DNA from: Bacteroidales bacterium UBA1176 | Lineage (GTDB): Bacteria; Bacteroidota; Bacteroidia; Bacteroidales; WCHB1-69 | DNA: 64,000 bases | NCBI GenBank assembly: GCA_002311645.1 | Contig: DBYW01000034.1 | Span: 43,227-107,226 of the forward strand | Direction of reading: 5' to 3' | Shown: one piece after another, positions 1 through 64,000 of the stretch | Layout of the letters: every line of letters starts with the position of its first letter | Numbering within the stretch: position 1 is the first letter of the stretch | Position numbers and translations under genes: made by a program | Notes under the pieces: generated by a model | The model's database searches: none | The model's input: the letters and a program-made list of their open reading frames with translations, nothing else | What the model was told of the DNA's origin: nothing

Positions 1-1005
1 CTTGAGCTCATAGAGGCAGCGGCCGACGGTGCTCAAAGAGAATTGTGTCTCGGCGATGATATCCCCCGAATTGCAGTTGGGATTATTCTCTATGCAGGAA
101 AGTACCGCCTTGATCTTGTCATCGGAAGGTGTTATGGGTCTCTTCCGTTTGTTTTTTTGACGGGCCGGTTTTCTTTGGGGTTGTTTGCCGCCCGATACCG
201 CACAGTATCTCATAATGCCCTCTTCAACCTTATCGGCAACCTCCTTCTGGTCTTTGGGATCCAACGTGAATGCGGTGGGCGTTTCTTCCCACGGCATTTT
301 TTGCATAATTACCGTTTCTCCCGTACACTTCTTGATGTATCGGAACGGCACCAGCACGGTGGGTGTGATGCGAACAAAATCATCCCCGATGAGTTGCTCC
401 AGATGCTTCATCGAACCCAACCGCGTATATTTTATATTTTGCACCGTATAAATATTCGTAAAGTTCCGTTGTTGGTGACAATAGAAAATGTCATCGATGT
501 TCACCAATTGAATATTGTTGTCCTTATCGGTGACATCCAGCATCCGAACGGTTTGGTAAACAACCTTCACCTCCTTCTCCAATGACTTTTTGAAATGCTG
601 CCGCTCCCTGAGCAGGAATGGGAAGAAATTGAATAAAAGATTACGCCCTGCAATTAATGCCAAGTGCATTGAAAAATAATAGGTGAAACCAACCTCTTGT
701 ATGAGAAAACCATTGCAGAATACTATACTTTTGTAGGCAATGGCTAATTCCAATATACTTGTTATCAAAGCGGTAAAAACCAGTGCCAACCAATAGAGAA
801 CACGTGCACACTTCTGGTAAAGAATAGGATAGAACAGAAAGTAATTAGCATACAGAGACCCTAAAAGCAGAAGTCCGGCAAGAACCTCCTTAAGAGGGCT
901 TCCCGCGTAGGGACGCAGGAATGCATTGCGCGTGAAGAACCAAAGCAACACTGCGCAGAACACGATGTTCAGCAAAATGGAGACGATTGTTCTTGAGTGT
1001 TTCAT
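1..1005 (-). CDS. LytTR-domain DNA-binding membrane protein; C-terminus truncated by the left window edge
   Basis: Absent from the ORF track because no stop lies inside the window. I read all 335 plus-strand triplets from 1 to 1005 and none is TTA/CTA/TCA, so the minus frame is open from the ATG (complement of 1003-1005) to position 1. The translation starts MKHSRTIVSILLNIVFCAVLLWFF... with several hydrophobic helices. It continues VVYQTVRMLDVTDKDNNIQLVNIDDIFYCHQQRNFTNIYTVQNIKYTRLGSMKHLEQLIGDDFVRITPTVLVPFRYIKK, a LytTR-type pattern. It ends with a basic linker (QPQRKPARQKNKRKRP) and an HTH-like tail. Confidence 0.7.
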   Translation of the reverse strand, partial: MKHSRTIVSILLNIVFCAVLLWFFTRNAFLRPYAGSPLKEVLAGLLLLGSLYANYFLFYPILYQKCARVLYWLALVFTALITSILELAIAYKSIVFCNGFLIQEVGFTYYFSMHLALIAGRNLLFNFFPFLLRERQHFKKSLEKEVKVVYQTVRMLDVTDKDNNIQLVNIDDIFYCHQQRNFTNIYTVQNIKYTRLGSMKHLEQLIGDDFVRITPTVLVPFRYIKKCTGETVIMQKMPWEETPTAFTLDPKDQKEVADKVEEGIMRYCAVSGGKQPQRKPARQKNKRKRPITPSDDKIKAVLSCIENNPNCNSGDIIAETQFSLSTVGRCLYELK

Positions 1006-1185
1006 TATCGTTTGTTTTAAATGAAATGAGTGCAAAGATAGTTATTTTTCCAATGCGCAAAAACAGAAAACACACAGAACATCGTAACAACTCTCACAAA
1101 AACCACTTTATTATCTCTCACAAATAAAAATTGAGAGTTTTTTCAATTTATTTATAATCAATATACTAACCATTCTATTTTGAAT

Positions 1186-1233
1186 GGGGGTTCACATTTT
1201 TAAGACAGGGGGTTCACATTTCTGGTGAGAGGT
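1186..1233 (+). promoter_or_regulatory. Direct repeat GGGGGTTCACATTT (starts 1186 and 1208) ending in GGTGAGAGGT; candidate activator or alternative-sigma site
   Basis: The two copies are 22 bp apart. The block TCACATTTCTGGTGAGAGGT (1214-1233) lies exactly 23 nt upstream of a TAnnTTTG box (TATTTTTG, 1257-1264), which is 40 nt before the ATG at 1304. The same block with the same 23-nt spacing recurs at 7607-7626. It sits in the divergent region next to the LytTR gene. Confidence 0.4.
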
Positions 1234-1303
1234 TTTAAAAAATGCCAAACAAATTGTATTTTTGCTGGTAAAAAACAGGTATCAACAATCAAAATAAAAC
1301 AAT

Positions 1304-1801
1304 ATGAAAAAAGTATTGACAATGACACTGCTCGCCATCTTGCTGTTTGGCGCTTGCGAGAAAGAGGACACCTCAAAGACCCGCCACGAACCATCACGCA
1401 ACCGTGTGATTACACTTTATAGCGATGGGAAGCCTGGAAATTCTATTTTTTTACAAATGTGCATAGGACATGACGGAAAAAACTGTAGCGGATGCGTAAT
1501 GTATAATGGGCAGTTGGTTCACGCAAATTGTATGGGGGAAGGGAACTATTGTGTAAGCTCAGCTTCCGTGCAGCTTCAGCAGGCCGGTTACACCATCAAC
1601 GCCGTCACGACCGACACGTTCGACCTCACCTCGGAGGACTTCTTCCTTATGCCCGACCGCTCGTTAGACTACGTGGACGACAAGAACAACCACTACTACC
1701 TGAACATTCCCGCCCAGATGGTCTATCGCGACACCGCCACCCTCCAATTCACCTTCACCGGACTCTTCTTCAGCAACTCGCCGGCGTACGAGAATGATTA
1801 G
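1304..1801 (+). CDS. Small Cys-rich lipoprotein, no family recognised
   Basis: ORF track. MKKVLTMTLLAILLFGAC is a signal peptide plus lipobox Cys. There is a Cys-rich core (CIGHDGKNCSGCVMYNGQLVHANCMGEGNYC). The codon style changes from AT-rich to GC-rich near 1555. Confidence 0.6.
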   Translation: MKKVLTMTLLAILLFGACEKEDTSKTRHEPSRNRVITLYSDGKPGNSIFLQMCIGHDGKNCSGCVMYNGQLVHANCMGEGNYCVSSASVQLQQAGYTINAVTTDTFDLTSEDFFLMPDRSLDYVDDKNNHYYLNIPAQMVYRDTATLQFTFTGLFFSNSPAYEND

Positions 1802-1885
1802 GAGATGTTTTTAAACAAATTCAAAGGCACTGTTTTGGAAAAACAGTATATTTGTCTCGCAAAACAAAAAGAAATGAGTTTCATT

Positions 1886-2380
1886 ATGAAAAAAGCTATC
1901 CAGAAGAATGGAAAAACCCGCACATGGCCTGCTCTGTCGTTGGCCTGCGCCATCATGATGGCGGTCTTGCAGCCCACCGTCGCCCAGAACCCCTACCCAT
2001 CATACGACTTCAAACAGGAAAATCCTGACGGCGATACCCTCTACTATCGAATCACCTCCGCCACATTCCCATATACCGTTGCCGTGACCCGCAGCCACGA
2101 CTCCGCATACCACCTCCTACCGTCGCCTCAACCTTGGGAAGTGGGACAGCCTGGATTCGTGTATCCTGTCTATGATTACGACTCCCTGATCACCATACCC
2201 CCTACTGTAACCCACGAAGGGTTGACATACACTGTAACCTCGATTGACAAAGAGGCCTTTTATATGCAAAAGAACTTGCACACTGTGGTGCTGCCGGCTT
2301 CAATAGAAACAATTGACACAGGGGCCTTTCACCTTTCCACGCTGCATCAGATTGATTTCTGTAATTTTTCCGTCGAATAA
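1886..2380 (+). CDS. BspA-type leucine-rich-repeat surface protein, truncated (possible gene remnant)
   Basis: ORF 1805..2380 with the start moved to MKKAIQKNGKTRTWPALSLACAIMMAVLQPTVAQ (signal peptide). The C-terminal ITIPPTVTHEGLTYTVTSIDKEAFYMQKNLHTVVLPASIETIDTGAFHLSTLHQIDF fits the BspA-like LRR pattern, but only about two repeats precede the stop. An 8-bp stem hairpin (1829-1847) and a TATATTTG box (1847-1854) lie upstream. Confidence 0.5.
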   Translation: MKKAIQKNGKTRTWPALSLACAIMMAVLQPTVAQNPYPSYDFKQENPDGDTLYYRITSATFPYTVAVTRSHDSAYHLLPSPQPWEVGQPGFVYPVYDYDSLITIPPTVTHEGLTYTVTSIDKEAFYMQKNLHTVVLPASIETIDTGAFHLSTLHQIDFCNFSVE

Positions 2381-2522
2381 CATAGCGGTTTGTATTTTTA
2401 TTTTGACGCTACAAATATACAAAAAAATATTGCTATGTTATTCATTTTTAGCAAATTAAATTATATCAAACTCACGTTAAATACGTTATACTGAAATTTT
2501 AATTTTTTGTCATATACTGTAA

Positions 2523-3431
2523 TTGATTATGAAAAAACGAATTATTTTGCCGGCGCCACTATTTTGTCTGTTATTCTTATTGTTGGCCTTGAGCACATCT
2601 ATATACGCACAAGAGCCAACACCTAAAATCAAAATAGGAGATATATCTGTGTTCGAGTCTACAGATTCCATTGTTGGCGAGATCATCCAAGGACATGTTT
2701 CCTTTGACGCTTCCTCAAACACCCTGTTTCTGAACAATGCCACTATATCTTCCAGTCTTTGGGTTTATAATGCCGATACATCCTTCAAGGTTAAACTGTC
2801 AGGCAATAATTCCATTAATGAGATGATATCCTCCAACGCCACCAGTATTTTCTTCGGACCGGGCTCACTGACCCTTGGAAATTCAACGGTTGAGATAGCA
2901 CTTCAATGTGCCAGAACAGATTTCTTGATATTGACAGAAGGAGCCACGTTGGACATTACTGCCTCGGATGCAGGTATTTTTACCCTATACGACTATATTT
3001 GGGATTCGATAGTCCATTATCCTAACCTTGTTATTGACAACAGCGACCTATTTATTTCTGCACCAAACTGTTGCTTGTTTGTTTGGAATTGGTGGTTAAG
3101 CGGATGCCATGTGGTCGAGCCAGTTGATTTTGAATATCAACTTGATACCTGGACTTTTTTATCAACAGGATCCATACATAATTATCTGGAAATCCGCAAA
3201 GGCACAGTCGGTCTTCCCGAGAATGAAGCATTCCGTTTGAAGGCCTGGGGGGTGGAAGGCGGGATTCGTATTGAAGGTTTGGAAGAAGACTATTCTGTCG
3301 AAGTGGTGAATATGCTTGGACAGGTAGTGTATCGTGCCACAGCCCCGGAATCTGCAGTCTTTATCCCTTTAAAGCAAGGTGCTTATGTTGTGCGGGCAGG
3401 CAATAATGCAATAAAGACAGTGGTCAAATAA
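2523..3431 (+). CDS. Secreted protein with T9SS C-terminal sorting domain (type A)
   Basis: Signal peptide MIMKKRIILPAPLFCLLFLLLALSTSIYAQ. The C-terminus YSVEVVNMLGQVVYRATAPESAVFIPLKQGAYVVRAGNNAIKTVVK has the Por-secretion-tail pattern. Confidence 0.7.
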   Translation: MIMKKRIILPAPLFCLLFLLLALSTSIYAQEPTPKIKIGDISVFESTDSIVGEIIQGHVSFDASSNTLFLNNATISSSLWVYNADTSFKVKLSGNNSINEMISSNATSIFFGPGSLTLGNSTVEIALQCARTDFLILTEGATLDITASDAGIFTLYDYIWDSIVHYPNLVIDNSDLFISAPNCCLFVWNWWLSGCHVVEPVDFEYQLDTWTFLSTGSIHNYLEIRKGTVGLPENEAFRLKAWGVEGGIRIEGLEEDYSVEVVNMLGQVVYRATAPESAVFIPLKQGAYVVRAGNNAIKTVVK

Positions 3432-3449
3432 AATACGCATATTTTTTCT

Positions 3450-6400
3450 ATGAATAGATTTTTGTTTTTTATCGGTTTAATAGCGTTGGGTTTGAACGTC
3501 ATGGCGCAGAAACAATATTATTATTATAAAGGCGATACTGTTCACCTGAACGAAAATCCTTTAATCAGGTTTGTCGAAATAAAACAGACGGTTTCTTTGG
3601 AACAAGCCCACTCCTTTCATGAACAACTTGGCAATTATTGTTGGCGGACAGACAAGCACTCATCGTATTTTAACAAATATTATATAAACCAAGACAACTA
3701 TGAAGATTTTCTGCAAACCTGCCTTGATAATAGTTCCATAATAAAACTGCACACACCTAATTACGCGGATGATGACACATCTGCCTTTTACCCAACCAGA
3801 ATGATTTTGGTGAAAACTAAACCTAATGTTGTATTACAGAACGTATTGATACAGAACAGTATTTCTTATTCTAATCTTATCCAAAGCAGATACAATAGTT
3901 TAGAATACATAATTCATCTCAACAAAGACAGTGCATTGTGTTATGCGGCACGTTTATTTGAAACAGGTCTATTTGACTATGCAGAACCAGATTTTATTGG
4001 CATTATAAAACCTTTGGGTTATATTGATAATCCTTTGTTTCAGAATCAATGGGCTATACATGACCCCAACAACAATATGAACATTATGTCAGCTTGGGCA
4101 GTTACAACGGGACATCCGAATGTTAAGATTGCCATTGTTGATGTCGGTGTTGATTTAAGCCATCCTGATTTGATTGACAATTTGTTAGAAGGTTACGATG
4201 CTGTTAATGATACTGCATACCCATCAATTGTCTGCTGTGGAGAATATGAAAATATCCATGATTGGCATGGCACATGCTGTGCGGGTATTGTTGGTGCCGT
4301 AAACAACAATATTGGCATAATCGGTATTGCACACACTTCAAAAATTATTCCTATACGTGAATCTCATCATGTACAAATGTACTTTAAAGATCTTCCGCCT
4401 GATAATCCGACATTGCATTGGATAGAGAAAAGTAGCACTTTTTGGATCGTAGATGCTTTTAATCACGCTTGTTATGAGGATTCTGCAGATATCATCAACT
4501 GTTCCTTTGCTGTGCTAGCTCCTTCAAATGTGATTGAAAATAAAGTGACAGAAATATGTGAACAAGGACGAAACGGGAAAGGATGTATTGTTATAGCTGG
4601 GGCAGGAAATACATATATTGAAAATAGTATTCCTATTTGGGACACACTCGGTTATTTGTCAAGACATCCAAGTGTTATTTCTGTCGGTTCAATCACCCCT
4701 TGTGGAAAGAGAGTGATATATGGAGAACACTGTGATTTTAAATCGACTTATAACAGCTGTTATGGAGACAGCTTGGATGTGGTAGCTCCTGGAATCCATA
4801 TACCAACAACCATGATAGAAGGAGGATATACTGACAATTTTGCAGGTACCTCCTCGGCCACCCCTCATGTTTCAGGAGTTGCTGCCTTAATACTGTCGGT
4901 GAATCCATGTCTGACCCGGGAAGAAGTCAAATACATCATTGAAGCAACCTGCACCAAGATCCGGCAAGATGTTTATACATACAGCAACAATCCAAACCAT
5001 CCCAATGGCACTTGGAACATAGAAGTCGGCCACGGGTTGGTGAATGCCGGGGATGCTGTAGCACTGGCACAGCAGATGGGAGGATACACCTACGTGAAAG
5101 ATACGGTCATTTCATCCTCAGTGTCATGGAATACAAATAGAATGATTAATCAAGACCTGTACATTGACTCCTTGGCAACCCTCACCATAACAGACACATT
5201 GTATGTCGGAAATAACGCCCGCATCGTCGTGCGTCCGGGCGGCAGGCTCGTGGTGGATGGCGGCATACTGACCTCCGCCTGCTCCGACGAGATGTGGCAG
5301 GGCATCTTCGTGGAGGGGCACCGCTCGATGCACCAGACCCCCGAGAATCAGGGCAAGGTGACGCTGCGCAACGGCGCCGTCATCGAGAACGCCCTGTGCG
5401 CCATCCGCACGAGCGCACCCGACGGGGACAGCCTCTCCTCCGGCGGCCTCGTCTTCGCAACGAACTCCACCTTCCGCAACAACTGCAAGTCCGTGGATTT
5501 CCTCCCCTACGCGGACACCATCGGAGACTCCGCCACCATCGGCAACCTCGGCAGCTTCACCCGCTGCACCTTCACCGTGGACGACGACAACCTCTTCGCC
5601 GCCAACGACACTTCGTTCGTCGCCCACGCCACCTTGTGGGACGTGTACGGCGTCTCCTTCTTGGGATGCACGTTCACCAACGCCACCGCCGGCGCCACCG
5701 CCGACAGGGGCTACGCCATCAGGGCCATGGACGCGGGCTTCCACGTGGCGACGCAGTGCGACACCCTTTTCACTGATCCGGAAGAGGCCTGCCAGTGTCC
5801 GGAGAACAAGGCCACATACAGCAGTTTCAGCGGCTTTCAGACGGCCGTACAGGCCGGCACGACGGGCAACGCCTACCCCCTGACGGTCGATGAGGCGCGG
5901 TTCACCAACAACGGCATAGGGGTTTCCGTCGCGGGCAACAACCACGCGACGGTGACCCGCTGCGACTTCGATCTGGACAACTGCCCGGGAGATGTCACGA
6001 AGTGTACGGGACTGCACCTGAACGGCTGCACGGGCTACTTGGTGGAGGAGAACAACTTCCACCGCACCGCCGTGTCGAGCCCGCTGCCCATAGAGGGAAT
6101 ATATGTCGCGAACTCGGGCACAGCGGCGAACACGCTCCACCGCAACAGCTTCTCGCACCTACAGGAAGCCGTTCGGGTGGCCGGGACCAACGGCGGGTAC
6201 CATGACCCCGCAGGACTCGAATTAAGCTGCAACACATTCGAGGGCGACATGTGCGACATATACGTCGCCGTCAACTCGAACATGGCGCGTCAACAGGGCA
6301 GCGCGTCCGTGGGCGCCGACAACAGCTTTGCGGGTACGACCGGCAGCAGCCTGTACAATGCCGGATACCAGACTATAGACTACTATTTCTTTCCCGGCAC

Positions 6401-7394
6401 CAACCACCTGCCCTACACCACCACCAACGTCAACACCAGGAAAAGCCTTGCCGCCAACGCCTGCTTGTCGACGCTGTGCACTCCGGCAAACGTGATTCCG
6501 TCCGGCCCCATCAAGTCGCCGGATGCCGGCTATCTGGCACTGAAGGACCAGTACGACACGTTGCTGTCGGCCTACGAGTCCCGGGGCTATGCCGGGATCC
6601 TGGCCGACCCGTCGGAGGACCTCCATTCCCAAGCGGACATCGTGTCCGCCAGGCACTGTTTCGCCCGGCTTGCCGAGGTCGGACGGGAGTTGTATGCGCA
6701 GTCCTATACGGCTGTCAGACGTCTTCAGGGCGACACGGTCCTGGATTTGCCGGCCTTAAAGAGCTGGTTTGCGGCCACGCCGGGCTTGTCGAGCCGGTAC
6801 TCTTTGGCGGAGACGGAGTTCCTGTCGGGCGAAGACAACACCATGACCCTGCAAGGAGTTCCCGCGCTACTGACGACCCCCGAGGAGCGTGACGAGTACG
6901 ACAACTATATGGCATTCAACGCCCTGAAGGAGGCTTTGTCGGGTTCCATTCCCGGCCACGTAAACTGGCCTGCGGCCACAGAAACGCAGATTACGGAGCT
7001 GCAGCGCATCGCCGAGGCTGGCACTGGCCGCGCCTCCGTGATGGCGCGCGGCGTGCTCTGTTTCTTCTTCGGGATATGCTACGACGACGTGGAGGTAACA
7101 GCCGAAACCCGCCGGGTTGTCGCCAAGGACGGAGAGGGAATCCCTGGATACCCGAACGTATCGATGAAAATCTATCCCAACCCTGCCCGCAACACCCTCC
7201 ACGTGGAGTTTGAGGGCACGGACGACCCGCAGGGCACACTCACCGTCACCAACGTCACAGGTGTGGTGATGCTCACCCGGGAATGCCACGACCCGGTGAC
7301 GAAACTCGACGTGTCGCACCTCGCTTCCGGCCTCTATGTGGTCAGCTTCCGCAACGAGAAGGGCGTGATGGTGAGGAAGTTTGTGAAACTATGA
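3450..7394 (+). CDS. S8 subtilisin-family serine peptidase with beta-helix region and T9SS C-terminal sorting domain
   Basis: Signal peptide, then an I9-like propeptide. Catalytic motifs are IAIVDVGVD (Asp codon 4140-4142), HGTCCAGIVGA (His codon 4266-4268) and GTSSATPHVSGVAAL (Ser codon 4851-4853). The C-terminus KIYPNPARNTLHVEFEG...LASGLYVVSFRNEKGVMVRKFVKL is a T9SS CTD. Confidence 0.9.
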   Translation: MNRFLFFIGLIALGLNVMAQKQYYYYKGDTVHLNENPLIRFVEIKQTVSLEQAHSFHEQLGNYCWRTDKHSSYFNKYYINQDNYEDFLQTCLDNSSIIKLHTPNYADDDTSAFYPTRMILVKTKPNVVLQNVLIQNSISYSNLIQSRYNSLEYIIHLNKDSALCYAARLFETGLFDYAEPDFIGIIKPLGYIDNPLFQNQWAIHDPNNNMNIMSAWAVTTGHPNVKIAIVDVGVDLSHPDLIDNLLEGYDAVNDTAYPSIVCCGEYENIHDWHGTCCAGIVGAVNNNIGIIGIAHTSKIIPIRESHHVQMYFKDLPPDNPTLHWIEKSSTFWIVDAFNHACYEDSADIINCSFAVLAPSNVIENKVTEICEQGRNGKGCIVIAGAGNTYIENSIPIWDTLGYLSRHPSVISVGSITPCGKRVIYGEHCDFKSTYNSCYGDSLDVVAPGIHIPTTMIEGGYTDNFAGTSSATPHVSGVAALILSVNPCLTREEVKYIIEATCTKIRQDVYTYSNNPNHPNGTWNIEVGHGLVNAGDAVALAQQMGGYTYVKDTVISSSVSWNTNRMINQDLYIDSLATLTITDTLYVGNNARIVVRPGGRLVVDGGILTSACSDEMWQGIFVEGHRSMHQTPENQGKVTLRNGAVIENALCAIRTSAPDGDSLSSGGLVFATNSTFRNNCKSVDFLPYADTIGDSATIGNLGSFTRCTFTVDDDNLFAANDTSFVAHATLWDVYGVSFLGCTFTNATAGATADRGYAIRAMDAGFHVATQCDTLFTDPEEACQCPENKATYSSFSGFQTAVQAGTTGNAYPLTVDEARFTNNGIGVSVAGNNHATVTRCDFDLDNCPGDVTKCTGLHLNGCTGYLVEENNFHRTAVSSPLPIEGIYVANSGTAANTLHRNSFSHLQEAVRVAGTNGGYHDPAGLELSCNTFEGDMCDIYVAVNSNMARQQGSASVGADNSFAGTTGSSLYNAGYQTIDYYFFPGTNHLPYTTTNVNTRKSLAANACLSTLCTPANVIPSGPIKSPDAGYLALKDQYDTLLSAYESRGYAGILADPSEDLHSQADIVSARHCFARLAEVGRELYAQSYTAVRRLQGDTVLDLPALKSWFAATPGLSSRYSLAETEFLSGEDNTMTLQGVPALLTTPEERDEYDNYMAFNALKEALSGSIPGHVNWPAATETQITELQRIAEAGTGRASVMARGVLCFFFGICYDDVEVTAETRRVVAKDGEGIPGYPNVSMKIYPNPARNTLHVEFEGTDDPQGTLTVTNVTGVVMLTRECHDPVTKLDVSHLASGLYVVSFRNEKGVMVRKFVKL

Positions 7395-7598
7395 GTCCAT
7401 GCAACAGATGATGGGGCGGGACTGTACGGCATCGGAAAATGCACGTTTGCGAAATTGTTTTATAACATCAAAATCCATGTATGTTCGGTTGTGAGGGATT
7501 AAATTTCAGTTGAGAGGGGATAAAAACGGCCTTCTGGTGAAACCCGCACCACGCTGAATAAATGATTGTTCCAAATAAAATTGCAATTTTCTTGCATT

Positions 7599-7626
7599 GG
7601 GGGGGGTCACATTTTTGGTGAGAGGT
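7599..7626 (+). promoter_or_regulatory. Second copy of the TCACATTTyTGGTGAGAGGT block, preceded by a G8 run
   Basis: GGGGGGGGTCACATTTTTGGTGAGAGGT. The block ends 23 nt upstream of TAATTTTG (7650-7657), the same spacing as at 1233/1257. The ATG of the next gene is at 7721. Confidence 0.4.
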
Positions 7627-7720
7627 GATAAAATGCTATGAAAAAAAAGTAATTTTGCAGTTGCCAAAAGTACTTTTTGGTTTAATTCACTATCTTTGTC
7701 CCACTAAAACACACACCATC

Positions 7721-8890
7721 ATGAAAAAAACAACATTGTTGACATTTATGTTGGTGGCTTTGCAGGCAGCAGTATTTGCGCAGGCAGACAGCTGCTTCAC
7801 GTTGCACATTAGACCCTCTTATGCAGGAATACCAATTGCATTTGATCGTATTGACATTGAAAATATCACACAAGGAAACTCTTTTACAATGGGAGACACT
7901 CTTCTATCTAATTGTTCTGTGGGGATTATGGGTTATTGTATGAAAAATACATTCTCAATTTCAGATTGTTTCCCAAACCCTTTTAAAGGAAATACTTCAG
8001 TGCAAATTAAGACATTTATGTCTGGAAAAATGCATGTGGAGCTATATGATCTTACAGGAAATTTGCTTGCCGCTCACGACTTCATGTTAGACGGAGGAAC
8101 ACATTTGTTAAGCGTACATGTACACACGCAGGGGATATATTCGTTACGAGCCACATTTGGTGGACAAAGCCGGCAAATAAAGATGATTTCCACAGGAAAT
8201 ACTGATGACAGAAATCTTATCGTAATCACATCGTCTATACCATTATTGGAAGGAAAGGCTTCTTCAGAAAAATCCCAACAAGATATTTCCTTAGGCGACA
8301 AGATTAGTTTACGAATTCATTATCAAGAAAATGATCATCCCTACTCCTGTATCATTGATTCTGTATGCAGTGGTCTGTTAATCGCAGAATCACAACATCC
8401 CGATTTGGGCGAAGACCTTACATGGGATGGGTATAGTCTTGCCCATAAAAGAGTGGATTTGATAGCAAATCGTTGCTTTGCTTTATCTCTCAATTATTCT
8501 GACACGCTTATTGTCTATAAACATATATTTTTTTACGATTCCACTTTATTTGTTTCCCCAGGGAATCTTACATGCAATGGTCTTTTATCAAACTATGGAT
8601 CGCCGTATTATTACCAAGAAAACAACGAGACATCTTGGCCGTACATGGGTTGGTATAAATATGAAATAGTCTCGGCTACTGAAATTTATCCTGATGTTTC
8701 TTTCCTTACTGACGCGCAACGATTCCTTCTCCTATATACATTGGAAGGCGAATACATTGGGATTCGCGAATTGTCACCTCGACACAGTAATTTTCCAAAT
8801 GTCTTCACAATATTCTATACTGCTTATCCGCCAGGACACCCATTATATATGGCAGACTTTGCTTATATTACAGCCAAAATAACACAGTAA
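7721..8890 (+). CDS. Secreted hypothetical protein with an internal T9SS-CTD-like segment
   Basis: ORF 7625..8890 with the start moved to MKKTTLLTFMLVALQAAVFAQ (signal peptide). Residues encoded by 7952-8188 (FSISDCFPNPFKGNTSVQIKTFMSGKMHVELYDLTGNLL...GIYSLRATFGGQSRQIKMI) look like a complete Por secretion tail. About 235 more residues follow it. Confidence 0.65.
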   Translation: MKKTTLLTFMLVALQAAVFAQADSCFTLHIRPSYAGIPIAFDRIDIENITQGNSFTMGDTLLSNCSVGIMGYCMKNTFSISDCFPNPFKGNTSVQIKTFMSGKMHVELYDLTGNLLAAHDFMLDGGTHLLSVHVHTQGIYSLRATFGGQSRQIKMISTGNTDDRNLIVITSSIPLLEGKASSEKSQQDISLGDKISLRIHYQENDHPYSCIIDSVCSGLLIAESQHPDLGEDLTWDGYSLAHKRVDLIANRCFALSLNYSDTLIVYKHIFFYDSTLFVSPGNLTCNGLLSNYGSPYYYQENNETSWPYMGWYKYEIVSATEIYPDVSFLTDAQRFLLLYTLEGEYIGIRELSPRHSNFPNVFTIFYTAYPPGHPLYMADFAYITAKITQ

Positions 8891-8891
8891 A

Positions 8892-9188
8892 ATGAAAAAA
8901 AACATCAAAACTGCTTTATTAATGCCAATAGTGTTTCTGGCCATTTTACCTATATACGGGCAGAAGACAGTGCATATTTTTGACGAACAAGGGAATAAGA
9001 TTTTCTATTCATTAGATTCCTCTATGCATTTCTTTGAATTCACATCAGATGTTTTCGAGGATCAGAAAAATGATATACTCGATAGTCTTGCGACACCCAT
9101 TTTTGCCCACAAATTCTTCATATATTCCTCTGTAACAACATGTTGTGATTTTTTAAAAATTTTTGTGTCAAAGTCAGGAAGTTTTTAG
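8892..9188 (+). CDS. Small secreted hypothetical protein
   Basis: The ATG is 1 nt after the upstream stop (TAAAATG). Signal peptide MKKNIKTALLMPIVFLAILPIYGQ. No family recognised. Confidence 0.45.
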   Translation: MKKNIKTALLMPIVFLAILPIYGQKTVHIFDEQGNKIFYSLDSSMHFFEFTSDVFEDQKNDILDSLATPIFAHKFFIYSSVTTCCDFLKIFVSKSGSF

Positions 9189-9580
9189 ACCAAAGACTAA
9201 ATTTCTTAAAAGCTTGATGCTTGCCAAGTTGATGTTTTTTTCAAAAAAATGCTCAACATTTGGAATAATTCATTATTTTTTACGATCGTGATTAATCATC
9301 AAAGAGACATGATTATGGTATAATTTTGCCATTAATTTACTAAAAGTCAGTTACTTTATTAAAAAACAGAATAAAAAAGCTATCAATAAAACATATCGAC
9401 AAGTCATTAATTATGAACATATTAGAATGAATTTTTATTTTTTTTCATATATTAAACACTTTATTACAAAAATTTTTTGTTTCTTTGTTGATTTCATTTT
9501 GATTTAACTCTTTACAACCTAACCCATATTTTTCTGATAGTTATCCCATAGTTATTTATCAAACGCCATACATTAAAACT

Positions 9581-10837
9581 ATGAAAAAAATAATTTTCAC
9601 TTTCTGTCTGATGTTTATTGCGGGGGTGCTGGCGGCGCAAACAGCGCCCACGGCGAGGGGCTTCTCTTCAGCGGCAAGCACCGGCACTCACGTGAGTTTT
9701 GCTGCAGGACAGACATTCTTCGGACAGCCATCCACGGCTGATGGCTCTGTCTCTGAAGGCATCATGCACGCCCAACTCATCCGCAAAGACCTCGAATTGG
9801 CCGGTTGTCAGACCGACAATGCCGTATCGCCCAGCACGGTCTTCAACACCACCAAATTTTTCCAAGGCTACGAGGGCATACCCATCACCATCAAGGGTGT
9901 CAACTACATCGTATTCCCGGCGGGGATATACGATTCCACGACATACGACGGGCTTCATTACAATTGGGACAGCCAGTACAATTACGACAGTTTGACCACA
10001 CTTCTGCTCACCATCTACCCGGTGTACGAACTTTTCGACACCCTGTATCTGGACTCTACGGTGCTGGCCAATTATGCCTACGATGTCCTGCAACTCCCCA
10101 CCACGGAAAATCCGTTGCACGGCGGACCCAACGAGTATGATTTGCAGACTGTTAATCACGGATGTGACAGCATCATGAATTTCTATGTAAAGCTTTGCGG
10201 CGGGACACTGAAAGACATTGACGGCAACGAGTATGCATCTCTATTCATCGGCGAACATCCGTACCGCTACTGCTGGACCACTTCCAACATGCGGACCACT
10301 CTTTATCCGGATGGCAGCGACGTGCCCAACATGATTTACTATTCGAACATGCATGACAATGAGGCGGACAATTTAGAGACATACGGGCGTCTTTACACCT
10401 GGTATGCGGCCGTTAACCTTCCCGATGGCAGCACTGCGACGCCACCCACCAACACAAACGGGGGATTCGTAACGGGAGTGTGTCCTACCGGCTGGCACAT
10501 CCCTGATAGCCTCAACATGTACAGCCTCATGCTCATCGACGCGAACGATTTGCGTTCCACTGACTTATGGCTCATCAATGACGGCACTAACATTACCGGC
10601 TTCAACGCACGCCCTGCAGGTTTTTACAACTCCTTCAACCATCGCTTTGAAAACCTCCTTGGCGAGACCCATTTTTGGAGCTGCATTCCCTATGGCTCCA
10701 TTATTGCCGCAACCTGCTCTCTCTATAGCGGCTGTACCGTTTCCCAGAAAAATCTTTTCCCGAAAGACAATGCGGTAAGTGTTCGCTGCGTGAAGAATCA
10801 CGTGTATGACGCAGACGGCAACGAGTTGAATGATTAA
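9581..10837 (+). CDS. FISUMP (Fibrobacter succinogenes major paralogous) domain protein, secreted
   Basis: Signal peptide MKKIIFTFCLMFIAGVLAAQ. The C-terminal ~200 aa carry the FISUMP pattern: DIDGNEY, WTTSNM, YGRLYTWYAA, CPTGWHIPD, FNARPAGF, HFWS, SVRCVKN. Confidence 0.8.
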   Translation: MKKIIFTFCLMFIAGVLAAQTAPTARGFSSAASTGTHVSFAAGQTFFGQPSTADGSVSEGIMHAQLIRKDLELAGCQTDNAVSPSTVFNTTKFFQGYEGIPITIKGVNYIVFPAGIYDSTTYDGLHYNWDSQYNYDSLTTLLLTIYPVYELFDTLYLDSTVLANYAYDVLQLPTTENPLHGGPNEYDLQTVNHGCDSIMNFYVKLCGGTLKDIDGNEYASLFIGEHPYRYCWTTSNMRTTLYPDGSDVPNMIYYSNMHDNEADNLETYGRLYTWYAAVNLPDGSTATPPTNTNGGFVTGVCPTGWHIPDSLNMYSLMLIDANDLRSTDLWLINDGTNITGFNARPAGFYNSFNHRFENLLGETHFWSCIPYGSIIAATCSLYSGCTVSQKNLFPKDNAVSVRCVKNHVYDADGNELND

Positions 10838-10898
10838 CATACATTTATATAATAGCATAAACATTAAAATTGAAATATAAATTAAAAACAATCTTATT

Positions 10899-13800
10899 AT
10901 GAAAAAAATCCTATTCCTTATTTTGGCAGTGCTGACAACGATGTTGGCCATGGCCCAGACGCCGGCCAAGATCAGTTATCAGGCTGTTGTGCGTGATGCC
11001 AACAACCGACTGCTGACCAACAGCGCAGTCGATGTACAGTTTCAGATACTGAACGCCTCCAGCGCAGTGCTTTATGACGAAACACACGCCAGCGTGAACA
11101 CCAATGCCAACGGTCTTTTTTCTTTATTTGTAGGTGACGGAACCCCGGCTTCCGGCACTTATTCCGCAGACGTATGGCGGAACGCCACGCAAATCCGCAC
11201 GGTGGTCACTTACAGTGGGGCCACTTTGGAAGACGTCACTGTCCCCCTAACAGCAGTTCCTTCCGCACTGTATGCCTTAGACCTTGATCCCACAAGTGTG
11301 GTTTACACCACTATCCGCAACGACAGTCTGGTATTGGCAACCGCCATCAACGACTTGGGTGACAAGGTGAAGGCCGACAGCACGGTGCTGCACGATGCGT
11401 TGATTGACACCGCCGCCGCCATCCGCAGCGAGATTCCTGTCGTGAATGACGGCACGCTCACCATCCAGATAAACGGCACAGATGCGGGTTCCTTCACGGC
11501 CAACCAAGGCACGGCTGAAGTCATCAACATTGATGTGCCCGCCGCACAGGTGAACGCCGACTGGGACGCCACGAGTGGTGCAGCAGAGATACTGAACAAA
11601 CCCGACCTGACCGTTTACGCCACTTTGACAAAACTCAACCAAGACAGTACTGCCCTCGGAGCTCTGATTGACAAAAACAAGCAGGCCATTATCGATACCG
11701 CCGCCGCCATCCGCAGCGAGATTCCCGTCGTGAATGACGGCACGCTCACCATCCAGATAAACGGCACGGATGCGGGCTCCTTCACCGCCAACCAAGGCAC
11801 GGCCGAGAACATCAACATCACCGTTCCGACGACTGTGGCCGAGCTCACTGATGCAGGCGACTATGCCTTGAAGGCTGGAAACAACCTGTTCACCGGAGAC
11901 AACGACTTCACCGGGGCCGTCACTGTGCCCAATGCCATCACGGACCTGCAGACCACATTGGCCAACCCGTGCACCCAGAACGCCGTGAATGTCTGCGACC
12001 TCCTCGCGGTGTTTGACAGTCTGGAGCGCCGAATTGCAAAACTTGAAACTGTCATCGGCACGGTTCTGGACAACTCGTCCACGCCCACCGTCATCACCTC
12101 TCCCGTCTCGGGAGTGTCAGCCACGGAGGCCATAGTCGGCGGCGAGCTGATTTCCGCGGGCACCGCCACCATCAGCGAGCGCGGCATTTGCCACAACACC
12201 ACCGGAACGCCTACCATCAGCGACACCAAGGTTGCCGTTTCCGGCACAGGCACGGGCGAATACACATCCACCCTCACCGGAATCATGGCCGGCACGACCT
12301 ATTATATCCGGGCCTACGTGACCACCACCGACAACAACACCTATTATGGAGAGGAGGTCACCTTCAACACGCTCCAGCCGACACTCACTGTCGTGTCAGA
12401 TACGACAAGTCCATTGGCCGTTTGCAGTGCTATGGACATCACCTTTACCGCCTCGATGACCAATGACGATCTTTCCCACTATTCTTTGAAGTGGTATGTG
12501 AACGATGCGGAACAGACCGGCGAAACCAACCCGACTTTCATCTTCAACCCAACCGCCACGAACAGATATATTATCAAATGTGAGGCCACCCGCATAGGTG
12601 CTACGGTAAACGGAAGTGACACTATGAACATCACGTTATACACCAGCCCCAGCATGACCTTGACGCGCCTTGAAGGCAATGCCGGCGATGATTTCGGCAA
12701 AGTGGAGATTTCCGACGTGATATGCGTGGCTTCTGCAGTATGGCTGCTTAACGGCGACTCGGTGGGCAACTGGACTTCGGGGAAAACCGCTATCCTGCCC
12801 ACGGGCACCTACACGGTCAACATCACGGGCACTCCCGGTTGCGGCACTGCAACCCAGACCGTTACCATCCGCACCAGCCCGGTATGCAGATCCTCTTTCT
12901 CCGTCGACAACCCGAATGAGACATTCTATACTCTTGCGGGCACAAGGTATGTGCAAACCATCAAGGACCACGAGAATAATGTATACAATGTGGCGCAAAT
13001 CGGAACCCGTTGCTGGACCCGCGAGAACATGCGCGCCACGACCTCGCCTTCCACTGGAAGATATTTCATATTGAATAATATAGCCATAAGGAATGAAGCC
13101 TCTAAGGCTGCTGTTTGGCCCAATTATGACTCCACGAGCGCCGTAACCACAAAATGGGGTGCGCAGTACAACTGGCAGGCTATGGTTGATGTCTATAACC
13201 CCAACTACGCTGAAGTTTGTAACACGAAACTACCTACGGATGTTCAAGTGCCTCATATCACCCATCCTCGTCGTGGTGTTTGCCCCGAAGGTTGGCATCT
13301 TCCTCAAAATGCCGACTTTGCAGATTTACGTACCAATTTTAATCAACAGGGACAATGGGCAGGAAATAATGCCGATGGAACAAATAGTTGGAGATCTGCA
13401 AATGGTAATTCTCCTGGTAATGTCAATTATGCTGATCGTAATGTATCAGGTTGGTCTGCTTTGCCAGCAGGAATGGACTGTAGAGACAATCAAAAGGAAT
13501 ATGCTATCTTTTGGTCTGGAACGGAGTATGGTGCGGCTTCTCAGAATTGGCGCGGATACCTTTATGCCATTCAATACAATTACGCTGCACAAGGTTGGGT
13601 AACACAAGACTTGTGGCATCATGAACTTTGTGCTGTTCGGTGTCTCCGCGACACGAAGGCCTCTCTGAACTTGTCAGTAAACCAGCCCTCCCCTGTCATA
13701 CCTGGTTCCCCCGTTACCTATACAGCCAGTATTGTAAACGGTGATGCTTCTGCTTATACTTTAACTTGGAAAGTGAATGATGTTGTTCAAAGTGGAGAGA

Positions 13801-14504
13801 CCTCTTCCACATTTACCACGAGTTTTACTAACAATGGTAACTATACGGTTACTTGTGAAGCAACTGATGGAACAAGTAACTTAAGTCAATGGATTAACAC
13901 CTCCATCCACGTCACCCCTGTGATTTCCACGAGTACAACTACGAATGTCACCTGCAACAGTGCCAAGGTGGATGCCAGTGTCACAGGATACCCCATTGTC
14001 GAGCGCGGAATTTGTTACAGCACAACGGCCAATCCTAACCCAAATACAAATACAAGGAAACCCTCCGGTTCGGGCGAAGGCAACTACACGTTCTCGATGA
14101 CCGGACTCGCCTCGAATACTACCTACTATGTGCGTGCTTATTGCATCAGTAGCGCGGGTATTACCTATGGCAATGAAATGAGTTTCACCACTGCGTCAAC
14201 CTCCACTCCGACTGTAACAACTGGCTCGGCGACGGATATTACAAGCACAGGAGCCACAGTAGGAGGCAATGTCACAGACGCAGGTTGCCCTGTTATCACC
14301 GCCCGCGGTGTTTGCTACAGCACCTCCAACACCACTCCTACCATTTCTGACACTAAGAAAGCTGCCGCATCAGCAAGCACTGGCGAATACACAGTATCAT
14401 TAACTGATCTAACCGCAGGCACCACTTATTACGTACGTGCTTACGCCACCAATAGTGCAGGAACGGTTTATGGTGATGTGATTACAATTACCACACTTCC
14501 GTAA
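10899..14504 (+). CDS. Large modular surface protein: tail-fibre-like N-terminus, duplicated 96-aa segment, Ig/FN3-like modules flanking an embedded FISUMP domain
   Basis: Signal peptide MKKILFLILAVLTTMLAMAQ. The duplicated segment reads LIDTAAAIRSEIPVVNDGTLTIQINGTDAGSFTANQGTAE. The FISUMP pattern is IGTRCWTRENM, WGAQYNWQA, CPEGWHLPQ, WSALPAGM, FWSGTEY, AVRCLRD. Three related modules end in TTYY(I/V)RAY...YG, and two related modules read Y(S/T)L(K/T)W(Y/K)VND. Confidence 0.85.
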   Translation: MKKILFLILAVLTTMLAMAQTPAKISYQAVVRDANNRLLTNSAVDVQFQILNASSAVLYDETHASVNTNANGLFSLFVGDGTPASGTYSADVWRNATQIRTVVTYSGATLEDVTVPLTAVPSALYALDLDPTSVVYTTIRNDSLVLATAINDLGDKVKADSTVLHDALIDTAAAIRSEIPVVNDGTLTIQINGTDAGSFTANQGTAEVINIDVPAAQVNADWDATSGAAEILNKPDLTVYATLTKLNQDSTALGALIDKNKQAIIDTAAAIRSEIPVVNDGTLTIQINGTDAGSFTANQGTAENINITVPTTVAELTDAGDYALKAGNNLFTGDNDFTGAVTVPNAITDLQTTLANPCTQNAVNVCDLLAVFDSLERRIAKLETVIGTVLDNSSTPTVITSPVSGVSATEAIVGGELISAGTATISERGICHNTTGTPTISDTKVAVSGTGTGEYTSTLTGIMAGTTYYIRAYVTTTDNNTYYGEEVTFNTLQPTLTVVSDTTSPLAVCSAMDITFTASMTNDDLSHYSLKWYVNDAEQTGETNPTFIFNPTATNRYIIKCEATRIGATVNGSDTMNITLYTSPSMTLTRLEGNAGDDFGKVEISDVICVASAVWLLNGDSVGNWTSGKTAILPTGTYTVNITGTPGCGTATQTVTIRTSPVCRSSFSVDNPNETFYTLAGTRYVQTIKDHENNVYNVAQIGTRCWTRENMRATTSPSTGRYFILNNIAIRNEASKAAVWPNYDSTSAVTTKWGAQYNWQAMVDVYNPNYAEVCNTKLPTDVQVPHITHPRRGVCPEGWHLPQNADFADLRTNFNQQGQWAGNNADGTNSWRSANGNSPGNVNYADRNVSGWSALPAGMDCRDNQKEYAIFWSGTEYGAASQNWRGYLYAIQYNYAAQGWVTQDLWHHELCAVRCLRDTKASLNLSVNQPSPVIPGSPVTYTASIVNGDASAYTLTWKVNDVVQSGETSSTFTTSFTNNGNYTVTCEATDGTSNLSQWINTSIHVTPVISTSTTTNVTCNSAKVDASVTGYPIVERGICYSTTANPNPNTNTRKPSGSGEGNYTFSMTGLASNTTYYVRAYCISSAGITYGNEMSFTTASTSTPTVTTGSATDITSTGATVGGNVTDAGCPVITARGVCYSTSNTTPTISDTKKAAASASTGEYTVSLTDLTAGTTYYVRAYATNSAGTVYGDVITITTLP
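11403..11808 (+). repeat. In-frame 288-bp-register duplication (copies 11403-11520 and 11691-11808)
   Basis: The two ~118-nt stretches are nearly identical by eye and differ only at a few mostly synonymous positions. The offset is 288 nt (96 codons). Confidence 0.85.
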
Positions 14505-14531
14505 AACATCTCGCAGACCACATAATACCAA

Positions 14532-14564
14532 GAGGTCGCCCAAAACGGACGACCTCTTTTTTTT
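14532..14564 (+). terminator. Rho-independent terminator after the 1201-aa gene
   Basis: GAGGTCGcccaaaacggaCGACCTC is followed by TTTTTTTT, 28 nt after the stop at 14504. Confidence 0.7.
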
Positions 14565-14576
14565 GATAATAAACCG

Positions 14577-14627
14577 TAGACTTTAGACCTTATAGTTCAT
14601 AGCCATAGTTCATAGCCAATAGCCAAC
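14577..14627. repeat. TAG-initiated short tandem words (TAGACTT TAGACCT .. TAGTTCA TAGCCA TAGTTCA TAGCCAA TAGCCAA)
   Basis: TAG occurs at 14577, 14584, 14593, 14600, 14606, 14613 and 14620, covering all three plus-strand frames. The last 15 nt (TAGCCAATAGCCAAC, 14613-14627) are identical to 58680-58694. Confidence 0.7.
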
Positions 14628-14631
14628 GTCA

Positions 14632-15237
14632 CTACTCCTTTTTCGGCAGTCTTTCGCGGACTTCTGCCAGAAATTCATCCACGTCAATGCCGAGGGTTTG
14701 GGCTTCCTGCACGAGCGTGGCTTCCTCTTCGGGGGTGATGACACCGTCTTCGATAATGGCCGCCACCTTGGTGTCCAGATCGTGGAGCAAATCCACCTTA
14801 TCCTTGGGGGCTTCTGCTGACTCCTGAAGCTTCTTGCCCGCCTTGATCAGCACCGGGAGGTTGGCCAGCGTGCCGAGCTTCTCGAGCGCCTTGCCACTCA
14901 TCTCTTTCGCCTTGTCAGCCGCATCACCCACCTTTTCAGCCAATTTGCTGTCCTTGATGTCCTCAACCATATCCTTGGCCTTGTCGCGGACATTTCCTGC
15001 AACATCCGTCACCTTTTCGGCAAACTCAGAGTTTTTGATGTCCTCGACCATATCCTTGGCCTTGTCGCGGACATTTCCCGCGGCATCCGTCACCTTTTCG
15101 GCAAATTCAGAGTTCTTGACATCTTCTACAGTGTCTTTCGCTTTCTCAGCGACTTTTTTTGAAGTGCTTTTGAACAAATCCAGGAATTTCTGGGAAAAAC
15201 TTTTCTTTTCGGAATTTGAATCACAATTTTCAGCCAT
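14632..15237 (-). CDS. Acidic/basic helical repeat protein (27-aa tandem repeats) with a TerB/DjlA-like C-terminal helix pair (weak)
   Basis: ORF track. The unit DIKNSEFAEKVTDVAGNVRDKAKDMVE repeats with an 81-bp period (14956-15117 on the plus strand). There is no signal peptide. Confidence 0.7.
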   Translation of the reverse strand: MAENCDSNSEKKSFSQKFLDLFKSTSKKVAEKAKDTVEDVKNSEFAEKVTDAAGNVRDKAKDMVEDIKNSEFAEKVTDVAGNVRDKAKDMVEDIKDSKLAEKVGDAADKAKEMSGKALEKLGTLANLPVLIKAGKKLQESAEAPKDKVDLLHDLDTKVAAIIEDGVITPEEEATLVQEAQTLGIDVDEFLAEVRERLPKKE

Positions 15238-15335
15238 GATTTTAAAGTTTAAATTAGAATTAGAAAAAGCAAAGATACATTTTTTTCAACTATGTTGGTG
15301 ATGAAAAAGTTTGTGAAGATATAGGACAAAATGTG

Positions 15336-15343
15336 TACCTTTG
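15336..15343 (+). promoter_or_regulatory. Bacteroidetes -7 box TACCTTTG for the acyltransferase/ATP-grasp operon
   Basis: Matches TAnnTTTG, 22 nt before the ATG at 15366. The extended string TGTACCTTTGCCGC is identical to that at 42205-42218 upstream of rluB. Confidence 0.45.
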
Positions 15344-15365
15344 CCGCGTTTTCTTTTCTGAATCT

Positions 15366-16109
15366 ATGTCCTATCTCAGACTGATACTACGCTTCCTCCG
15401 GTGCAACATCCTCCAGACGCTCCGCATCAACTTCAAGATGCTGCCCTGGCGGCAAGCCGTTCATCTACCCATTTTCGTCTATGGCCGTTTCAAACTCCGC
15501 GGCGCCCGCGGGCGTATCGTCCTCCAGCAGAAGGCAGAAGCCGAGATGATCATCATCGGCAAGAGGGACTACTACGTGGCCACCGCCATTCCCCAGAGCA
15601 TTTGGACCATCAACGGCACCCTCACTTTCGCCGGGCGGATGAAGTTCGCCCATGGCTCCTACCTGCTCGTGGCCGACGGCGCCGAACTCTCCTTCGGCAC
15701 GGGCGGCACCTACTGCGGCACCAACTTCAAGGTGATGTGCTTCGAGAAAATCACCATCGGCCACAACGTGCGCATGGCCTGGGACGTGCAGATTATGGAC
15801 AGCAGCTTCCACTATATCCAACTGATAGAGAAGGATAACGCCATACCTCCTCTGACGAAACCCGTGCTGCTGGCCGGCAACATCTGGATCGGCAACCGCA
15901 CCACCATTGCCAAGGGCGCACAGGTGCCCCAAGAGGTGATTATCGCCTCCAACAGCTTAGTGAACAAGGACTTCTCTTCTTTAGAGCCCTACTCACTCCT
16001 TGCCGGCGCACCCGCCACCCTCAAGGCCACCGGCATCCGACGCATCTGGGACGAGGAACAGCAAAGAGCGCTGGACCAACAATATCATTATCATAGAACC
16101 CACCTGTAA
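15366..16109 (+). CDS. Hexapeptide-repeat (left-handed beta-helix) acyl/acetyltransferase
   Basis: ORF 15333..16109 with the start moved to MSYLRL. Hexapeptide-like repeats: ITIGHNVRMAWDVQIMD, IWIGNRTTIAKGAQVPQEVIIASNSLV. Confidence 0.8.
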   Translation: MSYLRLILRFLRCNILQTLRINFKMLPWRQAVHLPIFVYGRFKLRGARGRIVLQQKAEAEMIIIGKRDYYVATAIPQSIWTINGTLTFAGRMKFAHGSYLLVADGAELSFGTGGTYCGTNFKVMCFEKITIGHNVRMAWDVQIMDSSFHYIQLIEKDNAIPPLTKPVLLAGNIWIGNRTTIAKGAQVPQEVIIASNSLVNKDFSSLEPYSLLAGAPATLKATGIRRIWDEEQQRALDQQYHYHRTHL

Positions 16110-16115
16110 AACAAC

Positions 16116-17276
16116 ATGTTACGCAAATCCATCACTTTCTGCCACCAACTGCTGCTGCTCGCCCGACGCTGCGCCAAGAGCCCCGCCCAACGGCTGCACG
16201 TCATCCGCGACTACTGCAAACTGTACCGGCAGAAAGGGCTGACAATGGAGGAGTACGACGAGTTTGAATTCGAAAAACGGTCGGAGCGGTTCCGGGACGA
16301 TTTCCTCGGCAAACACGAGCAGCGCCACTACCTGCGGCTGCTGAATCCCGAGAAATACTACATCCTGATGCGCAACAAGTACCTTACGCACAAAACGTTG
16401 GAAAACACCGGCATACGCAAGGCCCCTTTGTACGCCTACTACCAACCGGAAGGAGTGGTGACCCCCAACGATGAAATCGCCAACGATGTGGCCGGCCTGG
16501 TGCGCATCCTGCGCAACAAAGGGGTGACCGATTGTGTGGTGAAGGCCACCGAAAACTCGCACGGCGAGGGGGTGCGCCTCATCCAGGACATCCAATACGC
16601 AGGCGACGATGCCACCTTCTTGGACCATAACAGCCAAAGAGCATCCTTGTCGGCGATGCTCAAGCGGCAACCTCTTATCTTTGAAAGTGTTATTCATCAA
16701 ACCCGGCAGTTCGCCGCCTTCAATCCCTCCTCGGTGAACACCGTGCGCTTTATGACCGCCTTGTACCCCGACAACGAGGTCAAGATCATCGCCACCTTCA
16801 TCAAGATCGGACGGGCCGGCAGCATTGTGGACAACGCTGGCGACGGCGGCAACGTGGACGTGGCTGTCAACACGGACACGGGCGTGCTCCAATACGCCAT
16901 CCAGTACGACGGCTGGCGGAAAGTCACGGACATCGATTGCCATCCTGACACGCACGCACCCCTGAACGGCGTAGTCATCGAACACTGGGACGAGATCAAA
17001 GCCGAGGTGTGCCGTTTCCAACAGGCGCTCCCCTACTGCCGTGTGGCCGGCTGGGACATCGCCATCACCGACGAGGGGCCGCTCGTCATCGAGGTCAACG
17101 ACCTGTGGGACCGCACAGGGCAATACTTCATCCGCCGCGGTTGGCGCCCCGACATCCGCCAATGCTACCAAGCCTGGGAAAAATTAGTCCAAAAAGGCAC
17201 CATCCCCTACCCCTATTTCGGAAGAATACCGCAACAACTGAGCAACCGGCATCTCCAACATATTATTTCACAATAA
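16116..17276 (+). CDS. ATP-grasp amidoligase, sugar-transfer-associated type (PF14397-like), paralog 1
   Basis: Motifs shared by all three paralogs: ENSHGEGV, SSVNTVRF, IKIGRAGSIVDNAGDGG, VAGWDIAITDEGPLVIEVN. The family assignment is from memory of the Pfam ATPgrasp_ST pattern. Confidence 0.75.
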   Translation: MLRKSITFCHQLLLLARRCAKSPAQRLHVIRDYCKLYRQKGLTMEEYDEFEFEKRSERFRDDFLGKHEQRHYLRLLNPEKYYILMRNKYLTHKTLENTGIRKAPLYAYYQPEGVVTPNDEIANDVAGLVRILRNKGVTDCVVKATENSHGEGVRLIQDIQYAGDDATFLDHNSQRASLSAMLKRQPLIFESVIHQTRQFAAFNPSSVNTVRFMTALYPDNEVKIIATFIKIGRAGSIVDNAGDGGNVDVAVNTDTGVLQYAIQYDGWRKVTDIDCHPDTHAPLNGVVIEHWDEIKAEVCRFQQALPYCRVAGWDIAITDEGPLVIEVNDLWDRTGQYFIRRGWRPDIRQCYQAWEKLVQKGTIPYPYFGRIPQQLSNRHLQHIISQ

Positions 17277-17294
17277 TCTGTCATATCCTTTTCC

Positions 17295-18386
17295 ATGTTG
17301 AAACAAACCATCAAAAAAATCATCGATAAAATCCAGAAGCAGCGGGTCATCCGGTACTTTTACAAGCCTTTGAAGGCCAAGTACGACCGTCTGGAGGGCA
17401 AGAAGACGCTGACGCATGCCCAGAAAAAGGAGATCCGCGCCTTTTACAAGGAGCTCACCGGCGAGCGTATCCCGCTGGTATGGCACAAGTTCCTATACTC
17501 GCGCACCGGCATCTACTCGAAGAAATACCTGCCCACGAGCCTCTACAAGGCCACCCTGCTCTACCGCGCCAACCGCTACGGCTATCGCGACGCCTACGCC
17601 GACAAGAACATGGCGGAGGTCTATCTGCCCGACGTGAAGCATCCGGAAACCCTTCTGAAGAATATGAACGGCTACTTCTATGTAGGCGGCAAGCCTGTGA
17701 CCAAAGAGGAGGCCGTCGCCTTCGCCCAGAACTTGGACGATGTCATCATCAAGCCCTCGTTGGAGAGTCACGGCGACGGCGTGCACCGCCTGACTGTGCG
17801 GGAGGGCGTCACCAATGTGGACGGACTCACCATCGGGAAGCTCTTCGACCGCTACAAGGAGGACTTTCTGATACAGCGCCGAGTCCACCAGCACGAGCGG
17901 ATGAACGCCCTCAACGACTCGTCGGTGAACACCATCCGCATCTTCACCTACCGCAGGGGGATGGAGATCATCGTGCTCTACACCGTCATCCGCATCGGGC
18001 GCGCGGGCAGCGACATCGACAACGAGAGCGCCGGCGGCATCAGCGCCAAAATCAACCCCGACGGCACGCTGGCCCGCTATGCCTTCGGCAACGTAGGCGC
18101 CGACAATGTGGAGAAAACCGACAGCGGCATCACCCTTGAGGGATACGCCGTGCCCTCCTACCACGAGGCCGTGGAGACCGTGAAGCGCCTGCACCTGCAG
18201 TTGCCTTTCTTCAACCTCATCGGCTGGGACGTGGCCATCGAGGAGAGCGGCGAGCCCGTGCTCATCGAGTGGAACATCTGCACTGAGCTGAGCCAGTCGG
18301 CCAACGGTCCCGCCTTCGGCGAACATACGGAAAGCATCATCCGCGAGCTGATGCAGAAACCCAACCATCAAAACCCAAACTGGTAG
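17295..18386 (+). CDS. ATP-grasp amidoligase, paralog 2
   Basis: ESHGDGV, SSVNTIRI, IRIGRAGSDIDNESAGG, IGWDVAIEESGEPVLIEWN. Starts 18 nt after paralog 1. Confidence 0.75.
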   Translation: MLKQTIKKIIDKIQKQRVIRYFYKPLKAKYDRLEGKKTLTHAQKKEIRAFYKELTGERIPLVWHKFLYSRTGIYSKKYLPTSLYKATLLYRANRYGYRDAYADKNMAEVYLPDVKHPETLLKNMNGYFYVGGKPVTKEEAVAFAQNLDDVIIKPSLESHGDGVHRLTVREGVTNVDGLTIGKLFDRYKEDFLIQRRVHQHERMNALNDSSVNTIRIFTYRRGMEIIVLYTVIRIGRAGSDIDNESAGGISAKINPDGTLARYAFGNVGADNVEKTDSGITLEGYAVPSYHEAVETVKRLHLQLPFFNLIGWDVAIEESGEPVLIEWNICTELSQSANGPAFGEHTESIIRELMQKPNHQNPNW

Positions 18387-18388
18387 TT

Positions 18389-19528
18389 ATGGCAAATCAA
18401 TCCGCCCGAAACAGTAACGCACTCTATCACATCTTCAAGCAGACAGCGCTCTACGGGAAGATGCTGCGTTGGGCTTGGTTGCAGGAGACGCGCATCCGCG
18501 AGGAGGAGAAGCGTATTTTCACCCGCGAGGCGCGGCAGCAGTTTGACAAAGGCGTGCCCCACGGCTCGTTTGCCGACTACAAGGATGCTCTGCGCCGCCA
18601 TCGTGTCACCTACCAGGAGTATATGTACGGCTACGAGTACTGGAAACTCGACGAGACGGCGCGCGACGCTTTTGTCTCCCGCTCGGAGATGCAGTGCATC
18701 TACCGCAAGATTGTCACCCGCGAGGTGCGCCAGACCTTCCGCAACAAGACCGCCTTCCTGGAACGCTTCGCCCCCTTTGTGCACCGCGAGTGGCGAATGG
18801 CCGACGGGTGCTCCTTGGAGGAGTTCCGCGCCTTTGTGGAGGCGCACGATGTCATCGCCAAGCCCTTAGACGGTACCTGCGGCGAGGGCATCTTCAAGAT
18901 TTGCGCCGGTGAGGTGAAGGATTGGGGCGTCCTGTTTGCCCGTTGTCGCGACCGGCACCTGTTGTTAGAGGAGTGTGTGCGGGCCTGCGAGCCCATAGAG
19001 CGGTTTCATCCCGCCTCGCTCAACACCATCCGCGTAGTCACGCTTTCCCAAGGCGACAAGTTCACCGTGTTCGGGGCCCTGTTGCGGATGGGCGCGGGCG
19101 GCAGCGTCATCGACAACACCCATGCCGGCGGCGTCTTCGCCCCCATTAATCCCGAGACGGGGTGCATTGACACACCCGCCATCGACGCACACAACCACCG
19201 TTACGAGCGCCATCCCGACACGGACATTCCCATTGTGGGTTTCACCATCCCTTGTTGGGACCAAATTGTGGAAACTTGCCGCCAAGCTGCCTTAGTGATG
19301 CCCGACCTCCGTTTTGCGGGCTGGGACCTCTGTCCGCTCGCCGACGGCCGCATTGAGCTCATTGAGGGCAACCACGCCCCCGACTTCGACGGCGGACTGC
19401 AGGCCCCCCTCAAGGTCGGCGTCAAGCAGAAACTGCAAAATGCCGCCCAAGACATCTTTGGCATCAATGTACTCGAACTCATCAAAACCAACAGCATCAC
19501 CTACAACCACTACGAAGGAATGCTATAA
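18389..19528 (+). CDS. ATP-grasp amidoligase, paralog 3
   Basis: GTCGEGI, ASLNTIRV, LRMGAGGSVIDNTHAGG, FAGWDLCPLADGRIELIEGN. Starts 2 nt after paralog 2. Confidence 0.75.
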   Translation: MANQSARNSNALYHIFKQTALYGKMLRWAWLQETRIREEEKRIFTREARQQFDKGVPHGSFADYKDALRRHRVTYQEYMYGYEYWKLDETARDAFVSRSEMQCIYRKIVTREVRQTFRNKTAFLERFAPFVHREWRMADGCSLEEFRAFVEAHDVIAKPLDGTCGEGIFKICAGEVKDWGVLFARCRDRHLLLEECVRACEPIERFHPASLNTIRVVTLSQGDKFTVFGALLRMGAGGSVIDNTHAGGVFAPINPETGCIDTPAIDAHNHRYERHPDTDIPIVGFTIPCWDQIVETCRQAALVMPDLRFAGWDLCPLADGRIELIEGNHAPDFDGGLQAPLKVGVKQKLQNAAQDIFGINVLELIKTNSITYNHYEGML

Positions 19529-19551
19529 ACGTAAAAAATAAAAACAACAAA

Positions 19552-20565
19552 ATGAAGATATTAGTCACCGGAGGCGCCGGTTTCATTGGCTCCCACACCA
19601 TCGTAGAGCTCTATCACGCCGGACATGACGTGGTGGTGGTGGACAACCTGTGCAATTCCAGCCGCGAGTCCCTGAAGCGAGTGGCCGAGTTGGTGGGGGT
19701 GGCGGAAATCCCCTTCTTTGAGGCGGACATCCGCGACCGTTCGGCCCTCGACCACGTGCTGACGGAGCATCCCTGCGAGGCCTGCATCCACTTTGCGGGA
19801 CTGAAGGCCGTAGGCGAATCGGTGACCAAGCCGTGGGAGTATTACGAAAACAACGTCAGCGGCACACTGGTTTTGCTCGACGTATTGCGGCAGCATCATT
19901 GCTGCAACCTCATCTTCTCCTCTTCCGCCACAGTCTATGGCGACCCGGCGGAGGTGCCCATCACGGAAGCGTGCCCCAAGGGCCGTTGTGCCAGCCCTTA
20001 CGGACAGACCAAGAGTATGGTGGAAGAGATTTTGATGGATATGCAAAAGGCCGACCCCTTATGGAACATTGTCCTGTTGCGCTATTTCAACCCCGTCGGC
20101 GCGCATCCCTCCGGACAGATTGGGGAAAACCCCAACGGCATTCCCAACAACCTGATGCCCTATATCACGCAAGTGGCCATCGGCAAGCGACCTCAGCTGG
20201 GCATCTTCGGCAACGATTATGACACGCCCGACGGCACAGGCGTACGCGACTATATCCACGTGGTGGACCTCGCCCGCGGCCACGTGGCAGCCCTCACCGC
20301 CATTGAACGGAAGTGTGGACTGGCCATCTACAACCTCGGCACCGGACAGGGCTACTCAGTGCTGGATGTGGTGAAGGCCTTTGAGAAGAGCACCGGCATC
20401 CCCATCCCATATCATTTCGAACCCCGTCGTCCCGGTGACATCGACTCTTATTTTTCCAACCCCGCCAAAGCCGCCCGCGAGCTGCACTGGACCGCCCAAT
20501 ACGGACTGGAGGATATGTGCCGCGACTCCTGGAACTGGCAAAAACAAAACCCCGAAGGATTTTAA
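19552..20565 (+). CDS. galE: UDP-glucose 4-epimerase
   Basis: MKILVTGGAGFIGSH Rossmann motif, SPYGQTK (YxxxK), and full-length similarity to GalE by eye. Confidence 0.93.
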   Translation: MKILVTGGAGFIGSHTIVELYHAGHDVVVVDNLCNSSRESLKRVAELVGVAEIPFFEADIRDRSALDHVLTEHPCEACIHFAGLKAVGESVTKPWEYYENNVSGTLVLLDVLRQHHCCNLIFSSSATVYGDPAEVPITEACPKGRCASPYGQTKSMVEEILMDMQKADPLWNIVLLRYFNPVGAHPSGQIGENPNGIPNNLMPYITQVAIGKRPQLGIFGNDYDTPDGTGVRDYIHVVDLARGHVAALTAIERKCGLAIYNLGTGQGYSVLDVVKAFEKSTGIPIPYHFEPRRPGDIDSYFSNPAKAARELHWTAQYGLEDMCRDSWNWQKQNPEGF

Positions 20566-20596
20566 CCGTAAAAATATAACCGAATAACCCATAACA

Positions 20597-21874
20597 ATGA
20601 AATCTACCAAAATCGCCGTCATCGGCCTCGGATATGTCGGGCTGCCGCTGGCACGCCTGTTTTCCACCAAATTCCCCACCGTGGGCTTCGACTTGAACCA
20701 AGCCCGCGTGGACGCCCTTATGGCAGGACACGACGCCACCTTGGAGGTGGACGACACCTTGCTGCAAGAGGCCATCTCCAAACACGGATTCCGCTGCACC
20801 ACCTGTCTGGACGACATCCGCGACTGCAATTTCTACGTGGTGGCCGTGCCCACCCCTGTCGATGAGAACAACCGTCCTGACCTGAAACCCTTGTGGGGCG
20901 CGTCGGAGACTGTAGGCAAGGTCATCTCCAAGGGCGATGTCGTGGTCTACGAGAGTACCGTCTATCCCGGCGTCACCGAGGAGGAATGCCTCCCCGTCGT
21001 GGAGAAAACCAGCGGACTCACTTTCAACACCGACTTCTTCGCCGGATACAGTCCCGAGCGTATCAACCCGGGCGACAAGCAGCACACCGTCGAAAAAATC
21101 CGGAAGGTCACGTCCGGCTCCACGCCCGAAATCGCGGATTATGTGGACGAAGTCTACAACTCCGTCTTGGTGAACGGCACGCACAAGGCCCCCTCCATCA
21201 AGGTGGCCGAGGCCTCCAAGATCATCGAAAACTCGCAGCGCGACGTGAACATCGCCTTCATGAACGAGTTGGCCAAGATCTTCAACGCCATGGGCATCGA
21301 CACGCACGATGTCATCGAGGCCGCCGCCTCCAAGTGGAACTTCATCAAACTCAGTCCCGGACTGGTGGGCGGCCACTGCATCAGCGTCGATCCCTACTAC
21401 CTCATCCAGAAGGCCCAAGTGTATGGCGTGCTGCCCCGCGTGATGAGCAACGCCCGCCGCCTCAACGATGGCATGGGCGCATACGTGGCCAACCAGACCG
21501 TCAAATGCATGAACAAGAAGGGCGTGATGGTCAAGGACGCGAAGATTCTCATCCTCGGCGTCACCTTCAAGGAGAACTGCCCCGACATCCGCAACACCAA
21601 GGTCGTCGACATCTACCACACCCTCGCCGAATACACAAACAACATCACCATTTACGACCCTTGGGCAGACAGCGAGAAAGTTCGAGAAGAGTATGGGATT
21701 GAAATTCATAATTCACAATGCAGAATGCAGAATGGAGAGTATGATGCTGTGATATTGGCAGTAGCGCACAAGGAGTTTTTGGATATGGACATCCGCTCTC
21801 TTGTCCGGAAGGGCGGTGTCGTATATGACGTCAAGGGCATCCTGCCCCGCGACATCATCGATTCAAGACTGTAA
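20597..21874 (+). CDS. Nucleotide-sugar 6-dehydrogenase of the TviB/WbpO/CapL type (UDP-HexNAc dehydrogenase family)
   Basis: KIAVIGLGYVGLPLA Rossmann motif, catalytic-Cys motif LVGGHCISVDPYYL, ~425 aa length. Confidence 0.88.
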   Translation: MKSTKIAVIGLGYVGLPLARLFSTKFPTVGFDLNQARVDALMAGHDATLEVDDTLLQEAISKHGFRCTTCLDDIRDCNFYVVAVPTPVDENNRPDLKPLWGASETVGKVISKGDVVVYESTVYPGVTEEECLPVVEKTSGLTFNTDFFAGYSPERINPGDKQHTVEKIRKVTSGSTPEIADYVDEVYNSVLVNGTHKAPSIKVAEASKIIENSQRDVNIAFMNELAKIFNAMGIDTHDVIEAAASKWNFIKLSPGLVGGHCISVDPYYLIQKAQVYGVLPRVMSNARRLNDGMGAYVANQTVKCMNKKGVMVKDAKILILGVTFKENCPDIRNTKVVDIYHTLAEYTNNITIYDPWADSEKVREEYGIEIHNSQCRMQNGEYDAVILAVAHKEFLDMDIRSLVRKGGVVYDVKGILPRDIIDSRL

Positions 21875-21894
21875 CTCTATCTTGTCAAAACCTA

Positions 21895-23364
21895 TTGATC
21901 TTAATGTTAAAAAAAATCCTCATTATCATCTTTACAACGACTTTCTCCATAGCATACGGACAAGAGCAAAAAACACCCATTTCTCCTTGTTCATTCGGAA
22001 TGGAGGAAGCCAAGACCGACATTGAGCGCTTCTATGCGCTCTACAACACCCACGTGGCCGCCATAGAGCAGGGGGTCGATGTGGACTACGACGGCATCGA
22101 CCGGCTTAACATCGAGATCCCTGCCGACGCCAAGCCTATCCCGCTCACCTCATACAACATCTTCCACAGCTTGGTTCTGAACGTCAGGAACAACAGCAAA
22201 AACTTCTATCTTTTTCGCTTGTCCCAGCCAACAGACAGCATTGATGTGTCGAAAGAACAGATCGACGGAGGAGATTTCGGAACGGTAAAAGAACTGCGCA
22301 CAGGCAAGTTTCTCGTAGTCCTGCAAGACAACCGCCTTTGGGTGGACCAACGTCAGGGCTACAAATACGGACATACCCGCAAGGACATACTCCTGATAGA
22401 GGACGGCAAGGCTGCGAACCAGCCCATCATGCCTTACAACACCCCGGAAACACAACCTGCGGTGAGTTACTGTCCCGTCACGGACGACTTCAAAGTGATT
22501 TCCGACATCGTCATCAACCGTACCCCTGACTCGAAATTCAAAACCTATTGTTTCGATGTCAAAAACCAATACAATGTCGAGTTGTGCGACATCATCATCA
22601 ACACCCCGAAAAGTGAGCTTGTCGCCGATAACGCCATTCGCATCACCAACTGTGCCGATGTCACGCTTGAATATGTTAAAATCAACGAAACATACTCGCG
22701 CAAGGACTATTACGGCTACGGCATCCTGATGGACAACGTTTGGGATTCGAAAATCAGAAACCTCACCTCCCATTCTGACTGGGGCATCTTCGGCACCAAC
22801 AACATTAGCGAGGCCCTATTGGAGAATTGCAATATAAACCGCTACGACATACACTGTTACGGAAGAAATGCAACCATCAGAAATTGCACTTTCGACAATC
22901 TCTACAACCAATTCTCCTCCATGTACGGTCAACTTAAATTCGAGCGTTGCATCTTCAACAAACATATACCTGTACTCATCGAGTCCACCTACAATGCCTA
23001 TACTCCTTTCGATATCGAGTTCGACCGATGTGTCTTCAACATCAATGGCCGGTGCAACTATTTAGTGGATGCCCGCACACTGTCCGACATACGCAACAGC
23101 CGCCCTGAGGTGGCCGACAAGAACCTGCCCAACATCACGCTCAACAATTGTATCGTCAATCTCTTCGAAAATACCAACCGCCTGTACATGTTTCATTTCA
23201 CCCACGTCCATTACACGGACACCGTGGGGTATTTGGAACAAATCTATATCGACAATCTGAAAGTCCATGGCGGGAAAGTCGTACTCAAAGTGGGCAACAA
23301 GGACTTCAAGCACAACAAGCTCACATTTCCCATGTACAATCAGGAGGTGGGCGATAAGAAATAG
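21895..23364 (+). CDS. Secreted protein with parallel beta-helix-like repeats, function unknown
   Basis: Signal peptide MILMLKKILIIIFTTTFSIAYGQ. Repeated N-C-x-(I/V) turns: ITNCADVTLEYVKIN, LENCNINRYDIHCYGRNATIRNCTF, LNNCIVNL. Confidence 0.6.
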   Translation: MILMLKKILIIIFTTTFSIAYGQEQKTPISPCSFGMEEAKTDIERFYALYNTHVAAIEQGVDVDYDGIDRLNIEIPADAKPIPLTSYNIFHSLVLNVRNNSKNFYLFRLSQPTDSIDVSKEQIDGGDFGTVKELRTGKFLVVLQDNRLWVDQRQGYKYGHTRKDILLIEDGKAANQPIMPYNTPETQPAVSYCPVTDDFKVISDIVINRTPDSKFKTYCFDVKNQYNVELCDIIINTPKSELVADNAIRITNCADVTLEYVKINETYSRKDYYGYGILMDNVWDSKIRNLTSHSDWGIFGTNNISEALLENCNINRYDIHCYGRNATIRNCTFDNLYNQFSSMYGQLKFERCIFNKHIPVLIESTYNAYTPFDIEFDRCVFNINGRCNYLVDARTLSDIRNSRPEVADKNLPNITLNNCIVNLFENTNRLYMFHFTHVHYTDTVGYLEQIYIDNLKVHGGKVVLKVGNKDFKHNKLTFPMYNQEVGDKK

Positions 23365-23463
23365 GAATTAATGGTTGTTAAAAAGAGTTAAAAAGAATTC
23401 TTGGAAGATTTTTCCTTGTTCTTTTTTTTACTTTTGCCTTTTTTATCAAAATATAAGCCGTAT

Positions 23464-25662
23464 ATGGATAAAGTTACAATACTTTCTTACGATCGCATCT
23501 ACAAAAACTTTATTGAGGACAAATATCTCCATGGGTATGACGAATACTATTTCCGAAACCAGCAGGTGAAGATCCCCGAGGGGGGCTGGCGTCATCTGCG
23601 GTCCGACGAGGTGGAGGATTTGGTGAAGAACGCCAACACGGCCACCAACTGGGACGACATCTGGGTGACGGATGATTTTGACACCAGCATGGTGATGAAC
23701 AACCGTTTCTTCGGGATGGTGCGCATCGGGCGCATCCGCAACGAGATTCTGCAATATCACGACCTGCGCATCCCCGTGGGCATCACGGGCAGCAGCATCG
23801 TATCGTGCGACATTGGCGACGACGCGGCCATCCACGACGTGCACTATATGGCCAACTACATCATCGGCGACCGTTGCATCCTCTTCAACATCCAGGAGCT
23901 CTCCACCACCGACCACTCCAAATTTGGGAACGGCATTCTGAAAGAGGGTGAGCCTGAAGAAGTTCGGGTCTGGTTAGAGGTGATGAACGAGGTTGGTGGA
24001 CGAGGCATCCTGCCCTTCGACGGCATGATCACCTCCGATGCGTATCTATGGGCCAAATACCGCGATGACAAAAAATTGCAGGAGCGTCTGTTTGAGATAA
24101 CGCAAAACGCCTTCGACAACCGCCGAGGCTATTACGGCACCATTGACGAGGGGTGTGTCATCAAGAACTGCTGGATCCTCAAGGATGCCAAGATTGGGCC
24201 GTGCGCCTACATCAAAGGGGCCTCGAAGTTGAAGAATGTGACTATTAACTCTTCGGAGGAGGAGCCAACGCAAATTGGTGAAGGAGTCATTTTGGTCAAC
24301 GGCATCACCGGCTACGGCTGTCATATTTTCTACTCCGTGGTGGGTACTCGCTTCGTGTTGGGCGATAACTGCAACCTTAAATACGGTGCGCGCGTCATCT
24401 ATTCGGTATTGGGCGACAACTCGACCATCTCTTGCTGCGAGGTCCTCAACAACCTCATCTTCCCCTCGCATGAGCAGCACCATAACAACTCGTTCCTCAT
24501 CTCGGCCTGCGTGATGGGACAGAGCAACATGGCCGCCGGCGCCACCATCGGCTCCAACCACAACAGCCGCGCCACGGATGGTGAAATCGTTGCCAACCGA
24601 GGCTTCTGGCCCGGCCTCTGCTCCTCTGTGAAGCATTCCTCCAAGTTCGCCTCCTTTACGCTCCTCTCCAAGGCCGACTACCCCAACGAACTCAACATCA
24701 TGCTTCCCTTCAGCTTGGTGAGCAACGACACCGCGCATGACGAGCTTCATGTCATGCCCGCCTACTGGTGGATGTACAACATGTACGCCATCGCGCGCAA
24801 CACCTCCAAATACCAGAAACGCGACAAGCGCAAGCGCCGCATCCAGCACATCGAGTTCGAAACCTTCGCCCCCGACACCATGGAGGAGGCCATCGAGGCC
24901 CGCAAACTTCTGGAGGCATGGACAGGCAAAGCGCTCCTGCGCGCGCAAGGGGACTCCTGCGACAACCTCTCCATGGAAGAGCTGCGCATGGTTGGCCGCA
25001 AGCTGCTGAACAATGACCCCGAGGCCGCCAAGAGGCTGGAGGTGTTCGGCGAGAACATGGAACATGGCAAACGCAAGGTGCGCATTCTCAAGCACTGCGA
25101 AGCCTATCACGCATACGGTGACATGCTGCTCTACTACGGTGTCAAGAACATGGTGAAATATATGGACGAGCACCCAGGCATCACACTCGAGGTCCTCTGC
25201 GACATGCTGCGGAGCAAGGAACAGCGCGAGTGGGTCAATTTGGGCGGACAGTTGGTGAACGGCGACGATGTGGACGCCCTGCGCCATGACATCAATCACG
25301 GCATTCTCAACACCTGGACCGACATCCACCGCCGCTATGATGAAATCTGGGAGCGCTACCCGCTCGAGAAGCTTCGCCATGCCTTCTCTTCCCTGCGGTT
25401 CCTCTATCATGAAAAATATGGCATAATGACGCGGGAACTTTGGGTGAAATTGCTCCAGAAGGCCGCCGATGTGCAGCAATTCATTTGCGACCAAGTATAT
25501 ATCTCCCGAAAGAAGGACTACGACAACCCCTTCCGCAACGCCACTTTCCGCAATGAGGAGGAGAAAATCGCCGTCATCGGCGAACTGGATGAAGTGAGCT
25601 TCGTCAAACAAATCCGGGAAGAGACGGAAAAGAACATCCAGTTGTTTAAGAAGTATATGTAA
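23464..25662 (+). CDS. Conserved Bacteroidota protein with hexapeptide-like repeats (DUF4954-like, assigned from memory)
   Basis: ORF 23401..25662 with the start moved to MDKVTILSY. A TACTTTTG box lies at 23429-23436. The long ORF has the codon style of neighbouring core genes and lies immediately upstream of nagB. Confidence 0.6.
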   Translation: MDKVTILSYDRIYKNFIEDKYLHGYDEYYFRNQQVKIPEGGWRHLRSDEVEDLVKNANTATNWDDIWVTDDFDTSMVMNNRFFGMVRIGRIRNEILQYHDLRIPVGITGSSIVSCDIGDDAAIHDVHYMANYIIGDRCILFNIQELSTTDHSKFGNGILKEGEPEEVRVWLEVMNEVGGRGILPFDGMITSDAYLWAKYRDDKKLQERLFEITQNAFDNRRGYYGTIDEGCVIKNCWILKDAKIGPCAYIKGASKLKNVTINSSEEEPTQIGEGVILVNGITGYGCHIFYSVVGTRFVLGDNCNLKYGARVIYSVLGDNSTISCCEVLNNLIFPSHEQHHNNSFLISACVMGQSNMAAGATIGSNHNSRATDGEIVANRGFWPGLCSSVKHSSKFASFTLLSKADYPNELNIMLPFSLVSNDTAHDELHVMPAYWWMYNMYAIARNTSKYQKRDKRKRRIQHIEFETFAPDTMEEAIEARKLLEAWTGKALLRAQGDSCDNLSMEELRMVGRKLLNNDPEAAKRLEVFGENMEHGKRKVRILKHCEAYHAYGDMLLYYGVKNMVKYMDEHPGITLEVLCDMLRSKEQREWVNLGGQLVNGDDVDALRHDINHGILNTWTDIHRRYDEIWERYPLEKLRHAFSSLRFLYHEKYGIMTRELWVKLLQKAADVQQFICDQVYISRKKDYDNPFRNATFRNEEEKIAVIGELDEVSFVKQIREETEKNIQLFKKYM

Positions 25663-25677
25663 TTAAATATCAATAAT

Positions 25678-26469
25678 ATGCGAGTTATCATTGAAAAAAA
25701 CTACGAGGAGATGTCGCGTTGGGCTGCCAATCACATCGTCGAACGCATCAAAGCCTTCAACCCCACAGAGAAGAAACCCTTCGTATTGGGACTGCCCACC
25801 GGCTCCACACCCATCGGCACCTACCGCGAATTAGTGCGCCTGCATCAGGAGGGAAAGATCTCTTTCAAGAACGTGGTCACCTTCAATATGGACGAATACG
25901 TCAACATCGCGGAAGACCATCCTGAGAGCTACCACAGCTTCATGTGGAACAACTTCTTCCGTCACATCGACATCCTCAAAGACAATGTCAACATCTTGAA
26001 CGGCAACGCTAAGAACTTAGAGTCGGAGTGCGCCCGCTATGAGGCCAAGATCCAGTCGTACGGGGGCATCGACCTCTTTATGGGCGGCATCGGCCCCGAC
26101 GGGCACATCGCCTTCAACGAGCCGGGCTCGTCGCTGACCTCCCGCACGCGCGTGAAGACCTTGACCACCGATACCATCATCGCCAACTCCCGCTTCTTCG
26201 ACAACGACGTGAACAAGGTGCCCAAGACCGCCCTCACGGTCGGTGTGGGCACGGTGATGGACGCCCGCGAGGTGATGATCCTGGCCAACGGACACAACAA
26301 GGCCCGCGCCCTGGCGCACGCCATCGAGGGCGCCGTCAGCCAAATGTGGACTGTCAGCGTGCTGCAAATGCACCCCAAGGGCATCATCGTCTGCGACGAT
26401 GCCGCCTGCGACGAGATGACTTACGGCACCGTCAAGTATTTCAAGGATATCGAAAAGGAGAACCTGTGA
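25678..26469 (+). CDS. nagB: Glucosamine-6-phosphate deaminase
   Basis: [36 protein letters not shown]. Confidence 0.95.
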
Positions 26470-26497
26470 AGAGAATTAAGAATTAAGAATTGAGAGA
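26467..26497 (+). repeat. Heptad repeat starting at the nagB stop codon: TGAagaG AATTAAG AATTAAG AATTGAG
   Basis: Stops at 26467 (TGA, genuine), 26477 (TAA), 26484 (TAA) and 26491 (TGA) fall in frames 0, +1, +2 and 0. A G8 run follows (26498-26505). Confidence 0.7.
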
Positions 26498-26514
26498 GGG
26501 GGGGGCTTCCGCCT

Positions 26515-26695
26515 GTCCCCGTTAGGGGACACATATCTGTAGAAAACGGGTGCCCACGCGTGTTTCGAAATCCCCGACAGGGGATTCATTGAGACAGTTT
26601 ATCATATTGTAACATATTGATATGCAACCTCCTTACGGGGTTGTGGCGGGTTGTACACATTCCTTGGCTACAGATATGGATCCCCTAACGGGGAC
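26515..26695. repeat. ~180-bp element with 28-bp terminal inverted repeats and four small GC hairpins (MITE-like element or structured RNA)
   Basis: Left end GTCCCCGTTAGGGGACACATATCTGTAG (26515-26542). The reverse complement of the right end (26668-26695) is GTCCCCGTTAGGGGATCCATATCTGTAG, matching at 26 of 28 positions. Internal palindromes are ATCCCCgacaGGGGAT (26570-26585) and CAACCtccttacGGGGTTG (about 26625-26643). It sits between the convergent nagB and SNF transporter genes. Confidence 0.55.
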
Positions 26696-26709
26696 GAGAA
26701 GATTCCACC

Positions 26710-28062
26710 CTACCCCACTATCCCTGTTATCAAAATGATAACCAAAGCGATCGGGGCTACATACCTTAACACGAAATAGTAGAGCTCAAAGGCGCGGGCC
26801 TTGATGGCACCGCCGTTGGAGAGCTCGTCTTTAACCTCAGCCTTGGGCATAAACCATCCCAGGAATATGGTGAGCATCAACGCACCGATGGGCATCAGGT
26901 AGGAGGCCGTTATCTTGTCAAAAAGCTCGAAAATGGTGCTGTCGAAAATGGTCATATTCTTGAGCGGGCCAAAGGAGAGTGTGCAGAAAGCGCCGATGAC
27001 GAAGACGACAATGCTGCAAACCAAAGAGGCGCGCCGGCGCGTCCAGTGCAGCTCCTCCACCGCGGCGGCCACCAATATCTCCAACAGAGAGATGGTGGAG
27101 GTGAGGGCGGCAATGCCAAGCAGCAGGAAGAAGACCACCGCGAACACCACGCCACCCGGCATACTGTTGAACACGTTGGGCAGCACAATATAAACCAGTT
27201 CGGGTCCGCTGGCCGGATCCATACTGAAAGCGAACACAGCGGGGAAGATGACGATGCCCGCCAAGATGGCCACCAGCGAGTCGCACACGGCAATCCAGAC
27301 GCTGGTGTTGAACAGCTTGTCCTCCTTGCGGATGTAAGAACCGTAGGTAATCATCGCGCCCATACCGATGCTCATGGAGAAGAACGACTGGCCGAGAGCG
27401 GAGAGGATGCAGCTGCCCGTGATTTTGCTGAAGTCGGGCTTGAAGAGGAACGAGAGACCCTCCTTGGCTCCGGCTCCGAGCGTGACAGAGCGCACGCACA
27501 TCAGCAATAACAGGATGAAAAGCACAGGCATCAGAATTTTGGAGACCTTCTCGATGCCCTTCTGCACACCCATCATCACCACCAAGCCGGTGAGGGCAAG
27601 GAAGAGGAACTGATTGCAGAGCGGCCAAAACGAGCCCTGCGTGAAGTCGGAGAAGATTTGCGTCACCCGGTCGGGGGTCTGTCCCGCCAACCGGCCTCCG
27701 GCCGCCAGCACAATATAGTTGAGGGTCCAGCCGGCCACCACGCTGTAGAAAGCGTAGATAAGGAAAGCGCAGACAATGCCAAAGATGCCAACGAGCATCC
27801 AGCCTTTGTGTTTGGGACTGAGCACCCGGAAAGCGCCGACAACATTGCGCTGGGCGCGACGCCCGATGATGAACTCACTCATCATCAACGGAATGCCTAT
27901 CAGCAGCACGAAGAAGACATATACCAGGAGAAAGGCGCCGCCGCCATTGCTGCCCAACATATAGGGGAAACGCCACACGTTGCCCAGACCGACAGCCCCG
28001 CCGGCCGCGGCTAATATGGCACCGATATTGGAGGTAAAGCCTCTGTTGTTGTTTGCTTCCAT
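26710..28062 (-). CDS. Sodium-dependent transporter, SNF (neurotransmitter:sodium symporter) family
   Basis: GGAVGLGNVWRFPY signature and a multi-pass membrane profile. Confidence 0.9.
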   Translation of the reverse strand: MEANNNRGFTSNIGAILAAAGGAVGLGNVWRFPYMLGSNGGGAFLLVYVFFVLLIGIPLMMSEFIIGRRAQRNVVGAFRVLSPKHKGWMLVGIFGIVCAFLIYAFYSVVAGWTLNYIVLAAGGRLAGQTPDRVTQIFSDFTQGSFWPLCNQFLFLALTGLVVMMGVQKGIEKVSKILMPVLFILLLLMCVRSVTLGAGAKEGLSFLFKPDFSKITGSCILSALGQSFFSMSIGMGAMITYGSYIRKEDKLFNTSVWIAVCDSLVAILAGIVIFPAVFAFSMDPASGPELVYIVLPNVFNSMPGGVVFAVVFFLLLGIAALTSTISLLEILVAAAVEELHWTRRRASLVCSIVVFVIGAFCTLSFGPLKNMTIFDSTIFELFDKITASYLMPIGALMLTIFLGWFMPKAEVKDELSNGGAIKARAFELYYFVLRYVAPIALVIILITGIVG

Positions 28063-28106
28063 TTTTCAAGATTATGTAATAATACGTTCTGTTATTCCTT
28101 CACTTC

Positions 28107-28904
28107 TCAGAACCGGCCTCCCGCACCGCCGCCGCCGAAGCCACCGCCTCCACCGAAGCCGCCAAAGCCACCTCCACCGAAGCTGCCACCACCGAAACTG
28201 CCTCCGGAACCGCTGATATTCCCGTACGGGAAGGGGTCGATGAAGATGGTGCTGCCGCTGCCGCCCGTGTAGTGGCCTTTGCTGTCACCGTTGCTGTTGG
28301 TCTTTTTCCCAATCAAATACAGCACAGCGACAATGATGATGATGGCGACAATCAATCCGAAGAGAGAGCCGTTATCGTGGTCATAAAGGCGGTCCTCGGA
28401 AATCTCACCCGCCGCGAGGGGCAGGATATAGGCCAATGCCGAGTCGATGGCCGCCTTGTAGCGGCCCTGGCTCAATTCGGGAATCATCTTTTTCTCGATG
28501 ATGCGCTTGGCCGTGGCATCGGTAATGACCGGCTCCAGGTCATAGCCCACAGAGATATAGACATCCCCGTCGCCCTTTCCTGTGGAAGGCTTGATGAGAA
28601 TGACCACACCGTTGCGCTTGTTTTGGGACCGCACGCCCCAACGCTCGCCGATTTCGTAGGCGAACTGCGCCGCGGTGTAATGACCGAGGTCGTTCACCGT
28701 GACCACGCAGATGACATTGGTGGTAGTGTCGTTGAAAGCCACCAAGCGCTGCTCCATCTCCGTCACCTCCGCGCGCGTCATCACCCCCGCAAAGTCGTTG
28801 ACCAAACGGGGCGGATTGGGCACGGGTGGGATCACATCGCTGCTTCGGGCCAAAACCACGAAACAGAAACACCCGAACAGAAAAGTTAGCGCCAGCTTTC
28901 TCAT
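28107..28904 (-). CDS. TPM-domain (YgcG-like) membrane protein with Gly-rich tail
   Basis: VNDFAGVMTRAEVTEMEQRLVAFNDTTTNVICVVTV, one TM helix, C-terminal GGSFGGGSFGGGGFGG. Lies downstream of LemA, the usual pairing. Confidence 0.85.
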   Translation of the reverse strand: MRKLALTFLFGCFCFVVLARSSDVIPPVPNPPRLVNDFAGVMTRAEVTEMEQRLVAFNDTTTNVICVVTVNDLGHYTAAQFAYEIGERWGVRSQNKRNGVVILIKPSTGKGDGDVYISVGYDLEPVITDATAKRIIEKKMIPELSQGRYKAAIDSALAYILPLAAGEISEDRLYDHDNGSLFGLIVAIIIIVAVLYLIGKKTNSNGDSKGHYTGGSGSTIFIDPFPYGNISGSGGSFGGGSFGGGGFGGFGGGGGFGGGGAGGRF

Positions 28905-28914
28905 CTACAATTTT

Positions 28915-29514
28915 TTAGTCAAAGTTAAACTCCACTTCCGGGGCCTTGTCAGCACCTTCAGCAGCTTTGAAATAGCCCTTCTTTTCGAAGTTGCAAACAC
29001 CGGCCACAATGTTGTTCGGGAACTTGCGGATGTAGGAGTTGTAGGCCTGCACCGTTTCGTTGTACTTGTTGCGTTCGGTCGAGATGCGGTTTTCGGTGCC
29101 CTCCAACTGCGCTTGCAGCTCAAGGAAGTTCTGGTTCGCCTTCAAGTCAGGATAGCGCTCGATGGTGACCAAGAGACGGCTCAAAGCAGAGCTGAGTTCG
29201 TCCTGAGCGGCCTGGAACTTGGCGATGGACTCTTCTGTGAGATTGGAGGGGTCCACCTGCACGGACGTGGCTTTGGCGCGGGCGTTGATGACGGCCTCCA
29301 AAGTCTTCTTCTCGAAATCGGCGGCACCCTGCACGGCCTTCACGAGATTGGGGATGAGGTCCATACGACGTTGGTAGGCATTCTCCACATTGGCCCAAGC
29401 CTGCGAGCAGGTCTCCTCTTTGTTGACCATATTGTTGTAAGGGCCGATGAATAAAGCAATCAAGGCGATCACGATAACGACCACCAAGATGAGTGTTTTT
29501 GATAATCCTTTCAT
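28915..29514 (-). CDS. LemA family protein
   Basis: N-terminal TM helix. AWANVENAYQRRMDLIPNLV and ERYPDLKANQNFLELQAQLEGTENRI. Confidence 0.9.
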   Translation of the reverse strand: MKGLSKTLILVVVIVIALIALFIGPYNNMVNKEETCSQAWANVENAYQRRMDLIPNLVKAVQGAADFEKKTLEAVINARAKATSVQVDPSNLTEESIAKFQAAQDELSSALSRLLVTIERYPDLKANQNFLELQAQLEGTENRISTERNKYNETVQAYNSYIRKFPNNIVAGVCNFEKKGYFKAAEGADKAPEVEFNFD

Positions 29515-30743
29515 TGTATTGAATTTTTAATGTGATTGAATATCTTATCGCAAGCGCCGATGTTGGCCTCCACATAGTGGCGGCAGATGGTGCAGGTTTT
29601 GTCATAAAAATCGGGTTCCCCGTCAAAACGACGTACAGTCCCCTCCATCTCGTCGGGTGTATGGATGGAAAAGGCACCTTTCTGCTGTACCAACTCAACG
29701 GCCTCATTGAATTTTTGGTACTTGGGGCCGAAAAAGAGGGGCACGCCGAAGACGGCTGCCTCGAGGATGTTGTGGAGGCCCGTCTTGAAAGCCCCGCCGA
29801 TGTAGGAGAGGGTGCTGTATTTATAGACTTTGCTGAGCACACCGATGGTGTCGAGCACCAGCACATCGTATTCTGCCAGGTTCTTGCCCTCCATCTCACT
29901 GTATTTCACTACTTTGAAAGCGTTGAAAAACCTCAACGTCTCCTCGGTGCGCTGCAACTCGTGGGGGGCCACAATCATCTTGTACCCTTGCAGATGGGAG
30001 AACACGGTGGCCAGCATCTGCTCGTCGGGGGCCCAGGTGCTGCCGGCCACGATGAGCCTGTTGTCGCCACGGAAGGCCTCCACAAAGTCGAGGCTGTAGG
30101 GTTGGCTGGCGATAGCATATACGCGGTCGAAACGGGTGTCGCCACAGACCGTGCACTGCGGTATGCCGATGCTTTTGAGCAGCTGCGCGGACTCTTCGTT
30201 TTGTACAAAAAAACCGGAAGACCGGCGAAGATGAGCCGCAAACCAGTTCCCGACAGGCTTGAAAATATACTGCGAAGAGCGAAAGATGGCACAGATATGG
30301 TAAAAGGGGATATTGCGGAGACTCAGTTCCTGCAGATAGTTGTACCAATATTCATATTTAACAAAAACGGCCATCTGGGGATTGACGATGTTAAGGAATC
30401 TTCGCACATTGCGGGGAAAATCCATCGGCAGATAAAAGACATAGTCGGGAAGTGTGTCGTTTTTGCGGATTTCGTAGCCCGACGGGGAAAAGAAAGTTGC
30501 TAATATTTTAGTGTCAGGATTTTCTTTTTTGATGCGTTCGATGATAGGGCGAGCTTGTTCGTACTCGCCAAGGGAGGCGCTATGGATCCACACCGGGCGC
30601 GGCTGCCCCGCGAAGGCGCAAGACAATTTGTCGAACTCCCCACGGCGTCCTTTCTGCCACAGCGCGGCCTTTGCATTGAAAGGTGCAGCAATGGCGATGC
30701 CCAGACGGAGAAAGAAAATGCCGATGGTGTAGAACAGACGCAT
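29511..30743 (-). CDS. waaA: 3-deoxy-D-manno-octulosonic acid (Kdo) transferase
   Basis: VWIHSASLGEYEQARPIIERIK, ~410 aa, a C-terminal GT-B-like half, and a 4-nt overlap with lemA. Confidence 0.88.
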   Translation of the reverse strand: MRLFYTIGIFFLRLGIAIAAPFNAKAALWQKGRRGEFDKLSCAFAGQPRPVWIHSASLGEYEQARPIIERIKKENPDTKILATFFSPSGYEIRKNDTLPDYVFYLPMDFPRNVRRFLNIVNPQMAVFVKYEYWYNYLQELSLRNIPFYHICAIFRSSQYIFKPVGNWFAAHLRRSSGFFVQNEESAQLLKSIGIPQCTVCGDTRFDRVYAIASQPYSLDFVEAFRGDNRLIVAGSTWAPDEQMLATVFSHLQGYKMIVAPHELQRTEETLRFFNAFKVVKYSEMEGKNLAEYDVLVLDTIGVLSKVYKYSTLSYIGGAFKTGLHNILEAAVFGVPLFFGPKYQKFNEAVELVQQKGAFSIHTPDEMEGTVRRFDGEPDFYDKTCTICRHYVEANIGACDKIFNHIKNSIQ

Positions 30744-30746
30744 ATA

Positions 30747-31544
30747 TTATCGATAGTAGAAAGTGGTCACAGACTTTTTCTCATAAAGCGGGATGTTCCA
30801 GCCAATCTTGATGCCGGCGAGTCCACTAAACTTGTATTTCATGTTGGCGGTCGGTCCTTCGGGAAAGACATAGTTTCGGTTGGGTTTGCTCCAGATCTCA
30901 TAGAACTCAAAGCCGCCGAAGAAGTTAAGCAGCCTGTTTTTCTGGATGAAGAGGTAACCGATGAACTGGTTCATGGCAAAGCCGGCAGAGCGGTGGTCGT
31001 AGAGTTTCTTGTAGTCGTCGAGGAGTTGCGGCACTTGGTTGTCGTAGTCGTTAATGCGGATTTTATGGCCAAAATAGCCAGCACCAAAGCGGAGCCAGAT
31101 ACCGGAGTTTTTCCAGCGGTTCACGGGGATGACCTTGCCGAAACTCGGGCCCACATACCAGTAACGGCCCTCGAAATAGAGCTGCGACTCAAGGCCATTG
31201 CCATCGATGATGATATGCTCACCGCCCACCTCTCGCACCATGTCGCCCAAAAAAGAAGCGGTGGCATCACGCAAGTTGGCGCCAAACATGTAGCTGAAGC
31301 TCAGGTCAAAGGTCCAGTTTTTCTGGGTTTTGACGGTAAAATTGGCACCAAGGGCGAGGTTGGCCTTGAAAGTCTTGTGCAGGTCTCCCATGGGGAGCTG
31401 TCCCGACATGCTGGGACCAAGCCAAATCATCGTGGCGGCGGTATCCACATAGTCCTTGCTGGAAAAGTCAGTGCGGTACGACTGTCCCATAAGAGAAGGG
31501 ACGCACAGACAACACACCAGCAAAATTGCAATTATTTTTTTCAT
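30747..31544 (-). CDS. Predicted outer-membrane beta-barrel protein, unknown function
   Basis: ORF 30747..31604 with the start moved to MKKIIAILLVCCLCVPSLMGQ. Alternating-hydrophobic strands and a C-terminal aromatic-rich end (TTFYYR). Confidence 0.55.
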   Translation of the reverse strand: MKKIIAILLVCCLCVPSLMGQSYRTDFSSKDYVDTAATMIWLGPSMSGQLPMGDLHKTFKANLALGANFTVKTQKNWTFDLSFSYMFGANLRDATASFLGDMVREVGGEHIIIDGNGLESQLYFEGRYWYVGPSFGKVIPVNRWKNSGIWLRFGAGYFGHKIRINDYDNQVPQLLDDYKKLYDHRSAGFAMNQFIGYLFIQKNRLLNFFGGFEFYEIWSKPNRNYVFPEGPTANMKYKFSGLAGIKIGWNIPLYEKKSVTTFYYR

Positions 31545-31608
31545 TATAGCAAATTCAAAATACAAGGTGGCAAAAATACGAAAAAAAGCCGTTAGTATAA
31601 CCAACCCA

Positions 31609-33075
31609 TCACCTCGTGGGGTAGTACTCGTATGCCCCGAGATCAGGAGTCCCGTTGCGCGCGCGTCCCTTCAGGTCAGTGAGAATGCCCAGGTTGGTGA
31701 GACCCGCGTCAATGGCCGGGGAGTTCTCCTGCAAGTTGCAGTCCTGACCATAGTTGCTGACAAACTTGGGGTCACGGTCCCAGCAGTTGACAAAGGAAGC
31801 ATCCATTTCATCGCGCCGGACGATGGAGTTGCGGAACACATAGCTCAAAGCGGCATCATTGGACTTGGAATATGCAAACTCGTTTCCGTCGCGGTTGCCG
31901 TAGATGATGGAGTTGTTGCACTCCAAGTTGACGTCGCCAATCATATAGATGCTCCCATACTCGCCTGCGGCATTGATGGTGGGCACCTCATAATAGTTGG
32001 CGAGCAACACGGCAGGGGTCTTACGCGCCGGCATGGAGAAGAAATTCGACACCGTGACATGGTTCAGCTTGTAGTTGCCCACGTGCATCGCTATACTGTA
32101 TTGCCCGTTGTTACTCACCTGACAGTTGTTCATCTCCAAGTTGGCCGCGTGACCCAGCACTCCATACATTTTGTTGTTTTGGATAATCGTGTTGTTCACC
32201 ACCGTCTTGTTGCCGAGGAACTCCTCCAAGATGTCAATCTCCAAACCGATGGCGGCGTGCGAGATGATGGCATTCTCAATAAGGTTGTCCTCCGTGCCCT
32301 CGTTGATGAGGATACGGTCCCATTGGGCATAGTCGGCATCGAAGAACGACTCCAGGTGGTCGCCGCGGATGGTGACAGGTTGGTCAACAGTGCCATTGAC
32401 GTGGATGGAACCGTAGCGATAGACCCAGATGCCGCCGCCATGCACATAGACACGCGTGCCCGGGTCGATGATGAGCTTGCCCAACGAATCGACTGCCGCC
32501 CAACCATAAATGACCCACGGCTTGTCGTTGGTCCAATGCACCACCTCATGCTCGTGCGCCACGATTTTGTAGGGCATTGAGCCACCATGGTCGGCCACGA
32601 TGAAATGGGCATCCTGCCCGAAAGCCACCAACTGCACCGACTGTCTGCGGTTGGTGTTGAAGAAAACCACCGAGTCGGTAATCAAATACGGGGTGTTCTG
32701 GTTTGTCGGGTTGATGTTGACCTTTACAAACACAAAAATGCTGTCACGACCAGGGATCTCCACGTCGTGAAACTCTGTACCCGCCCGTCCGTTGACATTG
32801 ATGCTGTAATATGAATTCCCCGCACCCGATGCGCCCGCAAGGAAAATGTCCAATTTGACAGGATCCTTGCCTGGATTTTTCACAGTAAAGTGACGCGTGA
32901 TAGAGGTGACCGTGGTGAAAACGGTGTCAAACATCAGTGTGTCAGTGGAAAACTCCAGCTTGATGGAGTCGTCGTAGCCGTGGCGGTTGCAGCTAGGCAA
33001 CAACAGCGTGGCGGCAAGCATCAGCATGACTGCCATGCTGAAAAAAGAGAGATTTCTTACAATATTTTTACTCAT
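31609..33075 (-). CDS. Lipoprotein with right-handed parallel beta-helix repeats
   Basis: Lipobox LLLPSC. Repeated N-N/I-I turns (VVNNTIIQNN, MNNCQVSNN, CNNSIIYGN). The C-terminal NSPAIDAG...DLGAYEY is typical of beta-helix or choice-of-anchor-type proteins. Confidence 0.65.
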   Translation of the reverse strand: MSKNIVRNLSFFSMAVMLMLAATLLLPSCNRHGYDDSIKLEFSTDTLMFDTVFTTVTSITRHFTVKNPGKDPVKLDIFLAGASGAGNSYYSINVNGRAGTEFHDVEIPGRDSIFVFVKVNINPTNQNTPYLITDSVVFFNTNRRQSVQLVAFGQDAHFIVADHGGSMPYKIVAHEHEVVHWTNDKPWVIYGWAAVDSLGKLIIDPGTRVYVHGGGIWVYRYGSIHVNGTVDQPVTIRGDHLESFFDADYAQWDRILINEGTEDNLIENAIISHAAIGLEIDILEEFLGNKTVVNNTIIQNNKMYGVLGHAANLEMNNCQVSNNGQYSIAMHVGNYKLNHVTVSNFFSMPARKTPAVLLANYYEVPTINAAGEYGSIYMIGDVNLECNNSIIYGNRDGNEFAYSKSNDAALSYVFRNSIVRRDEMDASFVNCWDRDPKFVSNYGQDCNLQENSPAIDAGLTNLGILTDLKGRARNGTPDLGAYEYYPTR

Positions 33076-33832
33076 CTATCTTAATATCAGGCCAATTATA
33101 ACGAACATTTGTCAAAAAAAGTGCGCAGGCAGGGACTGACGTGCCAGCCTTGCATCTATCCTTTTGATTGATAATATTTTGAAAATCCTCAACGCTGACT
33201 TTTCCAAACCCCACGTCGAGAAGGGTACCCACGATAGCACGCACCATGTTGCGCAAAAAGCGGTTGGCCGAAATGGTAAACACAAGGTCATCACCCGCGC
33301 GCGTCCACTCGGCATGCGTCACATCGCACAGGAAATTATTGACTTGGGTGTGGACTTTGGAAAAGCTGGTGAAATCTTCCGTGGCAAGGAGCAGTTTCGC
33401 GGCCTCGTTCATCCGCCCGATGTCGGGCATACGGAAGCTGTAGAAACGCTGGTGGAAAGTGAAGGGATTTTTGCGTACTGCAACGAAATATTGGTAAGTG
33501 CGTTCCACCGCGTCGAAGCGGGCGTGTGCGCGCGGATGCACGGGAAAGATGTCGAAGATGGCAATCTCCTTGGGCAAGAAACTGTTGAGTTGGTCACGCA
33601 GCCGGCAACATTCATCGCTTGTCAGTGTCTCCTCAAGGTCGATGTGCGCATAATAGTCGGAGGCGTGCACACCCGTGTCGGTACGGCCGCACCCTGTGAC
33701 ATCAACGTGCTCCTTGTGCAGCAACATCGACAGACACCGCTCCATCGTTTCCTGCACAGTGGGGTGGTCAGGCTGGACCTGCCAGCCAAAAAAAGATGCC
33801 CCATTATATGCCAAATGCAGGAAATAACGCAT
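33068..33832 (-). CDS. truA: tRNA pseudouridine(38-40) synthase
   Basis: LAYNGASFFGWQVQP and the catalytic motif GCGRTDTGVHA. Confidence 0.92.
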   Translation of the reverse strand: MRYFLHLAYNGASFFGWQVQPDHPTVQETMERCLSMLLHKEHVDVTGCGRTDTGVHASDYYAHIDLEETLTSDECCRLRDQLNSFLPKEIAIFDIFPVHPRAHARFDAVERTYQYFVAVRKNPFTFHQRFYSFRMPDIGRMNEAAKLLLATEDFTSFSKVHTQVNNFLCDVTHAEWTRAGDDLVFTISANRFLRNMVRAIVGTLLDVGFGKVSVEDFQNIINQKDRCKAGTSVPACALFLTNVRYNWPDIKIDE

Positions 33833-33840
33833 GTTTTCAG

Positions 33841-34509
33841 CTATAATTTGAGATTAAAAGAACTAATGTTGAAATAGAGTTTTTTGAGTCCGTAATCGTT
33901 CTCATCCACCTCCAGCACATCAAACGGCTCTCCTTTGAAAGATTCAAGACTTTGGCTTCCAGGTGACAGGTCGAAGAGCGAGAGCAGAAAATACTCGTGT
34001 TCCACCTCGTTCACATAAAAAGCAGTGGCAGGGGTTTTCCCATTGCCGGACTCGATGATGGCGAGGGCAAAATTACGCTGCATGTGCGCATACTTGTTGG
34101 CCAATTCCGTGCTGTCAAGTTGCTCGCAGCAATAGAATATGACCCGAAAAGCACTGACCTTGAAAGGGTTCTTTTCCAATACCTCTTGAGCCATCCCGAT
34201 GAGCTTGCGACAGTCGTCGTCACCCAAGGACGGCACAGAGTGCAAATACTTCTTCATGTCCACATCCGACACGTCGTAAGGATTGTACTCGTTCTGGCAG
34301 GTATATCCATAATAAAGATAGTGCTGCTCCTTCTTGGTGAACGTGGAGTCGCCGTTCTTGTATCGTTCCAGAAGCTTGGGGTAGTAGTATTCTGACTTCG
34401 GATTGGTGACGGCTTTCCGAATGGCCTTGTAATCAGGTCGGGTGAACTGTCCGACAGCTGGAAGCATCCAAAGAATCAAAGCCGACAGTATGAGAATGTT
34501 TCTTTTCAT
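33841..34509 (-). CDS. Secreted hypothetical protein (DUF4919-like, from memory)
   Basis: Signal peptide MKRNILILSALILWMLPAVGQ. No catalytic motif recognised. Confidence 0.55.
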   Translation of the reverse strand: MKRNILILSALILWMLPAVGQFTRPDYKAIRKAVTNPKSEYYYPKLLERYKNGDSTFTKKEQHYLYYGYTCQNEYNPYDVSDVDMKKYLHSVPSLGDDDCRKLIGMAQEVLEKNPFKVSAFRVIFYCCEQLDSTELANKYAHMQRNFALAIIESGNGKTPATAFYVNEVEHEYFLLSLFDLSPGSQSLESFKGEPFDVLEVDENDYGLKKLYFNISSFNLKL

Positions 34510-34546
34510 AACCTATTGTCTATCGTTTATTCCAATAATGGACTCC

Positions 34547-35419
34547 CTACTCCCTGTTCACCTCTTTGTATTTTATCCCGAGTATATCCTGTTCCAATGC
34601 AGTCTTGTCAATAATCTTCTTCAGCATGACATCGAGTTCGCCGCCTTCGCTGTAGTTGGTGGGCGCGATATAGTCGGCGCGGTTTTGACGGATGAGGTCG
34701 AGGCATATCTCCTTGGAGGATTTGGGTCGGTGCGGAGTGGCCACAGAGTCGGGATTGTACACCGCAATGGTGGTGCCACCGTAGAGGTTGACCATCTTCA
34801 TGGCTGGCACGTCGGTTTCTCCGTCGCCGATGTAGATGAGGTTGGAGAAGGGCACGGCGCGGTCGTCTTCGGCCATCGACTTGTTAATCTTCGAGTTGTC
34901 GTATGAATTGTAGATGCCCTTGTTGATACGGAAGAGAAATTGAGTTTTATTGGTATAGTTAACGGCGAGGGCGGGCCAGCAGGCATTGCCGTTGTCGTCA
35001 TATTGGAATCCAGAGGCGAAAATAGTGCGGAAATGCTTGGCAATGGCGGAGCCTTTCACAAATTCTCGCAGGCCGGAGGAGATGATGAAGTGTTCGAGAT
35101 GCATGCCTTGCCGGGCGGCATATTGGTTGATGCGCTCGAAATAGCTTTCCACGCCCTCGAAGAAGGTGATACGCGAACCATACTGCATAAAGGTCTCCTC
35201 ACGCAAGGAGATGTTCTTTTCCTTGGCCTTGATGAGCATGAGATGCATGTAGGCGAGCACCTCATCCATGTCGTGCTTTTTAGCAAGGGCGTTAGCTTCC
35301 GACCAGAACTCTCCCTTGTCCATGTGAAGGTCGGGGATGAAGTTGTGCTCCTGCATGTTGCCGGGCGCAAGGGTGCCATCGAAGTCGTAGGCGATGGCCA
35401 TGTTTCTGTTTTCTGTCAT
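34547..35419 (-). CDS. HAD-superfamily hydrolase
   Basis: Motif I AYDFDGTL and motif IV YIGDGETDVPAM. Confidence 0.8.
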   Translation of the reverse strand: MTENRNMAIAYDFDGTLAPGNMQEHNFIPDLHMDKGEFWSEANALAKKHDMDEVLAYMHLMLIKAKEKNISLREETFMQYGSRITFFEGVESYFERINQYAARQGMHLEHFIISSGLREFVKGSAIAKHFRTIFASGFQYDDNGNACWPALAVNYTNKTQFLFRINKGIYNSYDNSKINKSMAEDDRAVPFSNLIYIGDGETDVPAMKMVNLYGGTTIAVYNPDSVATPHRPKSSKEICLDLIRQNRADYIAPTNYSEGGELDVMLKKIIDKTALEQDILGIKYKEVNRE

Positions 35420-35434
35420 AATATTGTCATAAAG

Positions 35435-35459
35435 CGGGGCGGGTTGGAAGCCCGCCCCG
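35435..35459 (-). terminator. GC-rich hairpin downstream of the 607-aa lipoprotein gene
   Basis: CGGGGCGGGttggaagCCCGCCCCG. On the minus strand it is followed by CTTTAT, with only a weak U-tract. Confidence 0.5.
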
Positions 35460-35482
35460 TGTGTTTGGATCGCTGATGCAGA

Positions 35483-37306
35483 CTATTTCACCAGTTCCTT
35501 GAAGGTGGCAGAGTGGCGATATCTCTTAAACTCGGCATCGCGTTTGGCTTTCTTCTTGAGGGAAGGATCCTTCTGGATGGCGACGGCGAGATGGGTGTAG
35601 ACATCGTTCTCGTTCTTAAGGCGGGCGGCGAGCACGGCCTTCAGGTAGGCTGTCTTGGCATCCTCGTTGGTGATGCAGCTCAGCGTGGTTTGTGCGGAAT
35701 TGTAGTCCTTGTTGAGAATCTGCACCAAGGCGGTGTTGTAATCGCAGGTGCGGTTGCCCATCAGTTGTACGGCCTTGTTATAGTCACCATCGAGAATGCT
35801 GTACATACCTAACACGTAGTCTTGGTTGACAGGATCCACGGAGGCGTTCTTGGAGTTCTCGAACTGGGTGCGGGCATCGGCGTAGTTGCCTTGCAGGAAC
35901 TGGGCAAGAGCCAAGTTGTTGAGCACAATACCGTTGTTGGGGCTGATGGCGGCAGCCTTGTTGAGATTGCTGACAGCCTCGTCGATGGCATCAACGTTGC
36001 CGTTCTCATAATAGTCGTTCAGAGCCAGCACGCCAAGGTCGTTGTAGGCTCTCCAGTCGCCTTCGGTGGCGCGGTCATTGACAAGAGCCGTGTAGATTGC
36101 CTTGCGGTCGGCAAGGTTGGTGCAGACGGAGGCAGCATAGAGGCGTTCGTTGACGGAGAATTGCTTGGGGGTGGCGAGCACCTTCTGGATCAGTTCGGCG
36201 TCGGTATAACTCTCGTGCTTCTTGCAGACGAGTTGCATCTCGGCACGGCGCAACGGCGGCAGGATGGCATCCGCGATCTCCGGATAGATGTCCGTCATCT
36301 CACGGATTTTCTGCTCACGCATATCATTGTTGGCCTGTGACTTCACAACATTGAGGATTTGGTTCTTCTGCGCCATGTTGGACTTCTCGATGGCTAACTC
36401 AAAGCCGTCCCAATCCTCGCCCTTGGCGTTGTTGATGTAGTCGAAGGAGGGCATCTTGAGGTCTTTCAACTTTATTTTATTCTTCTTGGCGTAATCCTTC
36501 AGATAGGCGTTGTACTGGTCTTGGAACCATTTCTTGCCCTGCTCGAAACGACGTTCGGAAAGACCCTGGTTGTTGCTCTCCTCACCTTCGGGAGAAGCCC
36601 AGCCGGAGATGACCACGCGGTCGATGAGATTGCCTTGGTTAAGGAAATCAATGAAATTCCGGATGGAGTCCTTAGCGGCTTTGGATTTGTTGTTCGGATT
36701 GTTCCAATTCATATTGGAACTGTTGAGGTCGAAATAGATGATGGCAGTTTTGCCGCTGAATTCCGGGGTGAAGCGGTGGGGCGACTGGATGAAGTTGCCG
36801 CCGTTGGTTTCGGAGGAGATGATGGGTTGCAGCCCGATGCGCGAGGATGTGTTGGAAATGCCCTCGCCAAGGTTCTTCTCAGGCTTCAAATCGGCGGATT
36901 TCTTCTTTTGTTTTGCCACGCCGTTGACCACAACCTCTGCGTTCTCGTAGGATTCGTCGAACTTGAAGGTGCCTGTTTTGGTGAAAGTACCGCCCGTCTT
37001 GTATTTGATGGGAGTGCCTTCGCCCGTGGCCTTCTCGCCCTTGAGGGTTATGGTCGTGAAAGGTTGTTGGTTGACGCCGTCCACCTTAAGGGAGGGGGAA
37101 AGCACCACCGTGGCTTTCTTCTTCATGTATTTCGGAGGGACAGTACCCTTGATGGTGTAGGCCACCTCACCGCCCTTGTTCTCCATGTCGGGGTTGTCGA
37201 GCGTGATGCTGACCTGGGGATATTTAGATACCATTTTGCCCAATCCGCAGCTGACCATTAGCATGCTGGTGAGGATTGTAAGTCCAATTACACAAATTCT
37301 TTTCAT
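35483..37306 (-). CDS. Lipoprotein with OmpA-like peptidoglycan-binding motif and C-terminal TPR-like repeats
   Basis: Lipobox LMVSC. ISGWASPEGEESNNQGLSERRFEQG parallels the OmpA_C motif GHTDxxGxxxYNxxLSxxRA. The C-terminal half is helical and repeat-like. Confidence 0.65.
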   Translation of the reverse strand: MKRICVIGLTILTSMLMVSCGLGKMVSKYPQVSITLDNPDMENKGGEVAYTIKGTVPPKYMKKKATVVLSPSLKVDGVNQQPFTTITLKGEKATGEGTPIKYKTGGTFTKTGTFKFDESYENAEVVVNGVAKQKKKSADLKPEKNLGEGISNTSSRIGLQPIISSETNGGNFIQSPHRFTPEFSGKTAIIYFDLNSSNMNWNNPNNKSKAAKDSIRNFIDFLNQGNLIDRVVISGWASPEGEESNNQGLSERRFEQGKKWFQDQYNAYLKDYAKKNKIKLKDLKMPSFDYINNAKGEDWDGFELAIEKSNMAQKNQILNVVKSQANNDMREQKIREMTDIYPEIADAILPPLRRAEMQLVCKKHESYTDAELIQKVLATPKQFSVNERLYAASVCTNLADRKAIYTALVNDRATEGDWRAYNDLGVLALNDYYENGNVDAIDEAVSNLNKAAAISPNNGIVLNNLALAQFLQGNYADARTQFENSKNASVDPVNQDYVLGMYSILDGDYNKAVQLMGNRTCDYNTALVQILNKDYNSAQTTLSCITNEDAKTAYLKAVLAARLKNENDVYTHLAVAIQKDPSLKKKAKRDAEFKRYRHSATFKELVK

Positions 37307-37470
37307 CGTTAGTGGTTTATTTTGTTGATATTTATGAATTTATTTTCCTCAGAAAAAACGCACAAAAATACACAAAAATTTTTCATCTTCAACATTATAT
37401 TTCCCGATTTGAAAACGATGGGAAAATAAAAAAGGTTACTATTCCTGATTTTCTGTTGTCCAATTCGAAT

Positions 37471-39273
37471 CTATCCGACCATCAAATACAGATCCGGATA
37501 TTGGTGCTGCGACTCTTTTTTGTGCCGGGTGAGCGCAAAGGCGAGCGTCAAGGTGCCGATACGTCCGATGTACATGTCGAAGATAAGTACGGTTTTAGCC
37601 AATGTGTTCCATTCTGCGCAGATGCCAGTGGAGAGACCGCAGGTGGCAAACGCAGAGGTGGTCTCGAAAATGGCGTCTTTGAGCGAGGCCGACGGCTCCA
37701 CCAATGTCAACATAAAGACTGAAACAAGGATAAACGAGAAAGTCATCGTGACGATGGAACTGGCACGATCCACCAAATCGTAAGAGATGGTCTTGTGCTG
37801 GAATTCAATATGTTTCTTGCCTTGAATAGTTGCCCATACCGACTTGATGAGCACGAAAAACGTGGTGGTTTTGATGCCGCCTCCCGTGGAGCTTGGCGAG
37901 CCACCGATGAACATCAAAACGATGATCAAGATAACGGAAGGAAGCGCCATCGAGTTGATATCCAGGATCATAAAGCCAGAAGTGCGACATGTGGCGATTT
38001 CAAAAAATGCCGTGAATATCTTGTCAAACAGGCTCCCTTGGCCGGCAAGGGCATTATTTCGCTCGATAAAGAAAAAGAGTACCGTGCAAACAAAGATCAG
38101 TCCCAATGTCGTAATGAGGATAATTTTGGTCTGGGGCATCAGGCTTTTCCACGGATATTTCTTGCGATCGCGGATATAGCGCGGACTGAAAAAATCGCGG
38201 ATGGTAAGGAATCCGATACCGCCCAAGAAGACCAGAATCATGATGATGACCTGCGGGAAGTAGCTATGGGCACTGCCGAGCTCCAGCAAACTCTTGTCTA
38301 TCAGCACAAATCCCCCATTGTTAAAGGCGGAGATGGTATAGAAAAGCGAGAAGAAGAGGTTTTCACTGGAGGAGGTGAAAAATCCTGTATTTTTCCAATA
38401 TGTATAGAGCAGAATGACGCCTACAGCCTCGATGATGAAGGTAGTGAGCACAATGCTGCGCAACAGGGAGAAGGAATCGGAGAGCTTGGTGGCCATCATG
38501 TCGCGCACCATATACTGGTAGCGCAACCCCACGGAGGATCGAGCAAGGAAAGTTGTGAAGAATGTTGCGAAGGACAAGATGCTCATGCCGCCCAACTGGA
38601 TAAGGAGCATGATAACAATCTGTCCTTTGACGGTGAAACAACCCGAGGTGCTCACCACGGAGAGACCCGTGATGCAGCTGGCACTCGTGGCGGTGAACAG
38701 GGCGTCGATGAAGGAGATGCCGTCGTAGGTCATCCGCGGCATCAACAACAGAACCGTGCCAAAACTGATCAGAATCAGGAAGGAAAGCACCATCAATAGC
38801 GGCGGGCTGAGACTGTATTTGCCTATCGTGCTGCTCATCTTGGCCATCTCGATGAGCACCATTACCAAGAAATAGACCTGGACAAAGAGAATATAATAGT
38901 TTTCGAAATTCTCAGCGGAGACAAAGCGGAAATGGAAAATGACAACAGATAGGAACTGTATGATTAACAAGCATATAACGATAAACTCAAACCACGATCG
39001 CCGGATAAACTCCTTTCGGTGCAGCGAGTAGAACAGCAATATGAAATACTTGCAGATATAAAACAGAAGGCTGCCGTAGGTAATCCATCGGATAAGGTTT
39101 TTGGCATCTATGGAGATGTAAAAACCATGGTAGAAGATGATGCAAGCGATCGTGACCAATGACACTATCACACTGCACACCTGAAGAATACGCCGCACAC
39201 GTCCCTTGTATTGGGCAATGTGCAGGCGTCGCTTGCTTTCATAGACCTTATGGGAATGGCGGAGCCAAGACAT
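37471..39273 (-). CDS. trkH: TrkH/KtrB-family potassium transporter membrane subunit
   Basis: Selectivity-filter-like repeats (SCITGLS, FNNGGF, CRTSGF, TCGLSTG) and GGSPSSTGGGIKTTTF. Confidence 0.9.
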   Translation of the reverse strand: MSWLRHSHKVYESKRRLHIAQYKGRVRRILQVCSVIVSLVTIACIIFYHGFYISIDAKNLIRWITYGSLLFYICKYFILLFYSLHRKEFIRRSWFEFIVICLLIIQFLSVVIFHFRFVSAENFENYYILFVQVYFLVMVLIEMAKMSSTIGKYSLSPPLLMVLSFLILISFGTVLLLMPRMTYDGISFIDALFTATSASCITGLSVVSTSGCFTVKGQIVIMLLIQLGGMSILSFATFFTTFLARSSVGLRYQYMVRDMMATKLSDSFSLLRSIVLTTFIIEAVGVILLYTYWKNTGFFTSSSENLFFSLFYTISAFNNGGFVLIDKSLLELGSAHSYFPQVIIMILVFLGGIGFLTIRDFFSPRYIRDRKKYPWKSLMPQTKIILITTLGLIFVCTVLFFFIERNNALAGQGSLFDKIFTAFFEIATCRTSGFMILDINSMALPSVILIIVLMFIGGSPSSTGGGIKTTTFFVLIKSVWATIQGKKHIEFQHKTISYDLVDRASSIVTMTFSFILVSVFMLTLVEPSASLKDAIFETTSAFATCGLSTGICAEWNTLAKTVLIFDMYIGRIGTLTLAFALTRHKKESQHQYPDLYLMVG

Positions 39274-39968
39274 CAGAGGTTGATCTTGATAAAATTGTCA
39301 ATATCGCGTTCCTTGCCAAAGAGGACGAACACATCGCCGTTTTCGACTTCGGTCTTGTTGTCAGGCACACCAAGTATGTGCTGCTTCGTGTCAAGTTTGT
39401 CGTTGACGACCTCCTCGAAGTTGCGGCGGATAGTGATGAGGCTCAGCTTATGGTTATCGCGGAAGTTGATATCGCCAAGGGTAAGCCCGATAAGACTATT
39501 GGGGGCGATGACCTCCGCAATCTTATAGTCATCGGCGAGTTGGAGGTAGGAAATCATATTGGGATTGGAGAGACGTTCGGCGAGGATGGCGCCGACCTCG
39601 TCCTCTGGGGAAAGGAACTCCGTGATGCCCATTTTCTCGAGAATGGTGCGCTGGCTCTTGCCCATGACGCGGCAGATGATACGCTTGACCCCGAGGTCGA
39701 GCAGATTGGCGGTGCAGAGCAGACGTCCCACAAAATCGTTGCCGATAGAGACAATGACAGCGTCGAAATCCTGGATGTTTTCGTTTTGAAGTGCGCGTTT
39801 GCTGGTCGCATCGGCGCAGACGGCATACGCCACCTCTTCCGACATATCCTGTACGACACTGATGTTGGAGTCCACCACGAGGACCTCGAAGCCCTTTTCG
39901 GAGAGGGCGCGACTGATGGCCTGGCCAAAGTGGCCGGCCCCGATGACCGCAAATTTTTCTTGTGCCAT
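39273..39968 (-). CDS. trkA: TrkA/KtrA potassium uptake regulatory subunit (RCK domain)
   Basis: FAVIGAGHFGQAISRAL Rossmann motif. Its stop overlaps the trkH start (TGATG at 39271-39275). Confidence 0.9.
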   Translation of the reverse strand: MAQEKFAVIGAGHFGQAISRALSEKGFEVLVVDSNISVVQDMSEEVAYAVCADATSKRALQNENIQDFDAVIVSIGNDFVGRLLCTANLLDLGVKRIICRVMGKSQRTILEKMGITEFLSPEDEVGAILAERLSNPNMISYLQLADDYKIAEVIAPNSLIGLTLGDINFRDNHKLSLITIRRNFEEVVNDKLDTKQHILGVPDNKTEVENGDVFVLFGKERDIDNFIKINL

Positions 39969-40019
39969 AGTGCAAAAAATTTCGGCAAAAATACAAAAAA
40001 AACATTCAAATAATTTGTG

Positions 40020-40027
40020 TATGTTTG
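40020..40027 (+). promoter_or_regulatory. -7 box TATGTTTG upstream of purB
   Basis: Matches TAnnTTTG, 20 nt before the ATG at 40048. Confidence 0.4.
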
Positions 40028-40047
40028 CACCTTCAATGTAATATGCT

Positions 40048-41343
40048 ATGATACCACGTTATTCCCGTCCTGAAATGAGCGCCGTCTGGACTGAAGAAAA
40101 CAAGTTCGGGGCCTACTTAAAAGTCGAAATCGAAGCTGCCGCAGCTTGGAGCGAGTTGGGGGTGATACCCGCCGACGATGTCCGCAAGCTGCGCGAGAAG
40201 GCGACCTTCAAAGTGGAGCGCATTTATGAAATCGAGCAGCAAACCCGCCATGACATCGTGGCCTTCACGCGTGCCGTGAGTGAATCATTGGGCGACGAGC
40301 GCAAATGGGTCCACTACGGCTTAACCTCCACCGATGTGGTGGACACCGCCAACGGTTATCTCCTCAAGCAGGCCAACGCCATTCTCCGCCAAGATCTCCT
40401 GCATTTCATGGACATCTTGAAAAAAAGGGCTTACGAATTCAAGGACACGCCCTGCATCGGACGCACGCACGGTGTCCATGCCGACATCACCGTCCTCGGC
40501 CTCAAGTGGGCCTTGTGGTACGAAGAGATGAAGCGCAACCTCAGCCGTTTTGACATGGCCGCTGCCGACGTGGAGTGCGGCAAGATCAGCGGCGCCGTCG
40601 GCAACTTTGCCAACACCCCGCCTTTTGTGCAGGACTACGTCTGCGAGAAATTAGGCATCCATTCCGCCAACATCTCCACCCAAGTGCTGCAGCGCGACCG
40701 CCACGCTCACTACATGGGCACTCTCGCCCTCATTGGCTCCACCATGGAACAGATGGCCATGGAGGTACGCCATTGGCAGCGCACTGAACTGCGCGAAGCC
40801 GAGGAAGCCTTCGGCAAAGGGCAGAAAGGATCCTCCGCCATGCCCCACAAACGCAATCCCATCGGCAGCGAGAACATCTGCGGCTGCGCACGCATCCTCC
40901 GCGGCTACATGCTCTCCGCCTACGAAGATATCCCCCTCTGGCACGAACGCGACATCTCCCACTCCTCCGCCGAACGCATCATGCTTCCCGACGCCACCAT
41001 CCTCCTCGACTACATGCTCAACCGCTTCAGACGCATCCTCGAGAACCTCGTCGTCTTCCCCGACAACATGCTCAAGCACATCTACATGACCCACAAGGTC
41101 ATCTTTGCGCAACGTGTCATGACCGCCCTCATCAACAAGGGCTTTGCGCGCGAGGCCGCCTACGACCTTGTCCAACCCATCGCCATGAAGGCCTGGTTCG
41201 ACGGCGAAGACTACCAGGATCTCCTGCTGCAAAACGAAACCATCCGAGCCAATTTCACGCCGGAAGAACTTGCACAATGCTTCACACTCGAATATTATAT
41301 GAAGGAAGTGCCCACCATCTTTGAAAGGGTGTTTGGAGAGTGA
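40048..41343 (+). CDS. purB: Adenylosuccinate lyase
   Basis: [14 protein letters not shown] and the fumarate-lyase signature [11 protein letters not shown]. Confidence 0.95.
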
Positions 41344-41358
41344 AATGCGGGTTGAGTT

Positions 41359-41443
41359 ATTAAACTATTAAATTATTAAACTATTAAGAGATTATAGGAG
41401 TGTGGGGCGGGAAATTAAGAAACTAAGAAATTAAAAAACTAAG
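41359..41443 (+). repeat. Two octad repeat arrays in the purB-upp spacer
   Basis: ATTAAACT ATTAAATT ATTAAACT ATTAAGAG ATTATAGG (41359-41398) and AAATTAAG AAACTAAG AAATTAAA AAACTAAG (41412-41443). TAA recurs every 8 nt, so the stops rotate through all three frames. Confidence 0.7.
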
Positions 41444-41446
41444 AGT

Positions 41447-42106
41447 ATGAATAGTAGTTTGAATATCCTTGGCAACCAGAATTCGTTGTTCAACCAGTTT
41501 ATTTCTGAAATCCGCAGCAGCGACGTGCAGATCGACAGCCTGCGTTTCCGCCGCAACTTGGAGCGTATCGGTGAGATTTTCGCTTACGAAATCAGCAAGA
41601 CGCTGCCCTACGAGGAGCGCGAGATCGTCACCCCGTTAGGCATCGCCACCATTCCTACGATGGTCGAATACCCCGTGTTGGCCACCATCCTGCGTGCCGG
41701 ACTTCCCATGCACCAGGGCATGCTCAACTACTTCGACCGTAGCGAGAATGCTTTCATCACCGCATTCCGCAAGTATGAAAAAGACGGCACTTTCGAAATT
41801 GAGGTCGACTACCTCTCCTCCCCGACCATCGACGACAAGACACTGATTTTGGCCGACCCGATGCTGGCCACTGGCCAGTCGATGGTGCTTGCCTACGAGG
41901 AGATGCTCACCAAGGGCGATCCCAGACACACCCATCTTGTCAGCATCATCGCCTCCCGCCAGGGTCTGGATTACCTGCAGTCACATGTTTCCCCCACCAA
42001 CACGACCATCTGGATCGGTGCTGTGGACGAGGAGCTGACCGCCCACTCCTACATCGTGCCCGGCCTCGGCGATGCCGGCGACCTGGCTTACGGCATCAAG
42101 GAATAA
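41447..42106 (+). CDS. upp: Uracil phosphoribosyltransferase
   Basis: PRPP-binding LILADPMLATGQSMV and C-terminal YIVPGLGDAGDLAYG. Confidence 0.93.
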   Translation: MNSSLNILGNQNSLFNQFISEIRSSDVQIDSLRFRRNLERIGEIFAYEISKTLPYEEREIVTPLGIATIPTMVEYPVLATILRAGLPMHQGMLNYFDRSENAFITAFRKYEKDGTFEIEVDYLSSPTIDDKTLILADPMLATGQSMVLAYEEMLTKGDPRHTHLVSIIASRQGLDYLQSHVSPTNTTIWIGAVDEELTAHSYIVPGLGDAGDLAYGIKE

Positions 42107-42141
42107 GGAATGATTTTTGTATTTCTTCTCTGTTATTCATA

Positions 42142-42163
42142 GAGACGGGGCGCGCCCCGTCTC
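42142..42163. repeat. Perfect 22-bp GC palindrome GAGACGGGGCGCGCCCCGTCTC (hairpin, possible terminator)
   Basis: Lies 36 nt after the upp stop with no U-tract. It is related to the hairpin at 43422-43445. Confidence 0.6.
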
Positions 42164-42206
42164 CACATGGCAATTACATTATGTCTGTGCATATTCAAAA
42201 TTTATG

Positions 42207-42214
42207 TACCTTTG
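42207..42214 (+). promoter_or_regulatory. -7 box TACCTTTG upstream of rluB
   Basis: Matches TAnnTTTG, 32 nt before the ATG at 42247. Confidence 0.45.
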
Positions 42215-42246
42215 CCGCCCCTTTCAAAACATAGCATAACTCTTTC

Positions 42247-43398
42247 ATGGAAAGAAAATTCAACAAAGATAGTTTCGACGACGAAAGCCCCCGCAGCAAT
42301 CGTCCCTCCCGTCGTGATGACGACAAAAAGAAACGCTTCAGCGGCAAGCGCGCCGGCGATGGCAAGCCCTTCCGTTCCAAACGCCGCTTTGACGATGACG
42401 AGCAAGACGAGTTCCGCCCCAAGCGCTCCTTCAAGGGCGAACACGAGAAGTCCTTCGGCAAAAAGCACGACAACAACCGCAACGGACGGTCAGAACGCCG
42501 TTTCGACAAACACGGAAAAAATGACGGCAAGCGTCTGCGCCGCCGCGATGTGACCGCCGAGTCGGAAATCCTCACCGAAATCGTCAACCGCCGCAAATTA
42601 GAGGGCCGCCAGGCACCGAAAAAGCAGAAGATCCTCTCGCTTGAGTTTGAGGAACAGCATGGCCCCATCCGCCTCAACAAATACATCGCCAACGCAGGCA
42701 TCTGCTCGCGTCGCGATGCCGACGTGCTCATCGCCTCCGGCGCCATCACCGTCAACGGCGAAGTGGTGACCGAGATGGGGCACAAGGTCATGCCCACCGA
42801 TGAGGTGCGCTACGGCGACAAGGTGCTCCAACGCGAGAAACCCGTCTACGTGCTGCTGAACAAGCCCAAGGACTACATCACCACCACCGACGACGAGCGC
42901 GGACGCGACGATGTCATGCAACTCGTGCGCGACGCCTGCGAGGAACGCATCTATCCCGTGGGACGCCTCGACCGCGACACCACCGGCCTGCTGCTCTTCA
43001 CCAACGACGGCGACCTCACCAAGAAACTCACCCACCCCTCCTCCCAAATCGAGAAGACCTACTACGTCGAACTTGACAAGAATTTCGCCAACATCGACAT
43101 GGCAGCCCTCCGCAACGGTCTCGAACTTAACGACGGCGTCATCATCCCCGACCAAGTGGAATATGTGGATGACTCCCGCCAGCACATCGGCGTCACCATC
43201 CACTCCGGCAAAAACCGCATCGTACGCCGCATGTTCGAATTTCTCGGCTATGAAGTCCTCAAACTCGACCGCGTCGTCTTCGCCGGCCTCACCAAAAAGG
43301 ACTTGCCCCGCGGCAACTGGCGCTACCTGACCAAAAAAGAGGTCGCCTTTTTGAAGATGCTCTCCGCGAACCCTCAAAAAAAAGAACAAGCAGAATAA
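42247..43398 (+). CDS. rluB: 23S rRNA pseudouridine synthase (RluB/RsuA family) with ~125-aa basic N-terminal extension
   Basis: S4 domain IRLNKYIANAGICSRRDADVLI and catalytic motif YPVGRLDRDTTGLLLFTNDG. Confidence 0.88.
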   Translation: MERKFNKDSFDDESPRSNRPSRRDDDKKKRFSGKRAGDGKPFRSKRRFDDDEQDEFRPKRSFKGEHEKSFGKKHDNNRNGRSERRFDKHGKNDGKRLRRRDVTAESEILTEIVNRRKLEGRQAPKKQKILSLEFEEQHGPIRLNKYIANAGICSRRDADVLIASGAITVNGEVVTEMGHKVMPTDEVRYGDKVLQREKPVYVLLNKPKDYITTTDDERGRDDVMQLVRDACEERIYPVGRLDRDTTGLLLFTNDGDLTKKLTHPSSQIEKTYYVELDKNFANIDMAALRNGLELNDGVIIPDQVEYVDDSRQHIGVTIHSGKNRIVRRMFEFLGYEVLKLDRVVFAGLTKKDLPRGNWRYLTKKEVAFLKMLSANPQKKEQAE

Positions 43399-43421
43399 AG
43401 AATTAACATTCCCAATCAAGT

Positions 43422-43445
43422 AGAGACGTGGCGTGCCGCGTCTCT
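43422..43445. repeat. GC hairpin AGAGACGTGGCGTGCCGCGTCTCT, related to 42142-42163
   Basis: Lies 24 nt after the rluB stop. The outer arms AGAGACG/CGTCTCT are shared with the hairpin after upp. Confidence 0.55.
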
Positions 43446-43461
43446 GCATTTCCAATTCCCT

Positions 43462-44712
43462 TTGCCTTCTCCCATGGAAATAATGTCTCCTGCCGGCTCA
43501 TACGAGTCCTTGGTAGCCGCCATCCAGGCGGGTGCCGGGTCCGTCTATTTTGGCGTGGGCGTGCTCAACATGCGCTCCCGGGCGGCGGTAAACTTCACCC
43601 TCGAAGACCTGCCCAAGGTGGCCGCCATCTGCCGCGAACACCACGTCAACAGCTACCTCACCGCCAACACCATCATCTACAACGATGAATTGGAAAAAAT
43701 GCGGACGCTGCTCGACACGGCCAAGACGTGCGACGTCACCGCCATCATCGCCTCGGACATGGCCGTCATCCAATATGCCCGCCAAATCGGATTGGAGGTC
43801 CACATCTCCACACAATGCAACGTCACCAACCTTGAAGCCCTGCGCTATTATGCCCAGTTCGCCGACGTGGTGGTTCTGGGGCGCGAATGTACGCTGCCGC
43901 AGATCAAGGATATCTGCACCGCCATCCGCGAACAAGACATCCGTGGGCCCAAGGGTGAACTCGTCAGGGTCGAGATTTTCGTGCACGGCGCACTCTGCAT
44001 GGCCGTCTCCGGGCAGTGCTACCTCAGCCTCGACAACTACAACTCGCCCGCCAACCGGGGAGCTTGCTACCAGCCTTGCCGCCGTGCCTACACGGTGCGC
44101 GACGTGGATCAGGAAATCGAACTCAAGGTGGAAAACCCCTATATCCTGTCACCCAAGGACCTCTGCACCATAGGCTACCTCGATCTCATCGTGAAGACGG
44201 GTGTGTCCGTGCTCAAAATCGAAGGTCGCGGGCGCGCGCCTGAATACGTGAAGGTCGTGACAGAATGCTACCACGAGGCGGTGCAGGCTATTGAGGAGGG
44301 CACCTATGGCCCGGAAAAAGCGGAAGCGTGGACCGAACGCCTGCGCAGCGTCTATAACCGCGATTTCTGGGGCGGCTACTACTTGGGGCACACCGCCGGC
44401 GAATGGGCCGACCGTTATGGCTCACAAGCTACCCACTACCGTCAGCGTGTTGGCAAAATCACCAATTTCTTCCGAAAACTGTCCGTGGCAGAGGTCACCG
44501 TGGAGGAAGAGAACCTGAACGTGGGTGACCAGATCCTCATCATAGGCCAAACCACCGGCGTTTACGAAGACACCGTGGAGGAAATCCGCGTGGACTACCA
44601 GTCTGCAACCACCGCCGCCAAAGGCGTGGTCTGCTCCATACCGGTCAAGTCGCAGGTGCGCATCGGCGACCAAATCTACAAGTGGGCTGAAAGAGAGTAC
44701 ATAGAGTTATAG
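43462..44712 (+). CDS. Peptidase U32 family protein
   Basis: The U32 signature E-x-F-x-H-G-A-x-C-x4-G-x-C-x-L-S is present as EIFVHGALCMAVSGQCYLS. Confidence 0.88.
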   Translation: MPSPMEIMSPAGSYESLVAAIQAGAGSVYFGVGVLNMRSRAAVNFTLEDLPKVAAICREHHVNSYLTANTIIYNDELEKMRTLLDTAKTCDVTAIIASDMAVIQYARQIGLEVHISTQCNVTNLEALRYYAQFADVVVLGRECTLPQIKDICTAIREQDIRGPKGELVRVEIFVHGALCMAVSGQCYLSLDNYNSPANRGACYQPCRRAYTVRDVDQEIELKVENPYILSPKDLCTIGYLDLIVKTGVSVLKIEGRGRAPEYVKVVTECYHEAVQAIEEGTYGPEKAEAWTERLRSVYNRDFWGGYYLGHTAGEWADRYGSQATHYRQRVGKITNFFRKLSVAEVTVEEENLNVGDQILIIGQTTGVYEDTVEEIRVDYQSATTAAKGVVCSIPVKSQVRIGDQIYKWAEREYIEL

Positions 44713-45050
44713 GCATTTGTCCGCTTCGGCAGAGGCCCTGCAACCACTTAATCGCGGGTGCCACTTGGCATGATGCATTATGTTCGCCCGACGATAAAGG
44801 GATGTACTCGGAGAATAATTTTGCGTGTAACTATTTTTGCACCAGAAAGCGTTTCATTGTCAAAATTTTTTATACTTTTGCATCGCTATAAGCGTGGATT
44901 AGAAGGGATGTCATAAGATTTTACAGTGTTTAAAAAAACGGCAAGAGTATAAGATAAAATTTACATTTCGACCAGATGAGTTTTATTGATTTGACAACAC
45001 GAAACAGTGCAAAAAAAAGCATTGTCTTTCGGCATTGCTTTTTTTCAAGA

Positions 45051-46901
45051 ATGTTTGTACTGATGACATTTTTGTTGATGTCCGTCGTGCCCATGCAGGC
45101 ACAGATCAGGGAACGAATCCAGAACATCAAGAATTCCGATCCTTTGACATTGTCTGGCAACGTGGGCGCTTCGATGGGCATCGCGCACAACAATATCAGC
45201 ACGTATTACTCCACGCCTTTTTCCTATTCGCTCTACGGCAGCCTGAATTTTAACATTTACAGCTTCAACTTGCCGATATCCTTTTATTTCGTAAACAACA
45301 GCACGGAGTTCAGTTATCCCAAAATGCCGCACATTTCGTTAGGCATGACCCCCACCTACAAGAATTGGCGGTTCCATCTGGGTGTGAGCAGCATGCACTT
45401 GTCGAACTACACTTATTCCGGATTGACCTTCATTGGCGCGGGCGCGGAATATCAGGGCAAATTGTTCCGTGCGGCGGCTTTCGGCGGCATCATCAACCGG
45501 AAGACGCGCTTGGAGCAATGGGACGACCGTTCTGCTTTCCAGCGGCTTTCCGACTCGCTGTTAGGCCTCAACATACCGCAATACACCACTCCCCAATACA
45601 GGCGGCTCGGCGGCGGTGCCAAAATCGGCGTGGGCAACACCAAAAACTATATTGACTTGACGTTCTTCAAAGCCAAAGACCAGATCAATTCCTTGCCCGA
45701 GGAGTGGCGCGACACGGTAAAAGCCAAGGAAAACGTCGCCGTGGGTCTCTCCGGACGCTTCGCTATCCGCAACTGGTTCTCCTTTACCGCCAACCTTGGC
45801 GTCACCTTTTACAGCGACAACCTCCGCGACAGTCTCCTCCACATCGACGACAAAACGGACCGTGTTTTCCAGAACCTCAACTGGCTCTACGGCGTGAGAG
45901 GCTCCTCCATTGTGCGCTTCGCGGGCGACGCTGCCATGAATTTCAACTTCAAAGTGTTCAACGCCAATATTTTATACCGTATTGTCCAACCTGATTATGT
46001 TTCGTTAGGCACCTCCAGCTTCAGCCAAAACACCCACAGTATCGGCGTCAATACGAATTTCAGAATGTTCAAAGGCAAGTCGAACCTTACCTTGGTGGGC
46101 TATTTGCAGCGCGACAACCTGAACCACAAACAGATGTACACCAATCAGGTGGCTACTTACACATTGAATTCCAACAACATGATTGGCAGTCATTTCCACT
46201 TGGGATTGATGTACAACGGCATCAAGCAGAACCAATACGACGGCACCACCAAGGTGGCCGACTCGGTACGGCTCAACCGCATCACGCACACGGCGACACT
46301 CTCCCCGATGATTACCTTCCAAACCAAAAACGACCATTCCATATCCCTCAACCTCAGCTTTGTGCAGAATCAGAATCTCAACAAGCTCTATTACGCCAAC
46401 AGTGGCGATGTGATGACATTGACGGGCGGAGTGGGCTACAATATTTCCATCACCCCGGTGAGAGTGTCGGTCAACGCCGGCTACGACTACACCTATTCCA
46501 CCAGCGAAAACTACAGCTACAACGCCCACACGTTGCACTATGGGGTGAATTTCAACATCATGAGCAGGGAAAAGCTCAACTGGAATGCCTATTACAACGG
46601 CTCTGCCGGCTACAATATCGTGAAAGAAGGCGAGAACAACTTCTCCGTCAGCAACTGCTTGGGCAGTTCCTTCAACTTCAATAGTGCCCACACAGCCTCA
46701 CTCTATTTTTCTTTGAGCAATTTCAGTGAGGATATTGTCATCGGCCAGAAGATTGCCACGGCCCTCGACTGCCGCTTCACGCTTGCCTATTCCTATTCTT
46801 TCAAGAAGGTACTGATTAAGAAAAAAGAGGGCGCAAACCAGAAGAAAGAGGATAAGATAACAAAGAAACTACGCAAATTAAGCGAAAAGTCCAAGAATTA
46901 A
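45051..46901 (+). CDS. Predicted outer-membrane beta-barrel protein, first gene of the giant-protein operon
   Basis: ORF 44976..46901. The preferred start is MFVLMTFLLMSVVPMQAQ (signal peptide). Long runs of alternating hydrophobic/aromatic strands with N/G/S turns. The barrel-like end ...FTLAYSYSF is followed by a 32-aa Lys-rich tail. Confidence 0.65.
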   Translation: MFVLMTFLLMSVVPMQAQIRERIQNIKNSDPLTLSGNVGASMGIAHNNISTYYSTPFSYSLYGSLNFNIYSFNLPISFYFVNNSTEFSYPKMPHISLGMTPTYKNWRFHLGVSSMHLSNYTYSGLTFIGAGAEYQGKLFRAAAFGGIINRKTRLEQWDDRSAFQRLSDSLLGLNIPQYTTPQYRRLGGGAKIGVGNTKNYIDLTFFKAKDQINSLPEEWRDTVKAKENVAVGLSGRFAIRNWFSFTANLGVTFYSDNLRDSLLHIDDKTDRVFQNLNWLYGVRGSSIVRFAGDAAMNFNFKVFNANILYRIVQPDYVSLGTSSFSQNTHSIGVNTNFRMFKGKSNLTLVGYLQRDNLNHKQMYTNQVATYTLNSNNMIGSHFHLGLMYNGIKQNQYDGTTKVADSVRLNRITHTATLSPMITFQTKNDHSISLNLSFVQNQNLNKLYYANSGDVMTLTGGVGYNISITPVRVSVNAGYDYTYSTSENYSYNAHTLHYGVNFNIMSREKLNWNAYYNGSAGYNIVKEGENNFSVSNCLGSSFNFNSAHTASLYFSLSNFSEDIVIGQKIATALDCRFTLAYSYSFKKVLIKKKEGANQKKEDKITKKLRKLSEKSKN

Positions 46902-46922
46902 TCACAATTAAACCCTAATATC

Positions 46923-49900
46923 ATGAAACCAATTGTCCGATTTTTCGTCATACTCGCCTGCATGTTTGTCACAACGGCGCAGGCGCAAGTCACGACCACA
47001 ATCACTCCCAAGGTGCAATTGTTCCCGTCGTCAGGATTGAATTATCTGGATGACCCCACCCAGTATTTCAACGTCATCATGACCAACACGGGTCCTGAAG
47101 CCAAGCAGATTTACGTGAGTTTTAGGGTGAGTTGTGACTTTTCGGCTACCGGAGAGAGTTTTTATCTGCAGTCGCCCGCCAATTTGGCGCCACCGCAACC
47201 GTTGACCCTCGCCTCCAATGAGACCCGGGTGATCACGATGCAGAATTTCAGAATGCTGATGTCGCACATCAACGGGCGTGACATCCAGATGGGCGGCATT
47301 ACATGGCAAGACGCCCTGATGTTGCCAGAGGGCAACTATCAGATCTGCATCCAAACCTATTATTGGGACCACGCGGGCACCGTGCCGGCCCCTGTGGAGG
47401 CAGGACCTGCAGGATGCTGCAATTTTACGATTTGCTACTCCGGTTCCGCCCCCGAGTTTACATCCCCCATCATAGGACAGAGCGGTGCCAACATCAATGT
47501 CATCAACCCGATGGCGGACCAGGCGGACAACAACAACGACAACTTCGACGCTGCCAACGGCTCCGACAGCCGCTCCAACTCCGCATACGCCGTGCTCACC
47601 CCTTCGCGTCAAGTGGTTTTCAACTGGACCGGCGTAATCTCCAACTGCATCACCAACTCCAATGTCGACTATATTCTCAAAATCGTCGAGGTGTTCCCAC
47701 AACAGTCCGTATATGATGCCATTGACAATGACCGCACCATTTATACCGTCAACACCGGCTCTCGCACCACTTGCATCATCGACACGATGAATGACCTGAA
47801 CGCCAAGTTCCAGCTTGGGCACACGTATGCCGCCATGGTGCAGGCCGTCCCCAAAAACCAGAATATCATGCTAAAGCTGGGGAACGACGGCAAAAGCCAG
47901 ATTATCACGTTCAGTTGGGGAAAAACGGCCGGAGGCCCTTTCCCGAGGAATATTCCGCCAGGTGGCAACTCCAACAGCCGGACATTAGACTCCTCTTTTA
48001 CAGACAACAAGGCGGATGTGCTGGCCTCCCTGTACGATCCCTACCTTATCATGCCGGCGGTGGACGATGACGCAGCCGATGTCCTCGTGGGCAAATTCCC
48101 CTCCGAGAACGCCAACCGCCCCAAAAACACCAGACCACTCATCGACGGATTATATTACCGCCTCAATGACAAGGACAAATTCAGCGTGTCGTGGCTGCCT
48201 ATGCGCGGCGACTCCCTGACAAAAGTCGAGTATGTCGTCAACCTTTATGAATATATCGGTGGCGATGTCTCTTTCTCCGCATCCCGTCCTCCGTTGAAAT
48301 CCTTCAAAATGACAAAGACGAATGGATTTTCATCCACTTCCGTGGAATATTTATCCCTTCCGGAGAAGTGGGACACTCTGCTGGAGCATGGTAACAAATA
48401 TTTCCTCGTACTTGAAGCAGCCAGCCATTACAAGTACCGGAAAACCACCAACTACACGGAAACCATTGTCGAAAACGGCACCACCACCCAAAACACCTAT
48501 TCCAAATACACCATCATGGAGGGTACGGAATTCTTCTATTCCAATGAAGTGTTCCAATGGGGCTACGACAGCGCATTGCTCGAAACCGTCCAGGTGGCTC
48601 AGCTAATTTATCCTGTGGACATGCGTGGGCGCGCCGCTGACTACGGTCTGGGCGAAACCGAAGTGGAAGAGGTCTATAACAACAGCGCCCTCAACTTCAA
48701 ATGGTCACCGGCCGACAATGTGCTCGATCGCGACACAGTTACCTATAACCTGTTGATTTTCAAATGGAAGAAAGGTATTCTACCTTCCCAGATGAAGGAC
48801 ACCCTGTTCTGCTACAAAAATCTCACTGCGACGGAGTTCATGAACGACACCATCAAGGACTCTCTCAAGGTGGGCAGCCAGTTTGTGGCTGTAGTGGAAA
48901 CACGTGTCAAGCAGGCTGTGGCCACCGACGACCCCTACATCATACCCAACAAGGGTCGTTCCTGGGCAGCTCCGTTCAAGATTGTGGAAACTGCGGAGGA
49001 GACCGCTGATAACGATCCGTCAAGCCAATGTTTCTCAGAGACTTTCGCGAATATTAACAAGAAAGACACCCTCCGGCCCAAAAACATCAATGAAATCAAA
49101 GGCAAGGAGTTGACAATGAACGGCTTCAAGGTTGTTTTCCAAGAAATACAGGAGAAGACCGACTCCATAAAGGACAGAAAGACCAAGAAGGTCACTTTGA
49201 GGAAGAGTTATTACGGCAAAGGATATATCGTGTGGAATCCTTTTGTGCTCAACACACGCATCAAGGTGCAACTCGACTCCATCCTCTTCAACAGCAAATA
49301 CGAGATTTTTACTGGGTGTGCCAAAAGCTTGGCCGCCGACTCCACCGCGCTGTTGCCGATGGATTTCTCAAGTAAGATTGGCGATTGGACCGAAAGCAAG
49401 GTCAACGCCCTTTACTCGAAAGTGGGCAGTGACCAGGACGTCCAGAAATACATCAACTATTTCAACAAGCCTTCCTACACAAGCATCGGCGGCCTGTTCG
49501 GCGCTGGCGACGGCAGTGAAAGCCCCTCCTTCTACTTGCCGCTGAAGGTCAACTCACAGGATTTCTACCTCCCCGACGACGGCTGCAACGTCATCATGGC
49601 CATCAACAACATGTATCTGTCGCCCAAGACGGCGCTCATGAACCTGTTCACCCTGTTCTACAGCCAGGAGGACAACATCTACATCCCGATGATTGCCACC
49701 AACATCTGTATGAAGCCCGACAACTTCTTCCCGGGCATCAATGAGGGCATTGATGTATATTTGGCCAAGGATATTGACATGGAGCTCAGCGACGGTTACA
49801 ATATGACGCTCAAGAGAGCCAGCAAATTGGGCAAGAAGGACGACGGCACGGTCATCTCCTTCCGCACCAAGACGGATGACAAGAGCGCTGGCTTCGAGCA

Positions 49901-52900
49901 GTTGAATCTTGAATTCCAGTTCGACCTCACCTCTTCCTCCGCCCTGGCCCATAACAAGTCGGGCGTACTTGCCCTCAACCCCAAGACCGGTGTTCCGCAA
50001 AAGGGCACGCCTGTCAAGGCCGGCGCCCTCATCATCATCCAAGACTGGAAGGACTGGTTGGCCCGGGTATCCTTCGACCCGTTCGCCCTGGAGGATTTCC
50101 CCGATATGGCTTTCGTGCCAGGACGCAACATCTGGTATGACCACTCTTCCAAGAGCAATCCCGCGAAATTCCCCAAAGATTACCAGTCCAGTGCCGGCAA
50201 GGGCCCCGCCTGGCAGGGATTCTTCATGGAGGACTTGGGGTTTGTGATGTCCGACAAGATCGGTACCGTATTTGGCGCCGGTGACACCAACGTCAAGCCG
50301 ATGTACCAATATAAATACGGGCCGAACGGCGAAATCAAAGACTCTTCCGAAGTGGCCTTCACCAAGCAGTGTCTCGGCTTCCGTATTGCCAACACCATCA
50401 TCGATGCCGAAGGCGTCACCACTGATATCCAGGCGGTCAACATCGTGGACGCCTCCACCAAGGATGCCGGCAGTTGGGCCTTCTCCATCGACACCATCGG
50501 CGTGAAAGTGCTCAAAGGCAAGTTTAACAAGGGCTACATTGTCGGCACCGCCCAAGTGCCGCTGATGACCGGACGCCTTAACTACAACTGCGCCATCGCC
50601 ACCGACAGCTTGACCTTCGGATTATCCACCAAGAAAAAAGACACCCTCGGTTTCGATCTCTGGCTGGCCAAACTCGACATCCAGCAATCCTACTTCAAAC
50701 TGGTACACAAATATGAAAAGACGGCCGCCGACAGTGCCCATCCGCAAACAGCCATCGACCTGAAACTCAACGGCAAGATAAACATCGACTTCCAGAAGCT
50801 CAAGATTCCCGTCAACTTCGCGATGGTGAAATTCGAGAACTTCACCCTGCGCAACTTCAAAAATGCCAAGGACACCAACGTCAAACGCATTGGCGACAGC
50901 GACCTCTGGTTTTACATGGGCGACTGGGCGAAGGCCTCGCCACAGCACTATCTTTCCAGCAACGCCAGCAACAAGGATGTCTATACCGGGTCCATCGGCG
51001 GGTTCACCTTCTCGGTGCAAACCATCAAGCCCGTGTATGGCTTGGAAGGCACCAAAGCGAAACTCGGGTTTGCCACGGCCATCAAGGTAGGCTTCAAGAC
51101 CGGACCCAAAGAGACCAATGACAAAGGAGAATCCTCCGACGCATTTTCCATTGACGCCGGCTGCGGCTTCAAGGTATGGGGTAAGATTGACTACAAGAGT
51201 TGGGATTTCAACAAGGATGACATCGGTGGATCCGTCGATTCCGTCACCATCGAAACCGACTGCTTCTCGGTGTTCAAACTGAAGGGCAAACTGGTCTGGA
51301 TCGGCAACGAAAACCCAGACCCGACCTATGGCGAAGGCATGTTTGGCTCGCTGGACGTCACCATCATGGACAAGATAGAAATTGCGATGGCTGCTGCCTT
51401 CGGCACAGTCGGACAAGACACGTCCAGCTACAAGTGGTGGATGTTCCAAGGCGCGGCCACCGGCTTTGAGATCCCGGTGCCACCCATTGTCTTCACCGGC
51501 TTCGGCGGCGGTTTTGCCTACAATATGACCGTGAAGCCGAGCGCGACATTGGCCAATGCCAAGGCCCACGACCTCATCTCCGGCGACGACGGCGCGTCCT
51601 TGGCCGCCAAGATGGTGTCGGGCAGTCTCTCCCAGTGCGAATTCATACCCCAGAAAAACAGTTGGGTGGCCAAGGCTGGCCTCAGTCTCTCTCTCGCCAA
51701 CGAGAAGCTGATGAACGCCGACGGCATCCTCACCCTGCGCGTCTCCAGGGGCAAATTCAGCGGCATCTTGATTGATGTGTCCACCTATATTCTCACAGAC
51801 CCGTCAGGCGCTGCCGCCACCGCTGCCGCTGAAGAGAAAAACAAGAACACCATGATCAAGGCCCGGGCCCTGATGGGTTACGAACAAAACGACGATTACC
51901 ACTACTTCAAATTCGCCCTCTGCGTCAAAGGCGGAATAGACTTGACCAACATGCTCAAGAATTCGGGTATCACGCAGGCGCTTGACGGTGTAAAAGACAA
52001 GATTAACTGCTTTGGCAACGATGTGATAAAAGATGTGACTTGTGCATTCGATCCCTTGACCAACGTGGCTACCATAGACTCCACCGCAGGCAAGGCCAAA
52101 ACCGACTCGGCTGTTGCCGCAGGCATTGGCGCAGGCATTAACTTTGCGCTTCCCATCGAATTCGAGGTGACATCCTATAAGAAAGGCAACTCGTTAGGGA
52201 AAAGCGGCACCGACTGGTACTTCTGCATCGGAAAACCCACACCCGGCGAACGCGTGGAATTCAACATGTGGGCCAACCTTGTCATCTTTGAGACGAGCAC
52301 CAAGTTCACTTTCTACTTCATCACCGGCAACAGCTTCGACTTTGAGTTGCCGCCATTAGACCCGGAGGTGGAAGAGTTTTTCTTCGGCGGATCTTCCGGC
52401 AAACAAGTCAACACCAATGCCACCAACACGGTGGACCAACAGGGCCAGGAGTTGAAGAATATGTATAAAAACTCGCCCAAGTTCAAGAATGCCGGTGGTT
52501 TTGCAATGGGCATGACGTACAGATCCGAAATCAAATACGAGATGTTCCTTTACATCCAGGTGATGGCGGCCTTCGGTTTCGATGTGGCTTTGCTGGACAC
52601 CAAGGGACAGTCGTGTGAAGGGTATGATCATATCGGAAAGAATGACTTCTACGCTATGGGCCAGTTGTATGCAATGCTGAAGGGCTCTGCCGGTTTGAGC
52701 ATCAACCTCGGATTCTGGAAGGGTAAACTGGAGCTGTGCAGCCTCGGCATCGGCGCTCTCCTCAAGGGTGGCGGTCCGCGTCCTTCCTGGGCGTTCGGAT
52801 TGCTGCGCCTCAAGGCCTCTCTGCTGAACGGCCTGATATCCATCAACACGAGTGTCGATTTCCATGTGGGCAACGTCTGTGTTCCCGGCGCCGGCGACCC

Positions 52901-55900
52901 GTTGGCCAACGTCAACTTCTTCGAAAGCATCACCCCCGGATACAAAGATGCGGCCACGGCATTGAAGGATGGCAACGCGGCGTCACCTATCGGCGGCGGC
53001 GTCATTGTCTCCAACATGCCTTGGAACCAAGCGGTCACCCTCGTGACACCCACTGCAGACGGCAGGGGCGAAGATGCCCGTAAATTCATCTTCGTGATAG
53101 AGAAGAACAAATGCAAACATGAATTCTCCAAGAATCGCGGCACCAGCTGGAGCACAGTGAACAGAAATACCTACAAAATAGAATCTTATCCCAATGATGC
53201 GAACACTCTGTTGTTTGAGGATAATGAAGGTGGTTTTGAGGAAAAGTCCTTGCAAAGATGGAGCTTTACCGCCCGTGCATACGAGTATCGCTTGGCGTTC
53301 GACACTAAAAACAGCAGGTTGAAGGACACTTGTTACGATGAAAACAACAACTTCGTATTCAAAAAGATACCGACAAAATTCGACAACACCACTTGGGGAT
53401 GGTACAACCCCAAGTATACGAATGACAAGGACAGCGCCATCCATGTTTTCCGCCAGGACACGGTAATCTATTTCAACATCGACTCGCTGCCTGACAACCT
53501 CTACAACCAAGTGGTTTATTCGTGGCCGTATAACGGGGATCCTTCAATTCCCAAAGACGAATTTAAGGCTGATTTCGGTGGAAATCATGAGATTAGAATA
53601 TACTTGGCCAAATCTCGTCCCGAGCTCTTTGACCCACAGTTCCTGACTGCCAACGGCAAAGAGATTCAATTCTGGCTTTTCAAAGGCTATGGTGGATTCA
53701 ATAGCCAGCCGTTACGCTGCACCGATTACTATTACTATTCTAATGCAGGACTTCCTTTCATACGAGTGAAAGTGGACGACTCCTTTATAGAGAAAGGAAA
53801 GCCCTATATATTACGAATGTTGTTGGTGAACAAGGCTGACTACCAAAACGCCATCGACAACCTGATGGCGGCGCAACGGGTGTCTACCCGCACGGATTAT
53901 GAGCTCACCAGCCAGAACTGGGACAAGGTATATGCTTCCCACAGAGCCAGCACAAGCACGGGAACTTCTGGAAGTCACCTCAATGTCGGGAATTTCAACT
54001 TTTACTCCAATTCCAAAATAGAAGCCTTGAATCAGCGAATAGAGCATGAGGCTGGAGTGGCCAATCTGGAACCAGTACTGGGCGGAGGATTGTCGAGACC
54101 CAGTCTGGGTGATATTTTCGGTACAGGAACAGGTAATACCACACCCGGCCACGGAACGTTTACTGGAACCACCAATCCCACCATCACCAATCCAGGAACT
54201 TTTATAAGGCCTGCCACCTCATCCCGGCTGACTAACACTGCAAACAACGGTGTGATACTCACCAATTCAGCGAACCTCAATTCCGGCGTGTTGGCCAACA
54301 ACAACCTGAATGCAGGTCTTTTAGAGGTCAATGCCAATCTGGAAACGAATAAGAACATGACTACCGGAAACAGGGGCAGACTGAGAAGTAGTTCCGCCAA
54401 CTCTAACTCCAACGACAACACCGCTGCTACCGGGTCAACGACCATACAGGCCCGCGGTCAACTGAACGGTTCCCTCTCAAACTCATCTTCTTCAAATAAT
54501 CTGAATGTCACTAGTTTGAATGCCCGCAACCTGGTCAAGAGAGAGAGCAACACCATTCAGAGAAAAGGTCAGATTGTCATCTCTGACAACACATCCAACT
54601 CCGCCACTACAATTAATGGCAACACCGTGGTGGTGAACACTTCGTTGGTCAGAATCCCCTCCACAAGCAACTCCAACTCTACCGGCGGCTCGATCACGGG
54701 GGTGTATCATCCGGTTATCAACACGAGTGACAATAGACTCAGCAATGGGTCTCATAACGGCCTGCTCCCGACTTTGGTGGCCACAACGACAACGGATAAT
54801 GTCAGCGTGGAAGATTACCAATATGAGAAATTGAGAGAGGATTACACCGATCAGGGAAGCGACACCTCCATGCTCTACGAAAGAAAGTCCCTTGAAGAGT
54901 ATACCATAGCCTATCAGCTTGGCGACACCATCTATGACCTCTGCTTCAAGACGGATCCTAATTACAGCACATACGAGGAGTTGTTCACGAACATAATGGC
55001 TTGTTACAACAGTGGCATCTCTGCCTCAGGTCCCTCTTCCAGCGCAAGTTCATCGGTCTTCCCGATTATGACATCATCCTCCACCGCACAAAGGTTCGGA
55101 TGGTATTCGTATCTGTTCGTCCCGCAAACCCCGAATGACGCCAACCGCTACAACACCAATGTGAAGTTGCCCGCCATCGCCGCCTTCGTACTCAGCACCG
55201 CCGAGGAACACCGGACAGCAGCAATGGCCAAGCACCTCTTCCTGATGACACAGTTCTCCATGATGAGAGACTATTCCAACTTATACACCAATGCCCCGAT
55301 AAAGAAGATACCTCATCAAAATGACCATGTGGGCAGTTACCGGGATGATTTCTCCATCAACGGTTCCTGGGATGATATCGACTGTGACTACAACCAAGAC
55401 TTCTTCAATGGAACCCAAGGCGGTATTATCCGCGATTATAGCAAAAGTTGGAAGAATCTGGATCTGCGTTCCTACACCGTGTCCCGAAGGGCGAGTACAA
55501 ACCCGGACATGTTTGAACCTTGCGGCCAAATCCTCGGCCATGGTTTGACACTCCCGGATGAATACAGGACCTATTTTGCACAACAATATTGGGCGGTGCC
55601 TAACTTGTTGGAGGTCTCCACAACACGCTCCAAGACAGCCGTTATCACAATTAAATCGTTCGGTGAAAAACAGTCCGATTGGGAAGACTACAATGGCTCC
55701 AGAAACTCCATTGCAACTGTGACCATTACCGACAAAGCCACACCTGCGATGTATGATGACATCAAGATGTTTTTTGATTTCTTCAAAAAATGCACTGAGA
55801 TTGCCGCTTATCCGCTGAACAGGGGATACAGCCACAAGAAAAACATCTTGAAGAAACTCTATTCGGCAGATTATGCCCATGCTTGCCTGCAATTCGACAA

Positions 55901-56438
55901 CGACTTCCCCTACACGATCAACAAGTCTTTGCCTTGGACGCATTATTTCAATGCCTGGAACAACCTGTACACGCTCGGTAACGATTTCAACCCCAACGCT
56001 TCCAATCCGGAGACCATGCACGTGAGCAGAGCCAGCTATCAATTCTATTCCTGGTTGTGGTTCCACTATAAAAAAGCACCCAACACTTGGGAGGGCACAA
56101 AGGGTATGACCGTTGTTTTTGATGACAAAGACGGCAGGACATTGCCCAATTGGTACAGCAACATGAACAATTTGGCCACCAATGACAAACCGTACGTGAA
56201 AATTGTATATGCATCCGGTGGCGATAACAGTACCACCATTGCCAGACAAATCAAGACTAATCTGTTTGGATCAGGAGAAGACATCCATGACAGTGCATAC
56301 AATTTCAACAAAACAGTGTCACGTTCATGGAAACTGAACAACTACAAGAAAGACGCAACCTGGACGACCAAAGACAACAACACCCAGAAACTCACCTTCC
56401 CGGATTACAAAAACGTGGAGGCTTATATAGACGATTAA
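46923..56438 (+). CDS. 3171-aa secreted giant protein, unknown function
   Basis: A single uninterrupted ORF starting 21 nt after the barrel gene. Signal peptide MKPIVRFFVILACMFVTTAQAQ. N-terminal FN3/Ig-like modules (FNWTG, FSWGK, SVSWLP, FKWSP), a huge beta-rich body, an N/S/T-rich linker (about 54120-54800) and an aromatic-rich C-terminal domain. No T9SS CTD and no lipobox. Confidence 0.9.
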   Translation: MKPIVRFFVILACMFVTTAQAQVTTTITPKVQLFPSSGLNYLDDPTQYFNVIMTNTGPEAKQIYVSFRVSCDFSATGESFYLQSPANLAPPQPLTLASNETRVITMQNFRMLMSHINGRDIQMGGITWQDALMLPEGNYQICIQTYYWDHAGTVPAPVEAGPAGCCNFTICYSGSAPEFTSPIIGQSGANINVINPMADQADNNNDNFDAANGSDSRSNSAYAVLTPSRQVVFNWTGVISNCITNSNVDYILKIVEVFPQQSVYDAIDNDRTIYTVNTGSRTTCIIDTMNDLNAKFQLGHTYAAMVQAVPKNQNIMLKLGNDGKSQIITFSWGKTAGGPFPRNIPPGGNSNSRTLDSSFTDNKADVLASLYDPYLIMPAVDDDAADVLVGKFPSENANRPKNTRPLIDGLYYRLNDKDKFSVSWLPMRGDSLTKVEYVVNLYEYIGGDVSFSASRPPLKSFKMTKTNGFSSTSVEYLSLPEKWDTLLEHGNKYFLVLEAASHYKYRKTTNYTETIVENGTTTQNTYSKYTIMEGTEFFYSNEVFQWGYDSALLETVQVAQLIYPVDMRGRAADYGLGETEVEEVYNNSALNFKWSPADNVLDRDTVTYNLLIFKWKKGILPSQMKDTLFCYKNLTATEFMNDTIKDSLKVGSQFVAVVETRVKQAVATDDPYIIPNKGRSWAAPFKIVETAEETADNDPSSQCFSETFANINKKDTLRPKNINEIKGKELTMNGFKVVFQEIQEKTDSIKDRKTKKVTLRKSYYGKGYIVWNPFVLNTRIKVQLDSILFNSKYEIFTGCAKSLAADSTALLPMDFSSKIGDWTESKVNALYSKVGSDQDVQKYINYFNKPSYTSIGGLFGAGDGSESPSFYLPLKVNSQDFYLPDDGCNVIMAINNMYLSPKTALMNLFTLFYSQEDNIYIPMIATNICMKPDNFFPGINEGIDVYLAKDIDMELSDGYNMTLKRASKLGKKDDGTVISFRTKTDDKSAGFEQLNLEFQFDLTSSSALAHNKSGVLALNPKTGVPQKGTPVKAGALIIIQDWKDWLARVSFDPFALEDFPDMAFVPGRNIWYDHSSKSNPAKFPKDYQSSAGKGPAWQGFFMEDLGFVMSDKIGTVFGAGDTNVKPMYQYKYGPNGEIKDSSEVAFTKQCLGFRIANTIIDAEGVTTDIQAVNIVDASTKDAGSWAFSIDTIGVKVLKGKFNKGYIVGTAQVPLMTGRLNYNCAIATDSLTFGLSTKKKDTLGFDLWLAKLDIQQSYFKLVHKYEKTAADSAHPQTAIDLKLNGKINIDFQKLKIPVNFAMVKFENFTLRNFKNAKDTNVKRIGDSDLWFYMGDWAKASPQHYLSSNASNKDVYTGSIGGFTFSVQTIKPVYGLEGTKAKLGFATAIKVGFKTGPKETNDKGESSDAFSIDAGCGFKVWGKIDYKSWDFNKDDIGGSVDSVTIETDCFSVFKLKGKLVWIGNENPDPTYGEGMFGSLDVTIMDKIEIAMAAAFGTVGQDTSSYKWWMFQGAATGFEIPVPPIVFTGFGGGFAYNMTVKPSATLANAKAHDLISGDDGASLAAKMVSGSLSQCEFIPQKNSWVAKAGLSLSLANEKLMNADGILTLRVSRGKFSGILIDVSTYILTDPSGAAATAAAEEKNKNTMIKARALMGYEQNDDYHYFKFALCVKGGIDLTNMLKNSGITQALDGVKDKINCFGNDVIKDVTCAFDPLTNVATIDSTAGKAKTDSAVAAGIGAGINFALPIEFEVTSYKKGNSLGKSGTDWYFCIGKPTPGERVEFNMWANLVIFETSTKFTFYFITGNSFDFELPPLDPEVEEFFFGGSSGKQVNTNATNTVDQQGQELKNMYKNSPKFKNAGGFAMGMTYRSEIKYEMFLYIQVMAAFGFDVALLDTKGQSCEGYDHIGKNDFYAMGQLYAMLKGSAGLSINLGFWKGKLELCSLGIGALLKGGGPRPSWAFGLLRLKASLLNGLISINTSVDFHVGNVCVPGAGDPLANVNFFESITPGYKDAATALKDGNAASPIGGGVIVSNMPWNQAVTLVTPTADGRGEDARKFIFVIEKNKCKHEFSKNRGTSWSTVNRNTYKIESYPNDANTLLFEDNEGGFEEKSLQRWSFTARAYEYRLAFDTKNSRLKDTCYDENNNFVFKKIPTKFDNTTWGWYNPKYTNDKDSAIHVFRQDTVIYFNIDSLPDNLYNQVVYSWPYNGDPSIPKDEFKADFGGNHEIRIYLAKSRPELFDPQFLTANGKEIQFWLFKGYGGFNSQPLRCTDYYYYSNAGLPFIRVKVDDSFIEKGKPYILRMLLVNKADYQNAIDNLMAAQRVSTRTDYELTSQNWDKVYASHRASTSTGTSGSHLNVGNFNFYSNSKIEALNQRIEHEAGVANLEPVLGGGLSRPSLGDIFGTGTGNTTPGHGTFTGTTNPTITNPGTFIRPATSSRLTNTANNGVILTNSANLNSGVLANNNLNAGLLEVNANLETNKNMTTGNRGRLRSSSANSNSNDNTAATGSTTIQARGQLNGSLSNSSSSNNLNVTSLNARNLVKRESNTIQRKGQIVISDNTSNSATTINGNTVVVNTSLVRIPSTSNSNSTGGSITGVYHPVINTSDNRLSNGSHNGLLPTLVATTTTDNVSVEDYQYEKLREDYTDQGSDTSMLYERKSLEEYTIAYQLGDTIYDLCFKTDPNYSTYEELFTNIMACYNSGISASGPSSSASSSVFPIMTSSSTAQRFGWYSYLFVPQTPNDANRYNTNVKLPAIAAFVLSTAEEHRTAAMAKHLFLMTQFSMMRDYSNLYTNAPIKKIPHQNDHVGSYRDDFSINGSWDDIDCDYNQDFFNGTQGGIIRDYSKSWKNLDLRSYTVSRRASTNPDMFEPCGQILGHGLTLPDEYRTYFAQQYWAVPNLLEVSTTRSKTAVITIKSFGEKQSDWEDYNGSRNSIATVTITDKATPAMYDDIKMFFDFFKKCTEIAAYPLNRGYSHKKNILKKLYSADYAHACLQFDNDFPYTINKSLPWTHYFNAWNNLYTLGNDFNPNASNPETMHVSRASYQFYSWLWFHYKKAPNTWEGTKGMTVVFDDKDGRTLPNWYSNMNNLATNDKPYVKIVYASGGDNSTTIARQIKTNLFGSGEDIHDSAYNFNKTVSRSWKLNNYKKDATWTTKDNNTQKLTFPDYKNVEAYIDD

Positions 56439-56492
56439 AAAAGCATACGTTACAGTACAATTCAGAGAAGTCAACAAATAAACAGCGCTAAT

Positions 56493-58661
56493 ATGAAAAA
56501 AATAATATGGTCCGCGATATTGATGATGATATGCATGGGTGTCCCTCGCATATATGCGCAAGACACCGTCAAGATCCGTCAGAACAACAAGGTGGTGTTG
56601 CTCTACCGCGCGTATGGTGACAGTGTGGTTTTCCGCTGGGCACCTGAGGATGCCGGTTTATGGATGCTCGCCAACAAGCACGGGTGGTTGCTCGAACGCT
56701 CGTTGACGGATGAGGAAATCAAAAAGTCGGGTAACAGTTCCCGCATTGACACCCTCCTGAACAACGGCAAACCCATCCGTCCGCTCACTTTGGAGCAGTT
56801 CCAGCAGCAGTTCGACAGCACCGACATGCATGCCGGCGCCGCCGCCCAGGCCCTGTACGGGGAGGGCGCGTTTGTTACCGACCCTAACGACCAGAACGGT
56901 TTTATGAATTATGTGTTTCGCAAGGACCAGGAACAGCAACAGCGTCATTTCATGGCCCTGCTGGCTGCCGAAGGCCATCCCGAGATCATGAATGCCTTGG
57001 GCTTGCGCTATGTGGATCGCACCGTGAAGAAGGGTGAGTGGTATGACTACACCCTTCGCACGCCCGTTCCCAAACACCTTTATGATGTGCCCCCGGTCTC
57101 CGTCATCTTCCAGAATGTCCCTTACGTGCGCACGGAAGAAGAGATGATGCCCACTGTGGAGATACAGCAAATAGACGCCTATCGAGCTATCGTCTATTGG
57201 AAAAAGAACAAGCTGTCGGGCTATTTTATTGAAAGAAAAACCAACAAGGACCGCAATTGGGAACCTATGAACAACGTGCCCATCTATGGATACAATCCCG
57301 ATGAGGAGACCTACAAGGTGCTGGGTGAGGATGTCGCCAGATTGATGGAAAACAATGTGGCGTTCATTGACTCCCTGGATCTGAAAACCCAGTACCAGTA
57401 CCGCGTGCGAGCATTTGACGCCTTCGGCGATTATGTGCCCTACAAAGAGAGCGAGAAATTTGAGATGATGGACCTTGTCCCACCCACCATCCCCATCATC
57501 ACGGGTTGTGTCCCCAAAGACAACACAACCTGCACGGTCTATTGGGAAAAGAATGTGATAGAAGATGACTTTGAAGGCTATCTGCTCACCTTCTCCGACT
57601 CACCCGACGGCCCGTGGTCGAATGTGTCGGATTTGCTGGGACCCAAGACCAAGCAATATTTGGACGAGTATGCCGGAGTGCGCGGCAGAGGATACTACAA
57701 GCTCATCGCATACGACAAGTACAAGAACGTCAGCTTCTCCAGCTCTGCCCTCAACAACATAGAGGACGTGGTGCCGCCCGTGAAGCCCACCGGACTGAGA
57801 GCCTTGGTAGATTCTGCAGGTCTGGCCCATTTCACTTGGGATAAGAATCCCGAAAAGGATGTGATGGGCTATCGTGTTTTCTTCGCCAACCAGATGGACC
57901 ACGAATTCGTGGAGTGTTCCCATGGTCTGGCCCACACCAATGCCTTCATCGACACCCTCGATTGGCACACCATCACCAAGTATGCCTACTACTATATCAT
58001 GGCTGAGGACTACAGTCACAACGTGTCGGAGCACTCCGACACCATTGCGGTGCCCGTTCCCGACAAAATCCCCCCCACCCCGTGCATCTTGGACGACATC
58101 ACGGTGACCGACAACACTGTGGTGGTGCGCTGGACCAAGAGCGCTTCCTCCGATGTGATGTACTATTTCATCTATCGCAAATTGAAAAAGCAGAAACAGT
58201 GGGAATTGCAACAGGCTGTGCAGCCGTGGCAAATCATCGAGGCCGATTATATCGTCTTTATTGACCATCCGACACCATCGTCCGACATGTACCAATACTG
58301 CATTGAAGCGGTGGACGATTTCCACAACACGTCTGGCCGGTCGGGTTATGCCAATGCGTTTGTACGCGAAGCCCTGGTCGTGGACCTTCCCATCCAGTTA
58401 AAGGCTTCTGCCGACAAGAAGAACAACAGCGTCACATTGGATTGGGCGTACGACTATATGGGGCGCCATCACCATTACGGATTGATATATCGCTCTGTCA
58501 ACGGCTCTGAATATCAGGCATACCAGCGGTTTGAAAAAGGCACCAAGACCTTTGTTGACCGGGATTTGAAGGCTGGCGACAAGGTCAGCTACTATATCGT
58601 CCTGTATTTCGGCAAGGGCCAGCGCTCGCTGCCCTCGCAAGAGGTTCAGGCAGGGCTGTAG
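56493..58661 (+). CDS. Secreted protein with five FN3-like modules
   Basis: Signal peptide MKKIIWSAILMMICMGVPRIYAQ. Repeated modules have a W-strand (VYWKK, VYWEK, FTWDK, VRWTK, LDWAY), a Y-x-Y-x-(V/I) strand (YQYRVRAFD, YYKLIAYD, YYYIMAED, YQYCIEAVD) and D-x-(V/I)-P-P-x-x-P linkers. Confidence 0.8.
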   Translation: MKKIIWSAILMMICMGVPRIYAQDTVKIRQNNKVVLLYRAYGDSVVFRWAPEDAGLWMLANKHGWLLERSLTDEEIKKSGNSSRIDTLLNNGKPIRPLTLEQFQQQFDSTDMHAGAAAQALYGEGAFVTDPNDQNGFMNYVFRKDQEQQQRHFMALLAAEGHPEIMNALGLRYVDRTVKKGEWYDYTLRTPVPKHLYDVPPVSVIFQNVPYVRTEEEMMPTVEIQQIDAYRAIVYWKKNKLSGYFIERKTNKDRNWEPMNNVPIYGYNPDEETYKVLGEDVARLMENNVAFIDSLDLKTQYQYRVRAFDAFGDYVPYKESEKFEMMDLVPPTIPIITGCVPKDNTTCTVYWEKNVIEDDFEGYLLTFSDSPDGPWSNVSDLLGPKTKQYLDEYAGVRGRGYYKLIAYDKYKNVSFSSSALNNIEDVVPPVKPTGLRALVDSAGLAHFTWDKNPEKDVMGYRVFFANQMDHEFVECSHGLAHTNAFIDTLDWHTITKYAYYYIMAEDYSHNVSEHSDTIAVPVPDKIPPTPCILDDITVTDNTVVVRWTKSASSDVMYYFIYRKLKKQKQWELQQAVQPWQIIEADYIVFIDHPTPSSDMYQYCIEAVDDFHNTSGRSGYANAFVREALVVDLPIQLKASADKKNNSVTLDWAYDYMGRHHHYGLIYRSVNGSEYQAYQRFEKGTKTFVDRDLKAGDKVSYYIVLYFGKGQRSLPSQEVQAGL

Positions 58662-58693
58662 CCGTTAGCATTTAGCCGTTAGCCAATAGCCAA
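58659..58693 (+). repeat. Five perfect-register heptads TAGCCGT TAGCATT TAGCCGT TAGCCAA TAGCCAA beginning with the stop codon of the FN3 gene
   Basis: TAG at 58659, 58666, 58673, 58680 and 58687. The array fills the whole spacer up to the convergent sulP stop (CTA at 58697-58699). Confidence 0.8.
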
Positions 58694-58696
58694 CAG

Positions 58697-60409
58697 CTAA
58701 TGCAGAATCTCAGTATTTTCCAGAAACTCCGTGCACTCCTCAAAGGTGGCGAAGGTGTGTTCCTTCGGGATCACGGCGGGGATGACGTTCATCTTGGTGA
58801 GCATATACATAGGCTGCGGCTGGATGATGGTCATCAACACGATGATGCCCTTGGCCTGCAAGTCCTTGATGGCCGTCTCCATTGCATAAAGCCCTGACTG
58901 GTCCATAAAGCTGACCAGACGCATTCTGATAATCACAATCTTGACATCGTCGGGCACGTCGTGCATCACCTCCTGGAAACGGGTGATGGAGCCGAAAAAG
59001 ATTGGGCCGTTGAGGCGCTGGATGTAGATTTGGTGCTTGGTCTCTTCCGAAAGCCCGTGCTCGTCCTTCCAGGGCAACTCCTTGTCGAACTGGTTGATTT
59101 CGCCCGACTGGTAGCCACTCTCCACCAAGTCGCTGGCGCGTTTCATAAAGAGCACGCAAGCAATGATCATTCCGATACCCACAGCAATGAGCAAATCGAC
59201 GAAGACGGTAAGCAGCAGTACGGTGATGAGCACCACAGCGTCGGCGCGCGGGATGTTGGGCAGGTCTTTCAGTCCTTTGAAGTCGATGATGCCGACACCC
59301 ACGGTGATGAGGATGCCGGAAAGCACTGACAGCGGCACGTATTTCACAAAACGGCCGAGTCCGAGCAGGATGGCGAGCAGGAAAAGTGCATGCACGATGC
59401 CCGACAGACGGGTGCGTCCACCGCTCTTCACGTTGACGACCGTACGCATGGTGGCACCCGCGCCGCCGATGCCCGCGAACAAACCCGCAAACATATTGCC
59501 GATGCCCTGACCAATCAATTCCTTGTTGCTGTTATGCTTGGTCTTGGTGATATTGTCGGCCACCACGGAGGTGAGCAGCGTGTCGATGGAGCCGAGGCCC
59601 GCGAGGGTGAGCGCGGGAATGGCGGCGCTCTTCAGCACTGCGCCCCACTGGATGCCCGCCAAGGAGACCTTCGTGAAAACAGGAAGCGGAAATCCCGACG
59701 GTATCTCGCCGATGGTCAGGTTGGAGTTGAAATCCTTGACAAACAAGGAGACAACCGTCACCACTATCAATGCCACCAACGTGGCAGGCACTTTCTTGGT
59801 GATCAACGGGAAAAGGTAGATGATGGCAATGGTCGCCAAACCGAAAATGAGCGCGTGGATGTCGAAGCCTGCGATTCGTGACGGGAACTGCGTGATCATA
59901 TCCACGATGAGCACCGGCGATTTCATCCCGAACAGCGGATAGATCTGCTGCAGGATGATGATGATGCCGATACCGCTCATAAAGCCCGACAATACCGGGT
60001 AGGGGATGTAGCGGATATATTTGCCGATTTTCAGGATGCCGAAAAGGATCTGGAAAACGCCGCAGAGCATGCCCGCCACCGACATCGTGACGAGCACCGT
60101 CTCGATGGAGTGCGCGCCCCCCGCCGACCAGATGCCGGAGATGAGCGTAGCCGTGATGACCGTCATCGGTCCCGTGGGGCCGCTGATTTGTGACGGCGTG
60201 CCCCCGAACAGGGAGGCGAAGAATCCGACCATAATGGCACCCACCAGGCCCGCCAGGGCTCCGATGGCTCCGATATTGGGAATGTCTTGCACGTCAATCA
60301 CGCCGAAGGCCTGGATACCGAAAGCCAAGGCTAAGGGAAGGGCCACGATGCCGGCGGTGATGCCGCCGAAGATGTCCCCTTTCAAATTGCTGGTATTTAG
60401 TTTATTCAT
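58697..60409 (-). CDS. SulP-family inorganic anion transporter with C-terminal STAS domain
   Basis: GDIFGGITAGIVALPLALAFG, a multi-pass membrane core, and a C-terminal soluble ~120 aa that is STAS-like. Confidence 0.9.
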   Translation of the reverse strand: MNKLNTSNLKGDIFGGITAGIVALPLALAFGIQAFGVIDVQDIPNIGAIGALAGLVGAIMVGFFASLFGGTPSQISGPTGPMTVITATLISGIWSAGGAHSIETVLVTMSVAGMLCGVFQILFGILKIGKYIRYIPYPVLSGFMSGIGIIIILQQIYPLFGMKSPVLIVDMITQFPSRIAGFDIHALIFGLATIAIIYLFPLITKKVPATLVALIVVTVVSLFVKDFNSNLTIGEIPSGFPLPVFTKVSLAGIQWGAVLKSAAIPALTLAGLGSIDTLLTSVVADNITKTKHNSNKELIGQGIGNMFAGLFAGIGGAGATMRTVVNVKSGGRTRLSGIVHALFLLAILLGLGRFVKYVPLSVLSGILITVGVGIIDFKGLKDLPNIPRADAVVLITVLLLTVFVDLLIAVGIGMIIACVLFMKRASDLVESGYQSGEINQFDKELPWKDEHGLSEETKHQIYIQRLNGPIFFGSITRFQEVMHDVPDDVKIVIIRMRLVSFMDQSGLYAMETAIKDLQAKGIIVLMTIIQPQPMYMLTKMNVIPAVIPKEHTFATFEECTEFLENTEILH

Positions 60410-60443
60410 AGTTATGGTTTTTTATTTGTCAAAAAACAGCGGA

Positions 60444-62882
60444 TTATTCTCCCGTGCTCTCCACACCAGAGTCCTCCGTTGCCTTCTTTTCCAACTCCAT
60501 CTTACCAAAACGCAGGGTGATGCCCGCCGTAATGAAGCGGCTCACGTTCTTGGATGTGGTGGTGGATACGTAGTATGGATTGTCGTTGGTGGTGCGACGG
60601 CTGTTCCAATTGAAAATGTCGTTCACGTTGAGGTGGACAGAGAGCTTGCGGTCGAAGAAGTCTGCGCGCAGGCCGGCATTAATGGAGTAATGTGGCAACG
60701 TGGTCGTGAAAAGTGACACACTCTTGGAACGGTAGTTCGCGGAAACGTTGATTTCTAATTTCTTCCACACCTTTGCCCAGAAACGCAACCGGAAACTGTA
60801 GCCGAGGTTGGAGGTGATGCGCGGGTCTGCCTCGTTGCGGAACTGGAACTCCGAACGCGTGTAGTAGAGGTTGGCGTAAAACCGAATGTTCATGAAGGCC
60901 TTCAGACGGTAGGTGACATTCAGGTCCGCACCCGTGTTAAAAGACTTTCCAGCATTCACGGGCTGCGAGAAGGAGACGATGCGCCCGAAATAGTCGTTGA
61001 ATATCACGTCGGTCATCGTGCTGGTCAGGTCTTTGGAATGGCGGAAGTAGGCATTGATGCCCACGTTGCCGAACTTCTTGAAAAACTTGGTCCAACCGGC
61101 CTCCACGGAGTTGGTATAGGTGGGGCGCAAGTAGGGATTGCCCATGGAAAAATCATCTTCCCCGTAAGAGACGAAGGTTGATAGCCGTGAGGCCGACGGG
61201 TTGCTGACCCTGCGGGTGTAGCTCAGGCTGAAATTGTGCATCGACTTGGTGCGGTAGCTGAGGTGCAACGAGGGATAGAGGCTGAAATAGCCCTTGGCCA
61301 CGTCACCGTAGGGGGCGTTGAGGATGTGATAATCGTAAAAGACATATTCGGAACGGAGGCCTGCCTTGGCGGTGAAGTTGCCGAACTTGTGCTGGATGGT
61401 GACGTAGGCATCGAGGTCGTACTCGCGGTCATCCACGTCCATGAGACGCAAGGAGTCGGTGTTGTAGATGTCCGCCCCCGGCACCAACGTGTCATACAGG
61501 GTGATGTTCTTGTCGAATGCGACATCACCGCTGACACCCACCCCGATTTCGCCATTCTTATGGTAGGGAATCACGTAGTCAAGGCTGGCGGAGGTGGAAA
61601 AACTATTGCCTTTCGGGGAGCCGAGACGCCTTTTGTCAAGCTCGTTTTGTATCAAATAGTCGCGAAAATAGTCGGAGCTTCCCTGGTTATGGCGATAGTT
61701 GAAGGTCCAGTCGGCATCAATTTTGTGCCCTGTCTGGCGGTTGAAGAAATGCTCAAAAGCCAGTCCGCCGTAGGCACCGGCACTGAAGCTCGAGGATTCC
61801 GTCGAGGTGTTGTATTGGAACAATTCTTCAGGAAAATACTCCTGTCGAAGCGCTTGGGACAGGTTGTTGGAAATACTGTAGCGGGGATAAGTGCCAGCCC
61901 AGAAACGCATGGTGTTGAGGGTGTCGAAGATATAGGAACCGTTAAAGTTAAAGCCTGTGTTGACATTATGTCCTTTTCCGTTGCTGAAGCCCAAGTAGGT
62001 AGAGGCGGTGTCATGTTCGTTGTTAAACTGTGTGTATGAGCTGGTAGCGTTGTGACGGCTGTACGAGTAGCTTGCGTTGAGATAGAAATTCAGGGAGAGT
62101 TTCTGGTTGGCCCAGACGTAGGAGACCCACGGGGTAATGTTGGGTGAGGAAGATCCGCGGATGCCGAAGCTGACAAAGCTGTTTTTCTTGATGGCAGAGG
62201 TAGTCACGATGTTGATGATGCCGGCATCGCTCTTGGAGCTGTATTTGGCGGAAGGATTGGTGATGACCTCTATTCGCTCCAACGAGTTGGCGGGCAGTTG
62301 CTGGATGAACTCCTTGAGGTTCTCCTCTGTGAGGTGGGAAGGTCTGTCGTTGAGCCATATTTCAACGGAGGAGACGCCACGGAGGGTGATGTTGCCTTCG
62401 ATATCGACCTCCACACCGGGGGCATTCTCGAGCGCGTCGGCGGCCGTGCCGTCCTGGATGGTTGGATCCTCGGCCACGTTGTACATTGTTTTCTCACCGT
62501 CCACTAAATAGACGGGCTTCTCGCCGGCGATGGTGACCTCCTGCAAGGTGTTCTTCTCCCGGTGCATGCGGATACGCCCTATATCAACGACGGGGTTATC
62601 GCCCTCGCAGCGCACGGCGCGCGTGACGGGCGCGTAGCCCACCAGGAAGGCCATGAGATTGTATCGCCCGGCAGGCACGTCATCAAGGGTGAAGTTACCC
62701 TCCGCGTCGGTGAAGGTCACCGCCACCGTTTTCATGGCCGAGTCGGGCGTGACAAGCCCCACCCGCACATAGAAGAGACGCTCACGGCGCGCACTGTCCA
62801 CCACCGTACCCCGCACGGTGTAGTTCTGAGCAAAGGTGAGCAAAGGGAGAGAGAAGAGCAAGAGGAGAATCAGGCGTTTCAT
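60444..62882 (-). CDS. Outer-membrane beta-barrel family protein with N-terminal carboxypeptidase-regulatory-like domain (TonB-dependent-receptor-like)
   Basis: Signal peptide, then YTVRGTVVDSARRERLFYVRVGLV (CarboxypepD_reg-like), a plug-like region, long strand-turn repeats and a C-terminal ...ITLRFGK strand region. Confidence 0.8.
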   Translation of the reverse strand: MKRLILLLLFSLPLLTFAQNYTVRGTVVDSARRERLFYVRVGLVTPDSAMKTVAVTFTDAEGNFTLDDVPAGRYNLMAFLVGYAPVTRAVRCEGDNPVVDIGRIRMHREKNTLQEVTIAGEKPVYLVDGEKTMYNVAEDPTIQDGTAADALENAPGVEVDIEGNITLRGVSSVEIWLNDRPSHLTEENLKEFIQQLPANSLERIEVITNPSAKYSSKSDAGIINIVTTSAIKKNSFVSFGIRGSSSPNITPWVSYVWANQKLSLNFYLNASYSYSRHNATSSYTQFNNEHDTASTYLGFSNGKGHNVNTGFNFNGSYIFDTLNTMRFWAGTYPRYSISNNLSQALRQEYFPEELFQYNTSTESSSFSAGAYGGLAFEHFFNRQTGHKIDADWTFNYRHNQGSSDYFRDYLIQNELDKRRLGSPKGNSFSTSASLDYVIPYHKNGEIGVGVSGDVAFDKNITLYDTLVPGADIYNTDSLRLMDVDDREYDLDAYVTIQHKFGNFTAKAGLRSEYVFYDYHILNAPYGDVAKGYFSLYPSLHLSYRTKSMHNFSLSYTRRVSNPSASRLSTFVSYGEDDFSMGNPYLRPTYTNSVEAGWTKFFKKFGNVGINAYFRHSKDLTSTMTDVIFNDYFGRIVSFSQPVNAGKSFNTGADLNVTYRLKAFMNIRFYANLYYTRSEFQFRNEADPRITSNLGYSFRLRFWAKVWKKLEINVSANYRSKSVSLFTTTLPHYSINAGLRADFFDRKLSVHLNVNDIFNWNSRRTTNDNPYYVSTTTSKNVSRFITAGITLRFGKMELEKKATEDSGVESTGE

Positions 62883-62948
62883 GTCTTGGTAAATTATATA
62901 TGACGACTATGTTACAGTATGCCGGACATAAACCATGATCACAATAAA

Positions 62949-64000
62949 TCACGATTTATGCAGCACGCCGTTTAGCACTTTCTTGACGAGTTCCCTTTCG
63001 TTATAAACAACCACGCCCACATAGACGAGCATCAGCACCGTGTTGACCACAAAAACCCAGATTTGTTTCTGCGGATGGAAAAGGATGCTGAATTCATAGA
63101 GCAGCAGGGCCAAGGATAAATAGCCGAATAACGATCCCAATTTGTACGGAACAGGGCTTTTGAATTGTCCCACTATGTAGGAGAGCACCATGCAGATGCC
63201 ATATCCCGCCAAACCGCCCCACGCACAGGCCATGTAGCCGTATTTCGGGACAAAGATAAAATTGATGGCCAGCATCACCGCGCACCCGATGGCGGAAAAG
63301 ATGGCACCCCACCATGTCTGCTTGTTCAGTTTATACCAGAATGAAAGGTTGAAATAGACGCCCATGAAGATCTCTGCCATCATCACAATAGGCACAGCCC
63401 GCAGCCCTTCCCAATAATCCTCTTTAATGATGAACTTGAATATGTCCATATACAAGACAACAATCAGGAAGGCCATAAGCGTGAAGATGACATAGTATTT
63501 CATCACATCGGCTTGCATCTCTTTGCTGTTTTTCTCTTTTTGCCCGCCAAAAACGAAAGGCTCGTAGGCATACCGGAAGGCTTGCGTGAAGATAGCGATA
63601 ATCATGGCAATCTTGACACAGGCGCCGTAAATGCCAAGCTGCACCTCACCCACCTGGCCGGGAACGATGAATTTATAGCAAATCTTGTCGGCCACTTGGT
63701 TGAGGATGCCGATAAGTCCGAGCAACAGTAACGGCCAAGTATACCGGAGCATGTCTTTCAGCAGGGCACGGTCGATGCCAAAGCGCAGTCCCTTGATTTC
63801 CGGGATGAAGCCTAACGTGACACCGGCGGTACACAAGAGGTTGACAATGAAGACGTAACCAACTTGGTAGTTGGGATCGTACCAACTCATCAGGGACGGG
63901 TGGCTTTGCTGGAGTGCCGGGGCCATCAGGAAAATGAAAAGATTGAGCAGGATGTTGCTGACAATGAAAGAGAGCTTGAGGGTGACAAACTTGAGGGCAC
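62949..64000 (-). CDS. Polysaccharide/oligosaccharide flippase (MOP/Wzx-type), N-terminus beyond the right window edge
   Basis: The ORF track starts it at M (63926), but the minus frame stays open through 64000 (ALKFVTLKLSFIVSNILLNLFIFLMAPALQQ...). It is multi-pass hydrophobic with YTWPLLLLGLIGILNQVADK and FRYAYEPFVF. Confidence 0.7.
   Translation of the reverse strand, partial: ALKFVTLKLSFIVSNILLNLFIFLMAPALQQSHPSLMSWYDPNYQVGYVFIVNLLCTAGVTLGFIPEIKGLRFGIDRALLKDMLRYTWPLLLLGLIGILNQVADKICYKFIVPGQVGEVQLGIYGACVKIAMIIAIFTQAFRYAYEPFVFGGQKEKNSKEMQADVMKYYVIFTLMAFLIVVLYMDIFKFIIKEDYWEGLRAVPIVMMAEIFMGVYFNLSFWYKLNKQTWWGAIFSAIGCAVMLAINFIFVPKYGYMACAWGGLAGYGICMVLSYIVGQFKSPVPYKLGSLFGYLSLALLLYEFSILFHPQKQIWVFVVNTVLMLVYVGVVVYNERELVKKVLNGVLHKS

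Follow-up and report, generated by a model that had tools for sequence, protein, structure and literature searches.

Three ATPgrasp_ST ligases in a conserved gene run of Bacteroidales bacterium UBA1176, a probable middle segment of a dispersed Wzx/Wzy-dependent polysaccharide locus

The window, which is the entire 64,000-nt stretch of DNA that was analyzed, contains six intact plus-strand open reading frames at 15366–21874, which encode an LbH acyltransferase, three ATP-grasp paralogs (AG1, AG2 and AG3), galE and a TviB/WbpO-type dehydrogenase. These genes had been described, from the letters alone, as an orphan nucleotide-sugar tailoring cassette. Their number and sizes, their spacing of 2–31 nt and their flanks (a repeat protein on the other strand and a secreted beta-helix protein) were all reproduced, and profile matches agree with the identities given to the acyltransferase, galE and the dehydrogenase. 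From LbH through to tviB the successive intergenic gaps are 6, 18, 2, 23 and 31 nt. While the original prediction ended the run at tviB, the tight co-directional run extends through three more genes (encoding the beta-helix protein, a DUF4954 protein and NagB) and ends at 26469. This nine-gene order is common to close relatives, being complete in L001/L005 (genome G093) and L004/L006 (G096); the short contigs L002 and L003/L007 (G121) carry only part of it. All nine genes have dN/dS values of 0.02–0.2 against three species-level relatives, and the run is under purifying selection.

Table 1. Positions of the features in the window and of the two further pieces on contigs C47 and C49.
Feature	Coordinates	Strand	Basis or remark
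Piece A: RmlA, Ugd, LKR-like dehydrogenase, Wzx	C47:38102-43096		Profile matches
Intervening block between piece A and the cassette, mixed gene content	1-15237		Pfam
LytTR/HTH regulator	1-1035	-	Pfam
201-aa repeat protein	14632-15237	-	
Candidate Bacteroidetes-type -7 box, TACCTTTG	15336-15343	+	22 nt before ATG 15366
LbH O-acetyltransferase-like protein, 247 aa	15366-16109	+	NCBIfam and PDB matches
AG1, ATPgrasp_ST ligase, 386 aa	16116-17276	+	PF14397, E 4e-42
AG2, ATPgrasp_ST ligase, 363 aa	17295-18386	+	PF14397, E 4e-37
AG3, ATPgrasp_ST ligase, 379 aa	18389-19528	+	PF14397, E 8e-48
GalE, UDP-glucose 4-epimerase	19552-20565	+	TIGR01179, 460 bits (cut-off 262)
TviB/WbpO-like UDP-N-acetylhexosamine 6-dehydrogenase, 425 aa	20597-21874	+	NF011729 (TviB model), 521 bits (below cut-off 592); TIGR03026, 382 bits (cut-off 190)
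Secreted right-handed beta-helix protein, 486 aa	21904-23364	+	Signal peptide, Foldseek
DUF4954 LbH protein, divergent ~730-760-aa subgroup	23464-25662	+	PF16314, E 6e-64; DUF6819
NagB, glucosamine-6-phosphate deaminase, last gene of the run	25678-26469	+	TIGR00502, 439 bits (over cut-off)
Piece C: TupA-like ATP-grasp, Wzy-GT4 fusion, GT2, contiguous	C49:108324-112506		Orthology to G066/G124

The LbH reading frame is open from 15333, and translation probably begins at the ATG at 15366: alignments with distant orthologs start no earlier than residue 9–15, and the candidate -7 box lies just upstream. The box is a consensus match only, one of 38 in the window where 28 are expected. A Pfam search of the LbH protein returned no match, and the Mac, WbbJ and WcaF O-acetyltransferase models of NCBIfam reach E ~1e-9, every one under its cut-off. 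In the PDB it matches the polysialic-acid O-acetyltransferases 2wlc (OatWY, E 3e-10) and 3jqy (E 2e-7); NeuO and maltose O-acetyltransferases are among its matches. The LbH gene is the usual 5' partner of AG1, and immediately precedes it in G066, G139, G083, L025 and L036.

The assignment of the three paralogs to the ATP-grasp family holds, as all of them score far over the PF14397 cut-off of 31.4 bits, and the motifs reported for them (SxNT(I/V)R, G(R/A)(A/G)GSx(I/V)DNxxxGG and GWD) were found at a pairwise identity of only 25–29%. In AG1 a helical N-terminal domain of ~100 aa precedes the ATP-grasp core; its AF2 model (pLDDT 88.8) contains no signal peptide or membrane segment, and Foldseek matches it to RimK, Ddl, LysX and biotin carboxylase with prob 1.0. 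When AG1 is compared with E. coli RimK in hhalign, the motifs K143, R211, D314 and E326-x-N328 line up, and the ATP-grasp Lys, Arg, Asp and Glu-x-Asn residues are kept in all three ligases, so the catalytic residues are intact. The phylogeny points to an ancient set rather than a recent duplication, with AG1, AG2 and AG3 in three separate old clades (100/100 support for those of AG1 and AG3). Within the run, AG2 is under the strongest constraint, with 97–99% amino-acid identity to its orthologs and dN/dS of 0.016–0.055. AG3 is an accessory paralog confined to its own species group and to G117 and G145, where long arrays of ligases include counterparts 50–60% identical to it; L036 has no AG3 between AG2 and galE. 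PF14397 has no characterized member, and the family is not mentioned in the literature searched.

The galE product also scores over the cut-off of PRK10675 (501 bits), shares 58% identity with E. coli GalE and, like it, has a Tyr at the Y299 gatekeeper position, where the L036 and L038 orthologs have Cys and Ser. Because it is the only GalE copy in the genome, carries the E. coli-type gatekeeper and scores no more than 67 bits against the TviC model, whose cut-off is 760, the C4 epimerization of a UDP-HexNAc uronate that had been proposed for it is unlikely. The closest PDB entries to the TviB-like protein are UDP-ManNAc and NDP-GalNAcA dehydrogenases. In relatives, tviB is linked with DUF4954, nagB and the beta-helix gene, and its orthologs in G083, G109 and G113 adjoin DUF4954 and not ligases. 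Most relatives have the ligase module with neither galE nor tviB alongside, and adjacency to both is limited to this genome's own clade and L036, which leaves the functional coupling of ligases, tviB and galE put forward earlier weakly supported.

The beta-helix protein has no match in a Pfam search. Its AF2 model (pLDDT 92.4) finds its best Foldseek matches, at E 7e-12 to 6e-7, in the Klebsiella K64 tailspike, K1 capsule lyase, LKA1 gp49 and AP22 gp54, a predicted fold resembling capsule depolymerases and lyases. The gene lies between tviB and DUF4954 in L036 and adjoins tviB in G124, and a paralog is present on contig C48. DUF4954, whose start is 23401 or 23464, occurs in two score classes in 32 of 121 sampled Bacteroidales genomes, nearly all from different genera. 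It is followed by nagB in L001, L004 and L036, and in G124 nagB sits beside it on the minus strand. KdtA is encoded 8 kb downstream of the cassette, which is flanked by genes for T9SS cargo.

No glycosyltransferase, Wzx or Wzy adjoins the cassette inside the window, as had been stated; its orphan status, however, does not survive a look beyond the window. Piece A, which holds Wzx, ends 130 bp 5' of base 1 and 15.5 kb upstream of LbH. Its dehydrogenase is similar both to the LKR domain of human AASS (E 5e-34) and, less strongly, to yeast saccharopine dehydrogenase (E 3e-12). Orthologs of this dehydrogenase-Wzx pair, 57–71% identical, lie immediately 5' of LbH-AG1 or the ligases in G066, G139, G124, G028 and L036, and they take this position in other genera too (L018, L019, L020). 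Of the 29 genus members with a Wzx ortholog of 64% identity or more, 17 have Wzx within ~2.5 kb of ligases; between Wzx and LbH the gap is 5.8 kb in G093 and nil in at least 17 genus members. The block that intervenes here additionally encodes LRR_5 and DUF6383 proteins, an S8 protease with a T9SS tail, a 421-aa protein and two Fib_succ_major proteins, and has a GC content of 0.471, against 0.557 for piece A and 0.57–0.60 for the cassette. In G066, the T9SS-cargo genes that match this block lie across the dehydrogenase-Wzx pair, on its opposite side.

Downstream of AG2, G066 and G124 continue with TupA, Wzy-GT4 and GT2, the genes that form piece C in this genome, at 62–72% identity to their orthologs there (GT2: 66% to G066, 43% to G124). 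L036 has a contiguous order of Octopine_DH, Wzx, LbH, AG1, AG2, galE, tviB, p485, DUF4954, nagB, GT2 and Wzy/GT4. With these Wzx and Wzy pieces, the cassette is probably part of a capsule-type locus, an outcome that the original prediction had named as contrary to it. Piece C has an IS110 transposase 5 kb away, and polysaccharide genes including rmlB, rmlC and rmlD are dispersed around the genome. The search of this 93% complete MAG found no WecA-type initiating transferase like those of L037 and L038; two Bac_transf genes and one Glycos_transf_4 gene are at other sites.

It is possible, but we consider it unlikely, that the ATPgrasp_ST enzymes work with reverse polarity: instead of amidating uronates, they would activate an amino acid or organic acid at its carboxyl and attach it to an amino sugar through the sugar's amino group, giving N-aminoacyl or N-acyl sugars, or extend such a chain. 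O-antigens are known to include N-aminoacyl amino sugars, DegT-type sugar aminotransferases are present in several homologous loci, and the L025 and L037 loci have the ligase module without an adjacent uronate-forming dehydrogenase. The 40-kb locus of G117 encodes PrpD, a fumarase, a C-C lyase and a 2-hydroxyacid dehydrogenase, which could yield di- or tricarboxylic acids, and this company of ligases and organic-acid enzymes means that carboxylates besides uronates may be substrates. Against reverse polarity, pieces A, B (the cassette) and C lack an aminotransferase, two uronate-forming dehydrogenases (Ugd and the TviB-like enzyme) are linked to the locus, and the lyase-like beta-helix protein is linked to tviB. 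A non-glycan product, in which ligases, opine-type dehydrogenase and CapA-like protein would make a peptide-like or polyamide polymer or a small metabolite for MOP export with the sugar genes as mere neighbors, appears improbable. The name TupA derives from teichuronopeptide, CapA-like (PGA_cap) genes are interleaved with ligases in relatives, and at G117 ten ATP-grasp genes are present while no glycosyltransferase figures among the top families of the locus; yet most loci place the ligases directly between Wzx and the Wzy-GT4 fusion and GT2, this genome has no CapA-like gene, and the AG1 model is without a signal peptide or membrane segment.

We also give little credence to an autonomous cassette, whose six genes would by themselves yield a UDP-HexNAc uronate, amidated and acylated, for use in a glycan assembled elsewhere (for example LPS, a protein O-glycan or a T9SS anchor), with no part played by the Wzx/Wzy pieces. 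The cassette's own candidate promoter, its persistence without adjacent glycosyltransferases in close relatives, the translational proximity of AG3 to tviB and galE, and the nearby KdtA and T9SS cargo genes would fit this, but most relatives embed LbH-AG1-AG2 between Wzx and TupA/Wzy-GT4/GT2, the limited extent of the tviB/galE adjacency and the sole Tyr-gatekeeper galE described above argue against it, and the characterized precedent uses a glycoside and not UDP-GlcA (PMC11800379). That the rearrangements inactivated the pathway and left a remnant heading for loss is highly improbable: the three pieces, the IS110 transposase and the scattered polysaccharide genes would agree with decay, but every ORF is intact and constrained, several independently assembled MAGs have the same split, and Wzx is apart from the ligases in a second group of the genus as well.

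On balance, we think it probable that the cassette forms the middle part of a dispersed Wzx/Wzy-dependent surface-polysaccharide locus with amide-forming ligases, a reading that builds on the architecture, orthology, intact catalytic residues and purifying selection observed here. Judged by sequence comparison, the locus is conserved across this family of rumen Bacteroidales, usually in the order opine-type dehydrogenase (LKR/saccharopine-dehydrogenase-like or Octopine_DH), Wzx, LbH or CapA-like, one to eight ATPgrasp_ST, TupA-like ATP-grasp, Wzy and GT4 (fused or separate), and GT2. Rearrangements would have split it into three pieces in this genome and its closest relatives, with piece B gaining the extra ligase AG3 and becoming fused to a separately conserved galE-tviB-depolymerase-DUF4954-nagB block. 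For the PF14397 ligases we infer substrate, direction of ligation and product as follows. Ugd would supply UDP-GlcA and the TviB-like enzyme UDP-GlcNAcA, from which a few glycosyltransferases may assemble a short lipid-linked repeat; AG1–3 and TupA would turn carboxylates into acyl-phosphates and then join these to amino acids through amide bonds. The LKR-like dehydrogenase may reductively couple an amino group to a 2-oxo acid, giving an opine-type group, and such coupling is proposed to provide new carboxyls for further ligation. The glycan would be O-acetylated by the LbH enzyme, flipped by Wzx and polymerized by Wzy, and the uronate-containing polymer may be trimmed by the secreted beta-helix protein. 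The product is probably a polysaccharide of acidic character that bears amino-acid or opine-type groups in amide linkage, and the locus an ordinary member of a recurrent kind, as yet uncharacterized.

That a surface glycan is decorated through amides fits, as a general idea, the contexts of the homologs, whose loci contain UDP-sugar dehydrogenases, CapA-like genes, TupA ligases and opine-type dehydrogenases. Placement of this step at the level of the nucleotide sugar is not favored by the precedent; amidation would most likely take place on the growing lipid-linked glycan. The sole characterized precedent is Cj1438C, the TupA-like ATP-grasp domain of Cj1438, which amidates GlcA on the growing capsule chain and acts on a glycoside, not on UDP-GlcA (PMC11800379).

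The six-gene cassette (LbH, an O-acetyltransferase-like protein; three ATPgrasp_ST ligases of family PF14397, AG1, AG2 and AG3; GalE; and a TviB-like dehydrogenase) is the middle piece of a surface-polysaccharide locus that is split three ways in this genome, with Wzx, Wzy-GT4, GT2 and precursor genes all present at three places on two contigs (pieces A and B on C47, piece C on C49). The window covers C47:43227-107226 in an assembly of 58 contigs and 2.66 Mb. The genome's best Wzx stops 130 bp short of window base 1, and 5' of it on the same strand lie RmlA, a Ugd-type dehydrogenase and a 411-residue AlaDh_PNT_N protein whose nearest solved relatives are human AASS, in its lysine-ketoglutarate reductase (LKR) domain (E 5e-34), and yeast saccharopine dehydrogenase; these genes form piece A. 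Piece B is the cassette with the genes 3' of it, and piece C is a contiguous group encoding a TupA-family ligase, a Wzy-GT4 fusion and a GT2, located between housekeeping genes with an IS110 transposase 5 kb away. The original prediction had described an orphan, with no glycosyltransferase or Wzx/Wzy gene adjacent. That appearance arose because the window edge hid the flippase and, given the Wzx, piece C and the contiguous orthologs in relatives, the cassette belongs in essence to a conventional capsule locus.

From orthology, we infer that the three pieces act together. Orthologs of the dehydrogenase-Wzx pair (61–71% identical) lie directly upstream of LbH-AG1 or of AG1 in four other Bacteroidales genomes (G066, G139, G124 and G028) and in the assembly L036, and L018, L019 and L020 show the same immediate adjacency beyond the genus, elsewhere in the family. 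Of the 29 genus genomes with a Wzx ortholog that is at least 64% identical, 17 have it no more than about 2.5 kb away from the ligases. At the other end, AG2 is followed in G066 and G124 by a TupA-like ATP-grasp protein, a 767-residue Wzy-GT4 fusion and a GT2, the orthologs of piece C (62–72% identical; GT2 66% identical to that of G066 and 43% to that of G124). L036 carries Octopine_DH, Wzx, LbH, AG1, AG2, galE, tviB, a beta-helix protein gene (p485), DUF4954, nagB, GT2 and Wzy/GT4 in one contiguous run, an arrangement that we regard as an intermediate state.

The distance between Wzx and the cassette is 15,495 bp in this genome and 5.8 kb in its closest relative, G093. Here the gap is filled by genes for a LytTR-type regulator, T9SS cargo and a repeat protein, and has a GC content of 0.47, compared with 0.56–0.60 on either side. 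The same T9SS cargo genes lie on the opposite side of the dehydrogenase-Wzx pair in G066, which points to local rearrangement, and the IS110-family transposase upstream of piece C may have played a part in moving that piece. In L040 (C49:102236-112506), the genes directly preceding piece C are those of a HisJ-family PHP phosphatase, a beta-lactamase-fold protein and rho. The phosphatase was considered as a counterpart of Cj1435 and rejected, as it is unlinked to TupA in relatives and scores above the HisJ-family cut-off; it is therefore probably a housekeeping gene at the breakpoint. A second genus group (G105, G115, G118, G126, G137 and G055) has Wzx (64–65% identical) and AG-TupA-Wzy-GT4 on different contigs. 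It seems that the flippase and ligase halves have become separated on more than one occasion. No UpxY/UpxZ regulators or Wza/Wzc-type export genes were found among the genes scanned around the three pieces, and searches of this genome returned no WecA-like initiating transferase, CapA-like gene or Octopine_DH resembling those of relatives.

Within the window, the six co-directional open reading frames, their 2–31 nt gaps and the quoted ligase motifs are as originally described. The ligases, which score against a PF14397 Pfam gathering threshold of 31.4 bits, are the sole members of the family in the genome and share 25–29% pairwise identity. LbH has no Pfam match at E ≤ 0.001 and matches the Mac/WbbJ/WcaF NCBIfam models at E ~1e-9, all far below cut-off; among solved polysialic-acid O-acetyltransferases it aligns to OatWY (2wlc; E 3e-10 over residues 127–224) and NeuO (E 2e-7). 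The galE product carries the SDR motifs GGAGFIGS and Y-G-Q-T-K, and the TviB-like enzyme has the three-domain UDPG_MGDP_dh architecture and is recognized by TIGR03026, with NF011729 its best model by far, at a score below cut-off. The tight same-strand run does not end at 21874: three further genes, for a secreted 486-residue protein, an LbH protein with DUF4954, and NagB, carry it on to 26469. The closest relatives of the window are the rumen Bacteroidales MAGs RUG125, RGIG8237 and RGIG9679, and the window itself is thus probably of rumen Bacteroidales origin; the nine-gene order is kept in the nearest relatives, complete in G093 and G096 and in part on the short contigs of the others. Candidate promoters lie at 15336 and 23429; the second, a Bacteroidetes-type -7 box directly upstream of the likely DUF4954 start (23464), may be an internal promoter for DUF4954-nagB. 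A sigma-70 promoter and terminator scan of 14400–27000, with a model unsuited to Bacteroidota, returned only background-level signals.

Features of the cassette and of the associated pieces, with the supporting matches
Feature	Position	Strand	Evidence
AG1	16116-17276	+	PF14397, E 4e-42, 144.9 bits
AG2	17295-18386	+	PF14397, E 4e-37, 128.6 bits
AG3	18389-19528	+	PF14397, E 8e-48, 163.5 bits
GalE	19552-20565	+	TIGR01179, 460 bits (cut-off 262)
TviB-like nucleotide-sugar dehydrogenase	20597-21874	+	NF011729, 520.7 bits (cut-off 592)
Secreted 486-residue protein	21904-23364	+	
Bacteroidetes-type -7 box TACTTTTG (candidate)	23429-23436		
Wzx (piece A)	C47:41645-43096		
TupA-Wzy-GT4-GT2 (piece C)	C49:108324-112506		TupA-family ligase, PF14305, E 6e-36

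Searches of PDB sequences with AG1, AG3 and the TupA-like protein returned no significant match, and a fold search was therefore used. An AlphaFold (AF2) model of AG1, the one ligase modelled (pLDDT 88.8), has an all-helical N-terminal domain of ~100 residues followed by a core for which Foldseek returns RimK, Ddl, LysX, PurK and biotin carboxylases, all at probability 1.0. Across 54 aligned sequences covering all three paralog types, K143, R211, D314, E326 and N328 do not vary, and in an hhalign comparison with E. coli RimK (83% probability) they fall on the VVK, IR, GVD and MEVN motifs, so the three paralogs have kept the ATP-grasp catalytic residues expected of them. In a maximum-likelihood tree that covers 51 members of the family, drawn from 24 loci, AG1, AG2 and AG3 each fall into a strongly supported clade of their own, and all three clades include orthologs from other species and genera. 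The tree rules out a recent tandem duplication and settles a choice posed by the original prediction in favor of an ancient set.

All nine genes are under purifying selection when compared with three species-level relatives (dN/dS 0.02–0.2), and AG2 is the most constrained of them (0.016–0.055). AG2 is also far better conserved than its neighbors: the protein is 97–99% identical to its orthologs, with a dS of ~0.23 against 0.33–0.9 in the adjacent genes. The gene may be under exceptionally tight constraint, or it alone may have undergone a recent sweep or recombination. A literature search on ATPgrasp_ST/PF14397 returned no paper and no characterized member, and no solved structure was found; family membership therefore says nothing firm about the substrate.

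The partners that the ligases keep across the genus are an LKR-like or Octopine_DH dehydrogenase, Wzx, LbH or a CapA-like protein, TupA, Wzy-GT4 and GT2, a set that does not include tviB and galE. The tviB ortholog (81–86% identical) lies on another contig in G124, G139, G043 and G028, where it adjoins DUF4954 and, in G124, also nagB and a beta-helix protein. Even at about 51% and 30% identity, tviB-like genes are found beside DUF4954 (G083, G109 and G113; L033, L034, L035 and L028). This recurrent adjacency suggests that DUF4954 is functionally tied to UDP-HexNAc(A) metabolism. Of 121 Bacteroidales genomes sampled, almost all of different genera, 32 carry DUF4954, and the proteins form two score classes; the copy in the window belongs to the divergent class of ~730–760 residues, and a literature search on the domain returned nothing relevant.

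The galE gene is the only one in the genome, and its product is 58% identical to E. coli GalE, in which Y299 acts as a gatekeeper that excludes N-acetylated substrates. At this position the window protein has Tyr, while the orthologs in two retrieved loci have Cys (L036:12221-13258) and Ser (L038:1690-2706), so the predicted handling of N-acetylated UDP-sugars differs by locus. The galE product scores 66.6 bits on the TviC model NF011728 (cut-off 760), and thus has neither the equivalog score nor the small gatekeeper of a TviC/WbpP-type epimerase. A role for galE in the C4 epimerization of a UDP-HexNAc uronate is unlikely on these results: by the gatekeeper rule this GalE should supply UDP-Gal, and the product of the TviB-like dehydrogenase is therefore likely UDP-GlcNAcA. 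That galE and tviB serve the ligases as dedicated partners was also considered; the synteny in relatives and the Tyr gatekeeper speak against it.

The secreted 486-residue protein has no Pfam family. It is modelled with confidence as a right-handed beta-helix (pLDDT 92.4), and in structure it comes closest to capsule depolymerases and lyases of phages (Klebsiella K64 and K1, LKA1 gp49 and AP22 gp54). The model fits a putative self-trimming enzyme for a uronate-containing polymer. A paralog is encoded elsewhere in the genome (C48:26672-27958), and the protein belongs to a large unnamed rumen Bacteroidales family with 726 matches, many of 640–680 residues. The dS of its gene against relatives (1.4–1.9) is much above that of its neighbors, which suggests exchange or fast turnover.

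The chemistry that we infer would begin with Ugd and the TviB-like enzyme, which would provide UDP-GlcA and UDP-GlcNAcA, and a small number of glycosyltransferases would then assemble a short lipid-linked repeat. Four ATP-grasp ligases, AG1–3 and TupA, would form amide bonds via acyl-phosphates. They would more likely act on the glycan than on the nucleotide sugar, because the one characterized analog, the TupA-like domain of Cj1438 of C. jejuni HS:2, amidates GlcA on the growing chain, at its non-reducing end and before the next sugar is added (PMC11800379). The recurrent LKR-like or octopine-type dehydrogenase suggests that the amino group of an attached residue may be reductively coupled to a 2-oxo acid; the resulting opine-type group would bring additional carboxylates, and these could account for the presence of several ligases alongside few sugars.

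Loci of other composition may point to other substrates. Some homologous loci have no uronate-forming dehydrogenase nearby, and very ligase-rich loci occur in G117 (L008 and L009, G117:C12:36001-76000) and G145 (L010, contig C80). The 40-kb locus of G117 has seven PF14397 ligases, three other ATP-grasp proteins and two octopine-type dehydrogenases (Octopine_DH), together with PrpD, fumarase, a C-C lyase, a 2-hydroxyacid dehydrogenase, two DegT proteins, a CapA-like protein, an AMP-binding protein and KAS III; Wzx is present, and no glycosyltransferase is among its top families. It looks like an assembly line for decoration with organic acids and amino acids. With the dehydrogenase-poor loci, this content means that the ligases may use carboxylates other than uronates, or may attach groups to amino sugars.

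A wider proposal can be made, which we consider tentative and on balance rather unlikely: that the locus family makes a novel class of rumen Bacteroidales polymer, in which a short uronate repeat bears a branched peptide/opine side chain built stepwise and non-ribosomally by three specificity-distinct PF14397 ligases, TupA and an LKR-like coupling enzyme. If so, relatives would build such side chains with up to ten ligases, PF14397 proteins would be chain-extending amide ligases rather than simple uronate amidases, and the dispersed layout here would mean that its genes need not be clustered for the pathway to function.

The unusual look of the cassette is thus accounted for: it is no new type of system, but a recurrent and biochemically unexplored kind of locus in a dispersed layout. 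Its lasting interest is the PF14397 family, a large group of uncharacterized amide ligases that abound in the polysaccharide loci of rumen and gut Bacteroidales and whose attached groups, once known, would explain part of the surface chemistry behind gut phage, host and microbe interactions. The window adds that each of the three paralog types is ancient and conserved in its own right, that their core partners are an opine-type dehydrogenase, Wzx, TupA and the Wzy-GT4 fusion rather than TviB and GalE, and that the locus tolerates splitting.

Several known systems provide points of comparison. PF14397, the 'sugar-transfer associated ATP-grasp' (ATPgrasp_ST) family, was reportedly defined through comparative genomics by Iyer et al. 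in 2009, and the ligases here are, as that name predicts, genomically associated with polysaccharide genes. They share the fold and the Lys/Arg/Asp/Glu-x-Asn nucleotide- and Mg-binding residues of RimK, LysX and glutathione synthetase; unlike the RimK/LysX type, to which identity is 11–15% with TM-scores of 0.4–0.54, AG1 has its helical domain of ~100 residues in place of the N-terminal alpha/beta pre-ATP-grasp domain. As in TviB/TviC of the Vi antigen and WbpO/WbpP of P. aeruginosa O6 (UDP-GlcNAc to UDP-GalNAcA), a TviB-like dehydrogenase gene adjoins one for an SDR 4-epimerase; here, however, the dehydrogenase does not reach the equivalog cut-off, a true GalE stands in for the epimerase, and relatives do not conserve the pairing. 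The best solved relatives of LbH are OatWY, NeuO and the maltose and galactoside O-acetyltransferases (E 3e-10 to 2e-5), which act on sugars or polysaccharides, but LbH aligns with them over its C-terminal ~100 residues only, its N-terminal ~100 having no match.

Proteus and Providencia O-antigens contain uronic acids amidated with amino acids or with N-(1-carboxyethyl)-amino acids. Uronic-acid amides of this kind also occur in the Vibrio alginolyticus EPS (PMC4663550). Judged by its genes, the locus would resemble these glycans in its predicted uronic acids, amide-linked amino acids and opine-forming dehydrogenase. The C-terminal domain of Cj1438 is a soluble capsule-locus ATP-grasp enzyme that amidates GlcA at its C6 carboxylate (PMC11800379), a likeness that extends here, in gene content, to a TupA-family ligase (on C49) and Ugd. 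AG1–3 differ from Cj1438 in belonging to PF14397 rather than PF14305 and in being stand-alone proteins with a helical N-terminal domain. Relative to the C. jejuni HS:2 system (Cj1435–1438), there are four ligases instead of one, and opine-type dehydrogenases replace the serinol-phosphate and ethanolamine-phosphate enzymes.

Follow-up and report, generated by a model that had tools for sequence, protein, structure and literature searches.

The window analyzed here is a stretch of 64,000 nucleotides from the genome of Bacteroidales bacterium UBA1176. It carries three plus-strand open reading frames at 44976-46901, 46923-56438 and 56493-58661, encoding proteins of 641, 3171 and 722 amino acids. 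With spacers of 21 nt between genes 1 and 2 and 54 nt between genes 2 and 3, they form a single tightly spaced, co-directional unit. A convergent SulP/STAS gene (58697-60409) lies 35 nt past gene 3. The reading frames, spacers, AT-rich leader and convergent gene were all re-found as given in an initial annotation of this DNA, and the N-termini, judged by eye, agree with its description of cleavable-looking signal peptides on all three proteins. The features of the locus are as follows:

44713..44975, plus strand: AT-rich leader of 263 nt, candidate promoter region with three Bacteroidetes-type -7 boxes
44976..46901, plus strand: gene 1, 641 aa counted from M1, predicted beta-barrel of the outer membrane with about 26 strands (AF2 and Foldseek)
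46923..46988, plus strand: gene 2, putative signal peptide MKPIVRFFVILACMFVTTAQAQ (read from the sequence, kept in the family consensus)
46989..47522, plus strand: gene 2, TANFOR-like N-terminal domain, aa ~23-200 (HMM homology via relatives)
47535..49097, plus strand: gene 2, three mutually related modules of ~150 aa (hhalign)
49200..53072, plus strand: gene 2, conserved all-beta core, aa ~760-2050 (conservation, AF2)
53925..54782, plus strand: gene 2, Asn/Ser/Thr/Gly-rich low-complexity linker, aa 2335-2620 (composition)
54783..56438, plus strand: gene 2, clade-specific C-terminal domain, aa 2621-3171, including the stop codon (distribution among homologues)
56493..58661, plus strand: gene 3, putative signal peptide ..RIYAQ, N-terminal domain of ~190 aa and five FN3 modules (Pfam, PDB, hhalign)

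The leader has a GC content of 0.40, against 0.515 for the whole window. The TAnnTTTG boxes already noted at 44832 and 44873 are present, and a third was added at 44816. Because both strands of the window together hold 38 matches to this motif versus 28 expected, the boxes are taken as consensus evidence only.

The start of gene 1 is ambiguous between M1 and M26 (45051), and the database entry for an identical protein begins at M35. A putative signal peptide (..PMQAQ) is followed by the barrel region at aa 57-614, a terminal strand ..LAYSYSF and a conserved Lys-rich helical tail at aa 615-641. Searches of Pfam, NCBIfam and PDB with the sequence gave no match, and all 171 homologues found are unnamed. 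The AF2 model (62 homologues, pLDDT 77.3, pTM 0.61) places 26 strand segments within aa 57-614. Its top Foldseek matches, MtrB (1e-10) and then FimD/PapC, SlpA and LptD, are closed barrels and score at a TM of ~0.4. Gene 1 models as a very large outer-membrane barrel of about 26 strands, in line with the membrane barrel first proposed from its texture. Solved barrels of 24-26 strands (LptD, MtrB, ushers) house a partner polypeptide in the lumen. The plug-and-barrel complexes of this size (MtrAB, LptDE and the FimD/PapC ushers), whose lumens are wide enough for such a partner, are the best structural matches of the model. However, only the barrel shape matches (10-12% identity), and gene 1 has neither the usher plug and N- and C-terminal domains nor the LptD jellyroll.

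The gene 2 product, referred to here as the rumen giant, consists in order of the signal peptide, the TANFOR-like N-domain, the three modules, the all-beta core, the low-complexity linker and the clade-specific C-terminal domain. As a whole it has no match in Pfam, NCBIfam or PDB, including the models for the T9SS C-terminal sorting domain (CTD), RHS, TPS, AsmA/TamB and SprA. This bears out the earlier reading that it lacks T9SS CTD, RHS and TPS signatures, and the giant likewise showed no homology along its full length to SprA, TamB or any known adhesin. The curated TANFOR model, TIGR02542, also gives no match. Nevertheless, an HMM of the N-domain built from the rumen clade only finds the N-termini of giants from Pedobacter (E 3.5e-11), Marinilabilia (3.7e-10) and Dyadobacter, at the very residues that score 26-51 bits on TIGR02542. 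This sequence comparison makes the N-domain a homologue of the TANFOR domain that falls short of the curated cut-off, and the rumen giant distantly related to the TANFOR giant proteins, a little-studied group. The initial annotation's suspicion of a TANFOR protein was thus right in direction, although not by the model it named, and its statement that none of the proteins is assignable to a known family holds only in part, given this remote kinship of the giant.

The three modules that follow (aa 205-350, 395-560 and 561-725) are related to each other with hhalign probabilities of 89-96%. They are variable among distant relatives, where alignment occupancy falls. In place of the four FN3/Ig-like modules previously described in the first 700 aa, one TANFOR-like N-domain and three related modules were found, none of which scores as fn3. 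Against the gene 3 modules or the N-domain, hhalign gives ~0%, and the strand signature thought to join genes 2 and 3 is not sustained. The five FN3 modules described in gene 3 are borne out: they span aa 216-722, are all mutually homologous (hhalign 95-99%), and the first matches Pfam fn3 at 2.7e-9. PDB matches of gene 3 include titin, contactin and fibronectin.

At least 1150 protein clusters (E<=1e-3) belong to the superfamily that the ~1300-residue core defines, and the core is still conserved in relatives at 23% identity. It contains the motif GFGGGFAYNM; its most conserved stretch, aa 1900-2000, is rich in Gly and hydrophobic residues, and Cys 1898 and Cys 1986 are family-invariant. The AF2 model of aa 850-2049 (pLDDT 67.5) has about 37 long strands and few helices, and gives no support to the suggested AsmA/TamB-like groove. 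Foldseek returned only local similarity, to LptD, SlpA, SprA and ApoB100, at TM-scores of 0.1-0.2. In homologue P0017 the segment around GFGGGFAYNM aligns to the first 200 positions of DUF6603 (PF20248), a family with no known function and no literature; however, this hit lies below the gathering cut-off (25.4 bits versus 27) and the rumen giant itself gives none. The linker (N47, S39, T37 and G30 among 286 residues) is almost missing beyond the close clade. The C-terminal domain had no match in Pfam or PDB. Among 351 collected proteins it was matched 43 times, only at the C-termini of giants of the same rumen clade, with 24-36% identity to mid-range homologues (BLAST HSPs). Directly downstream of the giant comes gene 3, 54 nt on, with no small ORF of the immunity type in between.

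Conservation of the unit was examined in an HMM-based census of 73 species-level loci/genomes. The complete triad is present at 53 loci, and 15 others are cut by contig ends, in keeping with the proposal that the three genes are syntenic in related genomes. Most complete triads have the order 1-2-3 (43) or 2-3-1 (8); one has an extra giant fragment after gene 3 and one has gene 1 on the opposite strand. A Persicobacter replicon holds one more complete triad beyond the census. Gene 3 homologues adjoin the giant at 60 of the 73 loci. The linkage, with homology confirmed, spans rumen Bacteroidales, Cytophagales, Sphingobacteriales, Marinilabiliales, Saprospirales, Chitinophagales, Flavobacteriales and Ignavibacteria and persists where the order is permuted; all three families are genetically linked across Bacteroidota and Ignavibacteria. 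What such linkage shows is that the genes share a function; it does not show how they work. Within the same genomes, conservation runs from gene 1 (~56%) through gene 3 (~45%) to the giant (~35%), an order expected of machinery versus cargo.

TANFOR giants (TIGR02542; Jana, Salomon and Bosis 2020, PMC7073777) share with the rumen giant a Sec signal peptide, a homologous N-domain of ~150 aa followed by Ig/FN3-like modules, giant size, restriction to the phylum and neighboring FN3 proteins. The table of that paper gives matching sizes for the flanking proteins in Dyadobacter and T. forsythia. Furthermore, the Marinilabilia giant of locus L058 (WP_010662230.1), a member of the core-defined family, is listed as a TANFOR protein in Supplemental Data 1 of PMC7073777. 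In contrast to these proteins, the rumen giant fails the curated model and has no recognizable toxin or immunity gene, and that work describes neither its beta core of 1300 aa nor its two conserved partner genes. The barrel finds no mention in PMC7073777 (2020), the one paper with a bearing on the family; given the distant relationship of the giants, it is a candidate for their export route.

A relevant locus was found on the Emticicia plasmid pEMTOL03, where a gene encoding a 614-aa gene-1 homologue (E 2e-36) precedes a 2719-aa giant and an SMI1/KNR4 immunity gene. This giant, annotated as an HNH endonuclease, ends in a WHH motif. Its N-terminus is of the TANFOR type (E 1e-25 to P0074) and is the only part in common with the rumen giant family. 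The locus has no FN3 gene and carries, behind an IS1 element, an orphan core that has been displaced. A gene-1 homologue before a nuclease-tipped TANFOR giant and its immunity gene points indirectly to a role of the barrel in export. The same arrangement lends indirect support to the initially proposed private export/anchoring pair. In relatives, the variable C-termini bear LRR, lectin, Ig-like or nuclease modules. Also counted in favor of an envelope module is the detection of the T. forsythia TANFOR giant in a vesicle proteome (PMC10682907).

A slight balance of probability favors the operon being a self-contained envelope module, for export or anchoring, that serves a giant TANFOR-headed surface protein and resembles two-partner secretion in its logic, without being homologous. 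Once exported by Sec, the giant would be handled by the gene-1 barrel as a private outer-membrane conduit and/or anchor. The TANFOR-like N-domain may be the handle coupling giant to barrel, since it is the one part that the partner of the Emticicia gene-1 homologue has in common. Because the FN3 protein is missing from that toxin locus, it would go with the beta core and not with the barrel, probably supporting the core as a scaffold in the periplasm or at the surface. The exposed payload would be the variable C-terminal part, represented in the rumen clade by the conserved 550-aa domain on its long Asn/Ser/Thr linker, with no sign of a toxin in it. As no immunity gene is present, an adhesive or other surface role is more likely for the rumen giant than interbacterial killing. 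Observations counting against an export module are that loci L007, L061, L066 and L077 have space for gene 1 yet lack it, and that most toxin-tipped TANFOR loci have other neighbors (PMC7073777).

The TPS/CDI systems (TpsB-TpsA and CdiB-CdiA-CdiI; type Vb) likewise place a dedicated outer-membrane barrel beside a giant Sec-exported protein whose N-terminal handle and beta-rich body are conserved and whose C-terminal tip varies, and the nuclease tip, immunity gene and displaced orphan of the Emticicia relative fit the same pattern. However, homology was not found: gene 1 has about 26 strands and no POTRA, unlike the 16-strand Omp85 barrel of TpsB, the rumen giant lacks a TPS domain and haemagglutinin repeats, and the conserved FN3 gene has no counterpart.

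A giant adhesin with an adjacent small barrel is the logic of SprB/SprF in the T9SS, and here too a gene for a giant surface protein lies beside a barrel gene in T9SS genomes of Bacteroidota. Given this precedent, the giant could be a T9SS substrate, with gene 1 a PorP/SprF- or PorV-like docking or anchoring partner and gene 3 an accessory. That TANFOR proteins are T9SS substrates was hypothesized in 2020, T9SS being present in >95% of TANFOR genomes with CTD and SprB-repeat proteins enriched nearby (PMC7073777). T9SS cargo occurs in the present genome (an S8 protease in the window with Por_Secre_tail), and the downstream FN3 protein of the Dyadobacter locus has a weak Por_Secre_tail. We nevertheless find this distinctly unlikely. 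Co-occurrence is uninformative because nearly all Bacteroidota possess T9SS; gene 1 has no PorP_SprF or PorV match and is about twice their size; and type A and type B CTDs are missing from the giant, 32 C-terminal regions and 18 far relatives, which in a genome with T9SS cargo speaks for export by another route. A second alternative, rather unlikely in our view, is that the giant is not a passenger: its ~37-strand core would be inserted in the outer membrane or wrap around it, either as a giant barrel resembling SprA/LptD or as a lipid-binding beta-belt. The gene-1 barrel and the FN3 chain would join it in a fixed envelope-spanning structure such as a channel, tether or lipid/glycan conduit. 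The core model consists almost entirely of long antiparallel hairpins of 10-20 residues, the Gly- and hydrophobic-rich stretch is the most conserved, superfamily-wide conservation sits in the core and not the tip, and a chain of five FN3 modules would have the length to span the periplasm. The sole structural matches of the core (Foldseek, E<1e-3) are membrane barrels and the lipid-wrapping sheet of ApoB100, which counts against a passenger, as the giant could itself be membrane-embedded. Yet the low TM-scores leave the core fold unassigned, and the short turns on both sides of the sheet are unlike the short-turn/long-loop alternation of outer-membrane barrels. AsmA, TamB and SprA sequence signal was not found, and variable binding or toxin tips, with an immunity gene in one relative, point to an exposed, delivered end.

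That the rumen giant is a CDI-style interbacterial polymorphic toxin, with its C-terminal 550 aa a toxin of an unrecognized kind, appears very improbable. PMC7073777 defined the TANFOR-headed proteins as polymorphic toxins, the Emticicia relative has the corresponding WHH tip, SMI1/KNR4 gene and orphan core, and some genomes hold two copies (L007/L008, L027/L040, L026). However, the C-terminal domain is vertically inherited within its clade and sits on no other chassis among the 351 proteins, gene 3 takes the place where a small ORF would follow, and a scan of 50 relatives gave no toxin families. The triad-type TANFOR proteins of Dyadobacter, Marinilabilia and T. forsythia have no toxin domain in the PMC7073777 table, whereas most toxin-tipped members adjoin PKD lipoproteins or SprB-repeat T9SS substrates, with no obvious gene-1 homologue.

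The three open reading frames of the unit were recovered exactly where the initial annotation had placed them, all in the same orientation:

44976-46901, + strand, gene 1, barrel protein of 641 aa
46923-56438, + strand, gene 2, the giant of 3171 aa
56493-58661, + strand, gene 3, FN3 protein of 722 aa

Spacers of 21 nt and 54 nt separate the frames, and all three products have N-termini that resemble signal peptides when judged by eye. The start of gene 1 is ambiguous between M1 and M26, and an identical database protein was called from M35. Gene 1 is preceded by a 263-nt leader with a GC content of 40% (versus 51.5% for the window) that carries three TAnnTTTG boxes, at 44816, 44832 and 44873. 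The genes upstream of the leader are of housekeeping type (purB, upp, an RluD-type pseudouridine synthase and a U32 peptidase), while a convergent SulP/STAS permease gene lies 35 nt downstream of gene 3 and is followed by a TonB-dependent barrel. GC content does not distinguish the unit from its surroundings, an Rfam search of the whole window returned no match, and scans for sigma-70 promoters and terminators stayed at background level. Between the converging stop codons of gene 3 and sulP, the 35 nt are taken up by 2.4 copies of a 14-nt unit, TAGCCGTTAGCAAA (58659-58691). A comparable texture of short repeats occurs downstream of the U32 gene at L007, a locus of the uncultured Bacteroidales RUG125.

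Gene 1 has no sequence match in Pfam, NCBIfam or PDB, including when a 62-sequence profile is used as the query. An AlphaFold2 model built from the 62-sequence alignment (mean pLDDT 77, pTM 0.61) contains 26 strand segments across residues 57-614 and two low-confidence loops. When this model was compared with PDB using Foldseek, the matches were exclusively closed outer-membrane barrels, and the best were to the largest of these: MtrB (26 strands, E 1e-10), the FimD/PapC ushers (24), SlpA (30) and LptD (26), at a TM score of about 0.4 and an identity of about 10%. Because the matches are closed outer-membrane barrels with the largest ones on top, gene 1 is predicted to be a very large barrel outside any described family, with closure being taken from the Foldseek matches. 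Outer-membrane barrels normally stop at the terminal aromatic residue. The gene 1 product is thus unusual in that a conserved Lys-rich helix of about 27 aa (aa 615-641; window 46818-46898) continues beyond the terminal aromatic strand (..YSYSF).

The giant likewise lacks any sequence match in Pfam, NCBIfam or PDB, the PDB search having included the family profile. Pfam and NCBIfam searches with all three proteins and with 250-aa N-terminal tiles gave nothing beyond fn3 in gene 3. The parts of the giant were resolved against 77 homologues and the giants of 73 further genomes, and are in order:

signal peptide
aa ~23-200, N-terminal domain, kept in relatives down to 23% identity
aa 205-725, three interrelated modules of ~150 aa (hhalign 89-96%)
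aa ~760-2050, core, conserved throughout the relatives and most strongly so at aa 1900-2000
less conserved stretch ending at aa 2334
Asn/Ser/Thr/Gly-rich linker of 286 aa
C-terminal domain of 550 aa

Two cysteines of the core, at aa 1898 and 1986, are invariant in the family. A tandem-repeat check found no DNA repeat array behind the low-complexity linker. The three N-terminal modules are unrelated by hhalign to the N-terminal domain (about 0%), and the suggestion that they share a repeat with the FN3 modules of gene 3 was rejected on the same measure (about 0%). An HMM of the N-terminal domain gave weak secondary matches within the bodies of distant giants (homologue P0067, aa 1547-1620 and 2269-2343; the giants of loci L058, 901-972, and L059, 939-1008), so part of this fold may recur there.

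Gene 3 has a single Pfam fn3 match, and its weak PDB matches are titin, contactin and fibronectin. Profile-profile comparison of five sub-alignments drawn from 67 homologues resolved aa 216-722 into five mutually homologous modules (95-99% probability), preceded by an N-terminal domain of about 190 aa. Elsewhere in the window (9581-14504), two neighbouring proteins carry the Fibrobacter succinogenes major domain, and the larger of them adds PKD and fn3-like modules.

Conservation of the unit was examined around giant homologues of decreasing similarity. The same three genes surround five homologues with 73%, 38%, 35%, 24% and 23% identity, in differing surroundings, and BLAST confirmed the homology of the gene 1 and gene 3 neighbours. 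A census was then made by HMM search of 73 loci, with one genome per species, covering rumen and gut Bacteroidales, Bacteroidaceae, Spirosomataceae, Flectobacillus, Pedobacter, Marinilabilia, Saprospiraceae, Chitinophagales, Flavobacteriales and Ignavibacteriaceae. Complete triads were found at 53 of the 73 loci, 43 in the order 1-2-3 and eight in the order 2-3-1, with one locus having an extra giant fragment after gene 3 and one having gene 1 in divergent orientation. The incomplete loci include 15 that are cut by contig ends and two with a fragmented giant; gene 1 is absent despite sufficient room on the contig at three loci, and additionally at L007. The genes flanking the triad differ between clades. 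The synteny extends to unrelated genomic contexts and to permuted gene order, and linkage that outlasts such permutation is strong evidence of joint function. Within the same genomes conservation is highest for gene 1 (about 56%), followed by gene 3 (about 45%) and the giant (about 35%). The core also defines a large family of proteins of 1500-5500 aa: an exhaustive search with giant aa 1380-2050 retrieved at least 1150 cluster representatives (50% identity) at E<=1e-3, themselves proteins of 1500-5000 aa, from gut, rumen, soil, freshwater and marine Bacteroidota, on which there is essentially no literature.

The initial annotation had mentioned TANFOR as a label given to some giant Bacteroidales proteins, and this proved a good lead. 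The NCBIfam model for the TANFOR domain, TIGR02542, describes a 145-aa N-terminal domain with a curated cut-off of 67 bits. It does not match the giant at E<=0.1 for the whole protein or at E<=10 for aa 1-250. Distant relatives score below the cut-off as well, with 26 bits for two Dyadobacter giants, 33 for Marinilabilia and 51 for Pedobacter segetis, the last alignment spanning the whole model. An HMM of giant aa 1-205, built from the rumen clade (its close relatives) alone, matches the Pedobacter, Marinilabilia and Dyadobacter giants at E 1e-8 to 1e-11, and the matches fall on exactly the residues that match TIGR02542. The Marinilabilia giant of L058 is WP_010662230.1, which Jana, Salomon and Bosis entered as a TANFOR protein in their Supplemental Data 1 (PMC7073777). 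These matches and that listing make the giant a remote homologue of proteins with a TANFOR head, one that TIGR02542 fails to detect, and its N-terminal domain is homologous to the TANFOR segment of accepted members. The DUF6603 model (PF20248) reaches 25.4 bits on homologue P0017 (model positions 21-208), versus a gathering cut-off of 27, and has precomputed weak matches on four homologues and none on the giant itself; one segment of some homologues would thus seem to resemble this family below threshold. A literature search on DUF6603, PF20248 and TIGR02542 found only PMC7073777, which takes TANFOR to be a domain for toxin trafficking, does not settle the export route beyond a guess at T9SS, and makes no mention of the barrel.

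That the giant is an unrecognised toxin is a reading which we regard as highly improbable. TANFOR polymorphic toxins are defined by a C-terminal toxin domain and a matching immunity gene downstream. Giant aa 2051-3171 gave no domain match in Pfam or NCBIfam, no small ORF follows the giant (gene 3 begins 54 nt on), and among the 351 proteins collected the C-terminal domain is confined to the rumen clade and always C-terminal, so that the tip is clade-specific and not mobile. Across 32 C-terminal regions and 18 far relatives, Pfam detected LRR, ricin-type lectin, Big_5 and fn3, NCBIfam detected PARCEL repeats on one relative, and neither detected a toxin family. In the rumen clade, an adhesive or other surface function of the payload is favoured, since no immunity gene accompanies the tip and the tip is inherited vertically. 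According to the 2020 paper (PMC7073777), toxin-tipped TANFOR members are mostly shorter, belong to Flavobacteriia and Chitinophagia, and adjoin PKD lipoproteins or SprB-repeat T9SS cargo. Members from Dyadobacter, Marinilabilia and T. forsythia have no toxin domain and have triad-like neighbours, namely an upstream protein of ~550 aa and a downstream signal-peptide protein of ~665 aa, with the T. forsythia triad resting only on protein sizes in the published table (PMC7073777). The T. forsythia TANFOR giant was detected in a vesicle proteome (PMC10682907), which means that such proteins are made and are envelope-associated.

A toxin tip does occur behind a gene 1 homologue in Emticicia oligotrophica DSM 17448. 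On plasmid pEMTOL03 (NC_018743.1; L080:6822-29095) a 614-aa gene 1 homologue (E 2e-36) precedes a giant of 2719 aa. The first 384 residues of this giant align with the TANFOR-type N-termini of Dyadobacter proteins (E 1e-25), and its C-terminus has a WHH motif and is annotated as an HNH endonuclease. Next come a SMI1/KNR4 immunity gene, an IS1 element and an N-terminally truncated ORF containing the core, and the locus looks like a toxin-tip replacement that left a displaced orphan. There is no gene 3 homologue at this locus. The barrel therefore follows the TANFOR head even where the body differs, and gene 3 follows the core. A nuclease tip with its immunity gene behind a gene 1 homologue implies that the chassis can deliver its end outside the producer cell.

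Known secretion systems were compared with the unit. In its gene arrangement it follows the same logic as two-partner secretion and contact-dependent inhibition, yet it fails every defining feature of type Vb systems: gene 1 has no Omp85 or POTRA (no Pfam match, and no N-terminal globular domains in the model), and the giant has no TPS (haemagglutination activity) domain and no FHA/haemagglutinin repeats by Pfam or PDB profile. The absence of such features from the giant, noted initially by eye, is in keeping with its lack of Pfam matches of any kind. Gene 1 resembles FimD/PapC of the chaperone-usher pathway in barrel shape only (TM 0.38-0.42); it has no Usher Pfam match, and the unit contains no chaperone gene. 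Concerning T9SS, neither the type A (TIGR04183/PF18962) nor the type B (TIGR04131) sorting domain (CTD) was found on the giant, gene 1 or gene 3. The 32 C-terminal regions and 18 far relatives gave no CTD either, nor did a search with the CTDs of the window itself, so that the tag-less C-terminus initially read in the giant held under both kinds of search. The S8 subtilase at 3450-7394 (1314 aa), which carries a clear CTD, served as positive control (4.9e-11). A weaker Por_Secre_tail match in the next ORF, at an odd position for a C-terminal signal (residues 116-186 of a 421-aa frame with a GTG start; window 7625-8890), may reflect a miscalled frame. One homologue, P0306, bears the UniRef name 'T9SS type A sorting domain'; Pfam finds no CTD on it, and its C-terminus is unlike the CTDs of the window. 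The giant also has no AsmA, TamB (DUF490), SprA, RHS or haemagglutinin match in Pfam or NCBIfam. Judged by sequence, the giant carries no signal of a T9SS substrate and is no homologue of AsmA/TamB or SprA.

From the anatomy, the linkage and the barrel model we infer, with a confidence only somewhat above even, that the giant is exported or anchored by its private gene 1 barrel with the FN3 protein as support. The giant would pass the inner membrane via Sec, and the gene 1 barrel would serve as its private outer-membrane conduit or anchor, a role proposed because, to our knowledge, solved structures of barrels this large contain a partner polypeptide. Coupling would use the TANFOR-like head as a handle, the FN3 protein would support the core, and the C-terminal part would be the exposed payload. 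T9SS-dependent export with gene 1 as a docking barrel would agree with the route guessed in 2020 but is quite unlikely, since none of the family members searched showed a CTD.

A fixed envelope structure in which the core of the giant is itself membrane-embedded is also unlikely, if less so than T9SS export. An AlphaFold2 model of aa 850-2049 (pLDDT 67.5, pTM 0.47) consists almost entirely of beta structure: about 37 strands, each 10-20 residues long, arranged as runs of hairpins. Its Foldseek matches are of local resemblance only (TM 0.1-0.2), to LptD (3e-7), SlpA, SprA (8gl6_A; E 5e-4, TM 0.17) and the ApoB100 beta-belt. No fold can be assigned from them, and viral structures gave none below 1e-3. 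No TamB/AsmA entry was among the core matches, and no Pfam or Foldseek match supported an RHS shell, a beta-solenoid or a TamB groove. That the only structural echoes are membrane barrels and a lipid-wrapping sheet favours an embedded core, which would rank alongside SprA and LptD as one of the largest outer-membrane assemblies known.

If the barrel is instead a conduit, it would be an outer-membrane export device of a new type, in a phylum that influences the ecology of gut and rumen through its surface proteins. The conserved, dedicated barrel and its FN3 partner are a concrete candidate for the TANFOR secretion route. A broader proposal, which we put forward tentatively and hold to be doubtful, is that the gene 1 family and the TANFOR N-terminal domain make up an unrecognised Bacteroidota outer-membrane export pathway, T9SS-independent and unrelated to Omp85/type V. 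Giants tipped with anything from adhesive modules to nuclease toxins would be recognised by the ~26-strand barrel through their TANFOR handle and then exported or displayed, and the FN3 protein and beta core would form an envelope-spanning stalk. If true, this would answer the question from 2020 of how TANFOR toxins exit the cell.

Individual loci vary. A copy in a water-buffalo rumen Bacteroidales MAG (L010) is 98% identical. At L007:6950-7470 (RUG125, scaffold_265), compared with window 44600-47100, the same RluD and U32 peptidase genes flank the unit, but gene 1 has been deleted; the giant follows directly after a 500-nt gap, the last ~40 nt of which still encode a remnant of the 3' end of gene 1, the Lys-rich tail. 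Gene 1 can thus be lost from a copy. A second scaffold of this MAG carries a complete triad (L008), and barrels may be shared between copies or the bin may mix strains. One gene 3 is flanked by two giants at L026:1-16003, and an extra 180-aa ORF without a PDB match lies between the giant and gene 3 at L003:18755-19297 and L011. The giant reaches 5573 aa in a Saprospiraceae MAG (L072:7952-24670) and is as short as 1563 aa in the complete triad of the cultured strain Persicobacter sp. JZB09 (L083:13920-22469; CP012852.1, 1.58-Mb replicon), whose public record is almost without annotation. Bergeyella porcorum plasmid pQD2021 (L081:11000-47400; NZ_CP136427.1) carries many short ORFs that match parts of all three genes and are mixed with ORFs for deaminase domains, SprB repeats, PKD and T9SS CTDs, and is either a decayed locus or a frameshift-rich assembly. 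Two triad contigs labelled as bins of Oscillospiraceae, a Firmicutes family (L030 and L035), are most likely mis-binned Bacteroidales contigs.
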